The position numbers and the translations under genes were made by a program. The notes below the pieces were generated by a model that worked only from the letters and a program-made list of their open reading frames with translations, was not told the DNA's origin and did no database searches. DNA of 64,000 nt from Methanomassiliicoccaceae archaeon (GTDB lineage: Archaea > Thermoplasmatota > Thermoplasmata > Methanomassiliicoccales > Methanomassiliicoccaceae), in assembly GCA_040776945.1 (NCBI GenBank), contig JAXGZN010000002.1:288001-352000 (forward strand), read 5' to 3'. Position 1 is the first letter of the stretch. Each line of letters opens with the position of its first letter. Below are positions 1-64,000 of this stretch, one piece after another.

Positions 1-1
1 A

Positions 2-310
2 CCGGACCCCAGGACCGACCAGATCACCGAGCCGCAGGCCAAGGCCATAGCGGACAGCATGGCCAAGATGGTGTGGTGGATGACAGTGGCGGCCATCGTC
101 CTGCCGATCATGCTGGTCCTCATCGTCATCGCCGCGTACCTGTTCATCACCCAGGACCGTCCTTCGTGGTTCCTGCAGGCCCGGCCGTCGGAGAAGGTGA
201 AGGAGGCCGTCACGCCGTCCGATGTGCTGGACCTGAGGTACGCCAGGGGCGAGATCACCAGGGACCAGTACATGGCGATGAAGACGGACATGAAGGGCGC
301 CAAGGCCTGA
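2..310 (+). CDS. SHOCT-domain membrane protein (5'-truncated by window edge)
   Basis: Frame open from base 2; one TM helix then C-terminal 'LDLRYARGEITRDQY' SHOCT motif. Confidence 0.75.
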   Translation, partial: PDPRTDQITEPQAKAIADSMAKMVWWMTVAAIVLPIMLVLIVIAAYLFITQDRPSWFLQARPSEKVKEAVTPSDVLDLRYARGEITRDQYMAMKTDMKGAKA

Positions 311-441
311 GAGCGGAACAGCGCTGCCCCCGAACGTAACCCGCGTCCGTCCAGGCCGGCGCCGCTCTATCATCTTTTTGCGCGAGGACCACGCCATCGG
401 AGGGGAAACGGACTAATACCGCCGGCTCGAAGCTGTTGACC

Positions 442-984
442 ATGACGGTCTCGGAGCAGGTCGGGAAGCAGGACATGGTGATCACCAGGGTCTTCGATGC
501 GCCTAGGGAGCGGGTGTTCACGGCGTTCACCGAGCCCCGGTTGGTCAAGAAGTGGTACGGGCCGGAGGGGTTCACCGCGCCGGTGATCGAGGCGGAGCTC
601 AGGACGGGGGGCCGCTACCTCTATTGCATGGAATCGCCGGAGGGGATAGACTATTGGTCGGCCGGAGTGTACCGCGAGTTCACTCCGCCGGAACGCATCG
701 TGGCCATCGATTCGTTCGCCGATCCGGAGGGCAACATCGTGCCCGCCTCGTACTACGGGCTCGGCGGCGACTGGCCGCTGGAGTCCGAGGTCGTGATATC
801 CTTCGAGGAGGAAGGCGGCGGGACCAGGATCACCATCAGGCAGGCGGGCGTGCCGGGCGGAGCGGACCTCGACAGAGTGAGAAGGATGCGGGAACGGTCG
901 CTGGACAGGTTGGCCCAGGTTGTGGATATGGGCGACGGCTGCCGGTCCAAGGCTGGATTGGGCGAACGGCGCGAAGAAGATTGA
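442..984 (+). CDS. SRPBCC/AHSA1 (START-like) domain protein
   Basis: 'ITRVFDAPRERVFTAFTEP..KWYGPEGF', 'GVYREFTPPERIV' are typical AHSA1 motifs; ATG at 442. Confidence 0.85.
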   Translation: MTVSEQVGKQDMVITRVFDAPRERVFTAFTEPRLVKKWYGPEGFTAPVIEAELRTGGRYLYCMESPEGIDYWSAGVYREFTPPERIVAIDSFADPEGNIVPASYYGLGGDWPLESEVVISFEEEGGGTRITIRQAGVPGGADLDRVRRMRERSLDRLAQVVDMGDGCRSKAGLGERREED

Positions 985-999
985 TATCCCCGCTGGTTC

Positions 1000-2100
1000 A
1001 TGGCCGCTCCGATGAGGGTAGCCATCGTCCTCGGCACCAGGCCGGAGATAATCAAGATGTCCCCGCTGGTCCGGGAATGCGCGAAGCGGGGAACGCCATA
1101 CTATATACTGCATACGGGACAGCATTACTCGCATGAGATGGACCGGGTGTTCTTCGAGGAGCTGGCGCTCCCTGAGGCGCACCACCATCTCGATGTCGGA
1201 TCCGGCACTCACGGCGCGCAGACGGCGAAGGTCCTCAGCGGCACGGAGGCCGTGCTGTCGAGGGACCGCCCGGACATCGTGATGGTGCAGGGCGACACCA
1301 ACACGGTGATGGCCGCCGCGCTGGCGGCCGCCAAGATGGGCATCCGCGTGGGCCACGTGGAGGCCGGCCTGCGTTCCAACGACCGCACCATGCCCGAGGA
1401 GGTGAACCGGGTGGTCGCCGACCACATCTCCGACCAGCTTTACGCGCCGACAGAGGAGGCGAGGAAGAACTTGGCCCGCGAAGGCATCGACCGCGGGGTC
1501 TTCGTCACCGGCAACACCATCGTGGACGCGGTGCAGGAGAACCGCAAGCTGGCGGCCGCCCGCTCCCACGTTCTCGAGAACCTCGGCCTCAAGGCCCGCG
1601 GGTTCGTTCTCGCCACCGCGCACCGGCAGGAGAACGTCGACTCGCCCCAGAAGCTCAATGGCATCCTGAAGGCGCTGGACTCGGTCGGCCGGGAGACCGG
1701 CCTGCCGGTGATCTTTCCGGCGCATCCGCGCACCCAGGCCAGGCTCAAGGAGTTCGGCCTGAGGCCGGAGGCCGCGTCCGTGGTCAACCCGTTCGGGTTC
1801 ATGGACTTCCTCACCATGGAGGCCTCGGCCAGGCTGGTCCTCACGGACTCGGGAGGGGTGCAGGAGGAGGCCTGCATACTGGGAGTGCCGTGCGTCACCA
1901 TGAGGGAGAACACCGAGCGGCCGGAGACGGTGTCGGTAGGCGCGAACGTCCTGGCCGGCACGGACCCGGAACGCATCCTTGCGGCCTCGTGGTCCATGCT
2001 CAACCGCCAAGGAGGATGGAAGAACCCCTTCGGGGACGGGAGGGCCGCGGCGCGAATCCTGGACCACGCGGAGAAGGGCGAGGATCGCTTCAAGGGATGA
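1000..2100 (+). CDS. wecB: UDP-N-acetylglucosamine 2-epimerase (non-hydrolysing)
   Basis: GTRPEIIK, HTGQHY, QGDTNT, HVEAGLRS, PEEVNR, TDSGGVQEEA, TERPE, NPFGDG motifs. Confidence 0.95.
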   Translation: MAAPMRVAIVLGTRPEIIKMSPLVRECAKRGTPYYILHTGQHYSHEMDRVFFEELALPEAHHHLDVGSGTHGAQTAKVLSGTEAVLSRDRPDIVMVQGDTNTVMAAALAAAKMGIRVGHVEAGLRSNDRTMPEEVNRVVADHISDQLYAPTEEARKNLAREGIDRGVFVTGNTIVDAVQENRKLAAARSHVLENLGLKARGFVLATAHRQENVDSPQKLNGILKALDSVGRETGLPVIFPAHPRTQARLKEFGLRPEAASVVNPFGFMDFLTMEASARLVLTDSGGVQEEACILGVPCVTMRENTERPETVSVGANVLAGTDPERILAASWSMLNRQGGWKNPFGDGRAAARILDHAEKGEDRFKG

Positions 2101-2149
2101 GGCGGCCCCGGTCGGTCCGACGCCGTCTGAATATAATCATAGGTCCCAC

Positions 2150-2159
2150 TTTAAATATA
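2150..2159 (+). promoter_or_regulatory. Archaeal TATA box upstream of GT2 gene
   Basis: TTTAAATATA in a GC-rich background, about 27 nt before ATG 2186. Confidence 0.5.
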
Positions 2160-2185
2160 TCGCTTTCCATCTATTCTTCAGCAGG

Positions 2186-3181
2186 ATGGGCCAGATGGCG
2201 GTCGACACAGAGGGGGAAATGGGCTTGGACGGGCTGCGCATGAAACATGACGGGAACATCATCGCGCAGGGAATGGCCATGCCGACCGCGGCCTCCGCCC
2301 CTCGGACGATCGCAGTGGTCCCCGCCTTCAACGAGGAGATAACCATCGCCAGCGTCGTCCTGGGCGCCCTTGCTTACGTTGACAAGGTCATAGTGGTCGA
2401 CGACGCGTCCCACGACCGCACCGGCAAGCTGGCCGCCCTGGCCGGGGCCACGGTGGTGAGGATGCCCATGAACGGCGGGAAGGCTAAGGCGCTGCTCACC
2501 GGCCTCAAGGAGGCGGAGCGCATGGGGTGCCAGGTCGCGGTCATGCTGGATGGCGACGGCCAGCACCGTGTCGATGACATCGAGGTCCTGATGAGGCCGG
2601 TCATCGAAGGCAAGGCCGACCTGGTGATCGGCTCGAGGTTCCTGGGCGAGCAGACCGGGATCCCCCGGTACCGCATCTTCGGGCAGAAGGTCATAAACTC
2701 GCTTTCCAACCTTTCCACCAAGGTCGACATCACCGACTCCCAGTCCGGCATGCGGGCGCTGAGCCGAAAGGGGCTGGAGAACCTGACCTTCTCGTCCGAA
2801 GGCTACAACATCGAGTCGGACATGATCACCCACTTCGTGGAGGCCGGCCTGGAGATAATGGAGGTGCCCATCTCCGTACGCTATGACGTGCCCAACGGCC
2901 ACAAGGCCGGCGCCACCTCCATGGGGATGAAGCTCCTGGGCAACGTGGTCTCGATGATCGGCTACAAGCGGCCTCTGCTGCTGTTCGGCGTGCCGGGGGC
3001 CATCGCCGGCCTTACCGGCATCATCATAGCCTTCCTGACCGTCTCTGAGATCTACCTCTTCGGGTCCTTCCTGGGGCAGGCCCTGGTGGGCGTGGCGCTG
3101 TTCCTGATAGGGTCGTTCTTCGTGATCTCCGGACTTACGCTGAACTCGCTCACCTTGATGATGAAGTCCATGGGCCGGTGA
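2186..3181 (+). CDS. Glycosyltransferase family 2 (DPM1-like, C-terminal TM helices)
   Basis: PAFNEE, VVDDASHD, DGDGQH, DLVIGSRF, TDSQSGMRA motifs; start uncertain (2186 or later). Confidence 0.9.
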   Translation: MGQMAVDTEGEMGLDGLRMKHDGNIIAQGMAMPTAASAPRTIAVVPAFNEEITIASVVLGALAYVDKVIVVDDASHDRTGKLAALAGATVVRMPMNGGKAKALLTGLKEAERMGCQVAVMLDGDGQHRVDDIEVLMRPVIEGKADLVIGSRFLGEQTGIPRYRIFGQKVINSLSNLSTKVDITDSQSGMRALSRKGLENLTFSSEGYNIESDMITHFVEAGLEIMEVPISVRYDVPNGHKAGATSMGMKLLGNVVSMIGYKRPLLLFGVPGAIAGLTGIIIAFLTVSEIYLFGSFLGQALVGVALFLIGSFFVISGLTLNSLTLMMKSMGR

Positions 3182-3209
3182 TCTCAAAGCTCAGAGCCCG
3201 TCGGAACGA

Positions 3210-4205
3210 TCAGGCCACGTTCAGGTTCAGGTTCAACGTGTAGCTGTCGTCCGACTCGATAGCGTCCACGAACCTGGCGGCCGTGGCGGTGCCCGCGAGG
3301 TCCACCATGGGCGGTCCGGAGTAGGGCGCGCCGTCCTTCAGCAGGACGAACCAGATCTTGTACTGGCCGGTGATGGGCACAGAGACGTTGTATGCCCTCT
3401 CCCACTGCGCGGTCCAGTTGCCCTCGATGTTGGCCGGTATGTGGTCCAAGGTCTGGGAGAAGGATTCCACGAAGTACAGGCGGTTCACCAGGGTGGTGTT
3501 GTCCGCGAAGGTTATGTTGGAAAGCCACACCTCCACGGTGTAGTTCACCGTGCGGTGCTCGTGGTTCGCGATGCCGATGAAGACCGGCGCCGACTGATTA
3601 ACTGTAAGGTTGTGAGGATAGCCGCTGGCAGTGCCGTCAGGGCCAAGGACGTAGAACTCGGTGAAGCTCTCGCCCTCCCTAGGAAAGGAGACCACGTACA
3701 CTAGGGCGATCACCGAGGACAGGATCGAGAGAACGAGAACGACGGTGAGGAACTTGTCCACCTTCCCCTCGGCGTCGAAGTTCCGCTTGATGGACCCGAA
3801 CAGCGCGCGGGGGTCGAACGGCTCGTAGGGCTCCGCGGTCCTCGATCGCCTCCACAGCGCCAGAGCGCAGAACACCACGTTGAACACTATGATCGACGCG
3901 AGTATGGGCACCAGGCGGATCCCCAGCGGCGTATAGTTCAGCCCGAAGCCGATCAGCGGCACAATGGCGATGCTGACCCCGAACGAGAGCGCTATGCGCT
4001 CGATCAGGTCCAGCGACGCCCTCTCAGGGAACAAGGTGGCGATGAGCGCATACCCAGGGAAGAACAGGATGAACGGCAGGCCGATGACGATCCGGACCGG
4101 GTTGTCCGGAACGAGGAAGATGAAAAGAGCTAACAGTACCGATAATACGATTATGGCGCTGAGGTCCCACGCCCTGACGATGCCGCTCTTCTTGTTCTCA
4201 GGCAA
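3210..4205 (-). CDS. DUF1616-like membrane protein
   Basis: 'GLPFILFFPGYALIATLFP', 'ERIALSFGVSIAIVP', 'ESFTEFYVLGPDG.A.GYP', 'GIANHE' match the DUF1616 pattern. Confidence 0.85.
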   Translation of the reverse strand: MPENKKSGIVRAWDLSAIIVLSVLLALFIFLVPDNPVRIVIGLPFILFFPGYALIATLFPERASLDLIERIALSFGVSIAIVPLIGFGLNYTPLGIRLVPILASIIVFNVVFCALALWRRSRTAEPYEPFDPRALFGSIKRNFDAEGKVDKFLTVVLVLSILSSVIALVYVVSFPREGESFTEFYVLGPDGTASGYPHNLTVNQSAPVFIGIANHEHRTVNYTVEVWLSNITFADNTTLVNRLYFVESFSQTLDHIPANIEGNWTAQWERAYNVSVPITGQYKIWFVLLKDGAPYSGPPMVDLAGTATAARFVDAIESDDSYTLNLNLNVA

Positions 4206-4343
4206 GCGAGGGAGCGAGCCTCTCCAGCATATATATTGGTTTTTCCCCGGGGTCCGGCGGAGAAAAACCTTCCGCTGGGTCCGAGGGCCGGCGGGCCGAG
4301 GCGTTCATCGGACAGGGCCGCCCTATGCCGGCCTCACGAAGGC

Positions 4344-4577
4344 TCACGATGTCGCGGGCCTCAATGAGCGTATGTACCCTATGGCCAAGGGATTGGTGAT
4401 CTCGACCGTGAGCACGTAGTTCTCCCCGTCCTCCTTGGCATCCCTCAGGAACCCCACGGGGACGTTCTCGAGCTCGAAGTCGCAATGACCGTATGTAATG
4501 AACTCATGGTACATCCCACTTGCATCCTTGTCCTCCCGGGGAGAGGTGATGCGGACGAGCAGTGATTGGGTTTGCAT
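4344..4577 (-). CDS. Hypothetical small protein (77 aa)
   Basis: Protein-like composition; TATA-like TAAATATA about 25 nt upstream. Confidence 0.55.
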   Translation of the reverse strand: MQTQSLLVRITSPREDKDASGMYHEFITYGHCDFELENVPVGFLRDAKEDGENYVLTVEITNPLAIGYIRSLRPATS

Positions 4578-4950
4578 TGAGTTCTTTATTCTGAGCCTAA
4601 TATATTTATACCTATGTAGGGAACAACGGGCCGCGGGCCCCCTCCCCTCGCCTCGGGCGGAGCCCTAGGGCGGTCCGGAGGCGCCGATCTGCGCCCGCCG
4701 CACGATGGTCCATCATCTGATAATCTCGTCCGATAATACTGGTTTGCAGTATCTTTTTCGATATTAATTGAGAGGTTGCGCCATGGGGCAAGAGCCGCAA
4801 ACGGAACGGAGCCAGATGCAAATATTTTCACTGATGACAACTAATATTATTTGAGATAATAATTATAAATAGAAATATTTATAAAGTTGTTTTGATATTC
4901 TCATTATCAAGTCTCAGTATCAGAAATCGAAATAACGGGGGAAAAGAACG

Positions 4951-5886
4951 ATGAAGGAAAAAATGCTCATAAGCGCCATGATCGCCATCATGATGATGGT
5001 CGGCTCGGCCGCCGTGTTCGTGATGAACAACCCGGGAGCGGGGCCGCTAGAGGGGGTCGACGGCCCCGGGCAGAACGACGGGAACGGAGGCATCAGCCCG
5101 ACTGAGCCTTCGTTCGTCGCTCCGGTGACCCCGGCCGCCGGAAGCTCCGAGAGCTCCGGCAGCTCCAGCGGCCATGACGGCTCCGGAACCCAGAGCGGAT
5201 CCGGCTGCGGGGACGAGGGGGCGGGGGACGCGGTCCCGAACGAGGGTGCCCAGGACGATGGCTGCGGCAGCAGCGACAATGGCGTCGGCGACGATTGCGG
5301 CGACAACGATGACGCCCAGGCCGGCGACGACGGCTGCGGAAGCGAGGGGGACAACGAGGCCGGCGACGACTGCGGGGCAGATGATGAAGGCGCCGCCGGC
5401 GACGACGACTGCGGCGACGACGAGGCCGGCGAGGCTGGAAGCGACGATGGCTGCGACGTTCCGCCCTCTGATGACGGCTGTGGAAGCGAGGGGGACAACG
5501 AGGCCGGCGACGATTGCGGCGACAACGATGACACCCAGGCCGGCGACGACGGCTGTGGCGGCGATGATGAAACCGGTGTCGACGATGGCTGCGGCGACAA
5601 CGAAACCGGAGAGGCCGGCGACAACGACTGCGGCGAGGACGATGAAGCTGCTGGCGACAACGATTGCGGCGATGACGATCAGGGCACCCAGGACGATCAG
5701 TGCCCCACCGGGCCTAGCGGAGGCCACAACGGATGCCACGGCCACCACCATCACCGCCATGGCTGCGGACACGGCTTCCACCATGTGGTGAAGCACGGCT
5801 GCGGTCAGATAGTGGTCCACATCAGCTGCTACGGAGGCCAGTATACCTGGGGGGGCTATGGCTTCGTGGCATTTGGATGGTGCTAG
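4951..5886 (+). CDS. Secreted or membrane-anchored Asp/Gly/Cys low-complexity repeat protein with His-rich C-terminus
   Basis: N-terminal signal/TM, 14 acidic DDGCG/DDCG-type units, HHHHRH tail; AT-rich promoter upstream and T-tract downstream. Confidence 0.75.
   Translation: MKEKMLISAMIAIMMMVGSAAVFVMNNPGAGPLEGVDGPGQNDGNGGISPTEPSFVAPVTPAAGSSESSGSSSGHDGSGTQSGSGCGDEGAGDAVPNEGAQDDGCGSSDNGVGDDCGDNDDAQAGDDGCGSEGDNEAGDDCGADDEGAAGDDDCGDDEAGEAGSDDGCDVPPSDDGCGSEGDNEAGDDCGDNDDTQAGDDGCGGDDETGVDDGCGDNETGEAGDNDCGEDDEAAGDNDCGDDDQGTQDDQCPTGPSGGHNGCHGHHHHRHGCGHGFHHVVKHGCGQIVVHISCYGGQYTWGGYGFVAFGWC
5200..5705 (+). repeat. Degenerate coding tandem repeats (GACGAC/GATTGCGGC units)
   Basis: For example 'ggaagcgagggggacaacgaggccggcgacga' recurs at about 5338 and 5482. 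Confidence 0.8.
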
Positions 5887-5910
5887 GATGAAGATCTGAG
5901 CGCCAGGGAC

Positions 5911-5942
5911 CAAACCTCTTCAAACCTCTTCCTCTTTTTTTG
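5911..5942 (+). terminator. Archaeal pyrimidine/T-tract terminator
   Basis: CAAACCTCTT twice, then CCTCTTTTTTT just after stop 5886. Confidence 0.55.
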
Positions 5943-6238
5943 AACACGATGCCTATCGTCGCACAGCCCATTGCCAGGGGATGAGCGCTTCTGGACGGGA
6001 AACCTGCCGGGCGAACATCGAAGCCCTATCTGCTTGACAGAGAGAAGGAGCGGACCGGATCGCTCTTAACGGCTCGGCGAACCTCCAACGCTCTCATTCC
6101 GCACCCGCGTTGGAGCGACCCAAGCTCCCATAAGCATAAGGCTACGTATTCATTGGCCATCGCCGAGGAGTACGCCGCGGCCCGCCGGCCCCCGACCCAA
6201 GGGGAAAAGCGTCGCTGGCGGAACAAGGTGGACCGCAC

Positions 6239-6838
6239 ATGCTCGGGAACAAGGCTCCGCTCAACCTTCTGTCATTATCGACAGCGGCCTTCCTGGCCCT
6301 AGGCGTGGTCCTGGCCGCTCTCCGCGACGATGTCTATTGGACCGCGATGGCGGTCTGGGCGGTCGCGCTGATAGTCCTTCCCCAGTACTATCACCGGGGC
6401 CGGGAGCGCTCGTCGATCAGCGCCCTCATGTTCCTGGTGACGCTTCCCTACATCGCAGGGTTCCTCGGCAACGAAGGCCAAGGGCTTATCCCCATATCGT
6501 CCATCTGGTACCTCCTGCTCTCCAGCCCGGCGATATTCTCACTTTGCTTAGTGACCATCGCCCTGATCAACTCGATAGGCGGCATGCGGTTCAACCTCAA
6601 TTTCGCGATGCAAGCATCCTTTATGTTCTATGCGACGATCGTGGTCCTTCAGAGCCCCGTCTTCTTCTATTCCGACCTGCTCCTTGGAACGTCCATAATT
6701 CCAAGCAACCAAGCGCTGATGGACTACATCGTGCTGGCGATGGGCATAGGATTGCTCATGACGGTGGTGTTCTTCACGGCCGCCCGGGCGGCCATGGACC
6801 GCCGGTGCCGCGGAGCGGCCGAGGGGGCGCCGGAATGA
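6239..6838 (+). CDS. Multi-pass membrane protein, unknown function
   Basis: About 6 hydrophobic segments; ATGA overlap with the next gene. Confidence 0.7.
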   Translation: MLGNKAPLNLLSLSTAAFLALGVVLAALRDDVYWTAMAVWAVALIVLPQYYHRGRERSSISALMFLVTLPYIAGFLGNEGQGLIPISSIWYLLLSSPAIFSLCLVTIALINSIGGMRFNLNFAMQASFMFYATIVVLQSPVFFYSDLLLGTSIIPSNQALMDYIVLAMGIGLLMTVVFFTAARAAMDRRCRGAAEGAPE

Positions 6839-7473
6839 AGCGCATAATGGCCATCACCATCTTTTTCGAGATACTGCTGGTCGGGTTCCTGGCCTACAGC
6901 ATCATGGAGGCCGCCAGCTACTGGGCGTTCACGGCCCTCTTCTCGGCCCTGCTGATGCCGGTGCCCGCGCTGCTCTCCGCCCGGGACGTGATCCGGCTGC
7001 CGTGGCCGATGGTCACCAGCATCGGACTGGCCCTCGTGCTGCACAACATCGGGCTGGTGACGTACTGGTACGACACCACCTTCTGGTGGGACAAGCTGAC
7101 CCATCTCGTGTCAGGACTGGTCATCTCATCGCTGGTGGCCGTCGAGCTCATGCTGCTCGACCAGCGGACGGTGAGCATCTACATACCGCCGATCTGGTAC
7201 CTGTTCCTGGTCCCCATAGCCATCCTGACCCTTGAGGCCATATGGGAGATGCTGGAGTACCTCGTGGACCAGCTCCTGCAGGTCGGCATGCAGCACAGCC
7301 TGGCGGACACCGCCAACGATATCCTGGTCAACCTCATCTCAGGGGTGGCAGGAGGGTTGGGGGCCATGTACTACCTGCACCGTCACCCGGTGGAGGAGCT
7401 CATAGCGGAACTGCACGCGGAGAAACTGGTCAGGTGGTTCGTGGTACGCTTCGGGGAGCCCGATCGGCGGTGA
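6835..7473 (+). CDS. Membrane protein, DUF2238-like (conserved H/D/E intramembrane residues)
   Basis: 'LHNIG..YWYD..FWWDKLTH', 'WEMLEY..D', 'DTANDILVN' motifs; true start ATG 6835. Confidence 0.7.
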   Translation: MKRIMAITIFFEILLVGFLAYSIMEAASYWAFTALFSALLMPVPALLSARDVIRLPWPMVTSIGLALVLHNIGLVTYWYDTTFWWDKLTHLVSGLVISSLVAVELMLLDQRTVSIYIPPIWYLFLVPIAILTLEAIWEMLEYLVDQLLQVGMQHSLADTANDILVNLISGVAGGLGAMYYLHRHPVEELIAELHAEKLVRWFVVRFGEPDRR

Positions 7474-7599
7474 GGCTCGAGCATCGGAGCTGGGACGCGG
7501 CCTGCCCCGGCGCGGTGCGGCGCCCCTCCAGGTCCTTGTCCTCGCTGGAGCTGGAGCGGAAGGCGGCCGCCCCGCCCGATCGCCGGACGCCTCTGCGCG

Positions 7600-7833
7600 T
7601 TAGTCGAGGTATGCGTTCCGCCGAGCGTTCAACATCTCCCACATGATCGCCCGTTCGTTCCCTCGAAAGCGCTTGTCGATCCACCACTCAGGGGTGACCA
7701 CCTCCTGGTGGCCGGCCTTCTTGATGCACCGGCAGCGCATGGCGATGAAGCCGTTGTCCCAGTGCTTGTGGGTGACGATCTGCTCGCAGCAGGTACAGAA
7801 TAGGTGAGAATCGGTCCATCCGTTCTTCTTCAT
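7600..7833 (-). CDS. Small Cys/His-rich protein (paralogue of 17066..17302)
   Basis: FCxxC..MRCxC..KAGH..WID.R.RG.ERAI shared with the paralogue; TATA upstream at about 7857. Confidence 0.75.
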   Translation of the reverse strand: MKKNGWTDSHLFCTCCEQIVTHKHWDNGFIAMRCRCIKKAGHQEVVTPEWWIDKRFRGNERAIMWEMLNARRNAYLD

Positions 7834-8028
7834 GCTTTAATGATGGGATGTCTCTCTATATATGGACGGCCATAATAATATCAGCCTTCGGAACACAGAC
7901 CGGCCGGTCTGGCGGCCGCGGCACGGAATAATGACCCGAGAAATATATTTGTACTAAGAGAGATAATTGAATAGCAAGATATAGGGGGGCATAACATTCA
8001 GCGTAGCTTCAGCTTTGGCTCGGGGGCA

Positions 8029-11000
8029 TTGTCCTCGATAGCGATAGTGATCTTATTGATAGCCTGTTCGTTCTTCGTGGCCTCGAGTTCCGTTGCCGCG
8101 GCGGACCCCGCCCCGCAGGGCGCGGAGGTGCTGCTGTTGGACCAGGACCTCACCGCCAAGGCGGAGATACCTTCGAACATGGTCATCGGCAACGTCCACA
8201 GATCGACCACCACGGCCACGATGACCTACAGCATCGCGGCCAAGGCGGTCGAGTACTACTCGAACGACGATGAAAGCGGATCAGTGTTCGTCGGCATCGA
8301 GCCGTTCATCAACGGGAACCTGTCGTTCAGCATTAAGGTCAGCTCGGACAGCACCTTCTCCAGCGTGAACATAATAGGCTCCACGTTCTGGCTGGAGGCG
8401 CGGTCCCTCCCCGACGGCGGTGCGAGGGTAATGTCCTACTACATGTCCTCCGCGTCGGCCTACTCCTACAAGTCCTACGACGTGCCAAAGAGCGCCCTGC
8501 CCAATGGCGTCAACACCATCAACATCATGGTCAGCGGGACGGCGAAGACCTTGACGGTGTATCATGACGAGGCCCGCAAGGTATCCACCCCGATGTTCCA
8601 CTGGTCGGTGCAGAACCTTCCCTACGCTCCAATGACCTCCCCCATCGTCTGCTTCGACAACTACATCAGCAGCGTGGCCACCTGGACCTCCACGTTCATC
8701 TATGGGATCAGGGAATCGGTCAGCGGCGGCATCGTTTCCGCCGTTCCGGGCAACGACCTTGTGCCCTTCGGGATCGACTATCCCCGCTCCGAGTTCAACA
8801 AGCTAGGCACCCAATACATGGCCGCCCGCGGGCAGAAGGGCGTGGCCTGGGTCGATCTGCAGTGGCTCGAGTACCGGCCGTCTGACAAGGCGTACATCGA
8901 CTCCCTGCTCGCGGCCGGCTGGGAGCTGGGCATCCACTACAACGCTTCACTGAACAACTACGCTCAGGCCAGCGCCCAAGCGTTCATGAAGAGGCAGTAC
9001 GACCAGGTGAAGGCGATGTTCGGCCAGGCCCCGACCTCGTGGTGCTCCTACCAGAACGCCGACAGCGTCACCCACGCGACCTATGCCTACCAGCAACTGG
9101 GAATGATCTGGAGGAACGGTCACTCCGGGATCAGCTACCTGGCGAACGTCGGCAACCTCCAAGAGACCAGATGGGGCCAGTTCTGGTCCAGGGTCTCGGC
9201 CGCCCAGATGGTCTATCCGAGCTTCACCCACAAGACCGACCCGGCCTCCGCTGAGGCGTACTCGATAAGCTATTCCAGCTTCACCAAGTGGGTCGACAAC
9301 TATGAAGGCAAGAGGATGATCGGGTTCTACGAGTACTACGGCCGGGTCAAGAACCAGGTGGACACCAAGATCACCTACCTGGAGAACGTGCCGGGCGCGA
9401 AGCTCAGGTTCTCGGTCGACTGCAACGCCTTTCCCTCGCGCCTGATGATCGACCTCCCCCTGGCCTCCGGGGCGGCGGTCAAGCGCAACGGCGCCCCCCT
9501 GGCGCTCGGCTCCGACTACACCATCCTCGACGGCCGGTACATCGTCCTGTTCGCCAACGACAACGATGTCCTGGAGGTCTCGCTCGGAGGATCATCCACT
9601 GCGCCCGGGGCGCCATCGAACCTCAAGGCCGCGCTGGGCAACTCGCAGATCGCCTTGACCTGGAACGCTCCGTCCACGGACGGCGGCTCGCCGATAACCG
9701 GATACAAGATCTACCGCGGCACCGCGGCCGGCGGGGAGGTCTTCCTAAAGGCCGTCGGCAACGTCCTGGCCTACACCGACCAAGGACTGACCAACGGGAT
9801 CACGTACTACTACAGGGTCAGCGCGGTGAACGCCGTGGGCGAGGGCGCCATGTCCAACGAGGCCTCGGCGACGCCGTCGGCGCCGGTCACGGTGCCGTCC
9901 GCGCCGACGAACCTCAAGGCCGCGCCGGGCATCGCCCAGGTCACGCTGACCTGGAGCGCTCCGTCGAGCAACGGCGGCTCGCCAATAACTGGATACAAGG
10001 TGTACCGGGGGACCGCCTCCGGCGCCGAAGTGCCTCTCGCCACCGTCGGCAACGTGCTGACGTTCACCGACAACGGAGCGTCCCCCGGGATCACGTACTA
10101 TTACAGGGTAAGTGCCGTCAACTCCGCGGGCGAGGGCGCTCTGTCCAACGAGGTTTCCGCCACGCCTTCCGCGCCCGCGACCGCTCCGGCGGCGCCATCA
10201 GGCCTCACGGCGGCCGGAGGGGACGGGCGCGTCACGCTCTCGTGGTCCGCTCCGTCCTCGAACGGCGGATCGCCGATAACCGGATACAAGATCTACCGCG
10301 GCACCGCGGCCGGCGGGGAGACGCTGCTGGCGACGGTGGGGAACGTCCTGAGCTACCAGGACGCCGCGGTCAACAACGGGATCACATACTACTACAGGGT
10401 CAGCGCGGTGAACGCCATAGGCGAGGGCGCCATGTCCAACGAGGTCTCCGCCACTCCGGCGGCGGCAGCGACAGCGCCATCAGCACCTCGGGACCTCACG
10501 GCGGCCGCCGGCGCCGGCCAGGTCGTTCTCTCGTGGTCCGCTCCGTCCTCGAACGGCGGATCGGCGATAACCGCCTACAAGGTGTACCGGGGGACCGTCC
10601 CCGGCGCCGAAGTGCTGCTCGCCACCGTCGGCAACGTGCTGACATATACTGACAACGGAGTGTCCCCCGGGATCCGGTACTACTACACGGTGAGCGCCGT
10701 GAGCTCCATCGGCGAGGGCGCGATGTCCAACGAAGCGTCCGCGGTCCCCTCGGCGCCCGCGACCGTTCCCGCGGCACCCTCCGGACTCAAGGCCGTCGGC
10801 GGCGATGGCCAGGTCATGCTGACGTGGTCCGCTCCCGGAAGTGACGGAGGCTCGCCCATCACCGGCTACCGCATCTACCGCGGCAGCACGGCCGGCGGGG
10901 AGACTCTGATCGCGACGGTGGGGAACGTGCTGTCGTACACCGATCACGGTCTCGTGAACGGAGCGAAGTACTACTACAGAGTGAGCGCCGTCAACTCGGT

Positions 11001-12183
11001 CGGCGAGGGCGCGCTATCCAACGAGGCCTCGGCGACGCCGGCGGCCTCGCCCCTCCCGACCGACCTGCGGTACGAACTCATCAATGGCGGTACGGAGGTC
11101 AGGATCACCGGCTACAAAGGGACCGGAGGGGCGGTGCTCATCCCGTCTCTCATCGAAGGAAGGCCAGTGACCGCAGTCGCCAACTACGCGTTCTATGGGG
11201 TGACCACCATCAACTCGGTGACCATGTCCCCCGGGCTCAAGGGCATCGGCAACTACGCGTTCTACAAGTGCTCCGGCATCATCTCGGTGGTGCTGCCCGA
11301 CGGGCTGGTCACGATCGGCGACTATGCCTTCGGGAGCTGCGTATCCCTGACCTCGGTCTCCATCCCGGGCTCGGTGGTCTCCATAGGCAGCACCTGCTTC
11401 TACAACTGCGCCTCGCTTGCCACGGTCACATTCTCCGAGGGCCTTCAGAGCATCGGCGACCACGCGTTCTACTACTGCGCGGCGCTGACCTCGGCCGACA
11501 TCCCCGGGTCGGTGACCGCCATTGCCAACTGGGCGTTCGCCTACAGCGGGGTGAGGGAAGCGAGCATCCCCGGCAGCGTCACCGCCATCGGGAGCTACGC
11601 GTTCTACAACTGCGCCTCGCTTGCCACGCTCACCATAGGGCCGGGGGTCCAGAGCATTGGATATCAGGCCTTCAGGGGGTGCGTCTCGCTCAAGGCGGTC
11701 GACATCCCGGGCTCGGTGGAGGCCATCGAAGGCTACGCCTTCTTCGGGTGCACCGCTCTCGCGTCACTGAACCTGTCCCCGGGGCTGAGGACCATCGGGA
11801 CGTACGCGTTCTTCAACTGCGGCTCGATCACCTCGGTGGACATCCCCGGCAGCGTCACCGCCATAGGGAGCTACGCGTTCTACTACTGCAGCAAGATGTC
11901 GTCGCTGACCCTCGGCCAGGGGCTGAAGACCATCGGCGACCACGCGTTCTACGGCTGCTCGGCGCTGAGGACCGTGACCATCCCGAACACCGTGGGCTCC
12001 ATCGAGGCCTACGCGTTCTACGGGTGCACGGGCATGACCTCGATGTACTTCGACGGCAGCGCGCCCGCCGTAGGCACGGGTTGGATATCCAACCGCAACG
12101 CCTCCCTGAAGATCTTCTACCACCGGGGGGCCGCCGGGTTCACCTCCCCGACCTGGCAGGGGGTGCCGACCTCGACGTATTAG
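8029..12183 (+). CDS. Large surface protein: signal peptide, beta-rich region, polysaccharide-deacetylase-like domain, 5 FN3, BspA-type LRR_5
   Basis: 'GWELGIHY' NodB-like motif; five 'W.APS.NGGSPITGY..YRG..Y.Y.VSAVN..GEG' units; repeated 'IPGSVTAIG.YAFY.C..L'. Start may lie slightly upstream (frame open to about 7975). Confidence 0.9.
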   Translation: MSSIAIVILLIACSFFVASSSVAAADPAPQGAEVLLLDQDLTAKAEIPSNMVIGNVHRSTTTATMTYSIAAKAVEYYSNDDESGSVFVGIEPFINGNLSFSIKVSSDSTFSSVNIIGSTFWLEARSLPDGGARVMSYYMSSASAYSYKSYDVPKSALPNGVNTINIMVSGTAKTLTVYHDEARKVSTPMFHWSVQNLPYAPMTSPIVCFDNYISSVATWTSTFIYGIRESVSGGIVSAVPGNDLVPFGIDYPRSEFNKLGTQYMAARGQKGVAWVDLQWLEYRPSDKAYIDSLLAAGWELGIHYNASLNNYAQASAQAFMKRQYDQVKAMFGQAPTSWCSYQNADSVTHATYAYQQLGMIWRNGHSGISYLANVGNLQETRWGQFWSRVSAAQMVYPSFTHKTDPASAEAYSISYSSFTKWVDNYEGKRMIGFYEYYGRVKNQVDTKITYLENVPGAKLRFSVDCNAFPSRLMIDLPLASGAAVKRNGAPLALGSDYTILDGRYIVLFANDNDVLEVSLGGSSTAPGAPSNLKAALGNSQIALTWNAPSTDGGSPITGYKIYRGTAAGGEVFLKAVGNVLAYTDQGLTNGITYYYRVSAVNAVGEGAMSNEASATPSAPVTVPSAPTNLKAAPGIAQVTLTWSAPSSNGGSPITGYKVYRGTASGAEVPLATVGNVLTFTDNGASPGITYYYRVSAVNSAGEGALSNEVSATPSAPATAPAAPSGLTAAGGDGRVTLSWSAPSSNGGSPITGYKIYRGTAAGGETLLATVGNVLSYQDAAVNNGITYYYRVSAVNAIGEGAMSNEVSATPAAAATAPSAPRDLTAAAGAGQVVLSWSAPSSNGGSAITAYKVYRGTVPGAEVLLATVGNVLTYTDNGVSPGIRYYYTVSAVSSIGEGAMSNEASAVPSAPATVPAAPSGLKAVGGDGQVMLTWSAPGSDGGSPITGYRIYRGSTAGGETLIATVGNVLSYTDHGLVNGAKYYYRVSAVNSVGEGALSNEASATPAASPLPTDLRYELINGGTEVRITGYKGTGGAVLIPSLIEGRPVTAVANYAFYGVTTINSVTMSPGLKGIGNYAFYKCSGIISVVLPDGLVTIGDYAFGSCVSLTSVSIPGSVVSIGSTCFYNCASLATVTFSEGLQSIGDHAFYYCAALTSADIPGSVTAIANWAFAYSGVREASIPGSVTAIGSYAFYNCASLATLTIGPGVQSIGYQAFRGCVSLKAVDIPGSVEAIEGYAFFGCTALASLNLSPGLRTIGTYAFFNCGSITSVDIPGSVTAIGSYAFYYCSKMSSLTLGQGLKTIGDHAFYGCSALRTVTIPNTVGSIEAYAFYGCTGMTSMYFDGSAPAVGTGWISNRNASLKIFYHRGAAGFTSPTWQGVPTSTY
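9598..11040 (+). repeat. Five tandem fibronectin type III coding repeats (about 290 bp each)
   Basis: Near-identical nucleotide blocks such as 'tcgccgataaccggatacaagatctaccgcggcaccgcggccggcggggag' at about 9688 and 10270. Confidence 0.9.
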
Positions 12184-12394
12184 ATCATGTGGAACGCCGA
12201 TCGAACGAGGCCTCTCCGCCTCCCTTTCCCCTGTTTTCCTCAAGGCGCGCCCTCTTCCCGCTCCGGTCCCTGCCGTTCCGATGATCCTCATCCCCGCCGC
12301 ACTGCCCTTGGGCGCAAGGGCGCCGAAGATTAACAGCGATGATAAAATAGCACGAGCACGCAAAAGATATCGCGAAAGGAAGCGGGGATGGGCC

Positions 12395-14647
12395 ATGCAG
12401 CTGTCAAAGAGGTCGTACCTGACAGGCCGGTTCGAGCGGATGGTGGAGCTTGCCGGCGAGGGCATATTGACGCTCGGCAGCGACGGCGGGATCGATTACA
12501 TCAACGAGCGCGGAGCGGCCATCCTCGGCTACCGCCCGGAAGAGATGATCGGCCGGCCGCCGGCGGACCTCATCTTTCATGAGGACGGGACGAACGCTCC
12601 GCAGACCGAGAACATGGGGAAGCGGTTCACCATCGAGCACTCCGAGGTCCCCTCCCGGCGGAGGGACGGCACCACGGTGTGGCTGTCGATGTCGGTCTCA
12701 CCCATCATTGACAGCGGCGGCTCGCCCCAGGGCTCGGTGGCCATCTTCTCGGACATCACTGCCCGGAAGGAGGCGGAGGAGGCGCTGAGGAGGAGAGAGG
12801 AGCGCTGGCGGCAGCTTGTGCTCAACGCTCCCATGGCCATCTTCGAGATCGATCTCATCACCATGCGGTTCAAGTGCGTGAACGACGCGATGTGCAGGAT
12901 GACCGGCCACTCCCGGGAGGAACTTCTCTCCATCGGCCCACTGGACCTCCTGGACCCCAGGGAGCGGGAGAGGTTCCTGTTGGACATCAAGGAGAGGACC
13001 GCCGGCCGGAGGACCGAAGAGGCGGCCGAGTACCGGTTCCGCACCAAGGGCGGCAGGGAGCGGCATGGCTCTTTCCAGCTCAAGCTCTTGCAGGAGGACG
13101 GCAGGACGACGGAGGCGCTGGTCCTAGGCCGCGACGAGACCGAGAGAAAGGAGTTCGGGGACGCTCTGCGCAGGAGCGAGATGAGGCTCCGCATGATCCT
13201 CGAGAACTCCCGGGACGGCATCTACCTGCTCGATCCCGCGAACGGCCGCTTCCTGTTCGCCAGCCCCTCGGTGGCCGAGCTCACCGGCTTCTCCATCGAT
13301 GAGCTGAACGAGATGGCGTCGGAAGGCATATTGGACCGCGTTCACCCGGACGATCGGGCCAAGGGGGCCGCCGGAGACGGCGCCATGAAGGATGAGAAGA
13401 TCGAGGGACCATCGGAGCGCCGGTGGAGGGTGAGGAGCGGCGAGTACCGCTGGTTCAGCGACCGCCGCCGTCTGGTCCGCGATGAGCAGGGCAGGGCGAT
13501 AGGCATCGTCGGAACCTCCAGGGACATCACCGACCGCAAGGAGGAGGAGCAGGCGCTCCGCGATAGCGAGGAGAGGCTGTCCCTGGCGCTGTCGGCCGGC
13601 GGCCTGGGCATCTGGAACTGGAGCATGGCGGGCGGCGTATCGATATGGACCGACGAGGTCTACCGGATGCTGGGCTACGATGTGGGCGGCGTGGAGCCGA
13701 GCTTCGAGGCGTGGATCGCCCGAGTCCATCCCGAGGACAAGGCCGCATTGCAGGCGCTCTTCCAAGAGGTGTTCTCGCGGGGCGGCCGGTACGAAGCGGA
13801 GTTCAGAGCGCTGGGGCCCGGGAACAAGGTCCGATGGATCTATGCCCAGGGGATCATCGAGTTCGACCCGCGCGGCCTTCCGGTCCGGACCTACGGGGTC
13901 ATGATGGACATCACCGACCGCAAGAGCGCGGAAAGGGACCTGGAACGCTACGCTGAGGAGCTGGAGCGCTCCAACGCCGAGCTGCAGGAGTTCGCCTACG
14001 TGGCCTCCCATGACCTGCAGGAGCCGCTGCGCATGGTGAGCATCTACCTGGACCTTCTCGCCAAGAGGCACGGCGCAGAGTTGAGCGACGCGGCGTCGCA
14101 ATACGTCAGCGCGGCCAAGGACAGCGCTGAGCGCATGAGGCAACTGGTGCGCGACCTCCTGGAGTATTCTCGCGTGGAGACGAACGTGAGCGAGATCGAG
14201 CCGGTGGACATGAACGCGGTCGCCTCCCTGGTCATGGAGGAACTGCGCATCGCGATCGGGGAGGCCGGGGCAAAGGTGGCGGTCGGCGAACTGCCGACGG
14301 TGCTGGCCGACGAGGTGCAGATGAAGCAGCTGCTGTCGAACCTAATAGCTAACGCCATCAAGTTCAGAGGCTCCGCGAGCCCGGCGGTCGACGTGTCTTT
14401 CTCGGAGCGAGGGAACGAGCTCGTGTTCTCGGTGCGGGACAACGGCATCGGCATCGAGCCCAAGCACCTCCCTTCGCTGTTCCGCATGTTCCAGCGGCTG
14501 CACACCAGGGATGAGTATCCCGGCACCGGGATCGGCCTCGCCATAAGCAAGAAGATCGTGGAGCGGCACGGCGGCAAGATATGGGCGGAATCGGACGGCG
14601 TGAGCGGCTCGACCTTCCTGTTCACGCTCCCCAAGAAGCAGGATTGA
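12395..14647 (+). CDS. Multi-PAS sensor histidine kinase (Cph1-like HisKA + HATPase_c)
   Basis: 4 PAS/PAC units, FAYVASHDLQEPLR H-box, DNGIGI and GTGIGL boxes; likely start ATG 12395. Confidence 0.92.
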   Translation: MQLSKRSYLTGRFERMVELAGEGILTLGSDGGIDYINERGAAILGYRPEEMIGRPPADLIFHEDGTNAPQTENMGKRFTIEHSEVPSRRRDGTTVWLSMSVSPIIDSGGSPQGSVAIFSDITARKEAEEALRRREERWRQLVLNAPMAIFEIDLITMRFKCVNDAMCRMTGHSREELLSIGPLDLLDPRERERFLLDIKERTAGRRTEEAAEYRFRTKGGRERHGSFQLKLLQEDGRTTEALVLGRDETERKEFGDALRRSEMRLRMILENSRDGIYLLDPANGRFLFASPSVAELTGFSIDELNEMASEGILDRVHPDDRAKGAAGDGAMKDEKIEGPSERRWRVRSGEYRWFSDRRRLVRDEQGRAIGIVGTSRDITDRKEEEQALRDSEERLSLALSAGGLGIWNWSMAGGVSIWTDEVYRMLGYDVGGVEPSFEAWIARVHPEDKAALQALFQEVFSRGGRYEAEFRALGPGNKVRWIYAQGIIEFDPRGLPVRTYGVMMDITDRKSAERDLERYAEELERSNAELQEFAYVASHDLQEPLRMVSIYLDLLAKRHGAELSDAASQYVSAAKDSAERMRQLVRDLLEYSRVETNVSEIEPVDMNAVASLVMEELRIAIGEAGAKVAVGELPTVLADEVQMKQLLSNLIANAIKFRGSASPAVDVSFSERGNELVFSVRDNGIGIEPKHLPSLFRMFQRLHTRDEYPGTGIGLAISKKIVERHGGKIWAESDGVSGSTFLFTLPKKQD

Positions 14648-14939
14648 ACATCGATGTACAACCGATCGCCCTTTGCAAGCCGATCAAGAATGGAAAAATG
14701 AGGAAAGGGCCTCGAGGCCGGGGGTAGCGGCCTCGAGGCGGGGGGATGCTCTCGCTGCAATGGGATGCATTCGGGAGCGTTAACACCCTATTATCTTAGT
14801 AGATAATAACAATTTGCATTGTTCTTGGCCCCTATAGGGCCCTGGAGGGTTATGAAGAGCGCCCGGCGGCCGTTCCGGCCCTCGCTGTCTGGATACCGAA
14901 GAGGCAATAACTAAGTACGGCCGGTCAATTCCAGGAGCG

Positions 14940-15782
14940 ATGGAGTTCCGCTACCGCCTCTCCCAGGTGAACCCTTCATTGGTCTCCTACCTGTCGGTAG
15001 CGGCGCCGATGGCCATGATAGTCCTGGGCGAGGCGTTGCTGTTCACCGGGAACATGGACGGGTCGATCATGGCGCACTTGCTGAACGTCCTGATTTGCGT
15101 CATGGCGCCGTTCGTCCTGGGATCGAACCCCATGATCTGGCAGTCGTTCTCCCTCGTGTCGATGCTCCGCGTGCTGAACCTCGGGATGCCCAAGTTCGCC
15201 ACTTTGACCATATACTGGCTCCCCCTGGTGTACGCGCCCGCGATCCTGGTCGGCTTCCTGCTGATAAGGAACGAAACGCTCGGATGGAGGGACTATCTGA
15301 GAAAGATGGCCAAGTTCTTCGAGCTTCGGCCCAAGCTGTCCGGATGGAAGCTGTGGTACCTTCCGGCCGGACTGACGATCTCGCTCGTTCTCGCGAACAT
15401 CGAGTTCGTGGTTCTCTCGAGGACCATCGACGACCTGAGGATGGTACCGAACCTCGAGGTCCAGAACGTCCTCGCGCTCTTCCTGGTTATGGTGTTCTTC
15501 GTCGGCCTGGGCGAGGAACTGGTGTTCCGCTACATCCTCCAGACCCGACTGGAAGGCGTTCTCGGCGTTCTCGGGGCGATCATGTTCGCGTCGGTGACCT
15601 TCGCCGCGATGCACTCCGGCTACCAGTCCGGGCCGTACATCGCCTATGTGTTCCTGGTCGCGTTCCTGCTCGGCTCGCTTTACTATAAGACCAGAAGCCT
15701 GGCCCTCGTCTCCCTGATCCACGGCACGTTGAACTTCTTCCTGTTCTCGTTCCTGCCGTTCGGTTATCTGGTCTTATTCTAG
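14940..15782 (+). CDS. CPBP (CAAX protease/Abi) family intramembrane metalloprotease
   Basis: 'GLGEELVFRYILQ', 'FAAMH', 'LIHGTLN' motifs. Confidence 0.9.
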   Translation: MEFRYRLSQVNPSLVSYLSVAAPMAMIVLGEALLFTGNMDGSIMAHLLNVLICVMAPFVLGSNPMIWQSFSLVSMLRVLNLGMPKFATLTIYWLPLVYAPAILVGFLLIRNETLGWRDYLRKMAKFFELRPKLSGWKLWYLPAGLTISLVLANIEFVVLSRTIDDLRMVPNLEVQNVLALFLVMVFFVGLGEELVFRYILQTRLEGVLGVLGAIMFASVTFAAMHSGYQSGPYIAYVFLVAFLLGSLYYKTRSLALVSLIHGTLNFFLFSFLPFGYLVLF

Positions 15783-15836
15783 GTAATGACTGGGCTAAGG
15801 CTAGTATTATATATCGGGCCGTTGATTCAAGTGGTA

Positions 15837-16079
15837 ATGCTGTCGAGCATAGTCTCTTCATCCGCAGCTACTTCGAGCGCCATCACCATGTCGACAGCCC
15901 TGGGCATCGGTGTGGGGGGCGCCTTGATCGCCATCGCGTTGATCATGCTGCTCTCATCGAAGGAACTTATCTCCAGCACCGCGTTCAACTCGCCCAAGAT
16001 CAAGAAGGCGCTGAACCTGGCGATCGTTCCGCTTCTGGCGGTGTTCGTTCTCAACGTCGTCTTCATGATAATGGTCTGA
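15837..16079 (+). CDS. Small 2-TM protein with Ser/Thr/Ala-rich N-terminus (80 aa)
   Basis: Own TATA (TATTATATAT at about 15805); hairpin of two hydrophobic helices with 'KEL' and 'AIVPLL'. Confidence 0.75.
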   Translation: MLSSIVSSSAATSSAITMSTALGIGVGGALIAIALIMLLSSKELISSTAFNSPKIKKALNLAIVPLLAVFVLNVVFMIMV

Positions 16080-16333
16080 TCGGAACTCGATCGGCCGAAC
16101 CTATTGGTTTTTCATAAAGCTTCATAGTGCAGCGGATGGTCCCTCTTCTCGCCTTAGCCGCTGTGAGGGTAGATGGTCAAGCGGCATGATCGGCGGGCCA
16201 ACGCGCCACTCGATCAGCGGCCGCTTCATCATCGGCCGCGCACGCGACTCAGCGCGCGCTTCCTCTCACTTCTTCTCCGGCAGCGAATTCGTGAACGATC
16301 TCCTAAAAGTCCCCTGGACGATGTTGTCGCCCT

Positions 16334-16552
16334 TCATCTCGCCATATGGAAGTATCTCGAGTCCATATGGGGCCCGCATTCTGGACACATTCTTGCCAAC
16401 CTGCCCCGGCTGTCCAGGTGATCCGTTCCAGTGGTGGCTTCAATAGGTCCCATCCATCCACATTCTTTGCAATAGATGGGCGATCCGTCCGCCATTGGAG
16501 GAGGTACTATCGCTTTTCCATTCACCAGATCGTCTGGAGGGGCGCATGCCAT
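16334..16552 (-). CDS. Putative small zinc-ribbon protein
   Basis: CKECGW...CPECG pair; GGAGG just upstream. Confidence 0.5.
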   Translation of the reverse strand: MACAPPDDLVNGKAIVPPPMADGSPIYCKECGWMGPIEATTGTDHLDSRGRLARMCPECGPHMDSRYFHMAR

Positions 16553-16567
16553 TATGCATACCTCCGG

Positions 16568-16822
16568 TCAAGCAAGGAACTTAAAGGGCAGCATCTTCAG
16601 ATTGAACCAGAACCAACACATTTTCTTTCGCTCTTTTTCAATCTTCGCAGCCCTTTCCAGTCCCACAAATTCAGATGGGACCCATGCGTATCCCGGGTAT
16701 GGGGGAAGTCCTAGAACCCCTTTCAATCTAATAGGCTCCATCAGGCTGGGGTCGCCGGGGACATATTCCGGCCTCGGCGGCCTCTTGGGCTTTGCGAACC
16801 GGGCCATCCGCACATCCCGCAA
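16568..16822 (-). CDS. Hypothetical small protein
   Basis: Co-directional with 16334..16552; no recognised motif. Confidence 0.3.
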   Translation of the reverse strand: MRDVRMARFAKPKRPPRPEYVPGDPSLMEPIRLKGVLGLPPYPGYAWVPSEFVGLERAAKIEKERKKMCWFWFNLKMLPFKFLA

Positions 16823-17065
16823 TATATCGCCTTGTGGCCAATCGCCCTATGGCACCATTTGCGCGGCTTGATATTCAACCCCCTCTTTACAATAATGGTC
16901 CGTTCGTACTTTACTCACTATCGCCCATTGGCGTCGGCGGCCGACGGGACCGATCTTGGACCGCACGGGCCAGCGGTCCGGGCCTTCTTGCCCCTACGCG
17001 GGTCCGGACCGTTCAGGAACGAAAGGTCCTGAGGCCGGACGCTGCGATTCTAGCTCATCGCCCGA

Positions 17066-17302
17066 TCACTCCACCGCTTCCATCCCCGCATGCATGAACT
17101 CGAAGCGTATGGCCCTCTCGTCCCCGCGGTACCGCCGGTCGATCCATCCCCGGGGCAGGTCCACCTCCCGGTGGCCGGCCTTCTGAACGCACTGACAGCG
17201 CATCATGACAAAGCCGTTCGGCCCATTGCGCTCCTCGACCACCTGGTCGCACGTGGTGCAGAAGAAGCGGGACTCGCGCCAATCATATTCCATCTCTGCC
17301 AT
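17066..17302 (-). CDS. Small Cys/His-rich protein (paralogue of 7600..7833)
   Basis: Same conserved motif set as the paralogue; TATA-like tract at about 17328-17340. Confidence 0.75.
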   Translation of the reverse strand: MAEMEYDWRESRFFCTTCDQVVEERNGPNGFVMMRCQCVQKAGHREVDLPRGWIDRRYRGDERAIRFEFMHAGMEAVE

Positions 17303-17546
17303 GATGTGATTTAATGTGAGGTCGGGGTATATTATAATTATTGGTCGTTATAAATCATCAGGCCCGGGCGCGGCCGCTGCTTAGACGGCAAAGACGTTCT
17401 CAAACCGGCTGCGTCCTTCGGCAGCGCCGTCATGGAATGAATGACTCTATTCTCGAACGAACGCAAGTTTCGCCCGCCGCCGTTCGGCCGCTCCACGGCC
17501 TTATGTACCTTTCCAACCGTAGAAGTGAACGGAGGCCGTCAGGAAG

Positions 17547-19043
17547 ATGACGGGGAAGCGAAGCATACCGCTGGCCAAGTACGAGCAGATCGTGGAAATG
17601 GCCAATGAGGGCATCTGGACGGTGGACGCCCGGAACCTCACTGACTTCATCAACGAGCGGGGGGCGGCCATCCTCGGCTACCGCCCGGAGGAGATGCTCG
17701 GCCGGCCGCCGGCCGATTTCTTCCTTCCAGATTCACTGGATGGTGCACAGGAGTGGCTGGGGGCGCTCATGGGCGGCGAGGCCGCCAACTATGAGCTGCA
17801 CTTGCGGCGGAAGGACGGCTCCGGCGCATGGGTCCTCGCGTCCACCCGGCCGCTCTTCGCCAAGGACGGCAGCTACGAGGGGGCGCTGAACGTCTTCTCG
17901 GACATCACCGAGCGGAAGCGGACCGAGGAGGCGCTGCACCGCTCGCAGCAGATGCTGTCCCTGGTGCTCGACAGCGTGCCGGGCCGCGTGTTCTGGAAGG
18001 ACCTCGAGCTGAACTACCTGGGATGCAATCGCAGCGCGGCCAGGGACGCCGGGTTGGAGGGTCCGGAGGACATCGTCGGCAGGAGCGACCATGACCTGGC
18101 GTGGAAGAGCACGGCGAACGATCACCGGGCCGACGATCTCGAGGTCATCAGGACCGGCGTTCCGAAGCTGGGCTACGAGGAGGTCCAGTTCCGCGAGGAC
18201 GGTCCGCGGTGGCTGCGCACGAGCAAGGTGCCCCTGCGCGATCCGAACGGCAGGATCATCGGGGTGCTCGGCACCTCCGAGGACATCACCGACCGCAAGG
18301 CCGCGGAGAAGCGGCTGGAGGAGTACGCCAGGCAGCTGGAGCGGTCGAACGAGGAGCTGCAGGAGCTCGCCTACGTGGCCTCGCACGACCTCAAGGAGCC
18401 GCTGCGCATGGTCACGCTGTCGCTGGACATCCTGCGGCGGAAGCACGGCGCGGAGATCGGCCCGAACGTCGACCAATATTTGAGCACGGCGATCGAGGGC
18501 GCCGAGAGAATGCGCCGGCTGATCAACGACCTGCTCACGTACTCGAGGGTGGAGGCGCAGGCCCGGGAGTTCGGCGCGGTGGACATGCGCGCGGCATTGG
18601 AGGCCGCGCTGGAGTACCTGAGAGCGTCGATCGAGGAGTCGCAGGCGGAGGTGTACGTCGGCGAGCTGCCGACGGTGCTGGCCGACGAGGTGCAGATGAA
18701 GCAGCTGTGGACGAACCTCATATCCAACGCCGTTAAATATCGAAGCGAGGCGAGGCCGGTTGTCAGCATAACATGCTCCGCCCAGGGCGACATGGTCGTG
18801 TTCTCGGTGCGCGACAACGGCATAGGCATCGAGCCGAGGCACCTCCCCTCGCTGTTCCGCATGTTTCACCGGCTGCATTCGAGGCACGAGTACTCCGGCA
18901 CCGGCATCGGCCTGGCGGTGTGCAAGAAGATCGTGGAGCGGCACGGCGGCAAGATATGGGCGGAATCGGACGGCGTGAGCGGGTCGAACTTCCTGTTCAC
19001 GCTGCCTAGCTTGAGCGCTCCGGCGGCAAGGCTGAGGAAGTAG
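17547..19043 (+). CDS. PAS-PAS sensor histidine kinase
   Basis: 2 PAS/PAC units, AYVASHDLKEPLR, HATPase_c boxes. Confidence 0.92.
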   Translation: MTGKRSIPLAKYEQIVEMANEGIWTVDARNLTDFINERGAAILGYRPEEMLGRPPADFFLPDSLDGAQEWLGALMGGEAANYELHLRRKDGSGAWVLASTRPLFAKDGSYEGALNVFSDITERKRTEEALHRSQQMLSLVLDSVPGRVFWKDLELNYLGCNRSAARDAGLEGPEDIVGRSDHDLAWKSTANDHRADDLEVIRTGVPKLGYEEVQFREDGPRWLRTSKVPLRDPNGRIIGVLGTSEDITDRKAAEKRLEEYARQLERSNEELQELAYVASHDLKEPLRMVTLSLDILRRKHGAEIGPNVDQYLSTAIEGAERMRRLINDLLTYSRVEAQAREFGAVDMRAALEAALEYLRASIEESQAEVYVGELPTVLADEVQMKQLWTNLISNAVKYRSEARPVVSITCSAQGDMVVFSVRDNGIGIEPRHLPSLFRMFHRLHSRHEYSGTGIGLAVCKKIVERHGGKIWAESDGVSGSNFLFTLPSLSAPAARLRK

Positions 19044-19214
19044 GGCTTGGAGTCAGGTTAAGGCGGAGCGGGGAGCATTAACGGCTTTAACCCGCGGGCA
19101 CCGCACCGCGCTGCCGTGATTCGAAGCCGGCCTGCCGCACAGCGTCCCATAATTCACGAATTTCACCTTTTTGAAGGAAACCTTTTTGTTGTCAGGCGTA
19201 GAGGTTAGGGGGCT

Positions 19215-20033
19215 GTGAGAGACATGACCATCGAAGTGCTTCCCGGAATGGAGATGTCCGCCCTGGACTGGTGGGACGATATAGCGGAGAGGCTGAGGGA
19301 GACCTCGCCGGTGATATTCCTTGATTACGACGGCACCTTGACGCCGATCTCCAACGTGCCGTCGCAACCGGTGCTGACGGACAGCATGCGCGGCACGCTG
19401 CGCCGCCTGGCGAAGAAGTGCCCGGTCGTCCTGGTCAGCGGACGCGAGATCGAGGACATCAAGCGGCGCGTGGGTCTCGACGAGCTTGTGTACATGGCCA
19501 GCGGGGGCTTCGAGGTCATAGGGCCGTACGGCCACTACGTGGAGAGGAGCGCCGAGGAGTTCGTCCCGTCGCTCGACCGGGCGGAGAAGGAGCTGCGGTA
19601 CTCCATCGGTGAGATCAGGGGAGCGCTCGTGGAGCGCAGGCGCTTCGCGGTGGCCGTGCATCACCGCCTCGTGGACGAGAGGACCATGCCCTGGCTGGAG
19701 GAGATCTTCGACCGCGTGGCCAGGAAGAACCCCCGGCTCCGGGCGGTCAAGAGCAAGCGGGCCTTCGAGCTGAAGCCGAACGCCGACTGGGACCGCGGCC
19801 GTGCCGTGGGTCTCGTGATAAGCACGCTCCGGCTGAGGAACGCGATGCCGGTGTACATAGGCGACGACAACGCGGACGAGGAGGCGTTCAAGGCCATCGG
19901 AGAGCACGGCGTGACCATCATGGTCACCGAGGACGCGCGGGAGACGGCGGCGCAGTACGTCCTGGCGGACGAGCTGGAGGTGCAGCAGTTCCTGGAGCAG
20001 GTGATCGAGACGCTGGAGGAGCGGGCTCCCTGA
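19215..20033 (+). CDS. otsB: Trehalose-6-phosphate phosphatase (HAD)
   Basis: FLDYDGTLTPI, VSGR, ELKP..WDRG.A, YIGDD..DEEAF. Confidence 0.88.
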   Translation: MRDMTIEVLPGMEMSALDWWDDIAERLRETSPVIFLDYDGTLTPISNVPSQPVLTDSMRGTLRRLAKKCPVVLVSGREIEDIKRRVGLDELVYMASGGFEVIGPYGHYVERSAEEFVPSLDRAEKELRYSIGEIRGALVERRRFAVAVHHRLVDERTMPWLEEIFDRVARKNPRLRAVKSKRAFELKPNADWDRGRAVGLVISTLRLRNAMPVYIGDDNADEEAFKAIGEHGVTIMVTEDARETAAQYVLADELEVQQFLEQVIETLEERAP

Positions 20034-20089
20034 GCGCCGCCATCTGGCGATGGAAGACGATCCCATCACCACGTTCCGATAGAGAGAGC

Positions 20090-20395
20090 ATGGATGCTGA
20101 GGGGAGGTTCTCCCGTGCGGCCGTGTAAGTGTACCATCCCGGGAAGAGAGAGGAGGGTGACGCCGTGGTCCGATCGTTCGTCAAGGAGGGACCGGCCGGC
20201 TTGAAGGGATACCTCATACTGGACGATCTGGATAATTCGGACAAGGCCGCCTACGTTACCCTCTGGTCCTCCGAGGAGGCGATGAAAGAGCACTTCGGAA
20301 GCATCCGGGGGGACCTCGACGAGGCCGTGGACGGGCTGATCTGCGGGGCCACGGAGTACATATTCACCAAGGTCCGCGACGTGTCCCTGAGCTGA
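20090..20395 (+). pseudogene. ABM (dimeric alpha-beta barrel) domain protein with in-frame TAA at 20126-20128
   Basis: MDAEGRFSRAAV*VYHPGKREEG...GLKGYL...VTLWSSEEAM; could alternatively restart at GTG 20129. Confidence 0.55.
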
Positions 20396-20530
20396 GCATG
20401 TTGCTCACATCGGTTCTTGCCGCGGCCGCGCCTCGTGCTTCGATCTCGGCGCCGAGCCCCGCTTCCTGGGTCGGAGCGCCCATGTGCCTCATGATCGAGA
20501 CCTTCGGTGCAGGGGTCCTGAGGACGTAGG

Positions 20531-21586
20531 TCAATCGTTCCTCACCACTGGGAAATCATCCAGCATCATCTGCCCGCTCTTTTTGATCGGGGTCACCACC
20601 TTCTGAAGGTTCTCAATTAAAATGTCCATCCTCTGATTCATGATCAGGTCATAGAACAGGTGGATCATTTCCTCGAACTTGTCCTCGTTGCCCAATCTCA
20701 AGGCGTTGATGTATCTATCTCTGTCCCTGCCAAGGAACAGCAACTTCGGGAACTTCTCACGCAACAGCAGGTAGTTGAACACCTCCCTGCCGACGCGTCC
20801 GTTCCCATCTGTGAACGGATGTATCATCTCGAACTTATAATGAAAGATGACGGCAGCCTCGAACGGATGCTTTGAATCCATCACTGAACCATAGTACTCG
20901 TCGATCAACTCCTTCAGCTCCATCTCGATCATGTCCGCGGGGGTCACTGAAAGGTCGCATCCGCCTATCCCAATGCCATCTATCCTCCGGAAGGTCCCTG
21001 CAGATTCGGTATCGATGTTGTTCATGATCATCGAATGCATGGTCTTGATGAAATCCAAGGTTACCTTGCCCTTGTATCTGTTCCGGTAGAGTAGCACATT
21101 CTTGAAGTTCTGGACCTCGTTGATCTCCCTCAGGGTCTTGGCATTTGGAGCTACTCCTTGCTCCAGGAGGCTGTGGGTCTCCGCCAGGGAGAGGGTGTTC
21201 CCCTCGATGGAAGTGGTTCCGTGCACATAACTGACCTCGAAGTTCTTCTCGTAGCTTTCGGCCTCGTTGACGGTCAGGAGGTCGGTGAACGAGCGATAGA
21301 TGAACCTCAGTTCCTCCAGGTTGATCACCTCCTCATTGGACAGATATGAGGAGCGAAAGCAATCTGCATTAAGCTGAGCTTTCTTCTTCGCCGCCTTCAT
21401 CTCCAGATCGAATGCGTAATCCCGGCGGAATGCGGCGAGCTCACGGGAGGTCGGAGGAGAACCGCTCCCTAGGTACTTCTTCACCTTGCTCTTCTTCTGG
21501 CCTACCTTCACGTCCTTGACCAGATAGAACTGGGGCTGGCCTCCTTGTGGATAGTTCACCTCGACCCTATAGGGCTTCCTTGCCAT
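20531..21586 (-). CDS. Fic family protein
   Basis: HPFTDGNGRVGR Fic motif; TTSIEGN inhibitory-type motif. Confidence 0.93.
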   Translation of the reverse strand: MARKPYRVEVNYPQGGQPQFYLVKDVKVGQKKSKVKKYLGSGSPPTSRELAAFRRDYAFDLEMKAAKKKAQLNADCFRSSYLSNEEVINLEELRFIYRSFTDLLTVNEAESYEKNFEVSYVHGTTSIEGNTLSLAETHSLLEQGVAPNAKTLREINEVQNFKNVLLYRNRYKGKVTLDFIKTMHSMIMNNIDTESAGTFRRIDGIGIGGCDLSVTPADMIEMELKELIDEYYGSVMDSKHPFEAAVIFHYKFEMIHPFTDGNGRVGREVFNYLLLREKFPKLLFLGRDRDRYINALRLGNEDKFEEMIHLFYDLIMNQRMDILIENLQKVVTPIKKSGQMMLDDFPVVRND

Positions 21587-21883
21587 CGAGGAGTTATTAC
21601 GGGATGGCCTAATTTAAAGTTATCTCAATTAGGTGGTCCCGTAAGAGGAGAAGCCCGGCGGACGCGCTCACTCTTCTTTCATCACCTTCTTCTAACTCTT
21701 CCCTTCTCGCGTCATGTTCACACCTAGCCATGCCTTGATTGCGTGGACGACCTGGCAACCTCGGTTATTAGACCGGGACGAGATGAAAAAGCGGTCCTGG
21801 GCCGAGATCGACGCTAAGACGGTTAATGAGCGCCGGCAAGGACGAGGCACAAGCGACAGGGCCATCTAGGCCCTGCATCCATA

Positions 21884-22177
21884 ATGGCGTTCATGGGCAT
21901 CATCTACGCGGTCTTCAACCACACCAAGAGGGAGTTCGTTCACCCTGACGGATTGCCGATCGATCGCAGCGATCCAGTGAGCTACCCGTTCTCGTCGTTC
22001 ATCACCAACTTGCTGGTTAACAGCTGGCGGCACGACCACGTGGTCATCTTCGATGACTCCGGGGACATATACTGTGATTGGACACTGTCGAAGAGCTACC
22101 AGGACCGCAGCAAGGAGCTGTGGAACGAGTTCGTGACGCTGTACGGCGCCCTGCATCCCGAGCTCCGGCCGGTGTGA
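21884..22177 (+). CDS. Hypothetical protein
   Basis: GC3-biased codons; 'MG..Y..FNHTKREFVHP' N-terminus. Confidence 0.6.
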   Translation: MAFMGIIYAVFNHTKREFVHPDGLPIDRSDPVSYPFSSFITNLLVNSWRHDHVVIFDDSGDIYCDWTLSKSYQDRSKELWNEFVTLYGALHPELRPV

Positions 22178-22293
22178 GCCGGTGGAGCATCGCTCCTCGT
22201 CCTCGGCCAGAGCGTTGGCGTTCGTCGGCCATCTTGCTGAGCTATGCTCTCGCATTTGGTCGCGCTGCAGCGTATGAAGAACGGTCAACGGGT

Positions 22294-22405
22294 TCGCAGC
22301 GGCGAGGTCAGTCCAGCGCGTACCCGAAGTACTCCTGGCGGACGTCGCAGCGGCGAGGTCAGTCCAGCGCGTACCCGAAGTACTCCTGGCGGACGTCGCA
22401 GCGGC
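22294..22405. repeat. Perfect 51-bp tandem duplication bounded by 10-bp TCGCAGCGGC microhomology
   Basis: TCGCAGCGGC at 22294, 22345 and 22396 with identical intervening sequence. Confidence 0.95.
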
Positions 22406-22658
22406 ACTTCTTGTTCCGGGGCTCGGAGCACTGCTTGATCCTTTGGACGATGGCGCTCCCCTCTGGCTGGGGTATAGGGCTGCGCAACGAGCCCTCGGCC
22501 TCCCCCAGGAACCGGTCGCGGAGGATCTCTACGGTGTAGAGATCGCACCATGGGCAACGATAGAAAGTCTCGATGTACTCGTCCCCCATGATGCTCCCGG
22601 CGATGGACACCACCGCCGGTCGATCGATATTTCTTCCGCAGTTCGAGCACCGGATCAA
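22359..22658 (-). CDS. Small Cys-rich (zinc-binding) conserved hypothetical protein
   Basis: CSNC, CPWC, C..P..KKCRC; 'SIAGSIMGDEY.ETFY.C'. Confidence 0.7.
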   Translation of the reverse strand: MIRCSNCGRNIDRPAVVSIAGSIMGDEYIETFYRCPWCDLYTVEILRDRFLGEAEGSLRSPIPQPEGSAIVQRIKQCSEPRNKKCRCDVRQEYFGYALD

Positions 22659-22895
22659 GTCGTTCCGCCCCTGAACTTAGATTCGAGCTTCACGCTCAAA
22701 TAATCGCCGTCCTCCGGCCGCTTCTTCCCAATTCTAGGAATCGACTGCACATCAATGAGCAGTGAGCAAGTATTCGAGTGGTTCCTCGAGCAATCATCCA
22801 GCGGAAATTGGCGAGCCTCGAGCAGATGATCCATGCAGCACTGCACCGAAACCACGTGGCGTGACGGCTCCCGGGCTAAATGGTGGAGCTCATCC

Positions 22896-23120
22896 TCAAC
22901 GTCGCTGGTCCTTGGTCTCCGGCGCCTTGTAGGCGACGATCGTGACGCTCAGGGACGCCTCGAGCTCCTGCAATTTGACGATCTGGGCGTCGCTGAGCTT
23001 GGCGTACTCGGCCGGCTGTTGGTACCACGCTAAGAGTATAACGCCCATTTCCCGCTCGAGCTTCCTCATCAAGCCCACGCTCTGCTCGTCGAGATCAATG
23101 TTCTTAGACGCTTCCGGCAT
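22896..23120 (-). CDS. Small protein with an internal duplication (74 aa)
   Basis: 'LDEQSVGLMRKLEREMGVILLAW' resembles 'LSDAQIVKLQELEASLSVTIVAY'; GGAGAGG RBS before ATG 23120. Confidence 0.7.
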   Translation of the reverse strand: MPEASKNIDLDEQSVGLMRKLEREMGVILLAWYQQPAEYAKLSDAQIVKLQELEASLSVTIVAYKAPETKDQRR

Positions 23121-23710
23121 TCTTCCTCTCCAGGTCGAAGAGTTCCGTCCGCGGTATTTGAAGCCTTCTCGAGGGTGGGGGGCTTGACGCGATCGTGATG
23201 TTCGAGCCTGGAGAGATATTTGTTCTATTCGATCGGATGGAGAGGAACGGAACAAGTCCCGAGCGCTCTGAGTTATTCTATCTTATAGGGACAACATTCG
23301 CATGCTGTGTGATTGGCATGTAGTGACCCAGTTCTCGATGGCCGGGCCGTTTCTCCCGTCTTTCGGAATTATTGTTCCTATTAGAGCATCTGAGGGCGTG
23401 AGACAATCACCTTTCTCTAAATGTTCGTTCACGTGTTATTGCTTGTGATAACCGAAGATTTTTTCGGCCACAACAATAGTTTTAGGTAATTATTTCGAAT
23501 GAGCTCTAAGCAACGACCTTCGTTCTATCCCTCGCATAATGGCAACGCTCATCATACACTCTCAATATCTTGTGAGCAGAGTCGTTGGATCATTCACGAT
23601 TTTGATTCTCATTTTTTGAATTACATCGGTTAATTTTTATGTAAGATATGCCTTTCCACGCTGGGGAAAGGTCGGGGTCGAATGATATCCGGCAGTAACC
23701 GGTGGGCATA

Positions 23711-24649
23711 ATGGAACATTCTAAGATATTGGTGACCGGCGGGGCCGGCTTCATCGGCACGAATCTAGTAAAGGAGCTCTCGGGACGCGGGCACGAGGTG
23801 TTCGCCGTTGACCTGCTCAACAACGAGCGTAAAAACTACTGTCGCTGCGATATTAGGAGCATCCGCCAGATTGAAAGGTTATTTGATAAGAGGAAGTTCG
23901 ATTATGTTTATCATCTCGCCGCAGAATATGGACGCTGGAACGGCGAGGATTATTACGAGAATTTGTGGGAGACGAATGTTATTGGAACGAAGAACATGCT
24001 CCGTATGCAGGAGCGGTACAAGTTCCGCATGATCTTCTATTCGTCCGCCGAGGTCTACGGCGATTACCGCGGCGTGATGTCCGAGGACGTGATGGAAAAG
24101 AATCCCATCGCCGACACCTACCAGATGAACGACTATGCAATCACCAAGTGGGCAGGGGAGCTCATGTGCTTGAACTCGGCCAAGATGTTCGATACCGAGA
24201 CCGTCCGCGTGCGGCCAGTGAACTGCTACGGTCCCGGAGAACACTACACTCCTTATCGCGGATTCATTCCAAAGTTCATCTACAGTGCATTACATGGACT
24301 CCCATATACAGTGTATCGGGGCCATAAGCGCATCATCGACTTTGTCGAGGACTCCTGCCGTACCTGGGCCAACATCGTTGACAAGTTCATTCCGGGCGAG
24401 GTGTACAATGTCGCCGGCCGTCCATAGTGGGAACGCTCCATCGAGGAATATTCAGACCTGATCCTCAAGGCAGTCGGTCGGGACGATTCACTTGTCACTT
24501 ACAAAGAAGCGGAGCCGTTCACTACCGAGGTAAAGACTGTAGACTGCTCGAAGGCTGTTAAAAATCTGAAGCATGCTCCCCGCGTCACTCCTGAGGAAGG
24601 GATCAAGCGGACGGTGGAGTGGATGAAGTGGTTCTACCGGGTGGAGTGA
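23711..24649 (+). CDS. NAD-dependent epimerase/dehydratase interrupted by in-frame TAG (24425-24427): pseudogene or amber read-through
   Basis: TGGAGFIG, YxxxK; frame continues 73 codons past the TAG to a normal C-terminus 'EEGIKRTVEW', ending 5 nt before the next ATG. Confidence 0.85.
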
Positions 24650-24654
24650 TCCAG

Positions 24655-25650
24655 ATGAACGACTTTTCCGACTTCAAGGGGAAGACCGTCCTTGTGACGG
24701 GCGGAGCGGGCTGCGTTGGCAGCAACCTCTGCAGGAGGCTCGCTGAGCTCGAAGCGAAGGAGGTCATAATCCTTGACGATCTCTCATCGGCGTACGAGTG
24801 GAATATCCCGAAAGCGAACAACATTTCCTTCGTTAAGGGCAGCATCCTGGACGAGGGAATGCTGAAGCGGGTTTTCAAAAAACGCCCTCAATATGTGTAC
24901 CATCTCGCAGCGCACTTCGCTAACCAGAATTCTGTAGATAATCCGGAGAAGGACCTGCTGGTCAACGGGCTAGGCATTCTTAAGGTGTTGGAGCACGCGC
25001 AACTCGTGGATGTCGACCGGTTCGTGTACTCCTCGTCCGGCTGCGGTGTCTATGGATTGGACTCGAAGATGCCGTTCGAGGAGCACGATATCTCGATCTC
25101 ACTGCACACCCCCTACCAGGTCACGAAGCTCCTCGGCGAGCTGTACACCAACTACTTCCACAACCTCTACGAGATGCCGGTGGTGAACGCCCGCTTCTTC
25201 AACGTGTTCGGGCCAGGAGAGGTTCCAGGATGGTACCGTAACGTCATCCCCAACTTCATATACTGGGCTATGAACGGGCAGCCTCTGCCGATTACCGGCG
25301 ACGGCTCGGAGACCCGGGACTGGACCTACGTGATGGATATCGTGAACGGCCTGCTGGCGATGGGCGTGAAGGACAAGGCCATCGGCCAAGCGATCAACCT
25401 GGGCTCGGGCAAGGAGCATAAAGTGGTCGATATGGCCCGCAAGGTCAACGAACTCGCCGGCAACAAGGCAGGGATCAAGTTCGTGGAGCGCCGGGACTGG
25501 GACGTCAAGAAGCGGCTGTGTAGCTCGATCGGCAGAGCTCAGGACGTGCTCGACTACCGGCCGGCCGTCTCCTTCGAGGACGGGTTGAAGAGCGTACACT
25601 CGTGGTTCAAGAGCAACTGGGTCGAGATCCAGCGCTCGGCGGAGTTCTGA
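24655..25650 (+). CDS. NAD-dependent epimerase/dehydratase
   Basis: TGGAGCVG, PYQVTK, RFFNVFGPGE, GDGSETRDW; ATG 24655. Confidence 0.92.
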   Translation: MNDFSDFKGKTVLVTGGAGCVGSNLCRRLAELEAKEVIILDDLSSAYEWNIPKANNISFVKGSILDEGMLKRVFKKRPQYVYHLAAHFANQNSVDNPEKDLLVNGLGILKVLEHAQLVDVDRFVYSSSGCGVYGLDSKMPFEEHDISISLHTPYQVTKLLGELYTNYFHNLYEMPVVNARFFNVFGPGEVPGWYRNVIPNFIYWAMNGQPLPITGDGSETRDWTYVMDIVNGLLAMGVKDKAIGQAINLGSGKEHKVVDMARKVNELAGNKAGIKFVERRDWDVKKRLCSSIGRAQDVLDYRPAVSFEDGLKSVHSWFKSNWVEIQRSAEF

Positions 25651-25654
25651 ACGC

Positions 25655-26848
25655 ATGCGCATCCTGGTCGTTCAGGAGTCGGACTGGATCGCCAAGGGGC
25701 CGCACCAAAGTCACCACCTGTTCGAGCGGCTGGCCCAGAAAGGCCACGAAATCCACGTCATCGACTACCCAATAGACTGGAGGAAGGCGCCGATCAAGAA
25801 GCCCCTGGTCATGATCAAGCAGGTCTTCACCAGCGTGCACAAGGTCGTCGGCAACGGTGTGACAGTGATTAGGCCGGGGATTGTCCAACTTCCGTTCTTC
25901 AGCTACGCCTCGCTCATCGTCACACACAGGTTGGAAATCATTAGGCAGATTAATGAATTCAAGCCGGACGTTATCGTCGGCTTCGGCCTCCTCAATGCAC
26001 GATTGGCCGCGACCCAGGCCCGCCACCATAACATACCATTCGTGTACTACGTGATCGACGAGCTCCACCGGTTGGTGCCGGAGCAGATGTTCCAGACTTT
26101 TGCCAGAGCGGTGGAGATGGACAATAACAAGAACGCCAGCAAGGTTATCTCCATCAACGAGGGCCTGAAAGACTATACGGTGCAGATGGGCGCAGCGCCT
26201 GAGAAGACTGAGGTCATCCGGGCCGGTGTAGACTTTAACCGCTTCTCGAAGGCCGATGGCTCGGCTATCAGGAAACGCTACGGTTTCACCGACGAGGATA
26301 CGGTGATGTTCTTCATGGGCTGGCTATATGATTTTTCAGGCCTGGACGAGGTCGCTATACAGATGGCTCAGAGCGAGAACAAGAATCTGAAGATGCTGGT
26401 TTTAGGAAAAGGTGAGCTCTGGGACAGCCTGCAGGATATCAAGGAAAAGTACAATCTGGGCGACCGCCTCATCCTCGAGGGCTGGAAGCCGTACGAGGAG
26501 GTTCCGTCATACCTCGCCGCGGTAGACATCTGCCTGCTGCCAGCGCAGAAGAACGAGATTATGCAGAACATCGTGCCTATCAAGCTGTACGAGTACATGG
26601 CCGCCGGGAAGCCGGTGATCTGCACCTCGCTACACGGCGTGATCACGGAGTTCGGGTACGATAATGGAATTCACTACATCGATAGACCGGAAGAAGTTAT
26701 ACCCCTGGCCACTACGCTCATTGACGGCTCGTCGATCGAGAGTGAAGGCCAGCTGGCCCAGCAGTTCGTGGCGGAGAACGATTGGAGCGTCATCACCTCT
26801 AGCTTTGAACTTACTTTGAACGAGCTTGTGCATAGCAACGAGTCTTAG
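25655..26848 (+). CDS. Glycosyltransferase family 4
   Basis: 'PIKLYEYMAAGKPVI' GT-B motif. Confidence 0.9.
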   Translation: MRILVVQESDWIAKGPHQSHHLFERLAQKGHEIHVIDYPIDWRKAPIKKPLVMIKQVFTSVHKVVGNGVTVIRPGIVQLPFFSYASLIVTHRLEIIRQINEFKPDVIVGFGLLNARLAATQARHHNIPFVYYVIDELHRLVPEQMFQTFARAVEMDNNKNASKVISINEGLKDYTVQMGAAPEKTEVIRAGVDFNRFSKADGSAIRKRYGFTDEDTVMFFMGWLYDFSGLDEVAIQMAQSENKNLKMLVLGKGELWDSLQDIKEKYNLGDRLILEGWKPYEEVPSYLAAVDICLLPAQKNEIMQNIVPIKLYEYMAAGKPVICTSLHGVITEFGYDNGIHYIDRPEEVIPLATTLIDGSSIESEGQLAQQFVAENDWSVITSSFELTLNELVHSNES

Positions 26849-26857
26849 GTGTAAATC

Positions 26858-27913
26858 ATGTCAGAAAAAATTAGAGTGGGAATAATTGGTTGTGGTTTAA
26901 TCTCAAGGTTGCGCCATGTGCCTACTTACAAGAAGCTTGCGGAAAAGGTTGAGATTGCCTCGGTCTGCGACCTCGATGAGAAGCTAGCGAGTAGCCTGGC
27001 GGAGGACTTCAGTATCCCGGCGTGGTACAAAGACGTCAACGAGATGCTGAGCAAGGAGAATCTCGATCTGGTCGACATCTGCGTGCCGCCGAAGGTTCAT
27101 TCGAGCGTGGCGCTGAGCGCGATCGAGAACGGTTGTCACACCTTCATCGAGAAGCCCATGGCCCTGACGACTGCTGAATGTCAGCAGATGGTCGACGCCG
27201 CCAAGCGTAAGAACGTGAAGATCGGCATCAACCACAACAACCTGTTCCACCCCGCGTTCATCAAGGCGAAGAAGGCGGTCGACGAGGGAAAGATCGGGGA
27301 CATCGCGGGCATGCGCATCTATCTGTCCACGCCACGCCACGACATGCTCGACCTTAAGGATCACTGGTACCACCGCCTGCCGGGCGGGATGATCGGGGAG
27401 ACCGGCCCGCACATCGTATACATGACCCAGGCCTTCATCCGCGACATAACCAACGTCGATATCATGGCTAAGAACCTCACGAACAAGCCGTGGGCACCCC
27501 ACGATGAGTTCCGCATCGAGATGGAGGGCTCCAACGGCCTGAGCTCCGTCGCGTTGTCGTACACCCGGGACGCCTGGGCGGCGACCATGGACCTGTTCGG
27601 CACCAAGGGTAGCCTCAACGTCGACCTCAACACCATGCTGGTCACCAACCACAGCCTGCGGGACATGAAGTACACCAGCATCGCCAAGACCTCGCTGGGG
27701 ACGATTCCTCAGATTCTCGGCGGTTTCACTGGCAATGTCATGGGGGTGGCGATGAAGAAGAACATGGTGGGGACCCAGGTCCACATCGAGTCGTTCATCC
27801 AGTCGATCAACAACGGCAGTGTACCGCCTATAACTGGCGAGATGGGCCTGGAGACGGTCCGGGTGATGGAGTCGATAGTAAACAAATATAGAAATAAATA
27901 CTCGAGTGGCTAG
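26858..27913 (+). CDS. Gfo/Idh/MocA family oxidoreductase
   Basis: GIIGCG, DLVDICVP..H, EKPMA. Confidence 0.92.
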   Translation: MSEKIRVGIIGCGLISRLRHVPTYKKLAEKVEIASVCDLDEKLASSLAEDFSIPAWYKDVNEMLSKENLDLVDICVPPKVHSSVALSAIENGCHTFIEKPMALTTAECQQMVDAAKRKNVKIGINHNNLFHPAFIKAKKAVDEGKIGDIAGMRIYLSTPRHDMLDLKDHWYHRLPGGMIGETGPHIVYMTQAFIRDITNVDIMAKNLTNKPWAPHDEFRIEMEGSNGLSSVALSYTRDAWAATMDLFGTKGSLNVDLNTMLVTNHSLRDMKYTSIAKTSLGTIPQILGGFTGNVMGVAMKKNMVGTQVHIESFIQSINNGSVPPITGEMGLETVRVMESIVNKYRNKYSSG

Positions 27914-27926
27914 GCGGGATTAGTTC

Positions 27927-29117
27927 TTGAACGTCTTGGCAATAGCGACAAACTTTCCGGATCCAATACATCGTACATGGGCACCTTGGAACAAGTCATC
28001 GATTGATGCTATCGCCTCCCAGGACAATGTTACAACAATCGTGCCAAGACCAATAGCCCCTCCAATGACAACATATTACACGATTCCGAGAGTAGAGATT
28101 ACTCAATTATATACTATACATTATATGAGATTCCCATATCTATTGCCAAAGAAATTATTTTATGGTTTGACAGGAGACTTATTCAAGTATTCAGTATCCA
28201 AATACATAGCAAAATCACTTACTGATAAAACAATAGAAAGGCCTGAGGTCATTCATTCGTTTCATCCATATCCAGATGGATATGGAATGACGGATATTTC
28301 CAAAGCCCTAAATGTACCCCATGTGATTACAGTGCATAGCCGCCGCAATGTTGAATATTGCACGGCAAAAGTAGTAAGGGCTCTTATAAGAGCATCCAAA
28401 ATTATTACAGTTTCGGAGTCTCTCGTACCTTTGATAAACTCCCTAGGGATACCCTTGGAAAATATCGCTCACGTGTCTCTTGGTGTAAACCCTAATGAAT
28501 TCAAGCCCATTGAACGGACGAAATCTAAGGTAGTAGTGCCAAAATATGGCATTGGCGATGAGCGTATAGTATTATTTGTCGGACAGCTCTTGCCAATAAA
28601 GAATATTAAGGCAATAATAGAATCCATCCCGTATGTGACGAATAGATTGAAAGGCAATAAAAGCAAGGTACGATTCATAATTGTTGGTGATGGTCCTGAA
28701 AGAATGAAAATGGAAGGTCTAGCGAGTAATCTTAAAGTAACGGAATATATAACCTTTACCGGTAGGATTCCGTTTGGGGATCTTGAGCTAAAGGAATGGT
28801 ATGGCATTTCCGATATCTTTGTATTGCCAAGCTTTTCGGAAGGCAAACCTGTAGCCATATTCGAGGCCATGAGTGGTGGTTGTGCAATCATATCTTCAAA
28901 TGTCGATGGGATACCAGAGCAAGTGAAAAACGGCGTGAACGGTTATCTCATTGATCCAACTACTCCAGGAGACTTTGCTAAGAAACTGCTTCTACTACTA
29001 TCAAAAGACGACGTATTAGAAAATATGAAGAAAGAAAGCCGTAGAATCTTGTTTGATTTAGGATACACATGGGATCACTATCAAAAGAGGGTAAGGTCTG
29101 TTTACGAACAATTCTAG
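27927..29117 (+). CDS. Glycosyltransferase family 4
   Basis: IVGDGPE, 'LPSFSEG.P.AIFEAM', GIPE.V.NG.NG. Confidence 0.9.
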   Translation: MNVLAIATNFPDPIHRTWAPWNKSSIDAIASQDNVTTIVPRPIAPPMTTYYTIPRVEITQLYTIHYMRFPYLLPKKLFYGLTGDLFKYSVSKYIAKSLTDKTIERPEVIHSFHPYPDGYGMTDISKALNVPHVITVHSRRNVEYCTAKVVRALIRASKIITVSESLVPLINSLGIPLENIAHVSLGVNPNEFKPIERTKSKVVVPKYGIGDERIVLFVGQLLPIKNIKAIIESIPYVTNRLKGNKSKVRFIIVGDGPERMKMEGLASNLKVTEYITFTGRIPFGDLELKEWYGISDIFVLPSFSEGKPVAIFEAMSGGCAIISSNVDGIPEQVKNGVNGYLIDPTTPGDFAKKLLLLLSKDDVLENMKKESRRILFDLGYTWDHYQKRVRSVYEQF

Positions 29118-29139
29118 CAAACTTGGATGGTATTGATAG

Positions 29140-30261
29140 ATGGATAGACCACTGAAACTAGTAATCGTGACGACACCATTAACCGAAATATCTGAAGGGT
29201 TTGCTAAAAACTTTATCAAAATTATTGCTCAAACAGGTTCTTCGATACGATTAATTAGTGGGATTAGGGATAAGAAATATTTTTGTAAATATGTAGAGAA
29301 ATATACTGATATTTCGTACTACGCTAGATCAAAATGGCAACGCCTTTCAGGATATATTGCTTCCCAACTAATTACATCAAAGAAGTGCTTGAGCGAGGAT
29401 GCCTCATTATACATCTTTTTTCTTTCACAGACACAGTTAATTCCTATCTTCTTGATTAAAATATTTAAAAGAAAAACTCCTACCGTTTTGTTCCCTGGAG
29501 GTTCAGTCCATCTATCCTACAAACAAAGGAACGTTGGACTTTCAATCTTTTTTAATATTATGGAGAGAATTGGGTATTGTATATCGGATAATATAATCTT
29601 GTATTCCAAAAGCCAGATGTGCAATTGGCGTTTGGATAGGTATAGCAAGAAAATAGCATTTGCTCGAGAACATTTTATAGACGCAAACGAGTTTAAGATT
29701 ATTAATAGTCTGTCAGAACGTGGAAATACAATAGGTTTCGTAGGTCGCCTTAGTTCTGAAAAGGGAATACTCTCGTTTGTTGAAGCAGCCAAAGCTTTGG
29801 TATCGGAGAGAAATGATATTCACATCATTATTGCAGGATCAGGAGAGATCGAGTCGCAAATTAGAAATCAAATTAAACCAGAATACTTGGGAAAATTTGA
29901 GTTCTGTGGGTGGGTACCTCGTTCTGAGATTCCCAAATTATTGAACAGAATAAGAATTCTAGTTATACCCTCATACACAGAAGGGCTTCCTAATGTTATG
30001 CTTGAGGCTATGGCGTGCGGAACATTAGTGATAGCTACCTCAGTGGGCACGATTCCGGATATTATCAAGGATGGGGAAACAGGGTTCATATTGAAAGACA
30101 ACTCGCCAAAAACGATTAAGGAAGGCATAAGTCGGGCTATTGAACACAAGAACCAATGCGCGATTGTAGAAAAATCTCTTAGCATAATTAACAACAATTT
30201 TTCATTCGATGAGTCGGTCCGCCTCTGGGTTGAAACGCTCGCATTGTTAAAGAGAGGGTGA
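29140..30261 (+). CDS. Glycosyltransferase family 4
   Basis: GRLSSEKG, 'PSYTEGLPNVMLEAMACG'. Confidence 0.92.
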   Translation: MDRPLKLVIVTTPLTEISEGFAKNFIKIIAQTGSSIRLISGIRDKKYFCKYVEKYTDISYYARSKWQRLSGYIASQLITSKKCLSEDASLYIFFLSQTQLIPIFLIKIFKRKTPTVLFPGGSVHLSYKQRNVGLSIFFNIMERIGYCISDNIILYSKSQMCNWRLDRYSKKIAFAREHFIDANEFKIINSLSERGNTIGFVGRLSSEKGILSFVEAAKALVSERNDIHIIIAGSGEIESQIRNQIKPEYLGKFEFCGWVPRSEIPKLLNRIRILVIPSYTEGLPNVMLEAMACGTLVIATSVGTIPDIIKDGETGFILKDNSPKTIKEGISRAIEHKNQCAIVEKSLSIINNNFSFDESVRLWVETLALLKRG

Positions 30262-30265
30262 TTTC

Positions 30266-32011
30266 TTGACTGTAACTCAATCACGCCAGCATAAAATATT
30301 TTTAATGATATCATTCATCTTGGCTATAATTTCACTGATGGTCGAATCACTAAGTCTTCCAGTAACCCACTATGAAATTTCTATTTATTCTGGTATGAGC
30401 TGGACTTTTTGGTTTCTTATTTTCGCCTCAATGGCAATTGGTTTGATTGTGTTGTTTGACACTTATTTGAAAGGTAGCTCTTTGTGGTTGATTTCATTTA
30501 TTTTAATATTATTTAATATCTTCATATTGGTCATACTTCCTTATCTACGAGGCTACTATTATTTTGGTGGGGAGGATTCCTTGGTTCATATGGGGACAAT
30601 TCGCCTCATTGTAGAGGAAGGACATATGCCTATTGACTCTATCGCTGCTTTCTACCCATTAATGCATTACCAAGGATCGTTTCTTCAGATAATCTTAAAT
30701 TTACCATTAAACACAATTCCATATCTCGGCATATTCTTATATATCCTAATTTATTCATTATCATACATTATCTTATCAAGATTATTAACGCCTTCAAATG
30801 CTGGAAGGGGTCTTATCATAGTTCTTGGGTTGTTACCCATATTTGGCCTAGATACTATGAATTATTCCCCATTCGTACGGGCAATACTACTCATTCCCAT
30901 TATTATGTATCTATTCTTAAAGACGAGAAGTAATATCCACAGGTTAGAGTTCTCGTTAATCTTGCTTATCGTATTGTTATCTCTTCCTCTATTGCATCCC
31001 CTGGTAAGCATATTTTTATTCATATTGATTCTTGGATTGATTATCTCTGAACAAATCAATATTCACTTAGGTCTATTACCTCGATTGAGCATAGATCAAA
31101 AAAGTTCCAACTGGACCATTTTGATGATAGTAATCATCTCTACATTTGCATGGATTTCTCAATTCCTGTACTTTAGATATGTCGCGAATAAAATTATCGA
31201 CAACATCTTCTATGCAAATGGCCAATCTTTAGCAAAAACATACACATCAATTACTACTATTGTCCAGCCACTAGATTTACTATATTATATTCTAATAAAC
31301 TATGGTTCGTATATAATTTTATCAGTTATATCCATACACATATTCCTTTATCACATTTTTCCACTAGCGTCTAGAAGGAAATCATGGAATCCCATTCTAC
31401 TTTCCCTCTTTATCATAGCAACCATTTTTTTCTTACTGTCTAGTGTTCTCTTTATCCTGGACTTTTTGGTCGGACCTAGAACATTGAGCATCCTAGGAAT
31501 TATCCTCATATCTATCTGTGGTTTGGGCTTTTATTATTCCAGACGTAGGCAGCGGACATTAATTGTAGCCTTATTGATCATTTTAATGTTAATTCCTTCG
31601 ATATCCACTTTTTATTCATCGCCCGTATCGAAGGGAGTTGGGTGGCATTATACTGAGATGGACTTAGTTGGTGATCAGTGGGCAATTTCATCCTCAGAAT
31701 CCAACTATTTCTTATGCAATTATCGGATATGGGCTTCTTCGCAATATCTTGGCCTCAATGCGTCAATTGCGTCGACAGATATTCAGCCTCATTTTAATTT
31801 TGATGAATTATTTGAAAATCAAGATATCTCTCATGATTTGATAATTATTGACGAAAAAATGAAGGAGTCCTACCCGACACTGTTTCCAAATTATGAGAGC
31901 TATTGGAAATATTCAAAGAATGATTTTGATAATTTAATAAGAAGAGGGGACCTATCACGCGCCTATATCAATGGAGATAAACAAATATATCTAATCAACA
32001 TGCCGGTATGA
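30266..32011 (+). CDS. Polytopic membrane protein, GT-C/Wzy-like
   Basis: About 13 TM segments; 'GEDSLVHMG..YPLMH' first-loop motif; located in a glycan locus. Confidence 0.65.
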   Translation: MTVTQSRQHKIFLMISFILAIISLMVESLSLPVTHYEISIYSGMSWTFWFLIFASMAIGLIVLFDTYLKGSSLWLISFILILFNIFILVILPYLRGYYYFGGEDSLVHMGTIRLIVEEGHMPIDSIAAFYPLMHYQGSFLQIILNLPLNTIPYLGIFLYILIYSLSYIILSRLLTPSNAGRGLIIVLGLLPIFGLDTMNYSPFVRAILLIPIIMYLFLKTRSNIHRLEFSLILLIVLLSLPLLHPLVSIFLFILILGLIISEQINIHLGLLPRLSIDQKSSNWTILMIVIISTFAWISQFLYFRYVANKIIDNIFYANGQSLAKTYTSITTIVQPLDLLYYILINYGSYIILSVISIHIFLYHIFPLASRRKSWNPILLSLFIIATIFFLLSSVLFILDFLVGPRTLSILGIILISICGLGFYYSRRRQRTLIVALLIILMLIPSISTFYSSPVSKGVGWHYTEMDLVGDQWAISSSESNYFLCNYRIWASSQYLGLNASIASTDIQPHFNFDELFENQDISHDLIIIDEKMKESYPTLFPNYESYWKYSKNDFDNLIRRGDLSRAYINGDKQIYLINMPV

Positions 32012-32926
32012 TGCTATTGCCCGTTCCAAGACTTCCTTATAACGATGATTTACTGGGTTAATTATGAATGCGAGTGCCATTCGAGATACCATATTTATCA
32101 AATCTCTTCTTTGATAGAAAAATGAACTCTCGTTCAGATTGAGGTTTGATTCAGCTCTTAGAAGATGGATCAATCTTATACGGGGTTTTGATGTTCGGTA
32201 TTCCCTTCTTATTCTACGCCTTATTTCTCTTTCCATTGAAAGATTAAGTATTCTGTCGCTTGAAAGACATCGATGATTGCTACCTCGTCTAATCATTACC
32301 AACGGTTTATGAATTTCATATAGGTCATAGTCGTGTGAAAGCCTTAAATGATGCTCGCAATCTGCCGAGGTAGGTAAGTCTTCACTAAATAACATGTCAC
32401 CCCTCACATGTCTTCTCCTAAACATAACGGATGTATTTGGAATAAAATTATGGCATTCCGAAAAAATTTTATAAAATATCTCTTTTCCAGGTATCCTACC
32501 TGCTCGCAATCCGCCCCAAATCCTAAACGGTTGATCAAAATCATCAAGGAAATATGCTTGACTATATACCATCTCTATATCGTGGTTATCTAACAAGACT
32601 CGTACTTCTTCTTCTATCCTAGATGGCAGTGATAGGTCGTCAGCGTCTTGAAAGCATAGGAACTCTCCTTTTGCAGCTCGGTATGCTTGGTTATATGCTG
32701 CAGCATATCCCACACCCGTTTGTTTAAAGTATTTTACTCTATTATCTGATTTGTATTTACTAACAATATTTTGAGTGTCGTCTTCCGGTCCATATTCTTT
32801 ATGGACAATAATGATCTCAACATTTGAATAAGTTTGAGATAATATCGATTCAATCGCTCCGAGGATATATTTTTCATTATTAAACGTCGGTATTAAAACA
32901 CTAACAAGCGGGTAATAATCATTCAT
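31991..32926 (-). CDS. Glycosyltransferase family 2
   Basis: VSVLIPTFN, SILSQTY, FQDADD. Confidence 0.92.
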   Translation of the reverse strand: MNDYYPLVSVLIPTFNNEKYILGAIESILSQTYSNVEIIIVHKEYGPEDDTQNIVSKYKSDNRVKYFKQTGVGYAAAYNQAYRAAKGEFLCFQDADDLSLPSRIEEEVRVLLDNHDIEMVYSQAYFLDDFDQPFRIWGGLRAGRIPGKEIFYKIFSECHNFIPNTSVMFRRRHVRGDMLFSEDLPTSADCEHHLRLSHDYDLYEIHKPLVMIRRGSNHRCLSSDRILNLSMEREIRRRIRREYRTSKPRIRLIHLLRAESNLNLNESSFFYQRRDLINMVSRMALAFIINPVNHRYKEVLERAIASYRHVD

Positions 32927-33068
32927 GTTTCTTAGCTCAATTTTTTACGGAGATATGGTTATAAAATATTTGATTTTGTTGACCCGAGATATGGTATCTC
33001 AATCAAATGATCATTACCTCTGGTAGGTAAGTTTATACTGATTAACTCGTTTCCTCCTAACAGATAAT

Positions 33069-33677
33069 ATGGGCCATTCATTAAACGATGCATTAATTTC
33101 TCTCACATCCCTGATACATAAAAAGAGAACGATTATCCCCCGTGGGGTCAAAATTTGAAAAGACGTTCATATAGGGTATTCGGTCGAATTTGATCACGCT
33201 AATAAAGGGAGATTGATTACTATCTGTGACGAAGTAACAATTTCTAATGGGGTAAAAATTATCTGTCATGATGCATCATGCAATCGCAGAATCCATGCAA
33301 CATATGTTGCTCCAGTACTGATAGGTAAAGGCTCTTTTATCGGTGCTGGCTCTATTATCCTTCCAGGAGTTGTAATAGGACCTAATTCGGTCATTGGAGC
33401 AGGTTCTGTGGTAACTCGAGACGTTCCTGAGGGAAAAGTTGTCGTGGGTTCACCTGCTCATGTAATTGGAGACACATTGAGTCTTGATAAAAAAAGAATG
33501 GAGCAAATGGAGAAACTGAAGGTCTTTGATTGGAATATATATGGTGACCACATACTAGACGAAGAAAGATCTATCGAGTTGTATAATATCGCTGGAACTG
33601 AAAAAGGATACTTTATTGCTGAACCACACGTTGTTGCTCATTTTAAGAAAGAAAAAGATGTAACACTATCAGATTAG
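33069..33677 (+). pseudogene. Hexapeptide-repeat (LbH) O-acyltransferase with premature TGA at 33156-33158
   Basis: ...PRGVKI*KDVHIG...FIGAGSIILPGV.IG..SVIGAGSVVTRDVP; GGA>TGA explains the break. Confidence 0.8.
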
Positions 33678-33707
33678 ACTTGAAATGCATCTTCGGGAAG
33701 GAATAAA

Positions 33708-34436
33708 ATGAATAGTGACGTCTCAGATGTTGTGCCACAATATTTCAATGAAACTTCAAAATATAAAAACCGTAAGGGATTAAGGAATCCTGAGGACAAA
33801 ATCGCCCTGGATTATTTACTATCGAGGTGTAACAATACTAGTCGAGTGTTGGAAGTTGGAGGGGGGAGCGGAGCATTCCTAGACATTGTTCTTCAAAACA
33901 CCTCTGTAGATAGGGCAGTAAATTGTGAAATTGCAGCCGAAGCATATCGCGAACAAGCTAATTCACAGATTATTCTTGTCGAAGGATCCGTACTGAATTT
34001 ACCCTTTGAAAATGAATCATTTGATTGGATTGTAATGAAGAATGTCCTCCACCACCTAGTTGGAGAAACAGTGGATGATTCTAAGAGGAATGTCGAAAGA
34101 GCTTTATCTGAGCTTTCAAGGGTTAAAAGTGAAAAAGGTCATGTGGTAATAATCGAACAATACAACAAATATCGTCCATTTAGCATGATGATATTTTACT
34201 TAACAAAATTCCTTAGTATGGCTGGAATTGGATTGAATTTTTTTGAGTGCGAGAAAAATGTGATAGTCTCTTTTTTAACGCCGTTGGAAATTATAACCTG
34301 GACAAAGAAGATATTCAGTAAGTCAGAAATAGAATATGAGATACGGCCGCTTGCTGTTCGAAGGCGATTTAAGTATACTCTCTTAATGTCTAAGGTTGGT
34401 AATGTTGTGGCTTTCATCTCGCCATCAAACCAATGA
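33708..34436 (+). CDS. Class I SAM-dependent methyltransferase
   Basis: VLEVGGGSG, LPFENESFD, VLHHL. Confidence 0.88.
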   Translation: MNSDVSDVVPQYFNETSKYKNRKGLRNPEDKIALDYLLSRCNNTSRVLEVGGGSGAFLDIVLQNTSVDRAVNCEIAAEAYREQANSQIILVEGSVLNLPFENESFDWIVMKNVLHHLVGETVDDSKRNVERALSELSRVKSEKGHVVIIEQYNKYRPFSMMIFYLTKFLSMAGIGLNFFECEKNVIVSFLTPLEIITWTKKIFSKSEIEYEIRPLAVRRRFKYTLLMSKVGNVVAFISPSNQ

Positions 34437-34465
34437 TCAAGGGGAAGATGTTAGGGCACTTATGA

Positions 34466-36128
34466 CTTGACTTTGACAATGGGCTGAATTAAATATATCT
34501 CGTTTTGAACTAGACGATCGCGCTGACCTCCGCTGGAAAGCGGAGGCATGAGAAGGATTAAACGTGTCCTCAACCTCGTCTGAATTGTGTGGAAACAAAC
34601 CAAGCTGAGGACGTTCAAGCTCACGCCGAACGACAATAAATCATTTTCCATCGGCACCTCACTGATGGTCGACGATTGGTATGAATGCCTCGAACTGCCG
34701 GTCGTCATCGGCCGGCACAATGAGCGAGACGTCTCGCTCGACGCGTTGGTCCGAGGGACGCTCGCCTACAAGTTAGGAGATAACTTCTCAATCCTTCGAG
34801 CAGGCGAGTGGCTGATCCGCGAGGAAGTGCGTGAGCATTACGAGCTCAGGGAGTTCAACGTCAAGACGCTGTACCGCGCCATAGAGACGCTCGGCCAGAA
34901 TCGTGAATCGATAGTTCGAGAGCTTCAGGACCGTGTCTTGAAGCTGCTGAACTTGGAGACGACGGACGTGCTGATGGACTGGACCTCCATCCTGTACTAT
35001 GGCGATATGGCGAAGCTCGCCAAGTTCGGATACTCTCGCGACCATCGTCCGGACAAGAGGCAGGTGACGCTCGGGATCGCTTAACTAGCGCCGCCGGTGA
35101 GCGTGCCTATCTCGATGACCGTGGAACCGGGCAACGTGAACGACCAGGAGCACTTCCGACGCACTTACGATCAAGTGCGCAACGTGCTGAAAGATGGTTC
35201 GTTGATCGTCTTCGACAAGGGCGCGAATGACAAGAGGAACCTCGATGGCATTGCACTCGACCGGAACGACTACCTCACCTCGAAGAAGCTGAACTCCTCG
35301 GACGATGCCGTGTTCCAAACCTTCGACGCGAACGTCTGGGAGCTCGTTAACGAGGAAGATGGCGTCTACGCCTCGAAACGCGTGTTTCCATCGCGAGTGA
35401 ACTATTACTTCTTCTCTGAGAAGCTCAAGGAAGATTATCTTGCGTCTCGAAGACGCAAGGTCGAACGGCTCCTCCAGGAGGCACGCAGCACCCAGGACAG
35501 CCTGGATGACGGCATGGAGCTTCCGAAGCGGTTCCGGATCGACAATCCTCTCGTGAATGTGCGCTACGAGCATCAGACGAAGCTTGTTGGCATGGACGAG
35601 GAGGCGGCGCTCCGCTTCCTCCTTGACGAGGGCGTGGCCAGCCACGAAGGTTGTTTCGTTCTCACGTCCAGTCGAGATATGGCCGCGGCCGAGGCTCTAA
35701 AGATCTACCGCTCCAAGGACGCGGTGGAGAAGTTATTTCATTCGCTCAAGAGCGAGATCAAGGTTAGACCCCTCAGAGTATGGTCGCAGGACGCCGTGTA
35801 CGGCATCTTGCTCGTAGGCTTCATCGCTCAATTGATGATCTCCTTGACACGATATTTCGTTTCTCCAGTCAAGAGCGTGTCAACGAAGTTCATCTCGAAC
35901 TCGCTGCAAAAGTTGACAGTTACCTTCGTTTCGTCGAGCAACGGGCTCAGAAAGAAGATCTACTCGAACTTTGACTCGCTCAATCGAGCTGTTCTTTTCG
36001 AGTTCGTCGCGGAAACGTGACCGTTTCCGCCTCCGGACGTGGATCCGAAGGCGGTTTTAGACGGCCTCGGACGAAGCGTCAAAATCTAAAGATCTGTGAA
36101 AACGAGACGGTCAGTTGTCAAAGTTAAG
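34466..36128 (+). mobile_element. IS1634-family insertion sequence
   Basis: 14-bp TIRs CTTGACTTTGACAA / TTGTCAAAGTTAAG (1 mismatch); 6-bp TSD TTATGA at 34460-34465 and 36129-36134. Confidence 0.9.
34587..36020 (+). pseudogene. IS1634 DDE transposase with in-frame TAA at 35082-35084
   Basis: DWTS, GYSRDHRPD, GNVND, FDKG, 'YRSKDAVEKLFHSLK..RPLRVW'; both ORF halves are in the same frame. Confidence 0.88.
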
Positions 36129-36178
36129 TTATGATAGAGACATCTATCGGCATATTAGGGATTAATCCATCTGATCTT

Positions 36179-37414
36179 TTAACTTCTTTTTGGATTGAGG
36201 AATAAGATTGCCACGGCACATATTCCGTAGCTCAGTATCCACGCATATCCAATTCCAAGTATTCCTTGTGTTTCAATAAGATAATAGCTAAGACCAATTA
36301 AAAGGCAGAAATTTAATACGCCCATATAAATGATTTGCATCGAATCTTTTTTTATACGTGCAATTGAGATATATGTTTGATATATGATTAAGAGGAAGCT
36401 TGAAATGCCAAAGAGCAACAATAGCTCATAACCATTCTCTACAAATTCAGGACCCATCAGGCCGAGTAACCACTTGCCAAACAAGACATAACTAATGAAT
36501 GCCGGAGCTAGTAGGATATATGAAGTCACTATGGTTTTAAAAATGGTTCGTCGTAGGCCCTCTCCGTAACTTCCTTCAACAAATAATGAAGTACTGCAGG
36601 CAATAGGTATCATAAACATCATTGTTGCGAATGAGTACGTGATATAATACACGCCAGCAGATGGTGCACCCAATATGTTGAAAACAACAATTGGTAATGC
36701 CATTGTCGGAATAGTCATGAGCAAACCAGAAAGATAATTAGCGGTAGAGAAATGAAGAGAATATCGAATATACTCAACATCTATAGATACTATCTTTATC
36801 CGCAATATATATAGAATAATTATTGAAAAAACAACCGAAATAAAATAAGCGGCAAGATATGAAATAAATAACGCAATAATTCCGACGGATATTAGTGGAA
36901 TGATAAAAATTAATCTAGAGCCAATTAAAATTGTTTGGATAGCACTATATTGAGATTTCCTGGCTGCAATAAAAGCGCTACTAGCGGACGAAGCGATTGA
37001 TGTAATGCTAAGGTAAATTAAAAAGAGCAACTCCTCATCCATCGAAGAAAATAAGTTTGGTGAAAAAAAGTCGATGCCTAGAATGAATATTGTTCCAGTA
37101 AATACTGCACAGATGGTGGAAATAAATACTGTCGTACTGAATATTTTCGATTGATCCCCATCAGGGAAGAATCGAATCATAGAATGTTCCATCCCTAATC
37201 GTGTTATTGTAATAATTAGGGCGGCTGCAGATACAAGGGCTGTTGTTCTCCCTATCTCTTCTTGGGAATAAAACATCGCAGCTACTACCCAAAAGGCAAG
37301 ACCAAGAATAGCTGCAAGGAGTTGGGAAATCAAAATGAACATGGAGCTTTTATAGAATGAGTCATTGATGATCTTACTAATATCATCAATATGAAATTTC
37401 TTTAATTTGTTCAT
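36179..37414 (-). CDS. Oligosaccharide flippase (Wzx/MOP family)
   Basis: About 12 TM segments; 'LGLAFWVVAA.FYS.EEIG', 'GILGIGYAW'. Confidence 0.85.
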   Translation of the reverse strand: MNKLKKFHIDDISKIINDSFYKSSMFILISQLLAAILGLAFWVVAAMFYSQEEIGRTTALVSAAALIITITRLGMEHSMIRFFPDGDQSKIFSTTVFISTICAVFTGTIFILGIDFFSPNLFSSMDEELLFLIYLSITSIASSASSAFIAARKSQYSAIQTILIGSRLIFIIPLISVGIIALFISYLAAYFISVVFSIIILYILRIKIVSIDVEYIRYSLHFSTANYLSGLLMTIPTMALPIVVFNILGAPSAGVYYITYSFATMMFMIPIACSTSLFVEGSYGEGLRRTIFKTIVTSYILLAPAFISYVLFGKWLLGLMGPEFVENGYELLLLFGISSFLLIIYQTYISIARIKKDSMQIIYMGVLNFCLLIGLSYYLIETQGILGIGYAWILSYGICAVAILFLNPKRS

Positions 37415-37641
37415 TCCAGCTCGAATGAACTCTGCATTAATCCCAAAGTCACGCAATGATTCTACCAGTATATTCGCCCTTATTATTTTTCCTATAAGGA
37501 TGCTACTTCTGTTCTAGCTCCATGAACAATCAACCTCTTGTTTGTATATCAAGAATTATCGAAGTTTAAATGTCAAAGAAGCCTCCTATCTCTCAAGGAA
37601 GGGCACCGTGCTGATGCGGGCGACTTACTCGCTTCAAGAGC

Positions 37642-38451
37642 TCATGAGTTGGTTATCTCGAGCATATTTTCTTTACCCAATCTGCGCTTATGCCTGTCCT
37701 TGATGATGAATCCGGCGAGGTCGTCATGTGGAGACTCACTATTGATGGCATGAAGGATGATCACATCATCCGAAGTGTCGCTGGGATAATGGGTGTAGTA
37801 TGAGAAGCCTGCGCTCTCGAACCTCTTGAGCATCTCTGAGAACGGCTTACCAACATCGTGAATCTCCATTTCAATGCGACGTATCTTTTTCAGCTCTACA
37901 GCAGATATGTTCCACTCAGCACCCTCACAATCGCACTTTAGAAAATCGCATCTTCCTGCTTGTTTAATGAGATCAGTTAAGCTCCTGGTCTTTATCCGAA
38001 CCCTTTCGGTCATCCAGCATACCTCTTGCACCTCGCCATCACCCAGGGCATCAGGAATGACGGTTACGTTTTCGATTCCATTCAACGCTATCTGGTCCTT
38101 TATATCATCGACAAAGATAGGTTCGACGGAGAATACATGTGAAGAGAGCCTTGATGCAGGGAGGGAAAAACCGCCTATGCATCCACCGATGTCGATGACG
38201 ATATCATTTTTCTTTATATCATCCATTACGTAGTCATCAAAGACTTGGTTGACCGTGTTCAGCATCGGATGGAACCTATATTTTATTCCCTCATTAGTCA
38301 CGGCGTAATCGAACAACTTTTGGTTGATTCGGACATTGATGATATCTGTGGGATAAGGAGGGCTTATTTTCTCAACTAAATAATTTAAGATTCTGGTATA
38401 GTAATCAAACCTCCCCTTTAACGACATCAGAGGCCGATAATGATATCGCAT
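37642..38451 (-). CDS. FkbM family methyltransferase
   Basis: VIDIGGCIG, VEP, 'DFLKCDCEGAE', MEIH. Confidence 0.85.
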   Translation of the reverse strand: MRYHYRPLMSLKGRFDYYTRILNYLVEKISPPYPTDIINVRINQKLFDYAVTNEGIKYRFHPMLNTVNQVFDDYVMDDIKKNDIVIDIGGCIGGFSLPASRLSSHVFSVEPIFVDDIKDQIALNGIENVTVIPDALGDGEVQEVCWMTERVRIKTRSLTDLIKQAGRCDFLKCDCEGAEWNISAVELKKIRRIEMEIHDVGKPFSEMLKRFESAGFSYYTHYPSDTSDDVIILHAINSESPHDDLAGFIIKDRHKRRLGKENMLEITNS

Positions 38452-38513
38452 GAATAAAACTTTCTTAATTGAGAGCCATTAAACATTATGGGTCTCTTTT
38501 TCTTTCATTCTTG

Positions 38514-39157
38514 TCATTGAATGTTCTTGAGGGCGGCGTAGGCCACCGCCGCCCCGCTCAAGATGTCGTGCACCTCGTTGTACACGGGGGACAGGGAGGC
38601 GATGTAGTATCGGCCATTGGGCTGCCCGGAGAGCTCCTTGACCTTCTCCACGAACCCCGGGCCGTAGACGGTGTCCTCCGGTCGCCGGGGACCACGCCCA
38701 CATGACGTGGGCGCGGTATAGATCGAGTAACAGAGGGACAGAAGCCATCTCCGATTCCACGATGCTGTCGGAGCGGACGTCCTGCTCGTCGAAGGTCATG
38801 AAGGCGTCCCAGCGCGTCCCTACGGCTTCATTGAAGGAGCTTGGTCAACATATGGCCTTGGCCGGGAAAATGACGAGAATGGCCGTTTCTGGGGCTCAGG
38901 CAGACGATGGTGAGAACCCAGGTAGGCGCTATCGATCAATCTCGACTAGGCCGGCAGTGTACGCCCTCCATTGCTGCGTTGGGCCGGCCCGACAGTTTAT
39001 CATGGAAGCGTCGTCGGCGCTCGCCATGGATTGTTAGGGCGTAAATGGGTACAGCATGAAGCCGATGGTGAACCGAACAAGATGTGGTCATCGCGGGCCT
39101 TCTCAACGCCCGTGGGTCGAGAGCGCCAATTCCCAATATTCCACCTAGATGGTACAT
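38514..39157 (-). pseudogene. Heavily frameshifted gene remnant, family unclear
   Basis: GC3-biased fragments 'TRWDAFMTFDEQDV' and 'EDTVYGPGFVEKVKELSGQPNGRYYIASLSPVYNEVHDIL' in different frames. Confidence 0.35.
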
Positions 39158-39618
39158 GACGGGTCCGGGTCGTCAAGGGGCCCTACCGGGTCCTCCACTC
39201 CATTTGGCTCCAATCGGTCCCGGCTCCCGGAGGTTTTTCAATTATTTTCACCCGCTTCATGAACCAACAGGGTGGTTTCAGAGGTATTATCGAAAAGGAC
39301 GAAAACCTGGGACGAACGAGCATCTAGCCACGATAGGATCCAAGATATGAGAACCTGTGATAGACGCGACGGCTGAAGAGGAACAACTAGGAATGATCGC
39401 GGGCAAAGGCAAGCGATCGCCATGACGGCAGGGTGATAAAAGAAAAGGGCGGGAACTCGCTCCCGGAGGGGATGTCGGCCCGGCAACCTCACAGCCTGAA
39501 GATGGACACGTCAATGGCGATGCGGGGACTCGTGACCTGCAGCCGTAAAAAAAGACCATCGGGCTAAAAACGTGGCATTCGTTACCTAAAGTAACAACAC
39601 AAAAGGAAGGAATGCCGC

Positions 39619-40624
39619 ATGAAATACTCTAGTTAGATAGATAAAGATAGCACGACCGCCTGCGCGGTCAGCGCAGGCGGGAAGGCCGTGATGAGCGCCG
39701 AGGTCACCACCGACGCTGCCGGCCTCAGCGAACTGCACGCGCGAATGAACGGATCGAAGTACGTGGTGATGATGGAATCGAGCACCTACTCCTACGTCGT
39801 CTACCGGTTCTTCTCAAAGCTCGGGATGGAGACGCACGTGGTCCACGCTCGCAGCCTCAAGATGATAACCGAAACAGACAAGAAGACCGATCTCCTGGAC
39901 GCCGAGCGGATCGCTCGCGTCTTGAGATTGTGGAAGCTCGGGGAGATCGAGCTGTCGATGTCGTACTTTCCTACGGAGAAGGAAGCGGAGCTGAAAGACC
40001 TGTGCCGGTTCAAGGAAGAATTATCGAACAAGCTGGGAGACGAGGTGCGGCAAATTCGTTCGCACATGAGCCGCAACTGTCTTGAGCTTCCGTCCGAATT
40101 CCAAAACCTCTCGACCAAGAGGTCCAGGGACTTCATCGTCAGGATGTACGCGAGCGATTACACTTTGATGAGGCGAGTGGAAGTTTACTCCGCGCTCCTG
40201 GACGAATCGGAGTTGGTGGCCAGGGAGATCGAGCGTCGAGGTAACGATGATAGGAACGTCACATTGCTTGAGTCTATTCCGGGCATCGGACGGCAGACCG
40301 CCGTCCAGCTGATGTCGATGATCGTGGATATCGCTCGCTTCGACGATCCTGAACGACTGTGCGCGTACTTCGGGATGGTGCCTCGCGTGCGTGACTCGGG
40401 AGGCAGGGAGCATCACGATCGAATGACGATCGAGGGCAACATGATGCGCTTCATCATGGAGCGCGTGACTCTCTCGCACATCCGGTTCTGCGATTCGACG
40501 ATAACCGCTTATTTCCGAAGGAAGTCGAAGGAGATGGGAGTAAAGAAGGCGCTCATGTCCTCGAGGTAAGATGCTGACCGTGATACACGCGGTGCTCCGG
40601 CGAGGCACGCCGTTCACCGCCTGA
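39619..40624 (+). mobile_element. IS110-family recombinase/transposase, degenerate
   Basis: MES, KTD..DA, LESIPGIG, YFGMVPRVRDSGG; N-terminal GLD motif broken by TAG at 39634; frameshift at about 40567 before 'KMLTVIHAVLRRGTPF'. Confidence 0.85.
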
Positions 40625-41025
40625 GCGATCTCAGGTGGTTCAACGTTCGATGACCACGGGCCGACATGAGGACGAGGACCGAGGACGATGCCGTCGATTA
40701 TTTTTACGGATGATGCCGCCTCAAAAAATCACGGAGACGTCCGAAGGTCCATACCTGGAATGTCATTCTGCGGATCTTGCCGCCCAAGTAAATTAGGTTG
40801 CTCCTGAACGTCGGAGACGCGCTCACGGACGAGCTGCTCAGCGGAAGCTATTAAGAACGAGCGTCACAATTCAGTAAAAGCCGCACTTTTAGCCAAAGTA
40901 AGAAAGGAGAGGCATCTCCACACGCGGAGACCTCTTTTAACAAAAGGTGATAAAAAGTGGTTGAAGGGATACCACTATAGGCGAGGGACCCCCTCAATAT
41001 GGAAGGAAAATGGTTTTTTTCTTAT

Positions 41026-42168
41026 CTACAGTGATTGAAGGTAGATCTGGAACCCCGGATGGGACATCCCATTGATGTGGGACATACAAAGACCGGTCGC
41101 TTCGTCCACCACGTAGTAATCGGCGGAGCTGTAGTGATATGGTCCGCCACCCTCGACACCAAGCTGGATCATCAAATGGGCCGTATGGCTGGAGATGCCT
41201 GGACAGTGGTACCAGTTCCAAGAGTAATAGCTGTTATAGCTTGAGTCTCCGGACCTTTCCAGTTCCGTCAGGGTACCATCATCGTTCACCATCCACACCT
41301 TCTCGAAATAGCTCGATGCGGTCAATGTAGAGCGGACCATGCCTTCGTAACGGGCGGTCCGGGAGGTATCGGTGAAGTTGAAGTGGTACACTCCGCCAGG
41401 TGTGAAGCCGTAGCTCGTTCCCACCACGACATGATCGAACATGTACGGTTGATCGTGATACTTGCCGCCGCTGCCGTATACCTTCATATCGTATGTCCGA
41501 GTTTCACTGATCTTCTGCCCGGTGTCCTGGTCGCAGGCGTAGGTCTTGAACTGGAACGCCCCCAGCTTGTAGACGGTCACTGTGATGGTTATGTTATGGT
41601 ACTCCGGAACGCATCTCCCAGTGTACATCCAGGTCCATCCCATCTTCTTATTTGTCGTGGTAGGATCATCCATCAGTAGGCCATGGCATCCCGTGGCATC
41701 GTTGTTCAGATTGACCTGCACCGTCCGGCCGTCCGGGGCGGTGGCGTTGACATACACCTCATTATTCGACAATCCGACGAACTGGACCGTTACGCCGATA
41801 TGTGCCGCGTCGGCCTGCCTCTCCACCCAGGTGTTGATACGCCCCAAGGTTGGGTCCCCGAAGGAGGGCGTTGCATAGTGGCCAATGTATGGCGTGAACG
41901 GTAATATTGTGTCCAGTTCGATGTTCACGAACGGCTCGTCCTTGCAAAGATCAGGGCATCTACACCAAGGCCCATACGCCGGAGCCGCGGCGACATCGCT
42001 GGAAAGCGGTGACGTCTCGCTCGATCCTAGGTTTGGAGCCAAGATCTCATCATCGTTGACATAGCCGCCTGATGTCGACGGCGACTGGTAAAGCAGCACA
42101 CCGGACACTCCGCCGATCATCAGAACCCCGACCAAAATGGTCGCTACTCTAGTATATCTCCCATCCAT
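41026..42168 (-). CDS. Secreted or membrane-anchored hypothetical protein (380 aa)
   Basis: N-terminal hydrophobic signal, Ser/Pro linker, beta-rich Tyr/Thr body, several Cys. Confidence 0.75.
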   Translation of the reverse strand: MDGRYTRVATILVGVLMIGGVSGVLLYQSPSTSGGYVNDDEILAPNLGSSETSPLSSDVAAAPAYGPWCRCPDLCKDEPFVNIELDTILPFTPYIGHYATPSFGDPTLGRINTWVERQADAAHIGVTVQFVGLSNNEVYVNATAPDGRTVQVNLNNDATGCHGLLMDDPTTTNKKMGWTWMYTGRCVPEYHNITITVTVYKLGAFQFKTYACDQDTGQKISETRTYDMKVYGSGGKYHDQPYMFDHVVVGTSYGFTPGGVYHFNFTDTSRTARYEGMVRSTLTASSYFEKVWMVNDDGTLTELERSGDSSYNSYYSWNWYHCPGISSHTAHLMIQLGVEGGGPYHYSSADYYVVDEATGLCMSHINGMSHPGFQIYLQSL

Positions 42169-42564
42169 CTCTCGTATCCTCCAGTTCCGGCCTCTTAGAT
42201 CGATGATCGCATGGCCGGCACTCAGGCCATATTGGAAACGCCCCTGATTGCTATTTCAGGGCCTCCCCCTAACCAGCCGCACGATAATGCGGAATCGTTT
42301 TTTAAAGATATAATAATGGTCGCATCTTGATAATTAGGCGGATGCTCGAACCTTAGAAGCTTGGCGAGGTTAACATCTATTGGCCTATTGCCCATGCAGG
42401 CATATTGACCGTCGCTGTTCGAGAACCGATCGGACCGACCTTCTGCTATCCACAAAGATCCGTATTATATGCGACATCTCAACCTAGACCACCTATCAAG
42501 ATGATCTCGCACTAAGAACAACTACTGGTTCATATCTGATAAGGTAATGGGGCATCTTCTTCCT

Positions 42565-43702
42565 GGCCGTGTTGTAAAAGTCAACTGACGAAATCTGAAG
42601 TCCGATTATCATCTGTTATCTATATTGTTATCAAAATGCATAAGTGTGGTCCAACCTATTGCCAGTTGTCCAAAAAGGTGATAGATTGGTTGCCACGACA
42701 CTAGCAATAACGAGCGAAGTATTCAAATTTTCCTGAGTTCGTCTCGACACGTTCGCGCTCGATCTCGAGCTCGTTACGGTCAACCTCGACCGCTACGACG
42801 ACGTGGCCAAGCACTCGTTCCGCTTGTCGCTCGAGGCGATTCGCCGGCACGCTAACGAGTTCGCTTTCTGGCAGCGTCGAGCGAGCAATGGACGACCGCC
42901 GACGGACGAGAGAACGCTTCTCGTGGCGTTCCTGCTCCGAGAGATTCTTAATCTGACGTTCCGCGAGACGGAGGGCATGCTGGAGATGTTCCGATCGCAT
43001 TACTCTCTGGATCGAATTCCGGACCACTCCACGCTCTCTCGCAAGCTGTCGTCCAGGCGTTGGACGACGGTGCCGGAGCGGTCCTTTAGGCATCTCGTGG
43101 ACGATATGCCGCCACGAGCAGCGGTCGTGGCGACGGACGCCACTGGCTACTCGGGACGCAAGCGCTCGTGGAGAGAAACGAAGCACGCTTGGCGGGCGAA
43201 AGAGGACTGGGTCAAGGTGCACGCGACCGTGGAGGTTGATGAGTTCATCGTTCTTTCGTACTCGCTCACGAAGTCGAACGTGCACGACAGCCAGGCGTTC
43301 GCTTCGGTCTGGGACCGGCTACCGAACAACGTGACGCCGAGGCGCAGTCTCGTCGATTCCGCTTACGTCGGCAACGACTGCCTGGAATCGGCTCGGAAGC
43401 ATGGAGCGACGCCGCTCCACGGCATCAAGAAGAACGCTCGCCTGGTCTCGAGGCCTTCGAACCTCTATCAAAAATTGGTCAACTTCGCTCGTCACTCACC
43501 TAACCGGTTCAAAGCGCAGTACACCAAGCGCGCGCACGCGGAGACGGTGTTCTCGATGATCTCCGCGCTGCTCGGGCACCGATCAAGATGCAGTACGAAG
43601 AATGGTAAGAAAAACGAGGTTCGGGCGAAGCTCGCCCTGTTCAACTTGATCCGGCTGGCCATGCGTAAGGAGTTCTGGTCATAGGAATTTTGCAACATGG
43701 CT
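42565..43702 (+). mobile_element. IS5-like insertion sequence
   Basis: Imperfect 18-bp TIRs GGCCGTGTTGTAAAAGTC / GAATTTTGCAACATGGCT around a DDE ORF. Confidence 0.7.
42803..43684 (+). CDS. IS5-family DDE transposase (N-terminus possibly eroded)
   Basis: PDHSTLSR, DATG, KVH, HDS, DSAY, 'Y.KRAHAETVFS'. Confidence 0.85.
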   Translation: MAKHSFRLSLEAIRRHANEFAFWQRRASNGRPPTDERTLLVAFLLREILNLTFRETEGMLEMFRSHYSLDRIPDHSTLSRKLSSRRWTTVPERSFRHLVDDMPPRAAVVATDATGYSGRKRSWRETKHAWRAKEDWVKVHATVEVDEFIVLSYSLTKSNVHDSQAFASVWDRLPNNVTPRRSLVDSAYVGNDCLESARKHGATPLHGIKKNARLVSRPSNLYQKLVNFARHSPNRFKAQYTKRAHAETVFSMISALLGHRSRCSTKNGKKNEVRAKLALFNLIRLAMRKEFWS

Positions 43703-43753
43703 ATACAATGATAGCACAGGCCACTTCAAAAATATGGGAGATGACATTACTAA

Positions 43754-44365
43754 TCATTTATTTAGATGGCATCCTATGGCAACCATTATTCTATCGATTG
43801 ATGGCTGAAGCATTGACTCCACAGTAATTTTACACCACGGTTTTGTCTTTTTTACGATAAATATGATAGAATAATCTGTTGTAATTATCTCAGTCTCAAC
43901 ATCAGAAGTGGCAGGGGGTAATACTGAAAGTCTGATTTTATATAACGGGTAACCAAATTTTGTCGTGTCTAGTTCTAGAATTTCAGATTTCTTGTTTTTC
44001 ACTTTATTCTCGCTCTTGAAACCGATATTATCTAATTTTACCATCGAGGCTTGATAAAGATCAACCTCCTCGTTTAATTGGAGCGGCGGAGGTAGTTTTT
44101 GAATCAGATCATTTGGACAATCATTTTCATCCTCATTTATTAAATGGATTTCCCCGCTGTTATGATATGACGCATGAGCTTTTTGGTAGCGACATTTTGG
44201 TATTCCTTTATCGTCTTTTTCCCAATATGGCAACTCAATGAACCAATAGATGTCTACTTGTGGGTCACCTGACGATTCTGTCAAGCTATTACGATATTCA
44301 ATCTTCAAAATACTCCTCTTTGAAGACTTATTTTTTGCGACTAGGCGAATTGTACAATCATTCAC
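43754..44365 (-). CDS. AT-rich hypothetical protein (203 aa)
   Basis: Long ORF in AT-rich DNA; no recognised motif. Confidence 0.6.
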   Translation of the reverse strand: MNDCTIRLVAKNKSSKRSILKIEYRNSLTESSGDPQVDIYWFIELPYWEKDDKGIPKCRYQKAHASYHNSGEIHLINEDENDCPNDLIQKLPPPLQLNEEVDLYQASMVKLDNIGFKSENKVKNKKSEILELDTTKFGYPLYKIRLSVLPPATSDVETEIITTDYSIIFIVKKTKPWCKITVESMLQPSIDRIMVAIGCHLNK

Positions 44366-44639
44366 ATAGACACAATTACCATTAACTAATAAAAACTGAC
44401 TTATTTGGTGGATGGGTGCGAACTGAGATCAACGGGCTGATCGTTTAGATTGGATGCTTATGACGAACCGCTTGGTTCGCCATTGTCCCCCCGGCATCTC
44501 CGTCCAGGAACCACATGGTGGAGAAGATATCGTCGTCCCCTGCTTGCCCATCACATTCATCTACCTTTGTTAAATAAGGGGTTCGATAGCGGATCGATAG
44601 GAGCGTTCCGTACGAGAGAGCATCATTGAACACATCGGC

Positions 44640-45166
44640 GCGCAATATGTCGGCGATGCTCTGAAGAAGTGGAACGAGTGCGAGCTGCTGGCAGCCTTTC
44701 TTGTCCTCAATGAACGTCAGGGAAGAGAATTTTGTGACAAAGAGGTCGATCCAATGCTCCCTGACAGAGGTCCGGGCGAACGCCCTATTGCTGATATTAC
44801 CTTAAAACGTGGTCTCCACTCAACCTCGTGAGGGTGATACATCTGCCTCACATCGTGGAAGAAGTCCACAGTTTACCAACCTTTGCGAGCAAGAGGAAGG
44901 AGCTCAGGGGCCGTAAACTTGATGGCGTTTACTTCGAGCTCGAGATGGCCCAATATTTTCACAACGAGAAGCTTCCTGGTTCATTCATCCCCCCTCTGAA
45001 GGGCCAGAGACAGTGCGAATTCATCCTATGCGATAAGATCTACATCGAATGCAGCGGCGGAGCTGATCTCAACCTCACATGCCTGGAAGGTAGATGGATT
45101 GAGTTCGACGGCCGTTCTAATCTTCGGTTGAGGAGCTTGAGAGCTAACGTCACTCGCCTTTCTTGA
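44640..45166 (+). pseudogene. Probable fragmented gene
   Basis: Protein-like pieces in two frames ('WNECELLAAFLVL', 'YFELEMAQYF...CEFILCDKIYIEC'). Confidence 0.3.
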
Positions 45167-46027
45167 TCGATCTCTCATATCTCAGCAAGTGCTGGAGCCT
45201 GTTTGGTTCAACCTTCAGCTCGTTCAGCAGCCTCAGGATGTTCTGTTGCGGGCTGATATTATTCCTTGGAGGGTTCGTCTCGATTAAGCCAGAAATGTCC
45301 AGGCTAGGGTCCACCCTGATATTGTCTGGCGGCTTGGAGTAATCGGGGTGGCGGCCTATATGGTTGCATATGATCAACGTGGAAGGTGGAAAGCGCCCGA
45401 CCAGCCCTCTTATCCTTGGCGTTATTACATGGCCCACACTGGGCCCAGCCTTTCAATATCTTCCTTCACGACCATTTTTAACATCCCCTCCATGCGTACG
45501 CTGCCGTCCATGAACACGGTTCCAGGTGTTCCTACCGACTTCATGCAGATAAGGTTCAAACCGCCTACGATCTTGCCGCCCACCATTCCGGAGAACGCCA
45601 TGACTGCGGATATGTAGTCCTTGCTACCTTTCAGACAGGACAGGATCTCCGACGGGTCCATGTACCTGATCACTAGATATGGACGGTAGGCTATATTTTG
45701 GTCGATCACCGACTGTGCTAGGGCCGCTTTTTCAAGGTCGGTGGCCAAGTTGTAGGCGAACCAGTTAGCCATCCCTTCGACCATGGCCCAGTCCTCCCCG
45801 ATTTTCTTTATCATGTTGAACTCCTCCTCTGGCAGGTCCCCGTAGAGAAAGTGGTGCCATATCTCGTGCACGACCGCCATCCGGGCCTAGGCTCTGAAGC
45901 AATCCTCTCCGGGGAAGTCAAATAAACCGCTCTCAATCTTCTGAGCCCTATCCCTCAACAGCTCCGGGCACACGAAGATGTTGCCGCTCGCTCTCGACAC
46001 CTGAAGGATTATCCATCCACAATCCAT
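45150..46027 (-). pseudogene. HExxH (gluzincin-like) metallopeptidase-domain gene with in-frame TAG (45887-45889) and likely frameshift at about 45435
   Basis: 'IFVCPELL...CFRA*ARMAVVHEIWHH...EGMANWFAY'; downstream ORF 45150..45437 looks like its continuation. Confidence 0.55.
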
Positions 46028-46038
46028 CAGCAGACCGA

Positions 46039-46629
46039 ATGAAGAGATCGTACGATCCGCACCGTTCCTTCCGAACCACCACGCTAGCTATATCCATCGG
46101 CATCCTGCTGTACGCGATCATCACCATCCGCCTCAACGTCCTCATCGTCCCAGGCACCGAGCTGACCGCGGTGCGGCCGAGCGTGGTCGTGCCAATGCTG
46201 GTCGGCTTCCTGTTCGGCCCCCTGGCCGGCTTTATCACGGGGTTGGCAGGCAACGCCCTCGGCGACGCTATCACCTACGGCGAGTTCTTCTGGCCCTGGG
46301 ACCTCGGCAACAGGATCATGGGCGCGATCCCCGGTCTCGCCTATCTCTTCCTTGACGATGAGCGCCGGCTCGGCCGCACCGGTCTGCTGTGGGCGCCTCC
46401 CCTGGCCGTAGCGGCAGCGGTCATCGGCGTGGCCGTCGCCGTTCCTATTGATCTGGACCTCCAGATGACCGTGACCACCGCCTAGGACGCCTGGCGGGTG
46501 TACGTGGCGGCCGCGGCCACCGACGCCATCAACGGTGTTATTCTTCTCCCGATCCTCGTCACCGTCTACGCGCACCTCAGGCGGTTAGCGCACAGAAAGG
46601 TCTGCGGGGATGGTGAGCTATCGACCTGA
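46039..46629 (+). CDS. ECF transporter S component, interrupted by in-frame TAG (46483-46485)
   Basis: 'VRP..VVPML.GFLFGPLAGF..G..GNALGD...WPW.LGN'; the last TM 'TDAINGVILLPILV' lies after the TAG in the same frame. Confidence 0.75.
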
Positions 46630-47162
46630 GGCCTTCCGCCTGCGCACATCGACCGCAAGATAGCCGACCGCCCCCAGGCCCATGAAGGCGACCGCCAGGA
46701 GAATGTCCAGGGGGCCAACGTAGGCCATGATTGGAAGCGAGCAGGCGACCCCCAGCGCCGGAATGGTCCCCCCGAACCTCGAGACGTTGGTGCACTCCCG
46801 GCCCTGGACGAAGAAGGTGGCCGCCGAGATGCAAATCATCAGGTACACGAACGCCGGGAGGAACACCGACGCGTTGATGATGCTCTCCAACCGCCGAGGA
46901 AGGTAGCGATCAGGAGGGCGAGCACGTCCGCGACCAGCCACGCTATCAGGGAAGCGGGGCCGACCAGTGCGCTGGTCATCGATAGAATGATGAAGATTCC
47001 GGCCCCGCCGACCGGGCCGACGATGACTTCTGGCGTTCCACAACCCCCTGGCGTCCTCATACCTGGTGTCGCCGGCGAACTAGACCATTCCCTCGATCCT
47101 GGAGACGGACCGGTCGGCGGCCGCTCCATCGATGGCGACCTTGTAGCCGTCGATATCTTCAT
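46618..47162 (-). pseudogene. APC-family amino-acid permease remnant (large internal deletion)
   Basis: N-terminal 'GAGIFI....A.VGPASLIAW' joined out of frame to C-terminal 'IPALGVACSL' helices. Confidence 0.65.
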
Positions 47163-47253
47163 GGCCAGCTAGACCATGGACGTTTTGTCCAGCCAAGGGC
47201 CTTAATGAGTATCTCTGAGCGGCCACGGCGGGCTTAAGATCTCGCCTGCTCTC

Positions 47254-47448
47254 ATGCCTGCGTTCACGCGCCGCCTATCATCAGAGTGCCCCGCCGATAT
47301 AATCACTGTATCGGTGCTGGACCTCGTGCCCATCGCCGCTGTCATCGCCTTCGAGATCTTGATCATCATCCAGTTCCCGCTGTGCTCGGCGCGGCATGCC
47401 TCGAAGCTCGGCCCGATGCAGGCTATCCTTCTGAAATTTGATCGGTGA
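47254..47448 (+). pseudogene. Possible FtsX/MacB-type ABC permease C-terminal remnant
   Basis: TM followed by 'ARHASKLGPMQAI', similar to A.RA.KLDP.EAL. Confidence 0.35.
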
Positions 47449-47859
47449 TCAAGATCGAAGATGAACCCCAAATCTCACAGAGTTCAGGCAGTTCAGCAGA
47501 CCCTGCCGCATCTCATTCACATCGGCGACTCAATAGCCACTAATGGTGAGAGAACCAGGTAAACGACCTGCCGGAGCCTATATCGAGCTCGACCGTCTCA
47601 CGGCCCGATCACCGCTACCGCTATGAGCGAAAAATACTCTCTCGGTACCGACCACGATCAACAGCTGTGAGCGTCATGATCGGCACGGGCGGAGGCCGAC
47701 GGATCATTCCGGCAATGATCCACGGTTCTAAAGAGCGGGGGGCAGATGAGTGATCCTTCGGTCGAGATGGCCGGCTGCCGCAATCGTCAACCGCACGGCG
47801 AACTCGCAGACAACCTTGCGGAGCAGGTCCGCGAACGCCCTTCCAACTCATCGGACCGC

Positions 47860-48459
47860 TCACGGCAGCCGCTTCTCCACCTCGTCCCAGTTCACCAGGT
47901 CCCACCAGCTCTCCACGAACTTGCCGCGGTCGTTCTTGTAATCCAAGTAGTACGCGTGCTCCCAGACATCGAGGACCAGCAAGATCTTCTGCTGCGCGTG
48001 CAGGTTCACGTTGTGCTTCTCCACCTGCACCAGCTGGGGCCTCTTGAGCTGGCCGCAGAACGACAGCGCGGCCCAGCCGGAGCCCTCGGCGCTCTTGGCC
48101 ACGGCCGAGAACTCCTTCTTGAAGCGGTCGAAGGAACCGAACTCCCTGTCGATGGTGTCTGCGATGCGCCCTCCCGGCCTTCCGCCGCCGGTCCCGGGCG
48201 GCGCCATGTTCTTCCAGAACAGGTAGTGGAGGAAGAGGCCTCCGAAGTTGAAGGAAAGCTCCTTGCACATCGCCTTCATGTCCAGATCGACGCCGGCCTT
48301 GCGCGCCTCCTCCATCTTCCCCAACACGCCGTTCGCTCCGTTGACGTAGGCGGCGTGGTGCTTGTCATGGTGCAGCCTCAGCAGGTCCTCGGAGATCACC
48401 GGGGCCAGCGCGTCGTAGCCGTACGGAAGTGGTTCCAACACATATCGGTTATCGTTCAA
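47860..48459 (-). CDS. sod: Fe/Mn superoxide dismutase
   Basis: LPYGYDAL.P, HHDKHH, GSGW, DVWEHAYY; GAGGTGA RBS before TTG 48459. Confidence 0.96.
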   Translation of the reverse strand: MNDNRYVLEPLPYGYDALAPVISEDLLRLHHDKHHAAYVNGANGVLGKMEEARKAGVDLDMKAMCKELSFNFGGLFLHYLFWKNMAPPGTGGGRPGGRIADTIDREFGSFDRFKKEFSAVAKSAEGSGWAALSFCGQLKRPQLVQVEKHNVNLHAQQKILLVLDVWEHAYYLDYKNDRGKFVESWWDLVNWDEVEKRLP

Positions 48460-48753
48460 GTGCTCACCTCTCCCCATGAGTTCGAGCGGCCGGTATAAGC
48501 TCCTTTCCCATCTGCCCGAACCGCCGGGCCGGAGCAGCGCTCTCACGCCCGGAGCGACCGCTCGACTGCGCGCGGCGGTGTAACGAACAACGGTCGATCA
48601 ACGGCCTGAAGCGGTCGACCCGATCACTTGCCTTGCGACACCTCTTATTCGATAGCGCTCTCCCCGCAAGGCCACCATTGAGCGGACCCGCCTCAGCTCA
48701 CTGACGGGCGCACGACGGTCCAGCGAGAGTGGGTCCGAGAGGGACCGGACCGT

Positions 48754-49389
48754 TCATCCGTCGTTCATCGCGGACAGCATGAGCTTCGCCGCCTGCGCCT
48801 CGGCCGCCCTCTTCGAGGACCCCATGCCCAGGACGGCCTTCCCGTTCAGCTCGATGGCGCGATAGAAAACCCTCTTCTCGCCGAGCATCTCATCGAACCC
48901 CCTCGAGGCCGGCTTCCAGCGCTTGGCCTCCACCAGTTCCTTGAGCTCGGTCACCGGGTCCTGGTGCTCCTCCGCTCGCTGCAAGAGATCGGGAGTGAGC
49001 ACCATCTCTTCAACGAAGCTTCTGGCCGCCTCATAGCCGTTCCTCTCGAACACGGCGCCGATGGCCGCCTCCACCGCTCCGGCCAAGATCGAGCTGGCCG
49101 CCTTGACCTCCACGCCATTCCCCAGTTTCAGCTCCTTTTCGATCTCGATCCTCATTCCGACCTCGCTCAGCACCCGGTCGCTCCTCAGGAAGTTGGTCAT
49201 CACCGTGAGCCGGCCCTCCCGCTCTGAGCAGTGTTCATGAACATGATCGGCGATGGCCAGGTTCAGGACGGCGTTGCCCAAGAACTCCAGACGTTGGTTG
49301 TGCTCGCTCCCGGCGGACGCGTGGGTCATTGCGCGGCCCCACAGATCTCCGGCGGCCGCCCGCATTCGGTCAACGATGGTCTCGGACAT
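48754..49389 (-). CDS. RNase III-like protein with dsRBD, catalytic residues degenerate (copy A)
   Basis: QRLEFLGNAVL (canonical ERLEFLGD), LAGAVEAAIGA (canonical ADxxEA), GMGSSKRAAEAQAA. Confidence 0.88.
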   Translation of the reverse strand: MSETIVDRMRAAAGDLWGRAMTHASAGSEHNQRLEFLGNAVLNLAIADHVHEHCSEREGRLTVMTNFLRSDRVLSEVGMRIEIEKELKLGNGVEVKAASSILAGAVEAAIGAVFERNGYEAARSFVEEMVLTPDLLQRAEEHQDPVTELKELVEAKRWKPASRGFDEMLGEKRVFYRAIELNGKAVLGMGSSKRAAEAQAAKLMLSAMNDG

Positions 49390-49619
49390 AAAGGCCGGGA
49401 AGATATCCGTTATTTAACTGCTGTCGGCGTGAGCATCAATCGTGGTTCCCGGGAGGAAGCGCACCGAGGTCCGAAGGACCGTAGAAAAGCGGTCAACGGA
49501 CAGGCAGCGGAAGCCGCTCATCCCGGCCTATCGGCATGGCCGTCACGCCATCGTCCACCGTTGTCGCACTTGATAATGACCGGACGTCCGTTTAATACGC
49601 TCTCGCCTTCCCGGATGGC

Positions 49620-51530
49620 ATGGGCCCCGCCAGTCCCCGCTCATCGACCAGCTCGACGTACGCGCCGATCTCCGACTACGCGCCGATCGGCGACCTCCGC
49701 AGCCTCGCGCTGGTGTCCAGGGACGGCTCCATCGACTGGTGCTGCTTCCCCCACTTCGGTTCGGGCAGCGTCTTCGCGGCCCTGCTGGACTCCAGGAAGG
49801 GAGGACGCTTCAAAGTGTCGCCCTCGGCTCCCTCGCTCTCGGAGCAGAGATACATCGACTCCACCAATGTTCTTCAAACTGTCTTCACCACTTCTTCCGG
49901 CTCATTATGCGTGACGGACCTCATGCCCCTGCGCGGCGACCTCGAGGAGGAGACCGACGGCCCGCACCAGATCCTCCGCCTGCTGTCGTGCGACGACGGA
50001 GAGATCGATATCAGCGTCGAATGGTCCCCGCGCTTCGACTACGCCCGGCGGCCGGTGCGCATGGAGCGCGTGGCCGGAGATTGGATCGCCACCGGGGGCG
50101 ACGAGCGCATGGTGCTGCACGGCCTGGACCGCGGGACGGTCGAGAACGAGCTCGGTCCGGTGCTCCGCGCTTCGATCCGCCTCCGGGCGGGGGAGAAGCT
50201 TCCCCTGATGGCGAGGTGGGAGCCGGCGGCCTCCGAGCCCGGTCCGAGCTTCCCCACGGCGGAGGAGGCCGGCGACATGATCGCGGAGACGGTCGAGGCC
50301 TGGAGGTGCTGGGCGGCGCGCTGTCCTGCCGGCCGGATCGATTGGCGGCTGATGCCCCACCTGGTCCGATCCGAGCTGGTGCTCAAGCTTCTCACCTACT
50401 CGAAGACCGGGGCCATCGTCGCCGCACCGACCACATCGCTTCCCGAAGCGATAGGCGGCGTCCGCAACTGGGACTACCGCTTCGCGTGGATCCGCGACGC
50501 CTCGCTCACCGCGCACGCCCTGATATCGCTGGGACACCACCGCGAGGCGTTCGAGTTCCTGTGCTGGATCGAGCGCACGTCGAAGGCCTGGGGAAGGCGG
50601 GACCGCGGCATCCATATCCTCTTCGGGGTGCACGGCGAGGCCGAGCTCGAGGAGATCGAGCTCGACCACCTCGAGGGGTACAAGGGCTCTCGGCCGGTGC
50701 GAATCGGCAACGGGGCGTATTCCCAGGTCCAACTGGAGAGCTTCGGGGAGGTGCTCAACATCGCCTGCGAGCTCGTGGACCGCGGCATCAGCCTGTCGAA
50801 GGACCTCCAGGACTTCCTCGTTTCCGTCGCGGACATGGCCTGCGCGTCGTGGCAGGAGCCGGACCAGGGGATCTGGGAGATCAGAGGCGAGCCGAAGCAC
50901 TACGTGTACACAAAGGCAATGATCTGGATGGCTCTCGATAAGGCGGTCCGATTGCACCGCGCGTGCGGATGGCGAAACGACGTCCGGCGGTGGACCGCGG
51001 TGCAGGAGAAGGTTAAAGCGGAGATCCTCGACCGAGGCTACGATCCGGAACTGGGGAGCTTCGTGCAGTCCTATGGCTCCAAGGAGCTGGACGCCGCGAA
51101 CCTGCGCCTGCCGCTCATGGGACTCCTGCCTACCGACGACATCCGCGTGCAGGGGACCATCGACCGCACCATGGAAAAGCTGACGGAGAACGGACTGGTC
51201 TACCGATACCTCAACGATGATTCCTTCCCCCAGGGCGAGGGCACGTTCGCGCTGTGCACCTTCTGGCTCGTCGACGCGCTCGCTCTCTCCGGCCGCATGG
51301 ACGAAGCGAGGGCGATCTTCGAGAACGTGGTCAACCTGGGCAACCACGTCGGCCTGTTCGCCGAGCAGTACGACGCCGCCACCGGCGAGGCCCTTGGTAA
51401 CTTCCCGCAGGCGTTCACTCACGTCGGGCTGATCAACAGCGCCGTGAACCTCGCTCGAGCGGAGAGCCTCGGCGCGCCCGTCCCGGTGAAGGTGCCGGAG
51501 CCCAGGGTGGAGGCCACTCCGCCGGTGTGA
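49620..51530 (+). CDS. Glycoside hydrolase family 15 (trehalase/glucoamylase-like)
   Basis: DYAPIGD, GSIDW.C.P.F, AAPTTSLPE..GG.RNWDYR..WIRD, GIWEIR, GNFPQAFTH. Confidence 0.93.
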   Translation: MGPASPRSSTSSTYAPISDYAPIGDLRSLALVSRDGSIDWCCFPHFGSGSVFAALLDSRKGGRFKVSPSAPSLSEQRYIDSTNVLQTVFTTSSGSLCVTDLMPLRGDLEEETDGPHQILRLLSCDDGEIDISVEWSPRFDYARRPVRMERVAGDWIATGGDERMVLHGLDRGTVENELGPVLRASIRLRAGEKLPLMARWEPAASEPGPSFPTAEEAGDMIAETVEAWRCWAARCPAGRIDWRLMPHLVRSELVLKLLTYSKTGAIVAAPTTSLPEAIGGVRNWDYRFAWIRDASLTAHALISLGHHREAFEFLCWIERTSKAWGRRDRGIHILFGVHGEAELEEIELDHLEGYKGSRPVRIGNGAYSQVQLESFGEVLNIACELVDRGISLSKDLQDFLVSVADMACASWQEPDQGIWEIRGEPKHYVYTKAMIWMALDKAVRLHRACGWRNDVRRWTAVQEKVKAEILDRGYDPELGSFVQSYGSKELDAANLRLPLMGLLPTDDIRVQGTIDRTMEKLTENGLVYRYLNDDSFPQGEGTFALCTFWLVDALALSGRMDEARAIFENVVNLGNHVGLFAEQYDAATGEALGNFPQAFTHVGLINSAVNLARAESLGAPVPVKVPEPRVEATPPV

Positions 51531-51835
51531 TGCTCTATTATCTCCTTCCGAGGGACCAGTGAACGGAAGGTGAGAGGGATCATACGCTCAAATGGCGTCA
51601 CCGCACAATGGAACTTTCAACGGGGCGAGGCTCCGCCGGACCTTTTATGGACCGGAAGGGGCGACGCCTTCAGGACGAAAGATGCAAAACGATGTCCTCA
51701 AGTGGATGACGGAATCCCATCCCGAGCGCGGGCAGGTCAGGAAGCCGTTCCTGTGCGCTCGCGACCACGTCGGCGTGGGTTGGTGCGAGCGGTGCGGCAG
51801 CCGGTCGAGCTCCAGTGCCCGCGTGGCCCCGACCA

Positions 51836-52480
51836 TCAGCTCGAGAATGGATCGATGATGCGGTCCAGGAGCATCTGGGATGCCTGAGCTTGGGCCTTCC
51901 TCTTGGAGGGCCCCCGGCCCATGAAGCCCACGCCCTCGATTTCCAGGCCATGGAAGAACACCCGCTCTCCGTCGATGACCTCTTCGTACGCCACGACCCT
52001 GGGCTGTAGCGGGCTCCCGTCGAACGCCTCCCGGATGATGGCGATCGGATCGGGATCGTTCTGCGCGCGCTCCAGTCTCTCGTCGGTAAACACCGCTTCC
52101 TCCATGAAGCCCTTGGCAATCTCGTAGCCCGACCTCTCGAGCACCGCGCCGATGACCGCTTCCATGGTCCCGGCCACCATCTCGTCCTCCAGCCTGCCGT
52201 CCCTGGGCGGCACGAAACGTACCGCCGCGTCAAGCCCAATCGCTCTGCCGGCCTCGCACAGTGTATCTTCGCATCGCAGGATGTCAAAGATCCTCGTCAG
52301 CTGCTCCCTCTTTCCCCAGAACCGGTGGTACAGCAGATCGGCGAGAGCAAGGTCCATCGCTCCGCCTCCGAGGAACCTCAGGCGCTGGTAGTAATCGTCA
52401 CCGAAAGAGGGGTGGACAGTGGCGCGGCCCCAGAGGTCTCCGGCGGCCGCGCGCATGCGGTCAATGACGTTCTCGCTCAT
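51836..52480 (-). CDS. RNase III-like protein with dsRBD, catalytic residues degenerate (copy B)
   Basis: QRLRFLGGGAM, VAGTMEAVIGA, GRGPSKRKAQAQA; shares DRMRAAAGDLWGRA with copy A. Confidence 0.85.
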   Translation of the reverse strand: MSENVIDRMRAAAGDLWGRATVHPSFGDDYYQRLRFLGGGAMDLALADLLYHRFWGKREQLTRIFDILRCEDTLCEAGRAIGLDAAVRFVPPRDGRLEDEMVAGTMEAVIGAVLERSGYEIAKGFMEEAVFTDERLERAQNDPDPIAIIREAFDGSPLQPRVVAYEEVIDGERVFFHGLEIEGVGFMGRGPSKRKAQAQASQMLLDRIIDPFSS

Positions 52481-52699
52481 AGAGGCCGTGCAATAAATTA
52501 TCGTTTATAATGGATATTGATATGATAATCGATTCTGGTTCTGAGGAAGGCGACGAGGCGGTCCGGTCCAGAAAGGGACGGAAGGACCGGATGAGGATGG
52601 GAGGGGCCACATTGGGGCCGCTATCGCCATCATCGGCATGGCGCCCCGGACCGGTTGCCCGGCGGGGCACGGACGCGGCCCTATCTGTTGAGCGCCTCC

Positions 52700-53119
52700 T
52701 CAGCAGGCTCCCGCAACGATCTCCTTCAGGTTCTCCTGGGACGCCACGTACAGCTGGGCGGCATGGACGACGTCCGCGTCCATCTCGAGGCCATCATCGA
52801 GCGCGAAACGCATCTCGAACGGGAGGACCACCTCGTTCTTCCGAATGATGATCTGCGGCTTGGAGACAAGCCGGTACCCGAAATAGCCGACGCACTTGCC
52901 ACCGGACAGGATCCCGATGACCTTGAGGCCCTGGTCCAGGAAATCGAAGACCTGGTCGTCATGCTCCAGCACAACGCTCTGCCACTCAGGGTCGTCCTGG
53001 TAGATGGGATCGTACCTCGCCAGCCTGCTGGCGATATCAAGGCAGGTCTCGCCCTGCCCTCCAGTCAAAAGGCGCTCGTACACGTTGGGAATGCCCGGAC
53101 CCGCGATGATGCCGTTCAT
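52700..53119 (-). CDS. Hypothetical protein (139 aa)
   Basis: GC3-biased ORF with AT-rich promoter at about 53155-53185. Confidence 0.6.
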   Translation of the reverse strand: MNGIIAGPGIPNVYERLLTGGQGETCLDIASRLARYDPIYQDDPEWQSVVLEHDDQVFDFLDQGLKVIGILSGGKCVGYFGYRLVSKPQIIIRKNEVVLPFEMRFALDDGLEMDADVVHAAQLYVASQENLKEIVAGAC

Positions 53120-53387
53120 TTATTCTATGCCCCCGATTTATTTTGGAGCGTCCGATATATAATATTTATTGGAAAATATTTTTTTACTCCGCGTACGGCA
53201 CGCACCTTAATGTTCACCCCACCGCCGGCCGGCGAACAGGCCGCAATATAGGCTGGATGCCGATCTCGTTTTCCAATGTGAGGCCCTTGGGGATGCAAGG
53301 CAAAATGCCGTCAGTGAAAGATATGGTTGAAAAAGGAACGGTCGAGGCCGGAGGGCCCCGACATACGTTGGCAGCGTCCCGATCGGC

Positions 53388-54425
53388 CTATCTGCGGAAC
53401 GCCTTGGTCGCCGTCGCCATCGCTCGGAGGTTGGCGGTAGGCGTTTCAGGCGGCAGCGCGCATCCCGGATGGATCACCTGGAACCCGGCGTCGATGCACC
53501 GCAGCGTGTCGCGCCTCACCTGCTCCGGCGTTCCGAGCATCAGCGGCTCCACGGGTCCAACGTTCCCGATGACCGCTGTCCTGCCAGCGACCTGCTCCAT
53601 GGCCTTGTAGGGATCGACCTTCTGCTCGATGGACAAGGCGATCGCTCCCGTCTGCGCCATCAGGGGCAGGTGCTCGGTGGTATCGCCGCATATGTGGAGG
53701 CAGGCGTTCGCCCCGGCCTCCTCGATCGCCCTCATCTCCACCTTCAGGTACGGCAATGAGTACTCCTCGAACATCTCCGGGGAGATGAGGTCCCCGGAGG
53801 CGGTCGGCTCGCCCGGCATGACCGAATCGCAATCGTCGATGTAGCCCGCCGCCAGCTCGGCCTTGTACGCTTCAGCGCTGTACTCGGCGCAGAACCTGAG
53901 GAGCTTCTTCACCTCGTCCGGTTCCATGGCGATCTGCATCATCAGTTCCTCCGTGCCTATCAGATGTCCGGCGTTGGTGAGCGGACCCCACGAGGTCACC
54001 ATCGTCACCGCGGTGTCCTTACCGGCGAGCTGCCGGGCCCTCTTGAACGCGCTGACGGTGCGGACGACCGCCGGGTGCTTCACATACCTGTCCATGTCCG
54101 GCATCTGATAATCGTCGCCGAGCTTGAACAGCGGCTGCCTGAGATACGGTATGCCCTTGCCCTCCTGATAGTTCACATCGGCGCCCAAGGCCTCAAGGTG
54201 CGTCCACACGGTGAACAGATTAAGGTCCTCGAAGCCGCACATATCGTGCTCCGCCTTCGCCAGCTTGGCCAGCGCATTGCCGTCCTGCCACATTGTTGCC
54301 GGGTCGATGCCCGCGTTCACGATGCCGTCGACGGTGATGGCGCCAGTACAGGTCACTGCCGGCCGTTCCAACACCTCTCTGTTGATGGAGGCTAGATACC
54401 TCTGTCTCTCGGTCATTGCGGCCAT
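53388..54425 (-). CDS. MtaA/CmuA-family methylcobamide:CoM methyltransferase (URO-D fold)
   Basis: EALGA.V, GPLT.A, 'EPTASGDLISPEMF', Zn ligands LHICG and PGC; GAGG RBS. Confidence 0.88.
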   Translation of the reverse strand: MAAMTERQRYLASINREVLERPAVTCTGAITVDGIVNAGIDPATMWQDGNALAKLAKAEHDMCGFEDLNLFTVWTHLEALGADVNYQEGKGIPYLRQPLFKLGDDYQMPDMDRYVKHPAVVRTVSAFKRARQLAGKDTAVTMVTSWGPLTNAGHLIGTEELMMQIAMEPDEVKKLLRFCAEYSAEAYKAELAAGYIDDCDSVMPGEPTASGDLISPEMFEEYSLPYLKVEMRAIEEAGANACLHICGDTTEHLPLMAQTGAIALSIEQKVDPYKAMEQVAGRTAVIGNVGPVEPLMLGTPEQVRRDTLRCIDAGFQVIHPGCALPPETPTANLRAMATATKAFRR

Positions 54426-54594
54426 ATCCTCACCTATAACTCATATTAACAATTGTTTTCCATTTATCTATATCTTTTCCTCTCGGCCGATCGGACTGAG
54501 ACCACAACGCCGCATGCATCGCGCCTGCCAGGGGTGTTCAAGAGACGGCGTGCCGTCTCAGAACGCATGGTTCGATGCTTGGCCGGGCAATCTC

Positions 54595-55713
54595 TCATCC
54601 GTTGATCGTGAAGTAGAACGTCGTCCCCTTCCCGATCTCCGACTCGAACCACACGTGTCCGCCGTGCCTCTCCACGATCTTCTTGACCGTGGCCAGCCCC
54701 ATGCCCGTTCCCGGGTACTCATCCTGGGAGTGCAGGCGGGAGAACATCTTGAACAGCTTGTCCGCGTACTTCGGATCGATGCCGATGCCATTGTCCTTCA
54801 CGGAGAATCGCCACCCCTCCTCATCGCTTACGGCCGATAGATGCACGGCGGGCGGCTCCGGACCGTGGAACTTCAGAGCGTTGGCCACGAGATTCTGGAG
54901 AACCTGCACCATCTGCGAACGGTTTGCGTTCACCGTCGGCAGCGGATCGCTGGATATGGCCGCGCCCAGCTCGAGCACGGTGGCGCCAAGGCTCTCCTTT
55001 ACCTGTTCCAGGACCTCATTCATGTTCACAGGCCCGCTTTCAACGCGCCCCTGGTCGATGCTCGAGTACCGCAGCAGGTCGTCGATCAGACTGGCCATGT
55101 GCAGAGAGCCTCGGACGGCATGGGCGATGTACTCCTCGGCCTTCTGGTCCAGGACCTTGCCTCTGTACTTCTGCTGTAAAAGCTGCAGAAAAGCGGAGAC
55201 GGTGTTCAGGGGTGATTTCAGATCATGGGAGGCGAGATGAGCGAAATTAGTTAGGTCCTCGTTAGAGCGGTTGAGCGCCCTGACGTTCTCCTCCAGTCTC
55301 CGGTTGAGGTCCTCAAGCTCCAGCCTGGTCCTCTCCAAGTTCTCGTTGTTACGTTTCAGCTCGCCGTTCAGCCGTCCGAGCTTGACGGTCTGTCCGACGA
55401 TGTAGGATCCCAGGATGGTGGACGTGATCAGCGCCAAGATCGTGAACGCGAGGTCCGATGCGCTGTAGGCGCCGATGCCTGATCGCGCGAGGTAGAACCC
55501 GGCGATGGACAGGGCAACCGTGAGCAACCCCATCAGCAGGACGTGGGACCTCTTTATTCCATAAAAGGAGACGATCATTATCGGCACAATGTAAAGGACC
55601 GGGTCCGGGGCGCCCTGCGGCATCGTAATGTCGAACAGGAATATGGGGATGCACAAGAGGAACGAGAGGAAGACGACAATGGAACGAAACCGCTCCCCGG
55701 TCAGCTTCGACAT
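54595..55713 (-). CDS. Membrane-bound sensor histidine kinase
   Basis: 4 N-terminal TM segments, coiled coil, FAHLASHDLKSPL, HATPase_c. Confidence 0.9.
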   Translation of the reverse strand: MSKLTGERFRSIVVFLSFLLCIPIFLFDITMPQGAPDPVLYIVPIMIVSFYGIKRSHVLLMGLLTVALSIAGFYLARSGIGAYSASDLAFTILALITSTILGSYIVGQTVKLGRLNGELKRNNENLERTRLELEDLNRRLEENVRALNRSNEDLTNFAHLASHDLKSPLNTVSAFLQLLQQKYRGKVLDQKAEEYIAHAVRGSLHMASLIDDLLRYSSIDQGRVESGPVNMNEVLEQVKESLGATVLELGAAISSDPLPTVNANRSQMVQVLQNLVANALKFHGPEPPAVHLSAVSDEEGWRFSVKDNGIGIDPKYADKLFKMFSRLHSQDEYPGTGMGLATVKKIVERHGGHVWFESEIGKGTTFYFTING

Positions 55714-55820
55714 CGTTCTGTGAAGGGAAGTAAGTGCTTATCTACTATCGCGTAGGCCGGTCCGCGATGTGCAAAGAAATCGCTGCCACATCGCCCTCCC
55801 GCCTTGCCTGGCGAGCAGGC

Positions 55821-58108
55821 TCATGATGGAACGGTGAAGTGGAACGTCGTGCCCTCGCCCGGCACGCTCTCGAACCATATGCGCCGCCGTGCCTCTCCAC
55901 GATCCTCTTCGCTATGGCCAGCCCCATTCCGGTACCTGGATACTCGTCCCTGGTGTGCAGCCGGGAGAACATCTTGAACAGGCGGTCGGCGTGCTTCATG
56001 TCGATGCCAATGCCGTTATCGCGCACAGAGAAGACGATCTCGCCATCGACATTGCGGGACGATATCTCCACTCTGGGCGGCCGCTCGGAGTGGAACTTGA
56101 CGGCGTTCGAGAGGAGGTTCTGCATCAGGTGGATTAGCTGCGCCCGGTCGCCGTTGACCGTCGGCAGTTCGTTGACTACGATCTCCACGCCGCTCTCCGC
56201 GATCGACGAGCGTAGGACGCGAAGCGCCCTGTCCGCCACCTCGTTCATGTCCACCGGAGCGAAGCTCTGGCCCGCGGTGCCTACACGGGAGGACTCCGGC
56301 AGGTCGTCTATCAGCTCCCTCATTCGCGCCGTGCCGTCCAGAATCAGCCTGAGGTGTTCCCGCCCCCGTTCGTCCAGATTGCAGGACGCATCCCTCGCCA
56401 GCAGGTCGGCGAAGAAGGAGGCGGTCCGCAGCGGCTCCTGGAGGTCGTGAGAGGCCACGTAGGCGAACTGCTGCAGCTCCTCGTTGGAGCGCTCGAGCTT
56501 CTCGTTCGCTTTCCGAAGCGCTTCATTGTACTGCATGCTCTCGGTGACATCCCGGACCACTCCGCTACTCAAGACCCTTCCGTCGGCCGCCCGGATCACC
56601 GTGAACCGGTCGGACAGCCAACGGTAGCCTCCGTCTGTGGCCATGAACCGGTAGATCACGCTGCCCCTTCCGGCGGCGATGGAGCGCTCGAGCTCCGCGG
56701 CGACAGTCCCGCGATCATCGGGATGGATCCGTTCCAGCAGTTGGTGCATGCTCAAGGACATCATCTCCGCCACCGTCAGGCCGAGCATCTGCTCGATGAC
56801 CGGGCTCATGTAGTCATAGCGGTCGACAGCGAGGTCGCGCCGATATACGGCGTCCGCCGAGCTCTCCACGACCGCCCGGAGACGCTCCTCGCTGTCCTTT
56901 AACGCATCCTCCTGCCGCTTCCGCTCGGTGATGTCCTCATAGGTGCCGAGGACGCCGATGATCCTGCCGTTCGGATCGCGCAGCGGCAGCTTGCTGGTCC
57001 TCAGGACCAACCGCCCCCCGTCGGCCTGCACCTGCGGCTCCTCGTAGCTAAGCTTGGGAACGCCGGTCCTGATGATCTCGCGGTCGTCCGCCCGGTAGAT
57101 GTCCGCCGATGCCTTCCAAGCAAGGTCCAGATCGCTCTTGCCCACGATGTCCTCAGGGTCCGAGAGGCCCGCCTGCCTGGCGGCCACCCGGTTGCATCCC
57201 AGGTAGTTCAGCTCCAAGTCCTTCCAGAACACCGGGAGGGGCACTGTGTCCAGCACCTGCTTCAGCATAGATCGGGAGCGCAGGGCGGCCTCCTCCGCCC
57301 TCTTCCGCCCGGTGACGTCGTGGCCCACCACCAGCGCCCCCACCGGCCGCCCTTCCTCCATGTCGAAACGCATCTTCAGGGCGGCATCTATCCTTCCGCC
57401 GTCCTTTCTGATGACCACGTAATCCGCGGAACTCTCTATGTTCTCACCGGAGAGCGCCCTCTTGACCCGCTCCTTGAACCTTCTTCCGCTCTCCTCGTCC
57501 AGCAGGTCGATGGCGCTCATGGAGAGAAGTTCGTCCCGAGAATAGCCGGTCAGCTCGCTCATCGCGTCATTCACGCTCTTGAGCCTGCCGTCCCGGAAGT
57601 CGATCTCATAGATGGCCGTCGGGGCATGCTCCAGCAGGAGCTTGTACCGCGCCTCGCTCTCCCTGAGCGCATCCTCCATGCGCTTCCGTTCGGTCACGTC
57701 CCTCGATATGACGCCAACCTTCCCCGGACCGAACCTGAAGATGATGCTCTCGAAGCAGCGGTCGATCCGGGGATTGTACACCTCCCGTCTCTCCCCCTCT
57801 CCCGTTCTCTCGACCCGGCCGTAAGCATCGAAGAACCCCTGCCCCAAGGTGGCCCTCAGTTCCGTAATCTGCTCCCCGATCCTCTCGCGGGCCTCGTGCC
57901 CCAAGAGCCTCTCCGTCGCCAGGTTGGTTTCACGGAGGATGACGTCCACCACAGTGCCGCCCGCGTCCCTCAACAGCTCGAAGATGAAGAACGGGTCCAT
58001 CATGTGCTCGTAGAAAGGATGGTACCTATCCCTCAGCTCATGCTCGTCCTCCGGCGCCCCATTTCCTTTGCCGGCCTGCTCCTTCTCTTGGTAGTTCACA
58101 AGCCGCAT
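55821..58108 (-). pseudogene. Multi-PAS histidine kinase with 1-nt frameshift near the C-terminus
   Basis: After RHGG (about 55884) the canonical 'RIWFESVPGEGTTFHFTVPS*' continues in another frame, ending at 55821. Confidence 0.85.
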
Positions 58109-59451
58109 CCCCTTGGAGTCGATGGCCTAAACGGACCTTATTGGACGGAACGGCCCCGCATCCACCGCAATATCGATTTACGATGTAATAATCACATTGC
58201 TCGGACCGGTTTGAGTACCGCCGTCCTGCAGGTGCCCCCCCATCCTTCCCTTGACCGCCCCCGGCAATGGGGGCCGCCCCCTGGGCGGCCCATGCCGATG
58301 CCTTCACCGTGAGAACGAGAGAGGCCCCGGCCATGCGCGTTCGGCAGGAATGGGGCACGGGGACAAAGGTCCGCGGGCCGGCTGGGCTAAGGAATTGAGG
58401 GACGACCCCTCGCCTGACAGGGAATCTCCGCCCAGGCCGGCAAAACCTATTCAGCTTACAAGATATAAAGAAGTTCATGTCCGGGGAACAAAAAGTGGCC
58501 AAGGATGCCCGTTCCGAAATTTTGCGGCCTGCTGCCGCATGACCTTGGGATCATTTAGGCGCGATAGCTTGGAGGAGGCTTGGCATCCCCGGCCGATGAG
58601 GGTCCGTGAACGCTCCAAGTATTAGAACCCTGGGCCGTTCAGGGACGACAAGGGGTCCGCAAGACCGAGCATCGGGCGGGCCGGTGCGAGAAGATGGCCA
58701 AGGAACGGGCATCGACGGACCGGCAACTTGAGCGATGATCGGCCCCGGCCCGAAGGGAGGCGGAGAAGGCATCGGCCATCATCTTGCCGAGCGGCGGCCC
58801 GATCTCCCCTTCAGATCGGTACTGAGGTCCCTCAAGCCCGGCGAAGGGGAGGCGGGCGCCGAAGGTCTGAACCGACAATGCAATGCGCACCTCGGCAGCA
58901 GGTGCCGACAACGGTCCACGCGCCTTTACCGAGGTCCCGCCGGCCAGACTGTCCGGGGCCAGGAGCGCCCGACAAGGGGGGGGCCTTAGAAGCAGGATGC
59001 CGCTTCCTTTTTTCTCTTGACCTCTCAGCGCAATGTACCATGGAGAGGAGATGGAATGGGAACCTCGAAGCTTGGCGGACCGCTCATCACCATAACCGCG
59101 CGGGTGATGGCCGTGGTGTTGATAGCCATAGTGGCCACGTTCCTCGGGCTGTCCCGCTTCGGGAAGGAGCGGGTCCGCCTCGACAGGCGCTTCCCCGCGG
59201 TGCGCGCAGATCCGCTCGAGCGCCCGATGCTTCGCGCAGAGGCCCGGACCGGGCAGGCGGCCGCGCACAAGCGCCGCATCGCCAGGCCGTCGAGCCTGAC
59301 GACAGGCGTTCCCGGGACAGGTCAGTGCGTACAGGGGGCATCGGTCCCCGCCGAGCGCTTCCTGCCCACTGGTCCCAGCGGCCGTTCGCATATTATCAAG
59401 AAATTAATAAAAAAATATAATTATAGAGCGGTCCTATCCATAATCGATCGG

Positions 59452-60261
59452 ATGCCATCGAAAGAACTGCTGGGCCGGGCCGGGGTGGCCTCGGAGTGGA
59501 TCGAGAGCAAGGACGTGCTCCTGGACATAGGGTGCAATGACGGCCTGTTCCTTTCGCAAGCGGCGCCGAGGTGCCGCCTGGCATGGGGTGTGGACATCGA
59601 CCATGAACTGCTCGGCAAAGCAAGCGCGATGTACCCCGCCATCAGGTTCCAATACGCCTCCGCGGACCGCCTGCCGTTCCCTGACGCCTCGTTCTCCGTG
59701 ATATCCATGCTCGACGTTCTCGAGCACCTGCCGGACACCAAGGCCGCCATGATGGAGGTCAACAGGGTCCTTTGCCCGGGAGGCCGGCTGATAATCTCCG
59801 TGCCCCACAAGGGCACCTTCGGCTTCGTGGACGCCCAGCGCTCGACCATGTTCGCCGCCGGGCGGAGGGTCCGCCTGGGCAAAATGGACGAGGTGCTGGA
59901 GCACCGCCACTACGTGCTGCAGGAGGTCTCCGAGATCCTCGGCCCCGGATACAAGGTGGAGCGCCTTCGATACGGCGGCTTCCTGCTGTTCCCGCTTTGC
60001 GGGTTCGCCCTTATGTTCACCGACGGCCTGGGGATGAAGAGGGCATCGCGCATCCTCCGCGTCGTAGAGGACAAGGACTTCAACATCGATTACGGGACGA
60101 GGAGCTGGCACCTTATGGTCGAGTACCGCAAGGCCGGCGAGTACCAAGCCCCGTCGCCGTTCCGCGGCTCGCCCATCGCAGCGAGCTCCTCCGACGCCCT
60201 GACGACCAGGGACAGCCGCCGTGCGGCCGCCGGGAAGAGGAATGCCCCCGACGGCGGATGA
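59452..60261 (+). CDS. Class I SAM-dependent methyltransferase (Methyltransf_11)
   Basis: LLDIGCNDG, LPFPDASF, VLEHL, RVLCPGG; TATA tract at about 59415-59425. Confidence 0.85.
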   Translation: MPSKELLGRAGVASEWIESKDVLLDIGCNDGLFLSQAAPRCRLAWGVDIDHELLGKASAMYPAIRFQYASADRLPFPDASFSVISMLDVLEHLPDTKAAMMEVNRVLCPGGRLIISVPHKGTFGFVDAQRSTMFAAGRRVRLGKMDEVLEHRHYVLQEVSEILGPGYKVERLRYGGFLLFPLCGFALMFTDGLGMKRASRILRVVEDKDFNIDYGTRSWHLMVEYRKAGEYQAPSPFRGSPIAASSSDALTTRDSRRAAAGKRNAPDGG

Positions 60262-60461
60262 GGCCCGGACGGAAAACGGCCTACGAACGAAGGCAGGGAC
60301 GGTTCCTCGGGAGAGCGGATGAGGCCAACTTACGCGCGCATGGAGCGAGGCGCTCGAACCTCATGCGGGGGCAACGGTCGGCTGTTCCGGCCACTCGACG
60401 CGGCGCCTGGCCGCGGCCCGTTACGGGAACCGGTCAAGACGCTGTGGCTTTGGTTCGGTGG

Positions 60462-61376
<915 letters not shown>

Positions 61377-61697
61377 GATAGCGGACCAGGGGAGAGGATG
61401 AGCATCCATCATAAAAATAGAACGGTCCGGAAATATCGGGGACGGGGGCGCTCGGTCATGAGTCGCATGCCTCCGAACCCAGGATGGGCCTCCCGGGCCG
61501 GAGAACGGCGGTGAAGCCGCCCGTCCAGCAATGCCGGGGCCCCTGCGCCGAACCCCCTTGCTCAAGATCGACCTCAATGAACGAGGGGCGCCCCCTATCA
61601 GGTCGGCCGACGGTCCCGCCCCGATCGCGCCGGCCAGGTTATGAGGCCGCCTAGGACAACCATTAAGGCGGCCAGCGTGGATTCTTGGCCGAGGGAC

Positions 61698-62150
61698 ATG
61701 AGGCCTGTGGACCTAAGCCACTGTTACGGCTGCGGAGCGGAGAACCCCAAAGGGTTCCATCTCAAGAAAGCCTACGCGGGCGACCGGTCCCGCATCGAGT
61801 TCGATGTGCTCCCGGAGCACAGCAGCTACCCGGGGCTGATGCACGGCGGCGTGACCTGCGTCCTCATGGACGAGGCCATGTACCATGCCGTCGCCCGCCT
61901 GGGCATCGAGGCGGTGACCACCTCCCTGACCGTCGAGTTCAAGAGCCCGGCCCTGGTGGGACAGCATCTGGTATGCGAGGCATGGGTGGTGGAGAGGGAG
62001 GGAAAGCGCATCGAGGTGCGGGCGGCATTGGTCGAGGCGGGGAGCGGCGCCGCCATCGCCGACGGCCGAGGGTCGTTCCAAGAGATCGACCTGGACAGAT
62101 TCATGCGCAAGCATTCCCCCGGCACGGACGCCCCGCCCGGCCGTGCATGA
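61698..62150 (+). CDS. PaaI family hotdog-fold thioesterase
   Basis: CYGCG.ENP.G, HGG....MDE. Confidence 0.88.
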   Translation: MRPVDLSHCYGCGAENPKGFHLKKAYAGDRSRIEFDVLPEHSSYPGLMHGGVTCVLMDEAMYHAVARLGIEAVTTSLTVEFKSPALVGQHLVCEAWVVEREGKRIEVRAALVEAGSGAAIADGRGSFQEIDLDRFMRKHSPGTDAPPGRA

Positions 62151-62255
62151 ACCTCGTTGCCGGCCTCGTCCACCGTTCCGGCACGGCCGCGCGTCCGCCG
62201 TCAAGCAGCTCTCCCGAGGACCAACGTTCCTGGGACGGGGGAGGCGCGACAGGGC

Positions 62256-62864
62256 TCAGCGCCCCGTCCGCATCCTGACGCGTTCGATATCGTGAGCCTG
62301 TGCAAAGTGCCCTTTCAGCTCGCTGTTGAGCGCGTCCTCGTCACTGGCGGCCATCGGGGCCTTGCACACGGGGCACAGGAACGCCGGCCCCCGCTCGCCC
62401 TCCGGACCGACCCTCGGATACCTCCACTGCCTTACCTGTTCGAAGAGCGGACCTACGTCCGCCGGCCCGGGCTCGCACATGGTCGAGGAGAACGTCCTGG
62501 TAACGCACTCCTCCCTGCTCTCGCCGGCCGCGGGCCTCCTGAGCTTGGTGACCGATTCGATCTCCCTCTCCGAGGCCGAAGATACCTCCGCCGCTCCCCG
62601 TCCGGAGAAGGCCGCCACCTCCCTCTCCTCCACGGTCTCCCCGCTACGAGGGTACTTGAGCCGCGCCACCTCCTCCACCAGCGCTCCGGTCCCTGCGGCA
62701 TAGGCCTCGGCCCGCTCCCCGCTGAGGGTCCTGACCTCCCGCTCCTCCTCCGTTTCCCGCCCGAAGAGGTCATGCTCCTCGTCCAAATGCTCCCTTAACC
62801 TGGCGCTCAGGACATCGACCCTTCCGCTCACGACCTCGCCGCATATTGGACATTTGACATCCAA
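62256..62864 (-). CDS. Protein with two C2H2-type (DUF1059-like) zinc fingers flanking acidic repeats
   Basis: CPICG...HLDEEH and CPVC...HFAQAH; repeated E(T/S)xEERE(V) and YPR units. Confidence 0.7.
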   Translation of the reverse strand: MDVKCPICGEVVSGRVDVLSARLREHLDEEHDLFGRETEEEREVRTLSGERAEAYAAGTGALVEEVARLKYPRSGETVEEREVAAFSGRGAAEVSSASEREIESVTKLRRPAAGESREECVTRTFSSTMCEPGPADVGPLFEQVRQWRYPRVGPEGERGPAFLCPVCKAPMAASDEDALNSELKGHFAQAHDIERVRMRTGR

Positions 62865-63142
62865 GACCGATCACCGGCGGTCCTCTTCCTAGAGGATATA
62901 TAGGATGGTTGGGTCCGCGGCCCGCGGAGGGCCGCGCCCTTTTTCGATGGGTTCATTAACCATCGGATGGAGAACGTACTAATTTACCGGCCCCATCGTT
63001 CCAAGCCCCGCTCAACGGGCAGGCGGCAGCGCGCGTTCCGTCCGGAGGCCTGTCGCTGCCGCCCCCTTCCCCGCCGGCCCGGCCGCAAGATGCGGGGGCA
63101 GCAGCGTCCCCGGGAAAAGTCCATCTTCCGAACGAGGAGGCC

Positions 63143-63700
63143 TTATCCCCTGTAGCCCTTGCCTATGGAGAACGCCTTGCCGACCAGGCCGCCGACCTGG
63201 AAGTACTCGCCTCCGGAGTAGACGATTGGATCGATCTTCCCCGTGTCCGGCGAACCATCGGTCAGGCACTCTTCGTCCACGTGCACGTCGACGACCTCTC
63301 CGACGTGCAGGTTATGGCTCCCGAGCTCGAGGGTATGGCGCAGCTCGCACTCGATGTTCACCGGGAACTCGCAGATCAACGGGGCGCTCTTGAGCTTGCC
63401 GTAATAGGTCTCGAAGACCGCGGACTTGTCGGACCTGCCGCCGGACACCAGGCCGCAATGGTCGAGCCCCACCGCGCTCCTGGTGGATGGAACGTTCACG
63501 CTGAACGCGCGGTTCTCCTTGATGCCCTTCTCAGTATGCCTCGCCTTGTTGATGGCCACCGCGATCATCGGAGGGTCCATGCATGCCACGCTGGTCCACG
63601 CTGCGGTCATGAAGTTCGGCCTGCCGCCCACGTTGGCTCCGACAAGGACCACGGGCATGGGCGTCATGTACGGTCTGGGACCTAGAGATGCCTTGCTCAA
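63143..63700 (-). CDS. Flavin reductase-like (flavoredoxin) protein
   Basis: PMPVVLVGA, NFMTAAW, F.VNVP, CG.VSG...DK, ECEL, GSH.L.VGEV. Confidence 0.9.
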   Translation of the reverse strand: MSKASLGPRPYMTPMPVVLVGANVGGRPNFMTAAWTSVACMDPPMIAVAINKARHTEKGIKENRAFSVNVPSTRSAVGLDHCGLVSGGRSDKSAVFETYYGKLKSAPLICEFPVNIECELRHTLELGSHNLHVGEVVDVHVDEECLTDGSPDTGKIDPIVYSGGEYFQVGGLVGKAFSIGKGYRG

Positions 63701-64000
63701 TCATCCACCTTCTGCCGCCGAAATGACCCCCACGTTTATTTAATGGCCTTGAGGAGGCGAAGGACCGCCGTCACAGGTCCTTGGGACGGTGGCCGTTTCG
63801 GCTCTGAGAATCGGGAAAGCACTTGCGGGACGACATGCTTATTAGGCCGCCGCGGATGGCCGAGGCGTGTACTGGACCGATCCCCTTATCGGAACCAAAT
63901 GGTGCCTATGGGCCATCGTGATCGACGGCGATCCGGTCGAAGGGGTTCCCGAGGCGTGGGGAAACATCACTCTTGAGAAGGGCGGACGGGCGACCGGGCG

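Follow-up and report, generated by a model that had tools for sequence, protein, structure and literature searches.

The closest described relatives of the two proteins analyzed here, designated A and B, are the bacterial class-1 RNase III enzymes (Rnc) of E. coli, Aquifex aeolicus, and Thermotoga maritima (PDB entries 7r97, 2ez6, 2nug, and 1o0w), which share their architecture, are ~210 to 225 amino acids (aa) in length, and provide their best matches in both sequence and Foldseek comparisons. Bacterial rnc typically lies in an era/lepB-type neighborhood. A/B and bacterial Rnc have two conserved motifs in common, xRLxFLGx in the signature helix and GxGxSKKxAE in the dsRBD. Four carboxylates, E41, D45, D114, and E117 in E. 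coli numbering, serve as metal ligands and are equivalent to Aquifex E40, D44, D107, and E110 according to a figure legend in PMC3867540; the same review gives Aquifex D44 and D107 as the direct Mg2+ ligands and reports that the Aquifex D44N mutant cleaved RNA during crystallization, with residual activity retained. Engineered binding-only mutants (Aquifex D44N and E110K/Q and the E. coli E117 mutants) have lost a metal ligand through a single laboratory change and have kept dsRNA binding.

A protein of the mitoribosomal large subunit (chain c of entries such as 9hch and 7o9m, presumably mL44) uses the RNase III-plus-dsRBD fold as a structural RNA binder and matches A and B with Foldseek E values of 1e-9 to 1e-8, but identity is 16 to 18%, the protein belongs to the ribosome of eukaryotic organelles, and no result of this analysis ties A or B to ribosomes; the orthologue of one genome (G078) gave a weak match to the mL44 endonuclease domain (PF22935; 26.6 bits against a cutoff of 27). 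Noncatalytic action of RNase III proteins has precedent in section 13 of PMC3867540. The RNase III domains of maize chloroplast RNC1 are described as catalytically silent, the protein acting by RNA binding (passages of PMC3867540 and PMC8708148), and an account of the Trypanosoma brucei editosome presents KREPB6-8 as noncatalytic RNase III paralogues kept by selection beside other paralogues (PMC9508840). RNC1, likened to A/B by description only, is a eukaryotic, organellar protein with tandem RNase III domains and a role in group II intron splicing, and KREPB6-8 carry zinc fingers and pair with catalytic KREN, whereas the genome carrying A and B has no catalytic partner. Our literature search found no natural noncatalytic RNase III in prokaryotes, the known cases being from eukaryotic organelles. 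In Archaea, RNase III is sporadic or even absent (as outlined in PMC3867540 and PMC8708148), and the handling of dsRNA is acknowledged as an open question (in PMC3867540).

Architecture and active sites of A and B

The window, a 64,000-nucleotide stretch of a Methanomassiliicoccaceae archaeon, was originally described as containing two full-length RNase III-plus-dsRBD ORFs on one strand, flanking a GH15 gene, and ORF calls, Pfam searches, and structural models agree on this arrangement (Table 1). The two proteins are 39% identical (81 of 210 residues; E value of 5e-56); both frames are open and the alignment contains no gaps. PF14622 (Ribonucleas_3_3) places both in the RNase III superfamily (A, 76.4 bits; B, 56.1 bits; cutoff, 35), and PF00636 (Ribonuclease_3) was matched by A at 51.3 bits and by B at 26.0, slightly under the cutoff of 27. 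Neither protein is a Ribonuclease III proper by the TIGR02191 equivalog model, against which A scored 120.5 bits and B 64 (119.9 and 63.5 in a genome-wide search), below the cutoff of 166.25.

Table 1. Features of the A/B locus (positions within the window)
Feature	Position	Strand	Description
Gene A	48754..49389	-	211 aa, ATG start; RNase III domain ~16-132 and dsRBD ~145-209
A codons G104 (=D114) to E107 (=E117)	49069..49080	-
A signature helix motif N31-Q-R-L-E-F-L-G-N39	49273..49299	-	Canonical form, NERLEFLGD
TTAAATAA box	49410..49417	-	21-28 nt upstream of A ATG (-28..-21); possible archaeal TATA box
GAACCACGATTGAT element common to A and B	49435..49448	-	-59..-46 of A
GH15/trehalase-like gene	49620..51530	+	636 aa, between A and B, on the strand opposite to them
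Gene B	51836..52480	-	214 aa, ATG start; architecture as in A; more derived paralogue
B signature helix motif Y31-Q-R-L-R-F-L-G-G39	52364..52390	-
ATTATAAA box	52504..52511	-	24-31 nt upstream of B ATG (-31..-24); possible TATA box
GAACCAGAATCGAT element common to B and A	52528..52541	-	-61..-48 of B

The Pfam dsrm profile was matched by A at 21.3 bits, under its cutoff of 23, and gave no match in B; an orthologue from another genus (g22; L146) passed it with 35.5 bits. AlphaFold models of A (pLDDT, 89.9) and B (pLDDT, 88.4) have the full RNase III-plus-dsRBD fold, with an alpha-beta-beta-beta-alpha domain at residues ~145 to 209 in both; Foldseek ranks the complete RNase III proteins of E. 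coli and Aquifex highest, PDB alignments extend through the dsRBD, and the motif GxGxSK[KR]xA is intact in B. Models, alignments, and motif show that both proteins carry the dsRBD of class-1 enzymes, and Mini-III, which consists of the domain only, was rejected as an identity for A and B on the basis of the modeled dsRBD. The antiphage defense models of PADLOC-DB matched neither A nor B, nor the 139-aa ORF upstream, nor the metallophosphoesterase gene neighboring the g22 orthologue.

Residues were mapped with HMMER, which aligned each protein to chain 7r97_A (E. coli RNase III). The equivalents of E38, E41, D45, E65, D114, and E117 are Q32, E35, N39, E76, G104, and E107 in A and Q32, R35, G39, E76, G104, and E107 in B. 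Because this mapping yields them, the substitutions listed in the preliminary description (E38Q, D45N, and D114G in A; E38Q, E41R, D45G, and D114G in B; E117 kept in both) are correct. A therefore keeps two of the four metal ligands (E41 and E117) and B only one (E117), falling short of the four-carboxylate site. With N39, A carries naturally the substitution engineered in Aquifex D44N; in contrast to the engineered mutants, A and B are naturally missing two to three ligands in a long-conserved state. The label "catalytically dead" is safe for B but, because Aquifex D44N retains residual activity, unproven and too strong for A. Relative to bacterial Rnc, then, both proteins lack D45 and D114, B also lacks E41, an Arg (R69) specific to their clade replaces Val, the host is archaeal, and the era/lepB-type neighborhood is absent.

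A/T-rich boxes are present upstream of both genes, as had been reported, and their promoter role is putative; that of A may direct a leaderless or short-leader mRNA. A pattern built after the fact from GAACCACGATTGAT and GAACCAGAATCGAT matches these two sites and no other in the 2.17-Mb genome. Weak evidence of expression comes from RNA-library contigs, which map to B and the GH15 gene and not to A, those on B being 100% identical to it in two studies, with DNA carry-over possible in these libraries. In two genomes of the same genus, the GH15 orthologue has neither A nor B adjoining. For the region called full of pseudogenes in the preliminary description, the ORF list has few long ORFs at ~44.4 to 47.6 kb of the window.

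A Methanomassiliicoccales clade under purifying selection

A and B fall within a monophyletic Methanomassiliicoccales clade (support, 100/98; 26 of the 57 tree rows) that spans three genera of the order and includes metagenome proteins. When 23 clade rows were compared by column with 102 canonical rows, neither D45 nor D114 occurred in any clade row, E38 was present in 12, E41 in 19 (with G, K, or R in the other 4), E65 in 14, and E117 in all 23. Conservation of the dsRBD residues L149, E151, G188, G190, S/T192, K193, K/R194, A196, E197, and A200 was comparable between clade and canonical rows. The Arg at R69 of A is invariant (23/23) at a position occupied by Val in 95 of the 102 canonical rows. 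The earlier suggestion that active-site erosion is older than the duplication is borne out by the clade-wide loss of D45 and D114 and by E38Q, which is common to a 10-row subclade containing the A and B lineages. As evidence of lost catalysis, the absence of D114 carries less weight, because this residue is not universal among D45-bearing relatives (74/102, replaced in 28).

The clade is also distinct by profile, genome matches scoring 294 to 331 bits versus ≤144 for canonical members of the order, and the best ten full-length matches among 1.84 billion representatives (182.6 to 297.4 bits) all have N45 together with G, T, or R at position 114. Intact orthologues of A are 95, 77, 63, 58, 59, and 56% identical to it; those of B are 89 and 48% identical and are the only two other B-lineage proteins in 5.8 billion clusters. 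The clade gene is carried by 2 of 24 genomes of the family and by none of 10 other genomes of the same genus, and its function is therefore dispensable.

Purifying selection on the clade is evident from g22 orthologues, in which dN/dS was 0.12 to 0.24 in all 15 pairs (0.16 and 0.15 in the least saturated, with dS of 0.54 and 0.86, respectively), similar to values of 0.10 to 0.18 for a neighboring gene. These ratios come from the g22 orthologues and not from A versus B, which are saturated (pN, 0.38; pS, 0.525): identical codons numbered 43 against 40.4 expected, synonymous sites have been randomized, and the duplication is ancient. In a neutral simulation with substitutions only, 1.4% of 1,000 runs reached the A-B divergence without a stop, and the probability of an open ORF at this saturated divergence is ~0.014 to 0.034 with indels ignored. 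The claim of selection for function thus stands for the clade, and for A and B it has indirect support from intact, gap-free ORFs at saturation and intact orthologues.

A probable dsRNA-binding pair and its alternatives

We consider it probable (roughly 0.6) that A and B are a pair of noncleaving, or barely cleaving, dsRNA-binding pseudo-RNase III proteins from a clade turned pseudonuclease. Pseudo-RNase III is a functional class and not a sequence family; A and B belong to it by fold and degenerate site, with selection seen in clade orthologues and indirect for the pair itself. The proteins would dimerize via the conserved signature helix (F36/L37/G38), as in RNase III, and two dsRBDs would clamp approximately two turns of dsRNA, with hydrolysis absent, or very slow in A. 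Through such clamping without hydrolysis, they would act as dsRNA binders that may protect, mark, chaperone, or present duplex RNA, with sense/antisense pairs and precursor stems as candidate targets. Their host would have no dsRNA-specific nuclease, and B may be a specialized second subunit or provide a second specificity. Against a pure binder stand the invariance of the metal-bridging E117 and the retention of E41 in A, and weak, Mn2+-dependent, or single-metal activity is possible in A and most clade members.

Such activity is the core of an alternative that we regard as unlikely, in which the N45 clade, A included, cleaves dsRNA slowly or with another metal such as Mn2+ via E41 and E117 (plus E38 and E65 where present). 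The clade would then be an RNase III of low turnover or heightened selectivity and not a pure binder, with B as the noncatalytic partner. The residual activity of Aquifex D44N reported in PMC3867540, the persistence of E117 and E41 across the clade, and the replacement of D114 in D45-bearing relatives are in its favor, as is an archaeal N45 group of 34 loci, mostly from Methanoculleus/Methanomicrobiales, for which our literature search found no publications. These proteins bear the NERLEFLGN signature of A's clade, and keep D114, E38, E41, and E117 (with E65 in 13 of 34 loci), suggesting that N45 can be a working state; a single clade of this type and the Methanomassiliicoccales group was not rejected (p-AU, 0.534). 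They differ from A and B in being longer (~258 aa) and in occurring with one to three mini paralogues, and they score only 68 to 88 bits against the clade profile. In all 23 clade rows, however, both direct ligands (Aquifex D44 and D107) are jointly missing, E38, E65, and E41 drift as expected of relaxed catalytic constraint, and B has an Arg at E41 and a single remaining ligand.

A pair maintained for dsRNA binding must also be weighed against decay and against partnership with an active enzyme. A lineage that can do without the clade gene might hold B, or both copies, as a decaying gene, functionless but still free of a stop; we consider this improbable, despite the features of B that invite it. 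In B, 10 of the 33 columns conserved in the clade are altered, including five on the signature helix, compared with 1 of 33 in A; the branch leading to B and its 89%-identical orthologue, P0007, is long (0.87); B-lineage proteins are scarce; and the gene is missing from 22 of 24 family genomes. The same neutral simulation gave a probability of no stop of 0.42 at the B-P0007 divergence, so recent constraint on B is undemonstrated. In one g22 genome (G116), the clade gene is frameshifted and stop-ridden beside an intact neighbor, and decay is therefore visible where constraint has been lost. All 10 departures of B are nevertheless common to P0007, the later 23 differences between them are mostly conservative with only 2 in the 33 columns, and B retains a frame open and gap-free at saturated divergence, a confident model, an intact dsRBD motif, identical RNA-library contigs, and an upstream element conserved with A. 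Least probable is that A and B partner an active RNase III, as dominant-negative regulators or as KREPB-like halves of heterodimers that leave one active site (a nickase), although RNase III is dimeric, pseudo-RNase III partners are described for trypanosome editosomes (in PMC9508840), and the genome has two further RNase III-like ORFs, of the domain-only type (156 and 144 aa). This genome (99.84% complete) encodes four RNase III-fold ORFs, A, B, and the mini paralogues C (A41/D45/E114/E117) and D (R41/E45/E114/E117), none with the complete E41/D45/D114/E117 quartet; the separate intact rnc that was looked for is absent, and the proposed dominant-negative or heterodimeric partnership with a canonical enzyme is therefore unsupported. 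No second significant RNase III domain was found in the five other carrier genomes tested, a KREPB-type identity being rejected for want of a competent paralogue in all six, and same-genus genomes carry mini paralogues without A or B.

Implications for archaeal dsRNA biology

What is new is a conserved archaeal clade in which the dsRNA-binding apparatus has been kept and metal ligands have been lost, in genomes without canonical RNase III. The clade offers a tractable entry to archaeal dsRNA biology, since the proteins are small and soluble-looking, and a natural experiment that separates the RNase III residues needed for binding and dimerization from those needed for catalysis. Annotations of "ribonuclease III" in the Methanomassiliicoccales, and possibly in Methanoculleus, may be functionally wrong. 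A broader and rather doubtful extension is that methanogenic archaea repurposed a horizontally acquired RNase III as a cleavage-free dsRNA "reader", here with two subunits, A and B, and co-conserved promoters. The series would run from the canonical enzyme to N45 (the Methanoculleus type), then through loss of D114 (the Methanomassiliicoccales clade) and gain of Q38 (the A lineage) to R41/G45 (B), and the invariant E117, together with the equally invariant, clade-specific R69, may point to a new role for the former active-site groove in which no metal takes part. If this were true, archaeal "RNase III" labels in these lineages would mostly denote RNA-binding regulators and not nucleases.

Two RNase III-type genes and their active sites

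[quoted passage not shown] The two proteins align with zero gaps and share 81 of 210 residues. Both exceed the PF14622 cutoff of 35 bits (A, 76.4; B, 56.1) and fall below the 166.25 required by the NCBIfam RNase III equivalog model (120.5 and 64). The Pfam dsRBD model gave 21.3 bits for A (cutoff, 23) and no match for B. AlphaFold models (pLDDT, 89.9 and 88.4) place a C-terminal alpha-beta-beta-beta-alpha domain in both, Foldseek ranks the full-length RNase III structures of E. coli and Aquifex first for them, and the PDB alignments of A and B extend through the dsRBD; the domain is thus present in both proteins despite its weak or absent Pfam signal. A search of the ESM Atlas returned generic bacterial RNase III clusters and nothing else.

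HMMER alignment of A to E. coli RNase III (7r97_A) equates Q32 with E38, E35 with E41, N39 with D45, E76 with E65, G104 with D114, and E107 with E117; B has Q32, R35, G39, E76, G104, and E107 at the same positions. Because these alignments fix the equivalences, the active-site substitutions previously assigned to A (E38Q, D45N, and D114G) and B (E38Q, E41R, D45G, and D114G) are correct. Residue numbers below are those of the E. coli enzyme unless prefixed by A.

Positions of the genes, related ORFs, and shared upstream motif (window coordinates unless a genome and contig are named; G000, source genome; g22, a genus of another family)
Feature	Location	Strand	Description
A	48754-49389	minus	ATG start, 211 aa, RNase III domain + dsRBD
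GH15/trehalase-like ORF between A and B	49620-51530	plus	636 aa
B	51836-52480	minus	ATG start, 214 aa, RNase III domain + dsRBD
GAACCAnnATyGAT	49435-49448, at -59 of A	minus	common to A and B upstream regions
GAACCAnnATyGAT	52528-52541, at -61 of B	minus	common to A and B upstream regions
Domain-only RNase III-like ORF	G000:C1:964691-965158 (L002:1465-1932)		156 aa, degenerate site, LANLGD...GEAVEA
Domain-only RNase III-like ORF	G000:C1:699847-700278 (L004:1477-1908)		144 aa, degenerate site, LRVLGE...GERFEQ
Calcineurin-like metallophosphoesterase	L143-L147, ~110-130 nt upstream of clade gene	co-directional	~270 aa, 5/5 g22 loci

Extent and ancestry of the D45-less clade

Homologues of A occurred in 56 of 121 sampled genomes of the order; the 10 other species of the genus to which A's host belongs had none. 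The best matches, from G078 (another genus of the same family) and six genomes of g22, all carry NERLEFLGN with G or T at D114, and the remaining members of the order have ERLEFLGD ... AD..EA motifs. A profile of the Methanomassiliicoccales proteins lacking D45 and D114 (the N45 clade), built from 16 sequences and run on all 261 genomes of the order, gave bimodal scores, with 294 to 331 bits in eight genomes (the source genome twice, G078, and the six g22 genomes) and at most 144 elsewhere; of the family's 24 genomes, 2 have the gene. Among 1.84 billion representative proteins, the profile had 23,609 matches at an E value of ≤1e-3: the ten full-length top representatives (182.6 to 297.4 bits) all have N45, with D114 replaced by G, T, or R, three further top-ranking matches of 130 to 167 aa are fragments and were kept outside the ten, and the next full-length single-domain representative scores 147.6 bits and has D45. 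A search of 5.8 billion clusters added intact A orthologues at 95, 77, 63, 58, 59, and 56% identity, with Q38 and G114 in all and N45 in all but one (T), and relatives of B at 89 and 48%; one A orthologue, P0004, comes from a contig of ~53 kb. A same-genus genome without the clade gene contains a 67-residue stretch matched by the dsRBD portion of the profile (G066:C4:285047-285247, L048; E value, 1.5e-7) that includes one TAA and was not recovered by tblastn with A or B.

In a careful tree of 57 rows, the N45 clade comprises 26 rows at 100/98 support. Within it lies a 10-row subclade (100/98) divided into a B side (99/91), in which the relative P0183 branches before B plus P0007, and an A side of seven rows (96/87); the branch to B and P0007 is long (0.87). 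It follows from the residue states across the clade and this tree that D45N and the loss of D114 are older than the genera and that E38Q is older than the split between A and B, in agreement with the earlier proposal that erosion preceded duplication. E41R and D45G arose on the branch leading to B and P0007.

A DNA scan for N-[EQ]-R-L-E-F-L-G-N in one genome per species (185,579 species) yielded 101 stretches, and 55 motif-bearing ORFs were extracted from 80 loci. Six belong to the Methanomassiliicoccales clade (295 to 315 bits), and eight, which score no more than 42.5 bits against the clade profile, are fragmentary or match weakly. A further 34 (loci within L149-L228, e.g., L179, L154, and L200) form a separate group of ~258-aa proteins, mostly from Methanoculleus/Methanomicrobiales and including cultured species, which score 68 to 88 bits against the clade profile and have N45, retain E38, E41, D114, and E117, and carry an acidic residue, E or D, at position 65; our literature search found no paper on them. 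One protein, from Thermoplasmata, is of an intermediate type (EENEGE, 103 bits), and N45 also occurs in a few bacterial proteins. A quick tree placed the Methanoculleus-type group in a clade of its own, not adjoining that of the Methanomassiliicoccales, and an AU test did not reject joining the two (joined tree 1.10 log-likelihood units better; p-AU, 0.534). The series from canonical enzyme through N45, N45 with G/T114, added Q38, and added R41/G45 reads as a stepwise erosion, in the direction that we infer. Three of the bacterial ORFs with N45, from cyanobacterial metagenome-assembled genomes (L223, L197, and L166; 317 to 320 aa) and on a very long branch, also lack D114 and have K in place of E117; they are candidate bacterial pseudo-RNase III proteins.

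Constraint, expression, and genomic surroundings

The remainder of the clade protein is under purifying selection. Nei-Gojobori dN/dS for six intact g22 orthologues was 0.12 to 0.24 in 15 of 15 pairs, with values of 0.16 (dS, 0.54) and 0.15 (dS, 0.86) for the two least saturated, and the adjoining gene gave 0.10 to 0.18. A seventh g22 genome, G116, serves as a natural control that shows how lost constraint looks: its clade gene (L034, G116:C117:10903-11484) is decayed, interrupted in the search frame by four TGA and one TAA codon and shifting frame three or more times, and the metallophosphoesterase gene upstream is intact.

Between A and B, pN is 0.38 and pS is 0.525, a ratio that is unusable because synonymous sites are saturated. 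A metagenome scan for A/B orthologue DNA, run with a generic pattern, gave only canonical RNase III loci, 30 to 40% identical, among the matches listed, a first scan of genome contigs with A gave no match, and the DNA run X14 differed by 1 base over 4.1 kb, too little for a selection test. In 1,000 runs of a substitution-only neutral simulation, which ignores indels (the A-B alignment has none), 1.4% remained stop-free at the A-B divergence, 3.4% at that of B and P0183, and 42% at that of B and P0007. At 33 columns conserved in at least 18 of 20 non-B rows, B departs 10 times and A once; all 10 departures are common to P0007. Since then, B and P0007 have come to differ at 23 positions, mostly by conservative changes, and only 2 of these positions are conserved columns.

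The first 21 codons of A (49389-49327) and B (52480-52418) specify 81% identical residues, compared with 39% over the whole length, and DLWGRA is found here in A, its nearest orthologues, B, and P0007, with LWEQA in the remaining clade members. Recent gene conversion was considered for this likeness and dropped because codon identity at the N terminus (11 of 17 identical residues, against 43 of 81 overall and 40.4 of 81 expected from local codon usage at a GC3 of 0.82 to 0.86) is indistinguishable from the effect of constraint at the amino acid level; the likeness may reflect either coevolution or old gene conversion. Upstream of both ATGs lie the A/T-rich boxes noted previously, at -21 to -28 nt (A) and -24 to -31 nt (B), a spacing that would presumably fit if they are archaeal TATA boxes and the mRNAs are leaderless. 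The motif GAACCAnnATyGAT, which may be a shared regulatory element, occurs just twice in the genome, once ahead of each gene, and is a lead only, since the pattern was derived post hoc from those very sites; both genes also have CGGCCTyTATG at the start codon.

The organism has been found in digester and sludge metagenomes from several studies. Two RNA libraries, each from a different study, gave contigs 100% identical to parts of B (X15, 51951-52121; X16, 52140-52397), and three libraries, from three studies, gave contigs on GH15; such contigs show neither strand nor level, and DNA carryover is possible. A had no RNA-library contig cover, which is not evidence of silence.

No gene neighborhood of the clade gene is conserved across genera. 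The metallophosphoesterase that precedes it in g22, duplicated in some genomes of that genus, was rejected as an obligatory partner, being absent from the source genome and G078 and intact beside the decayed G116 copy; in G078, enolase and Usp genes lie upstream. The GH15 gene has orthologues in two same-genus genomes, G037 and G075 (72 to 74% protein identity), without A or B nearby, and its 366.8 bits against the archaeal trehalase TreH1/TreH2 models are far under the 820 cutoff. A defense role was discarded after PADLOC matched none of A, B, the 139-aa upstream ORF, and the g22 metallophosphoesterase, and Rfam returned no RNA family at gathering score over window positions 44 to 56 kb. Elsewhere in the window, 28001-38000 is low in GC (0.36 to 0.39 in four of five 2-kb bins and 0.50 in the fifth; flanks, 0.55 to 0.67) and looks like foreign or mobile DNA, and 44400-47600 is poor in long ORFs and rich in short ones that overlap, a pattern consistent with the degraded genes remarked on in the preliminary description.

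Catalytic capacity and probable role

The 2.17-Mb source genome (two contigs, 99.84% complete) was searched with TIGR02191 and PF14622 at E values up to 10 and has four RNase III-fold loci; besides A and B, contig 1 contributes two ORFs that encode the domain alone. The alignment gives these ORFs the site states A38/A41/D45/E114/E117 and (P or G)38/R41/E45/E114/E117; both, with their motifs conserved, are also present in 4 of 10 genomes of the genus, the 156-aa ORF is present as a split copy in a fifth, and relatives occur in genus g3. They are a second and a third kind of noncanonical RNase III-fold protein in the family; three Methanoculleus genomes likewise have one to three domain-only paralogues. 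No ORF in the source genome carried the E41/D45/D114/E117 quartet in these searches. Two genomes of genus g29 (G118 and G112; L017 and L022, respectively) have canonical-looking RNase III domains inside open frames of 578 to 647 aa, which may be fusions or result from unrecognized upstream starts.

A comparison between 23 rows of the clade and 102 relatives that have D45 indicated what has been kept. D45 and D114 are present in 0 of 23 clade rows, E38 in 12, E65 in 14, E41 in 19, and E117 in all 23; D114 is also replaced in 28 of the 102 relatives. The signature helix residues F36, L37, and G38 are conserved in the clade, the dsRBD residues L149, E151, G188, G190, S/T192, K193, K/R194, A196, E197, and A200 are conserved about as in canonical enzymes, and A:R69 is a clade-specific invariant Arg at a place occupied by Val in 95 of 102 canonical rows. 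A salt bridge from A:R69 to A:E107 (E117), if it occupied the site of the metal, would account for the invariance of the two residues. E. coli D45 mutants are reportedly inactive in Mg2+, and no paper on RNase III D45N was found. In Aquifex RNase III, E40, D44, D107, and E110 are described as the ligands of two Mg2+ ions (PMC3867540). Normal catalysis is unlikely in A because D45 and D114 are both absent, and it is very unlikely in B because of the further changes E41R and D45G; slow or Mn2+-dependent activity is possible in A and most clade members.

In the open-access literature searched, no pseudo-RNase III was described from archaea or other prokaryotes, and the known precedents, RNC1, a mitoribosomal protein, and the trypanosome KREPBs, are eukaryotic or organellar. 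The preliminary description had proposed selection for a noncatalytic role, and this interpretation is partly supported: partnership with a canonical RNase III is unsupported because neither the source genome nor five sister carrier genomes have such an enzyme. An old, clade-wide erosion of the active site, combined with purifying selection on the remaining protein, points to noncatalytic or nearly noncatalytic dsRNA binding as the role of the A/B clade.
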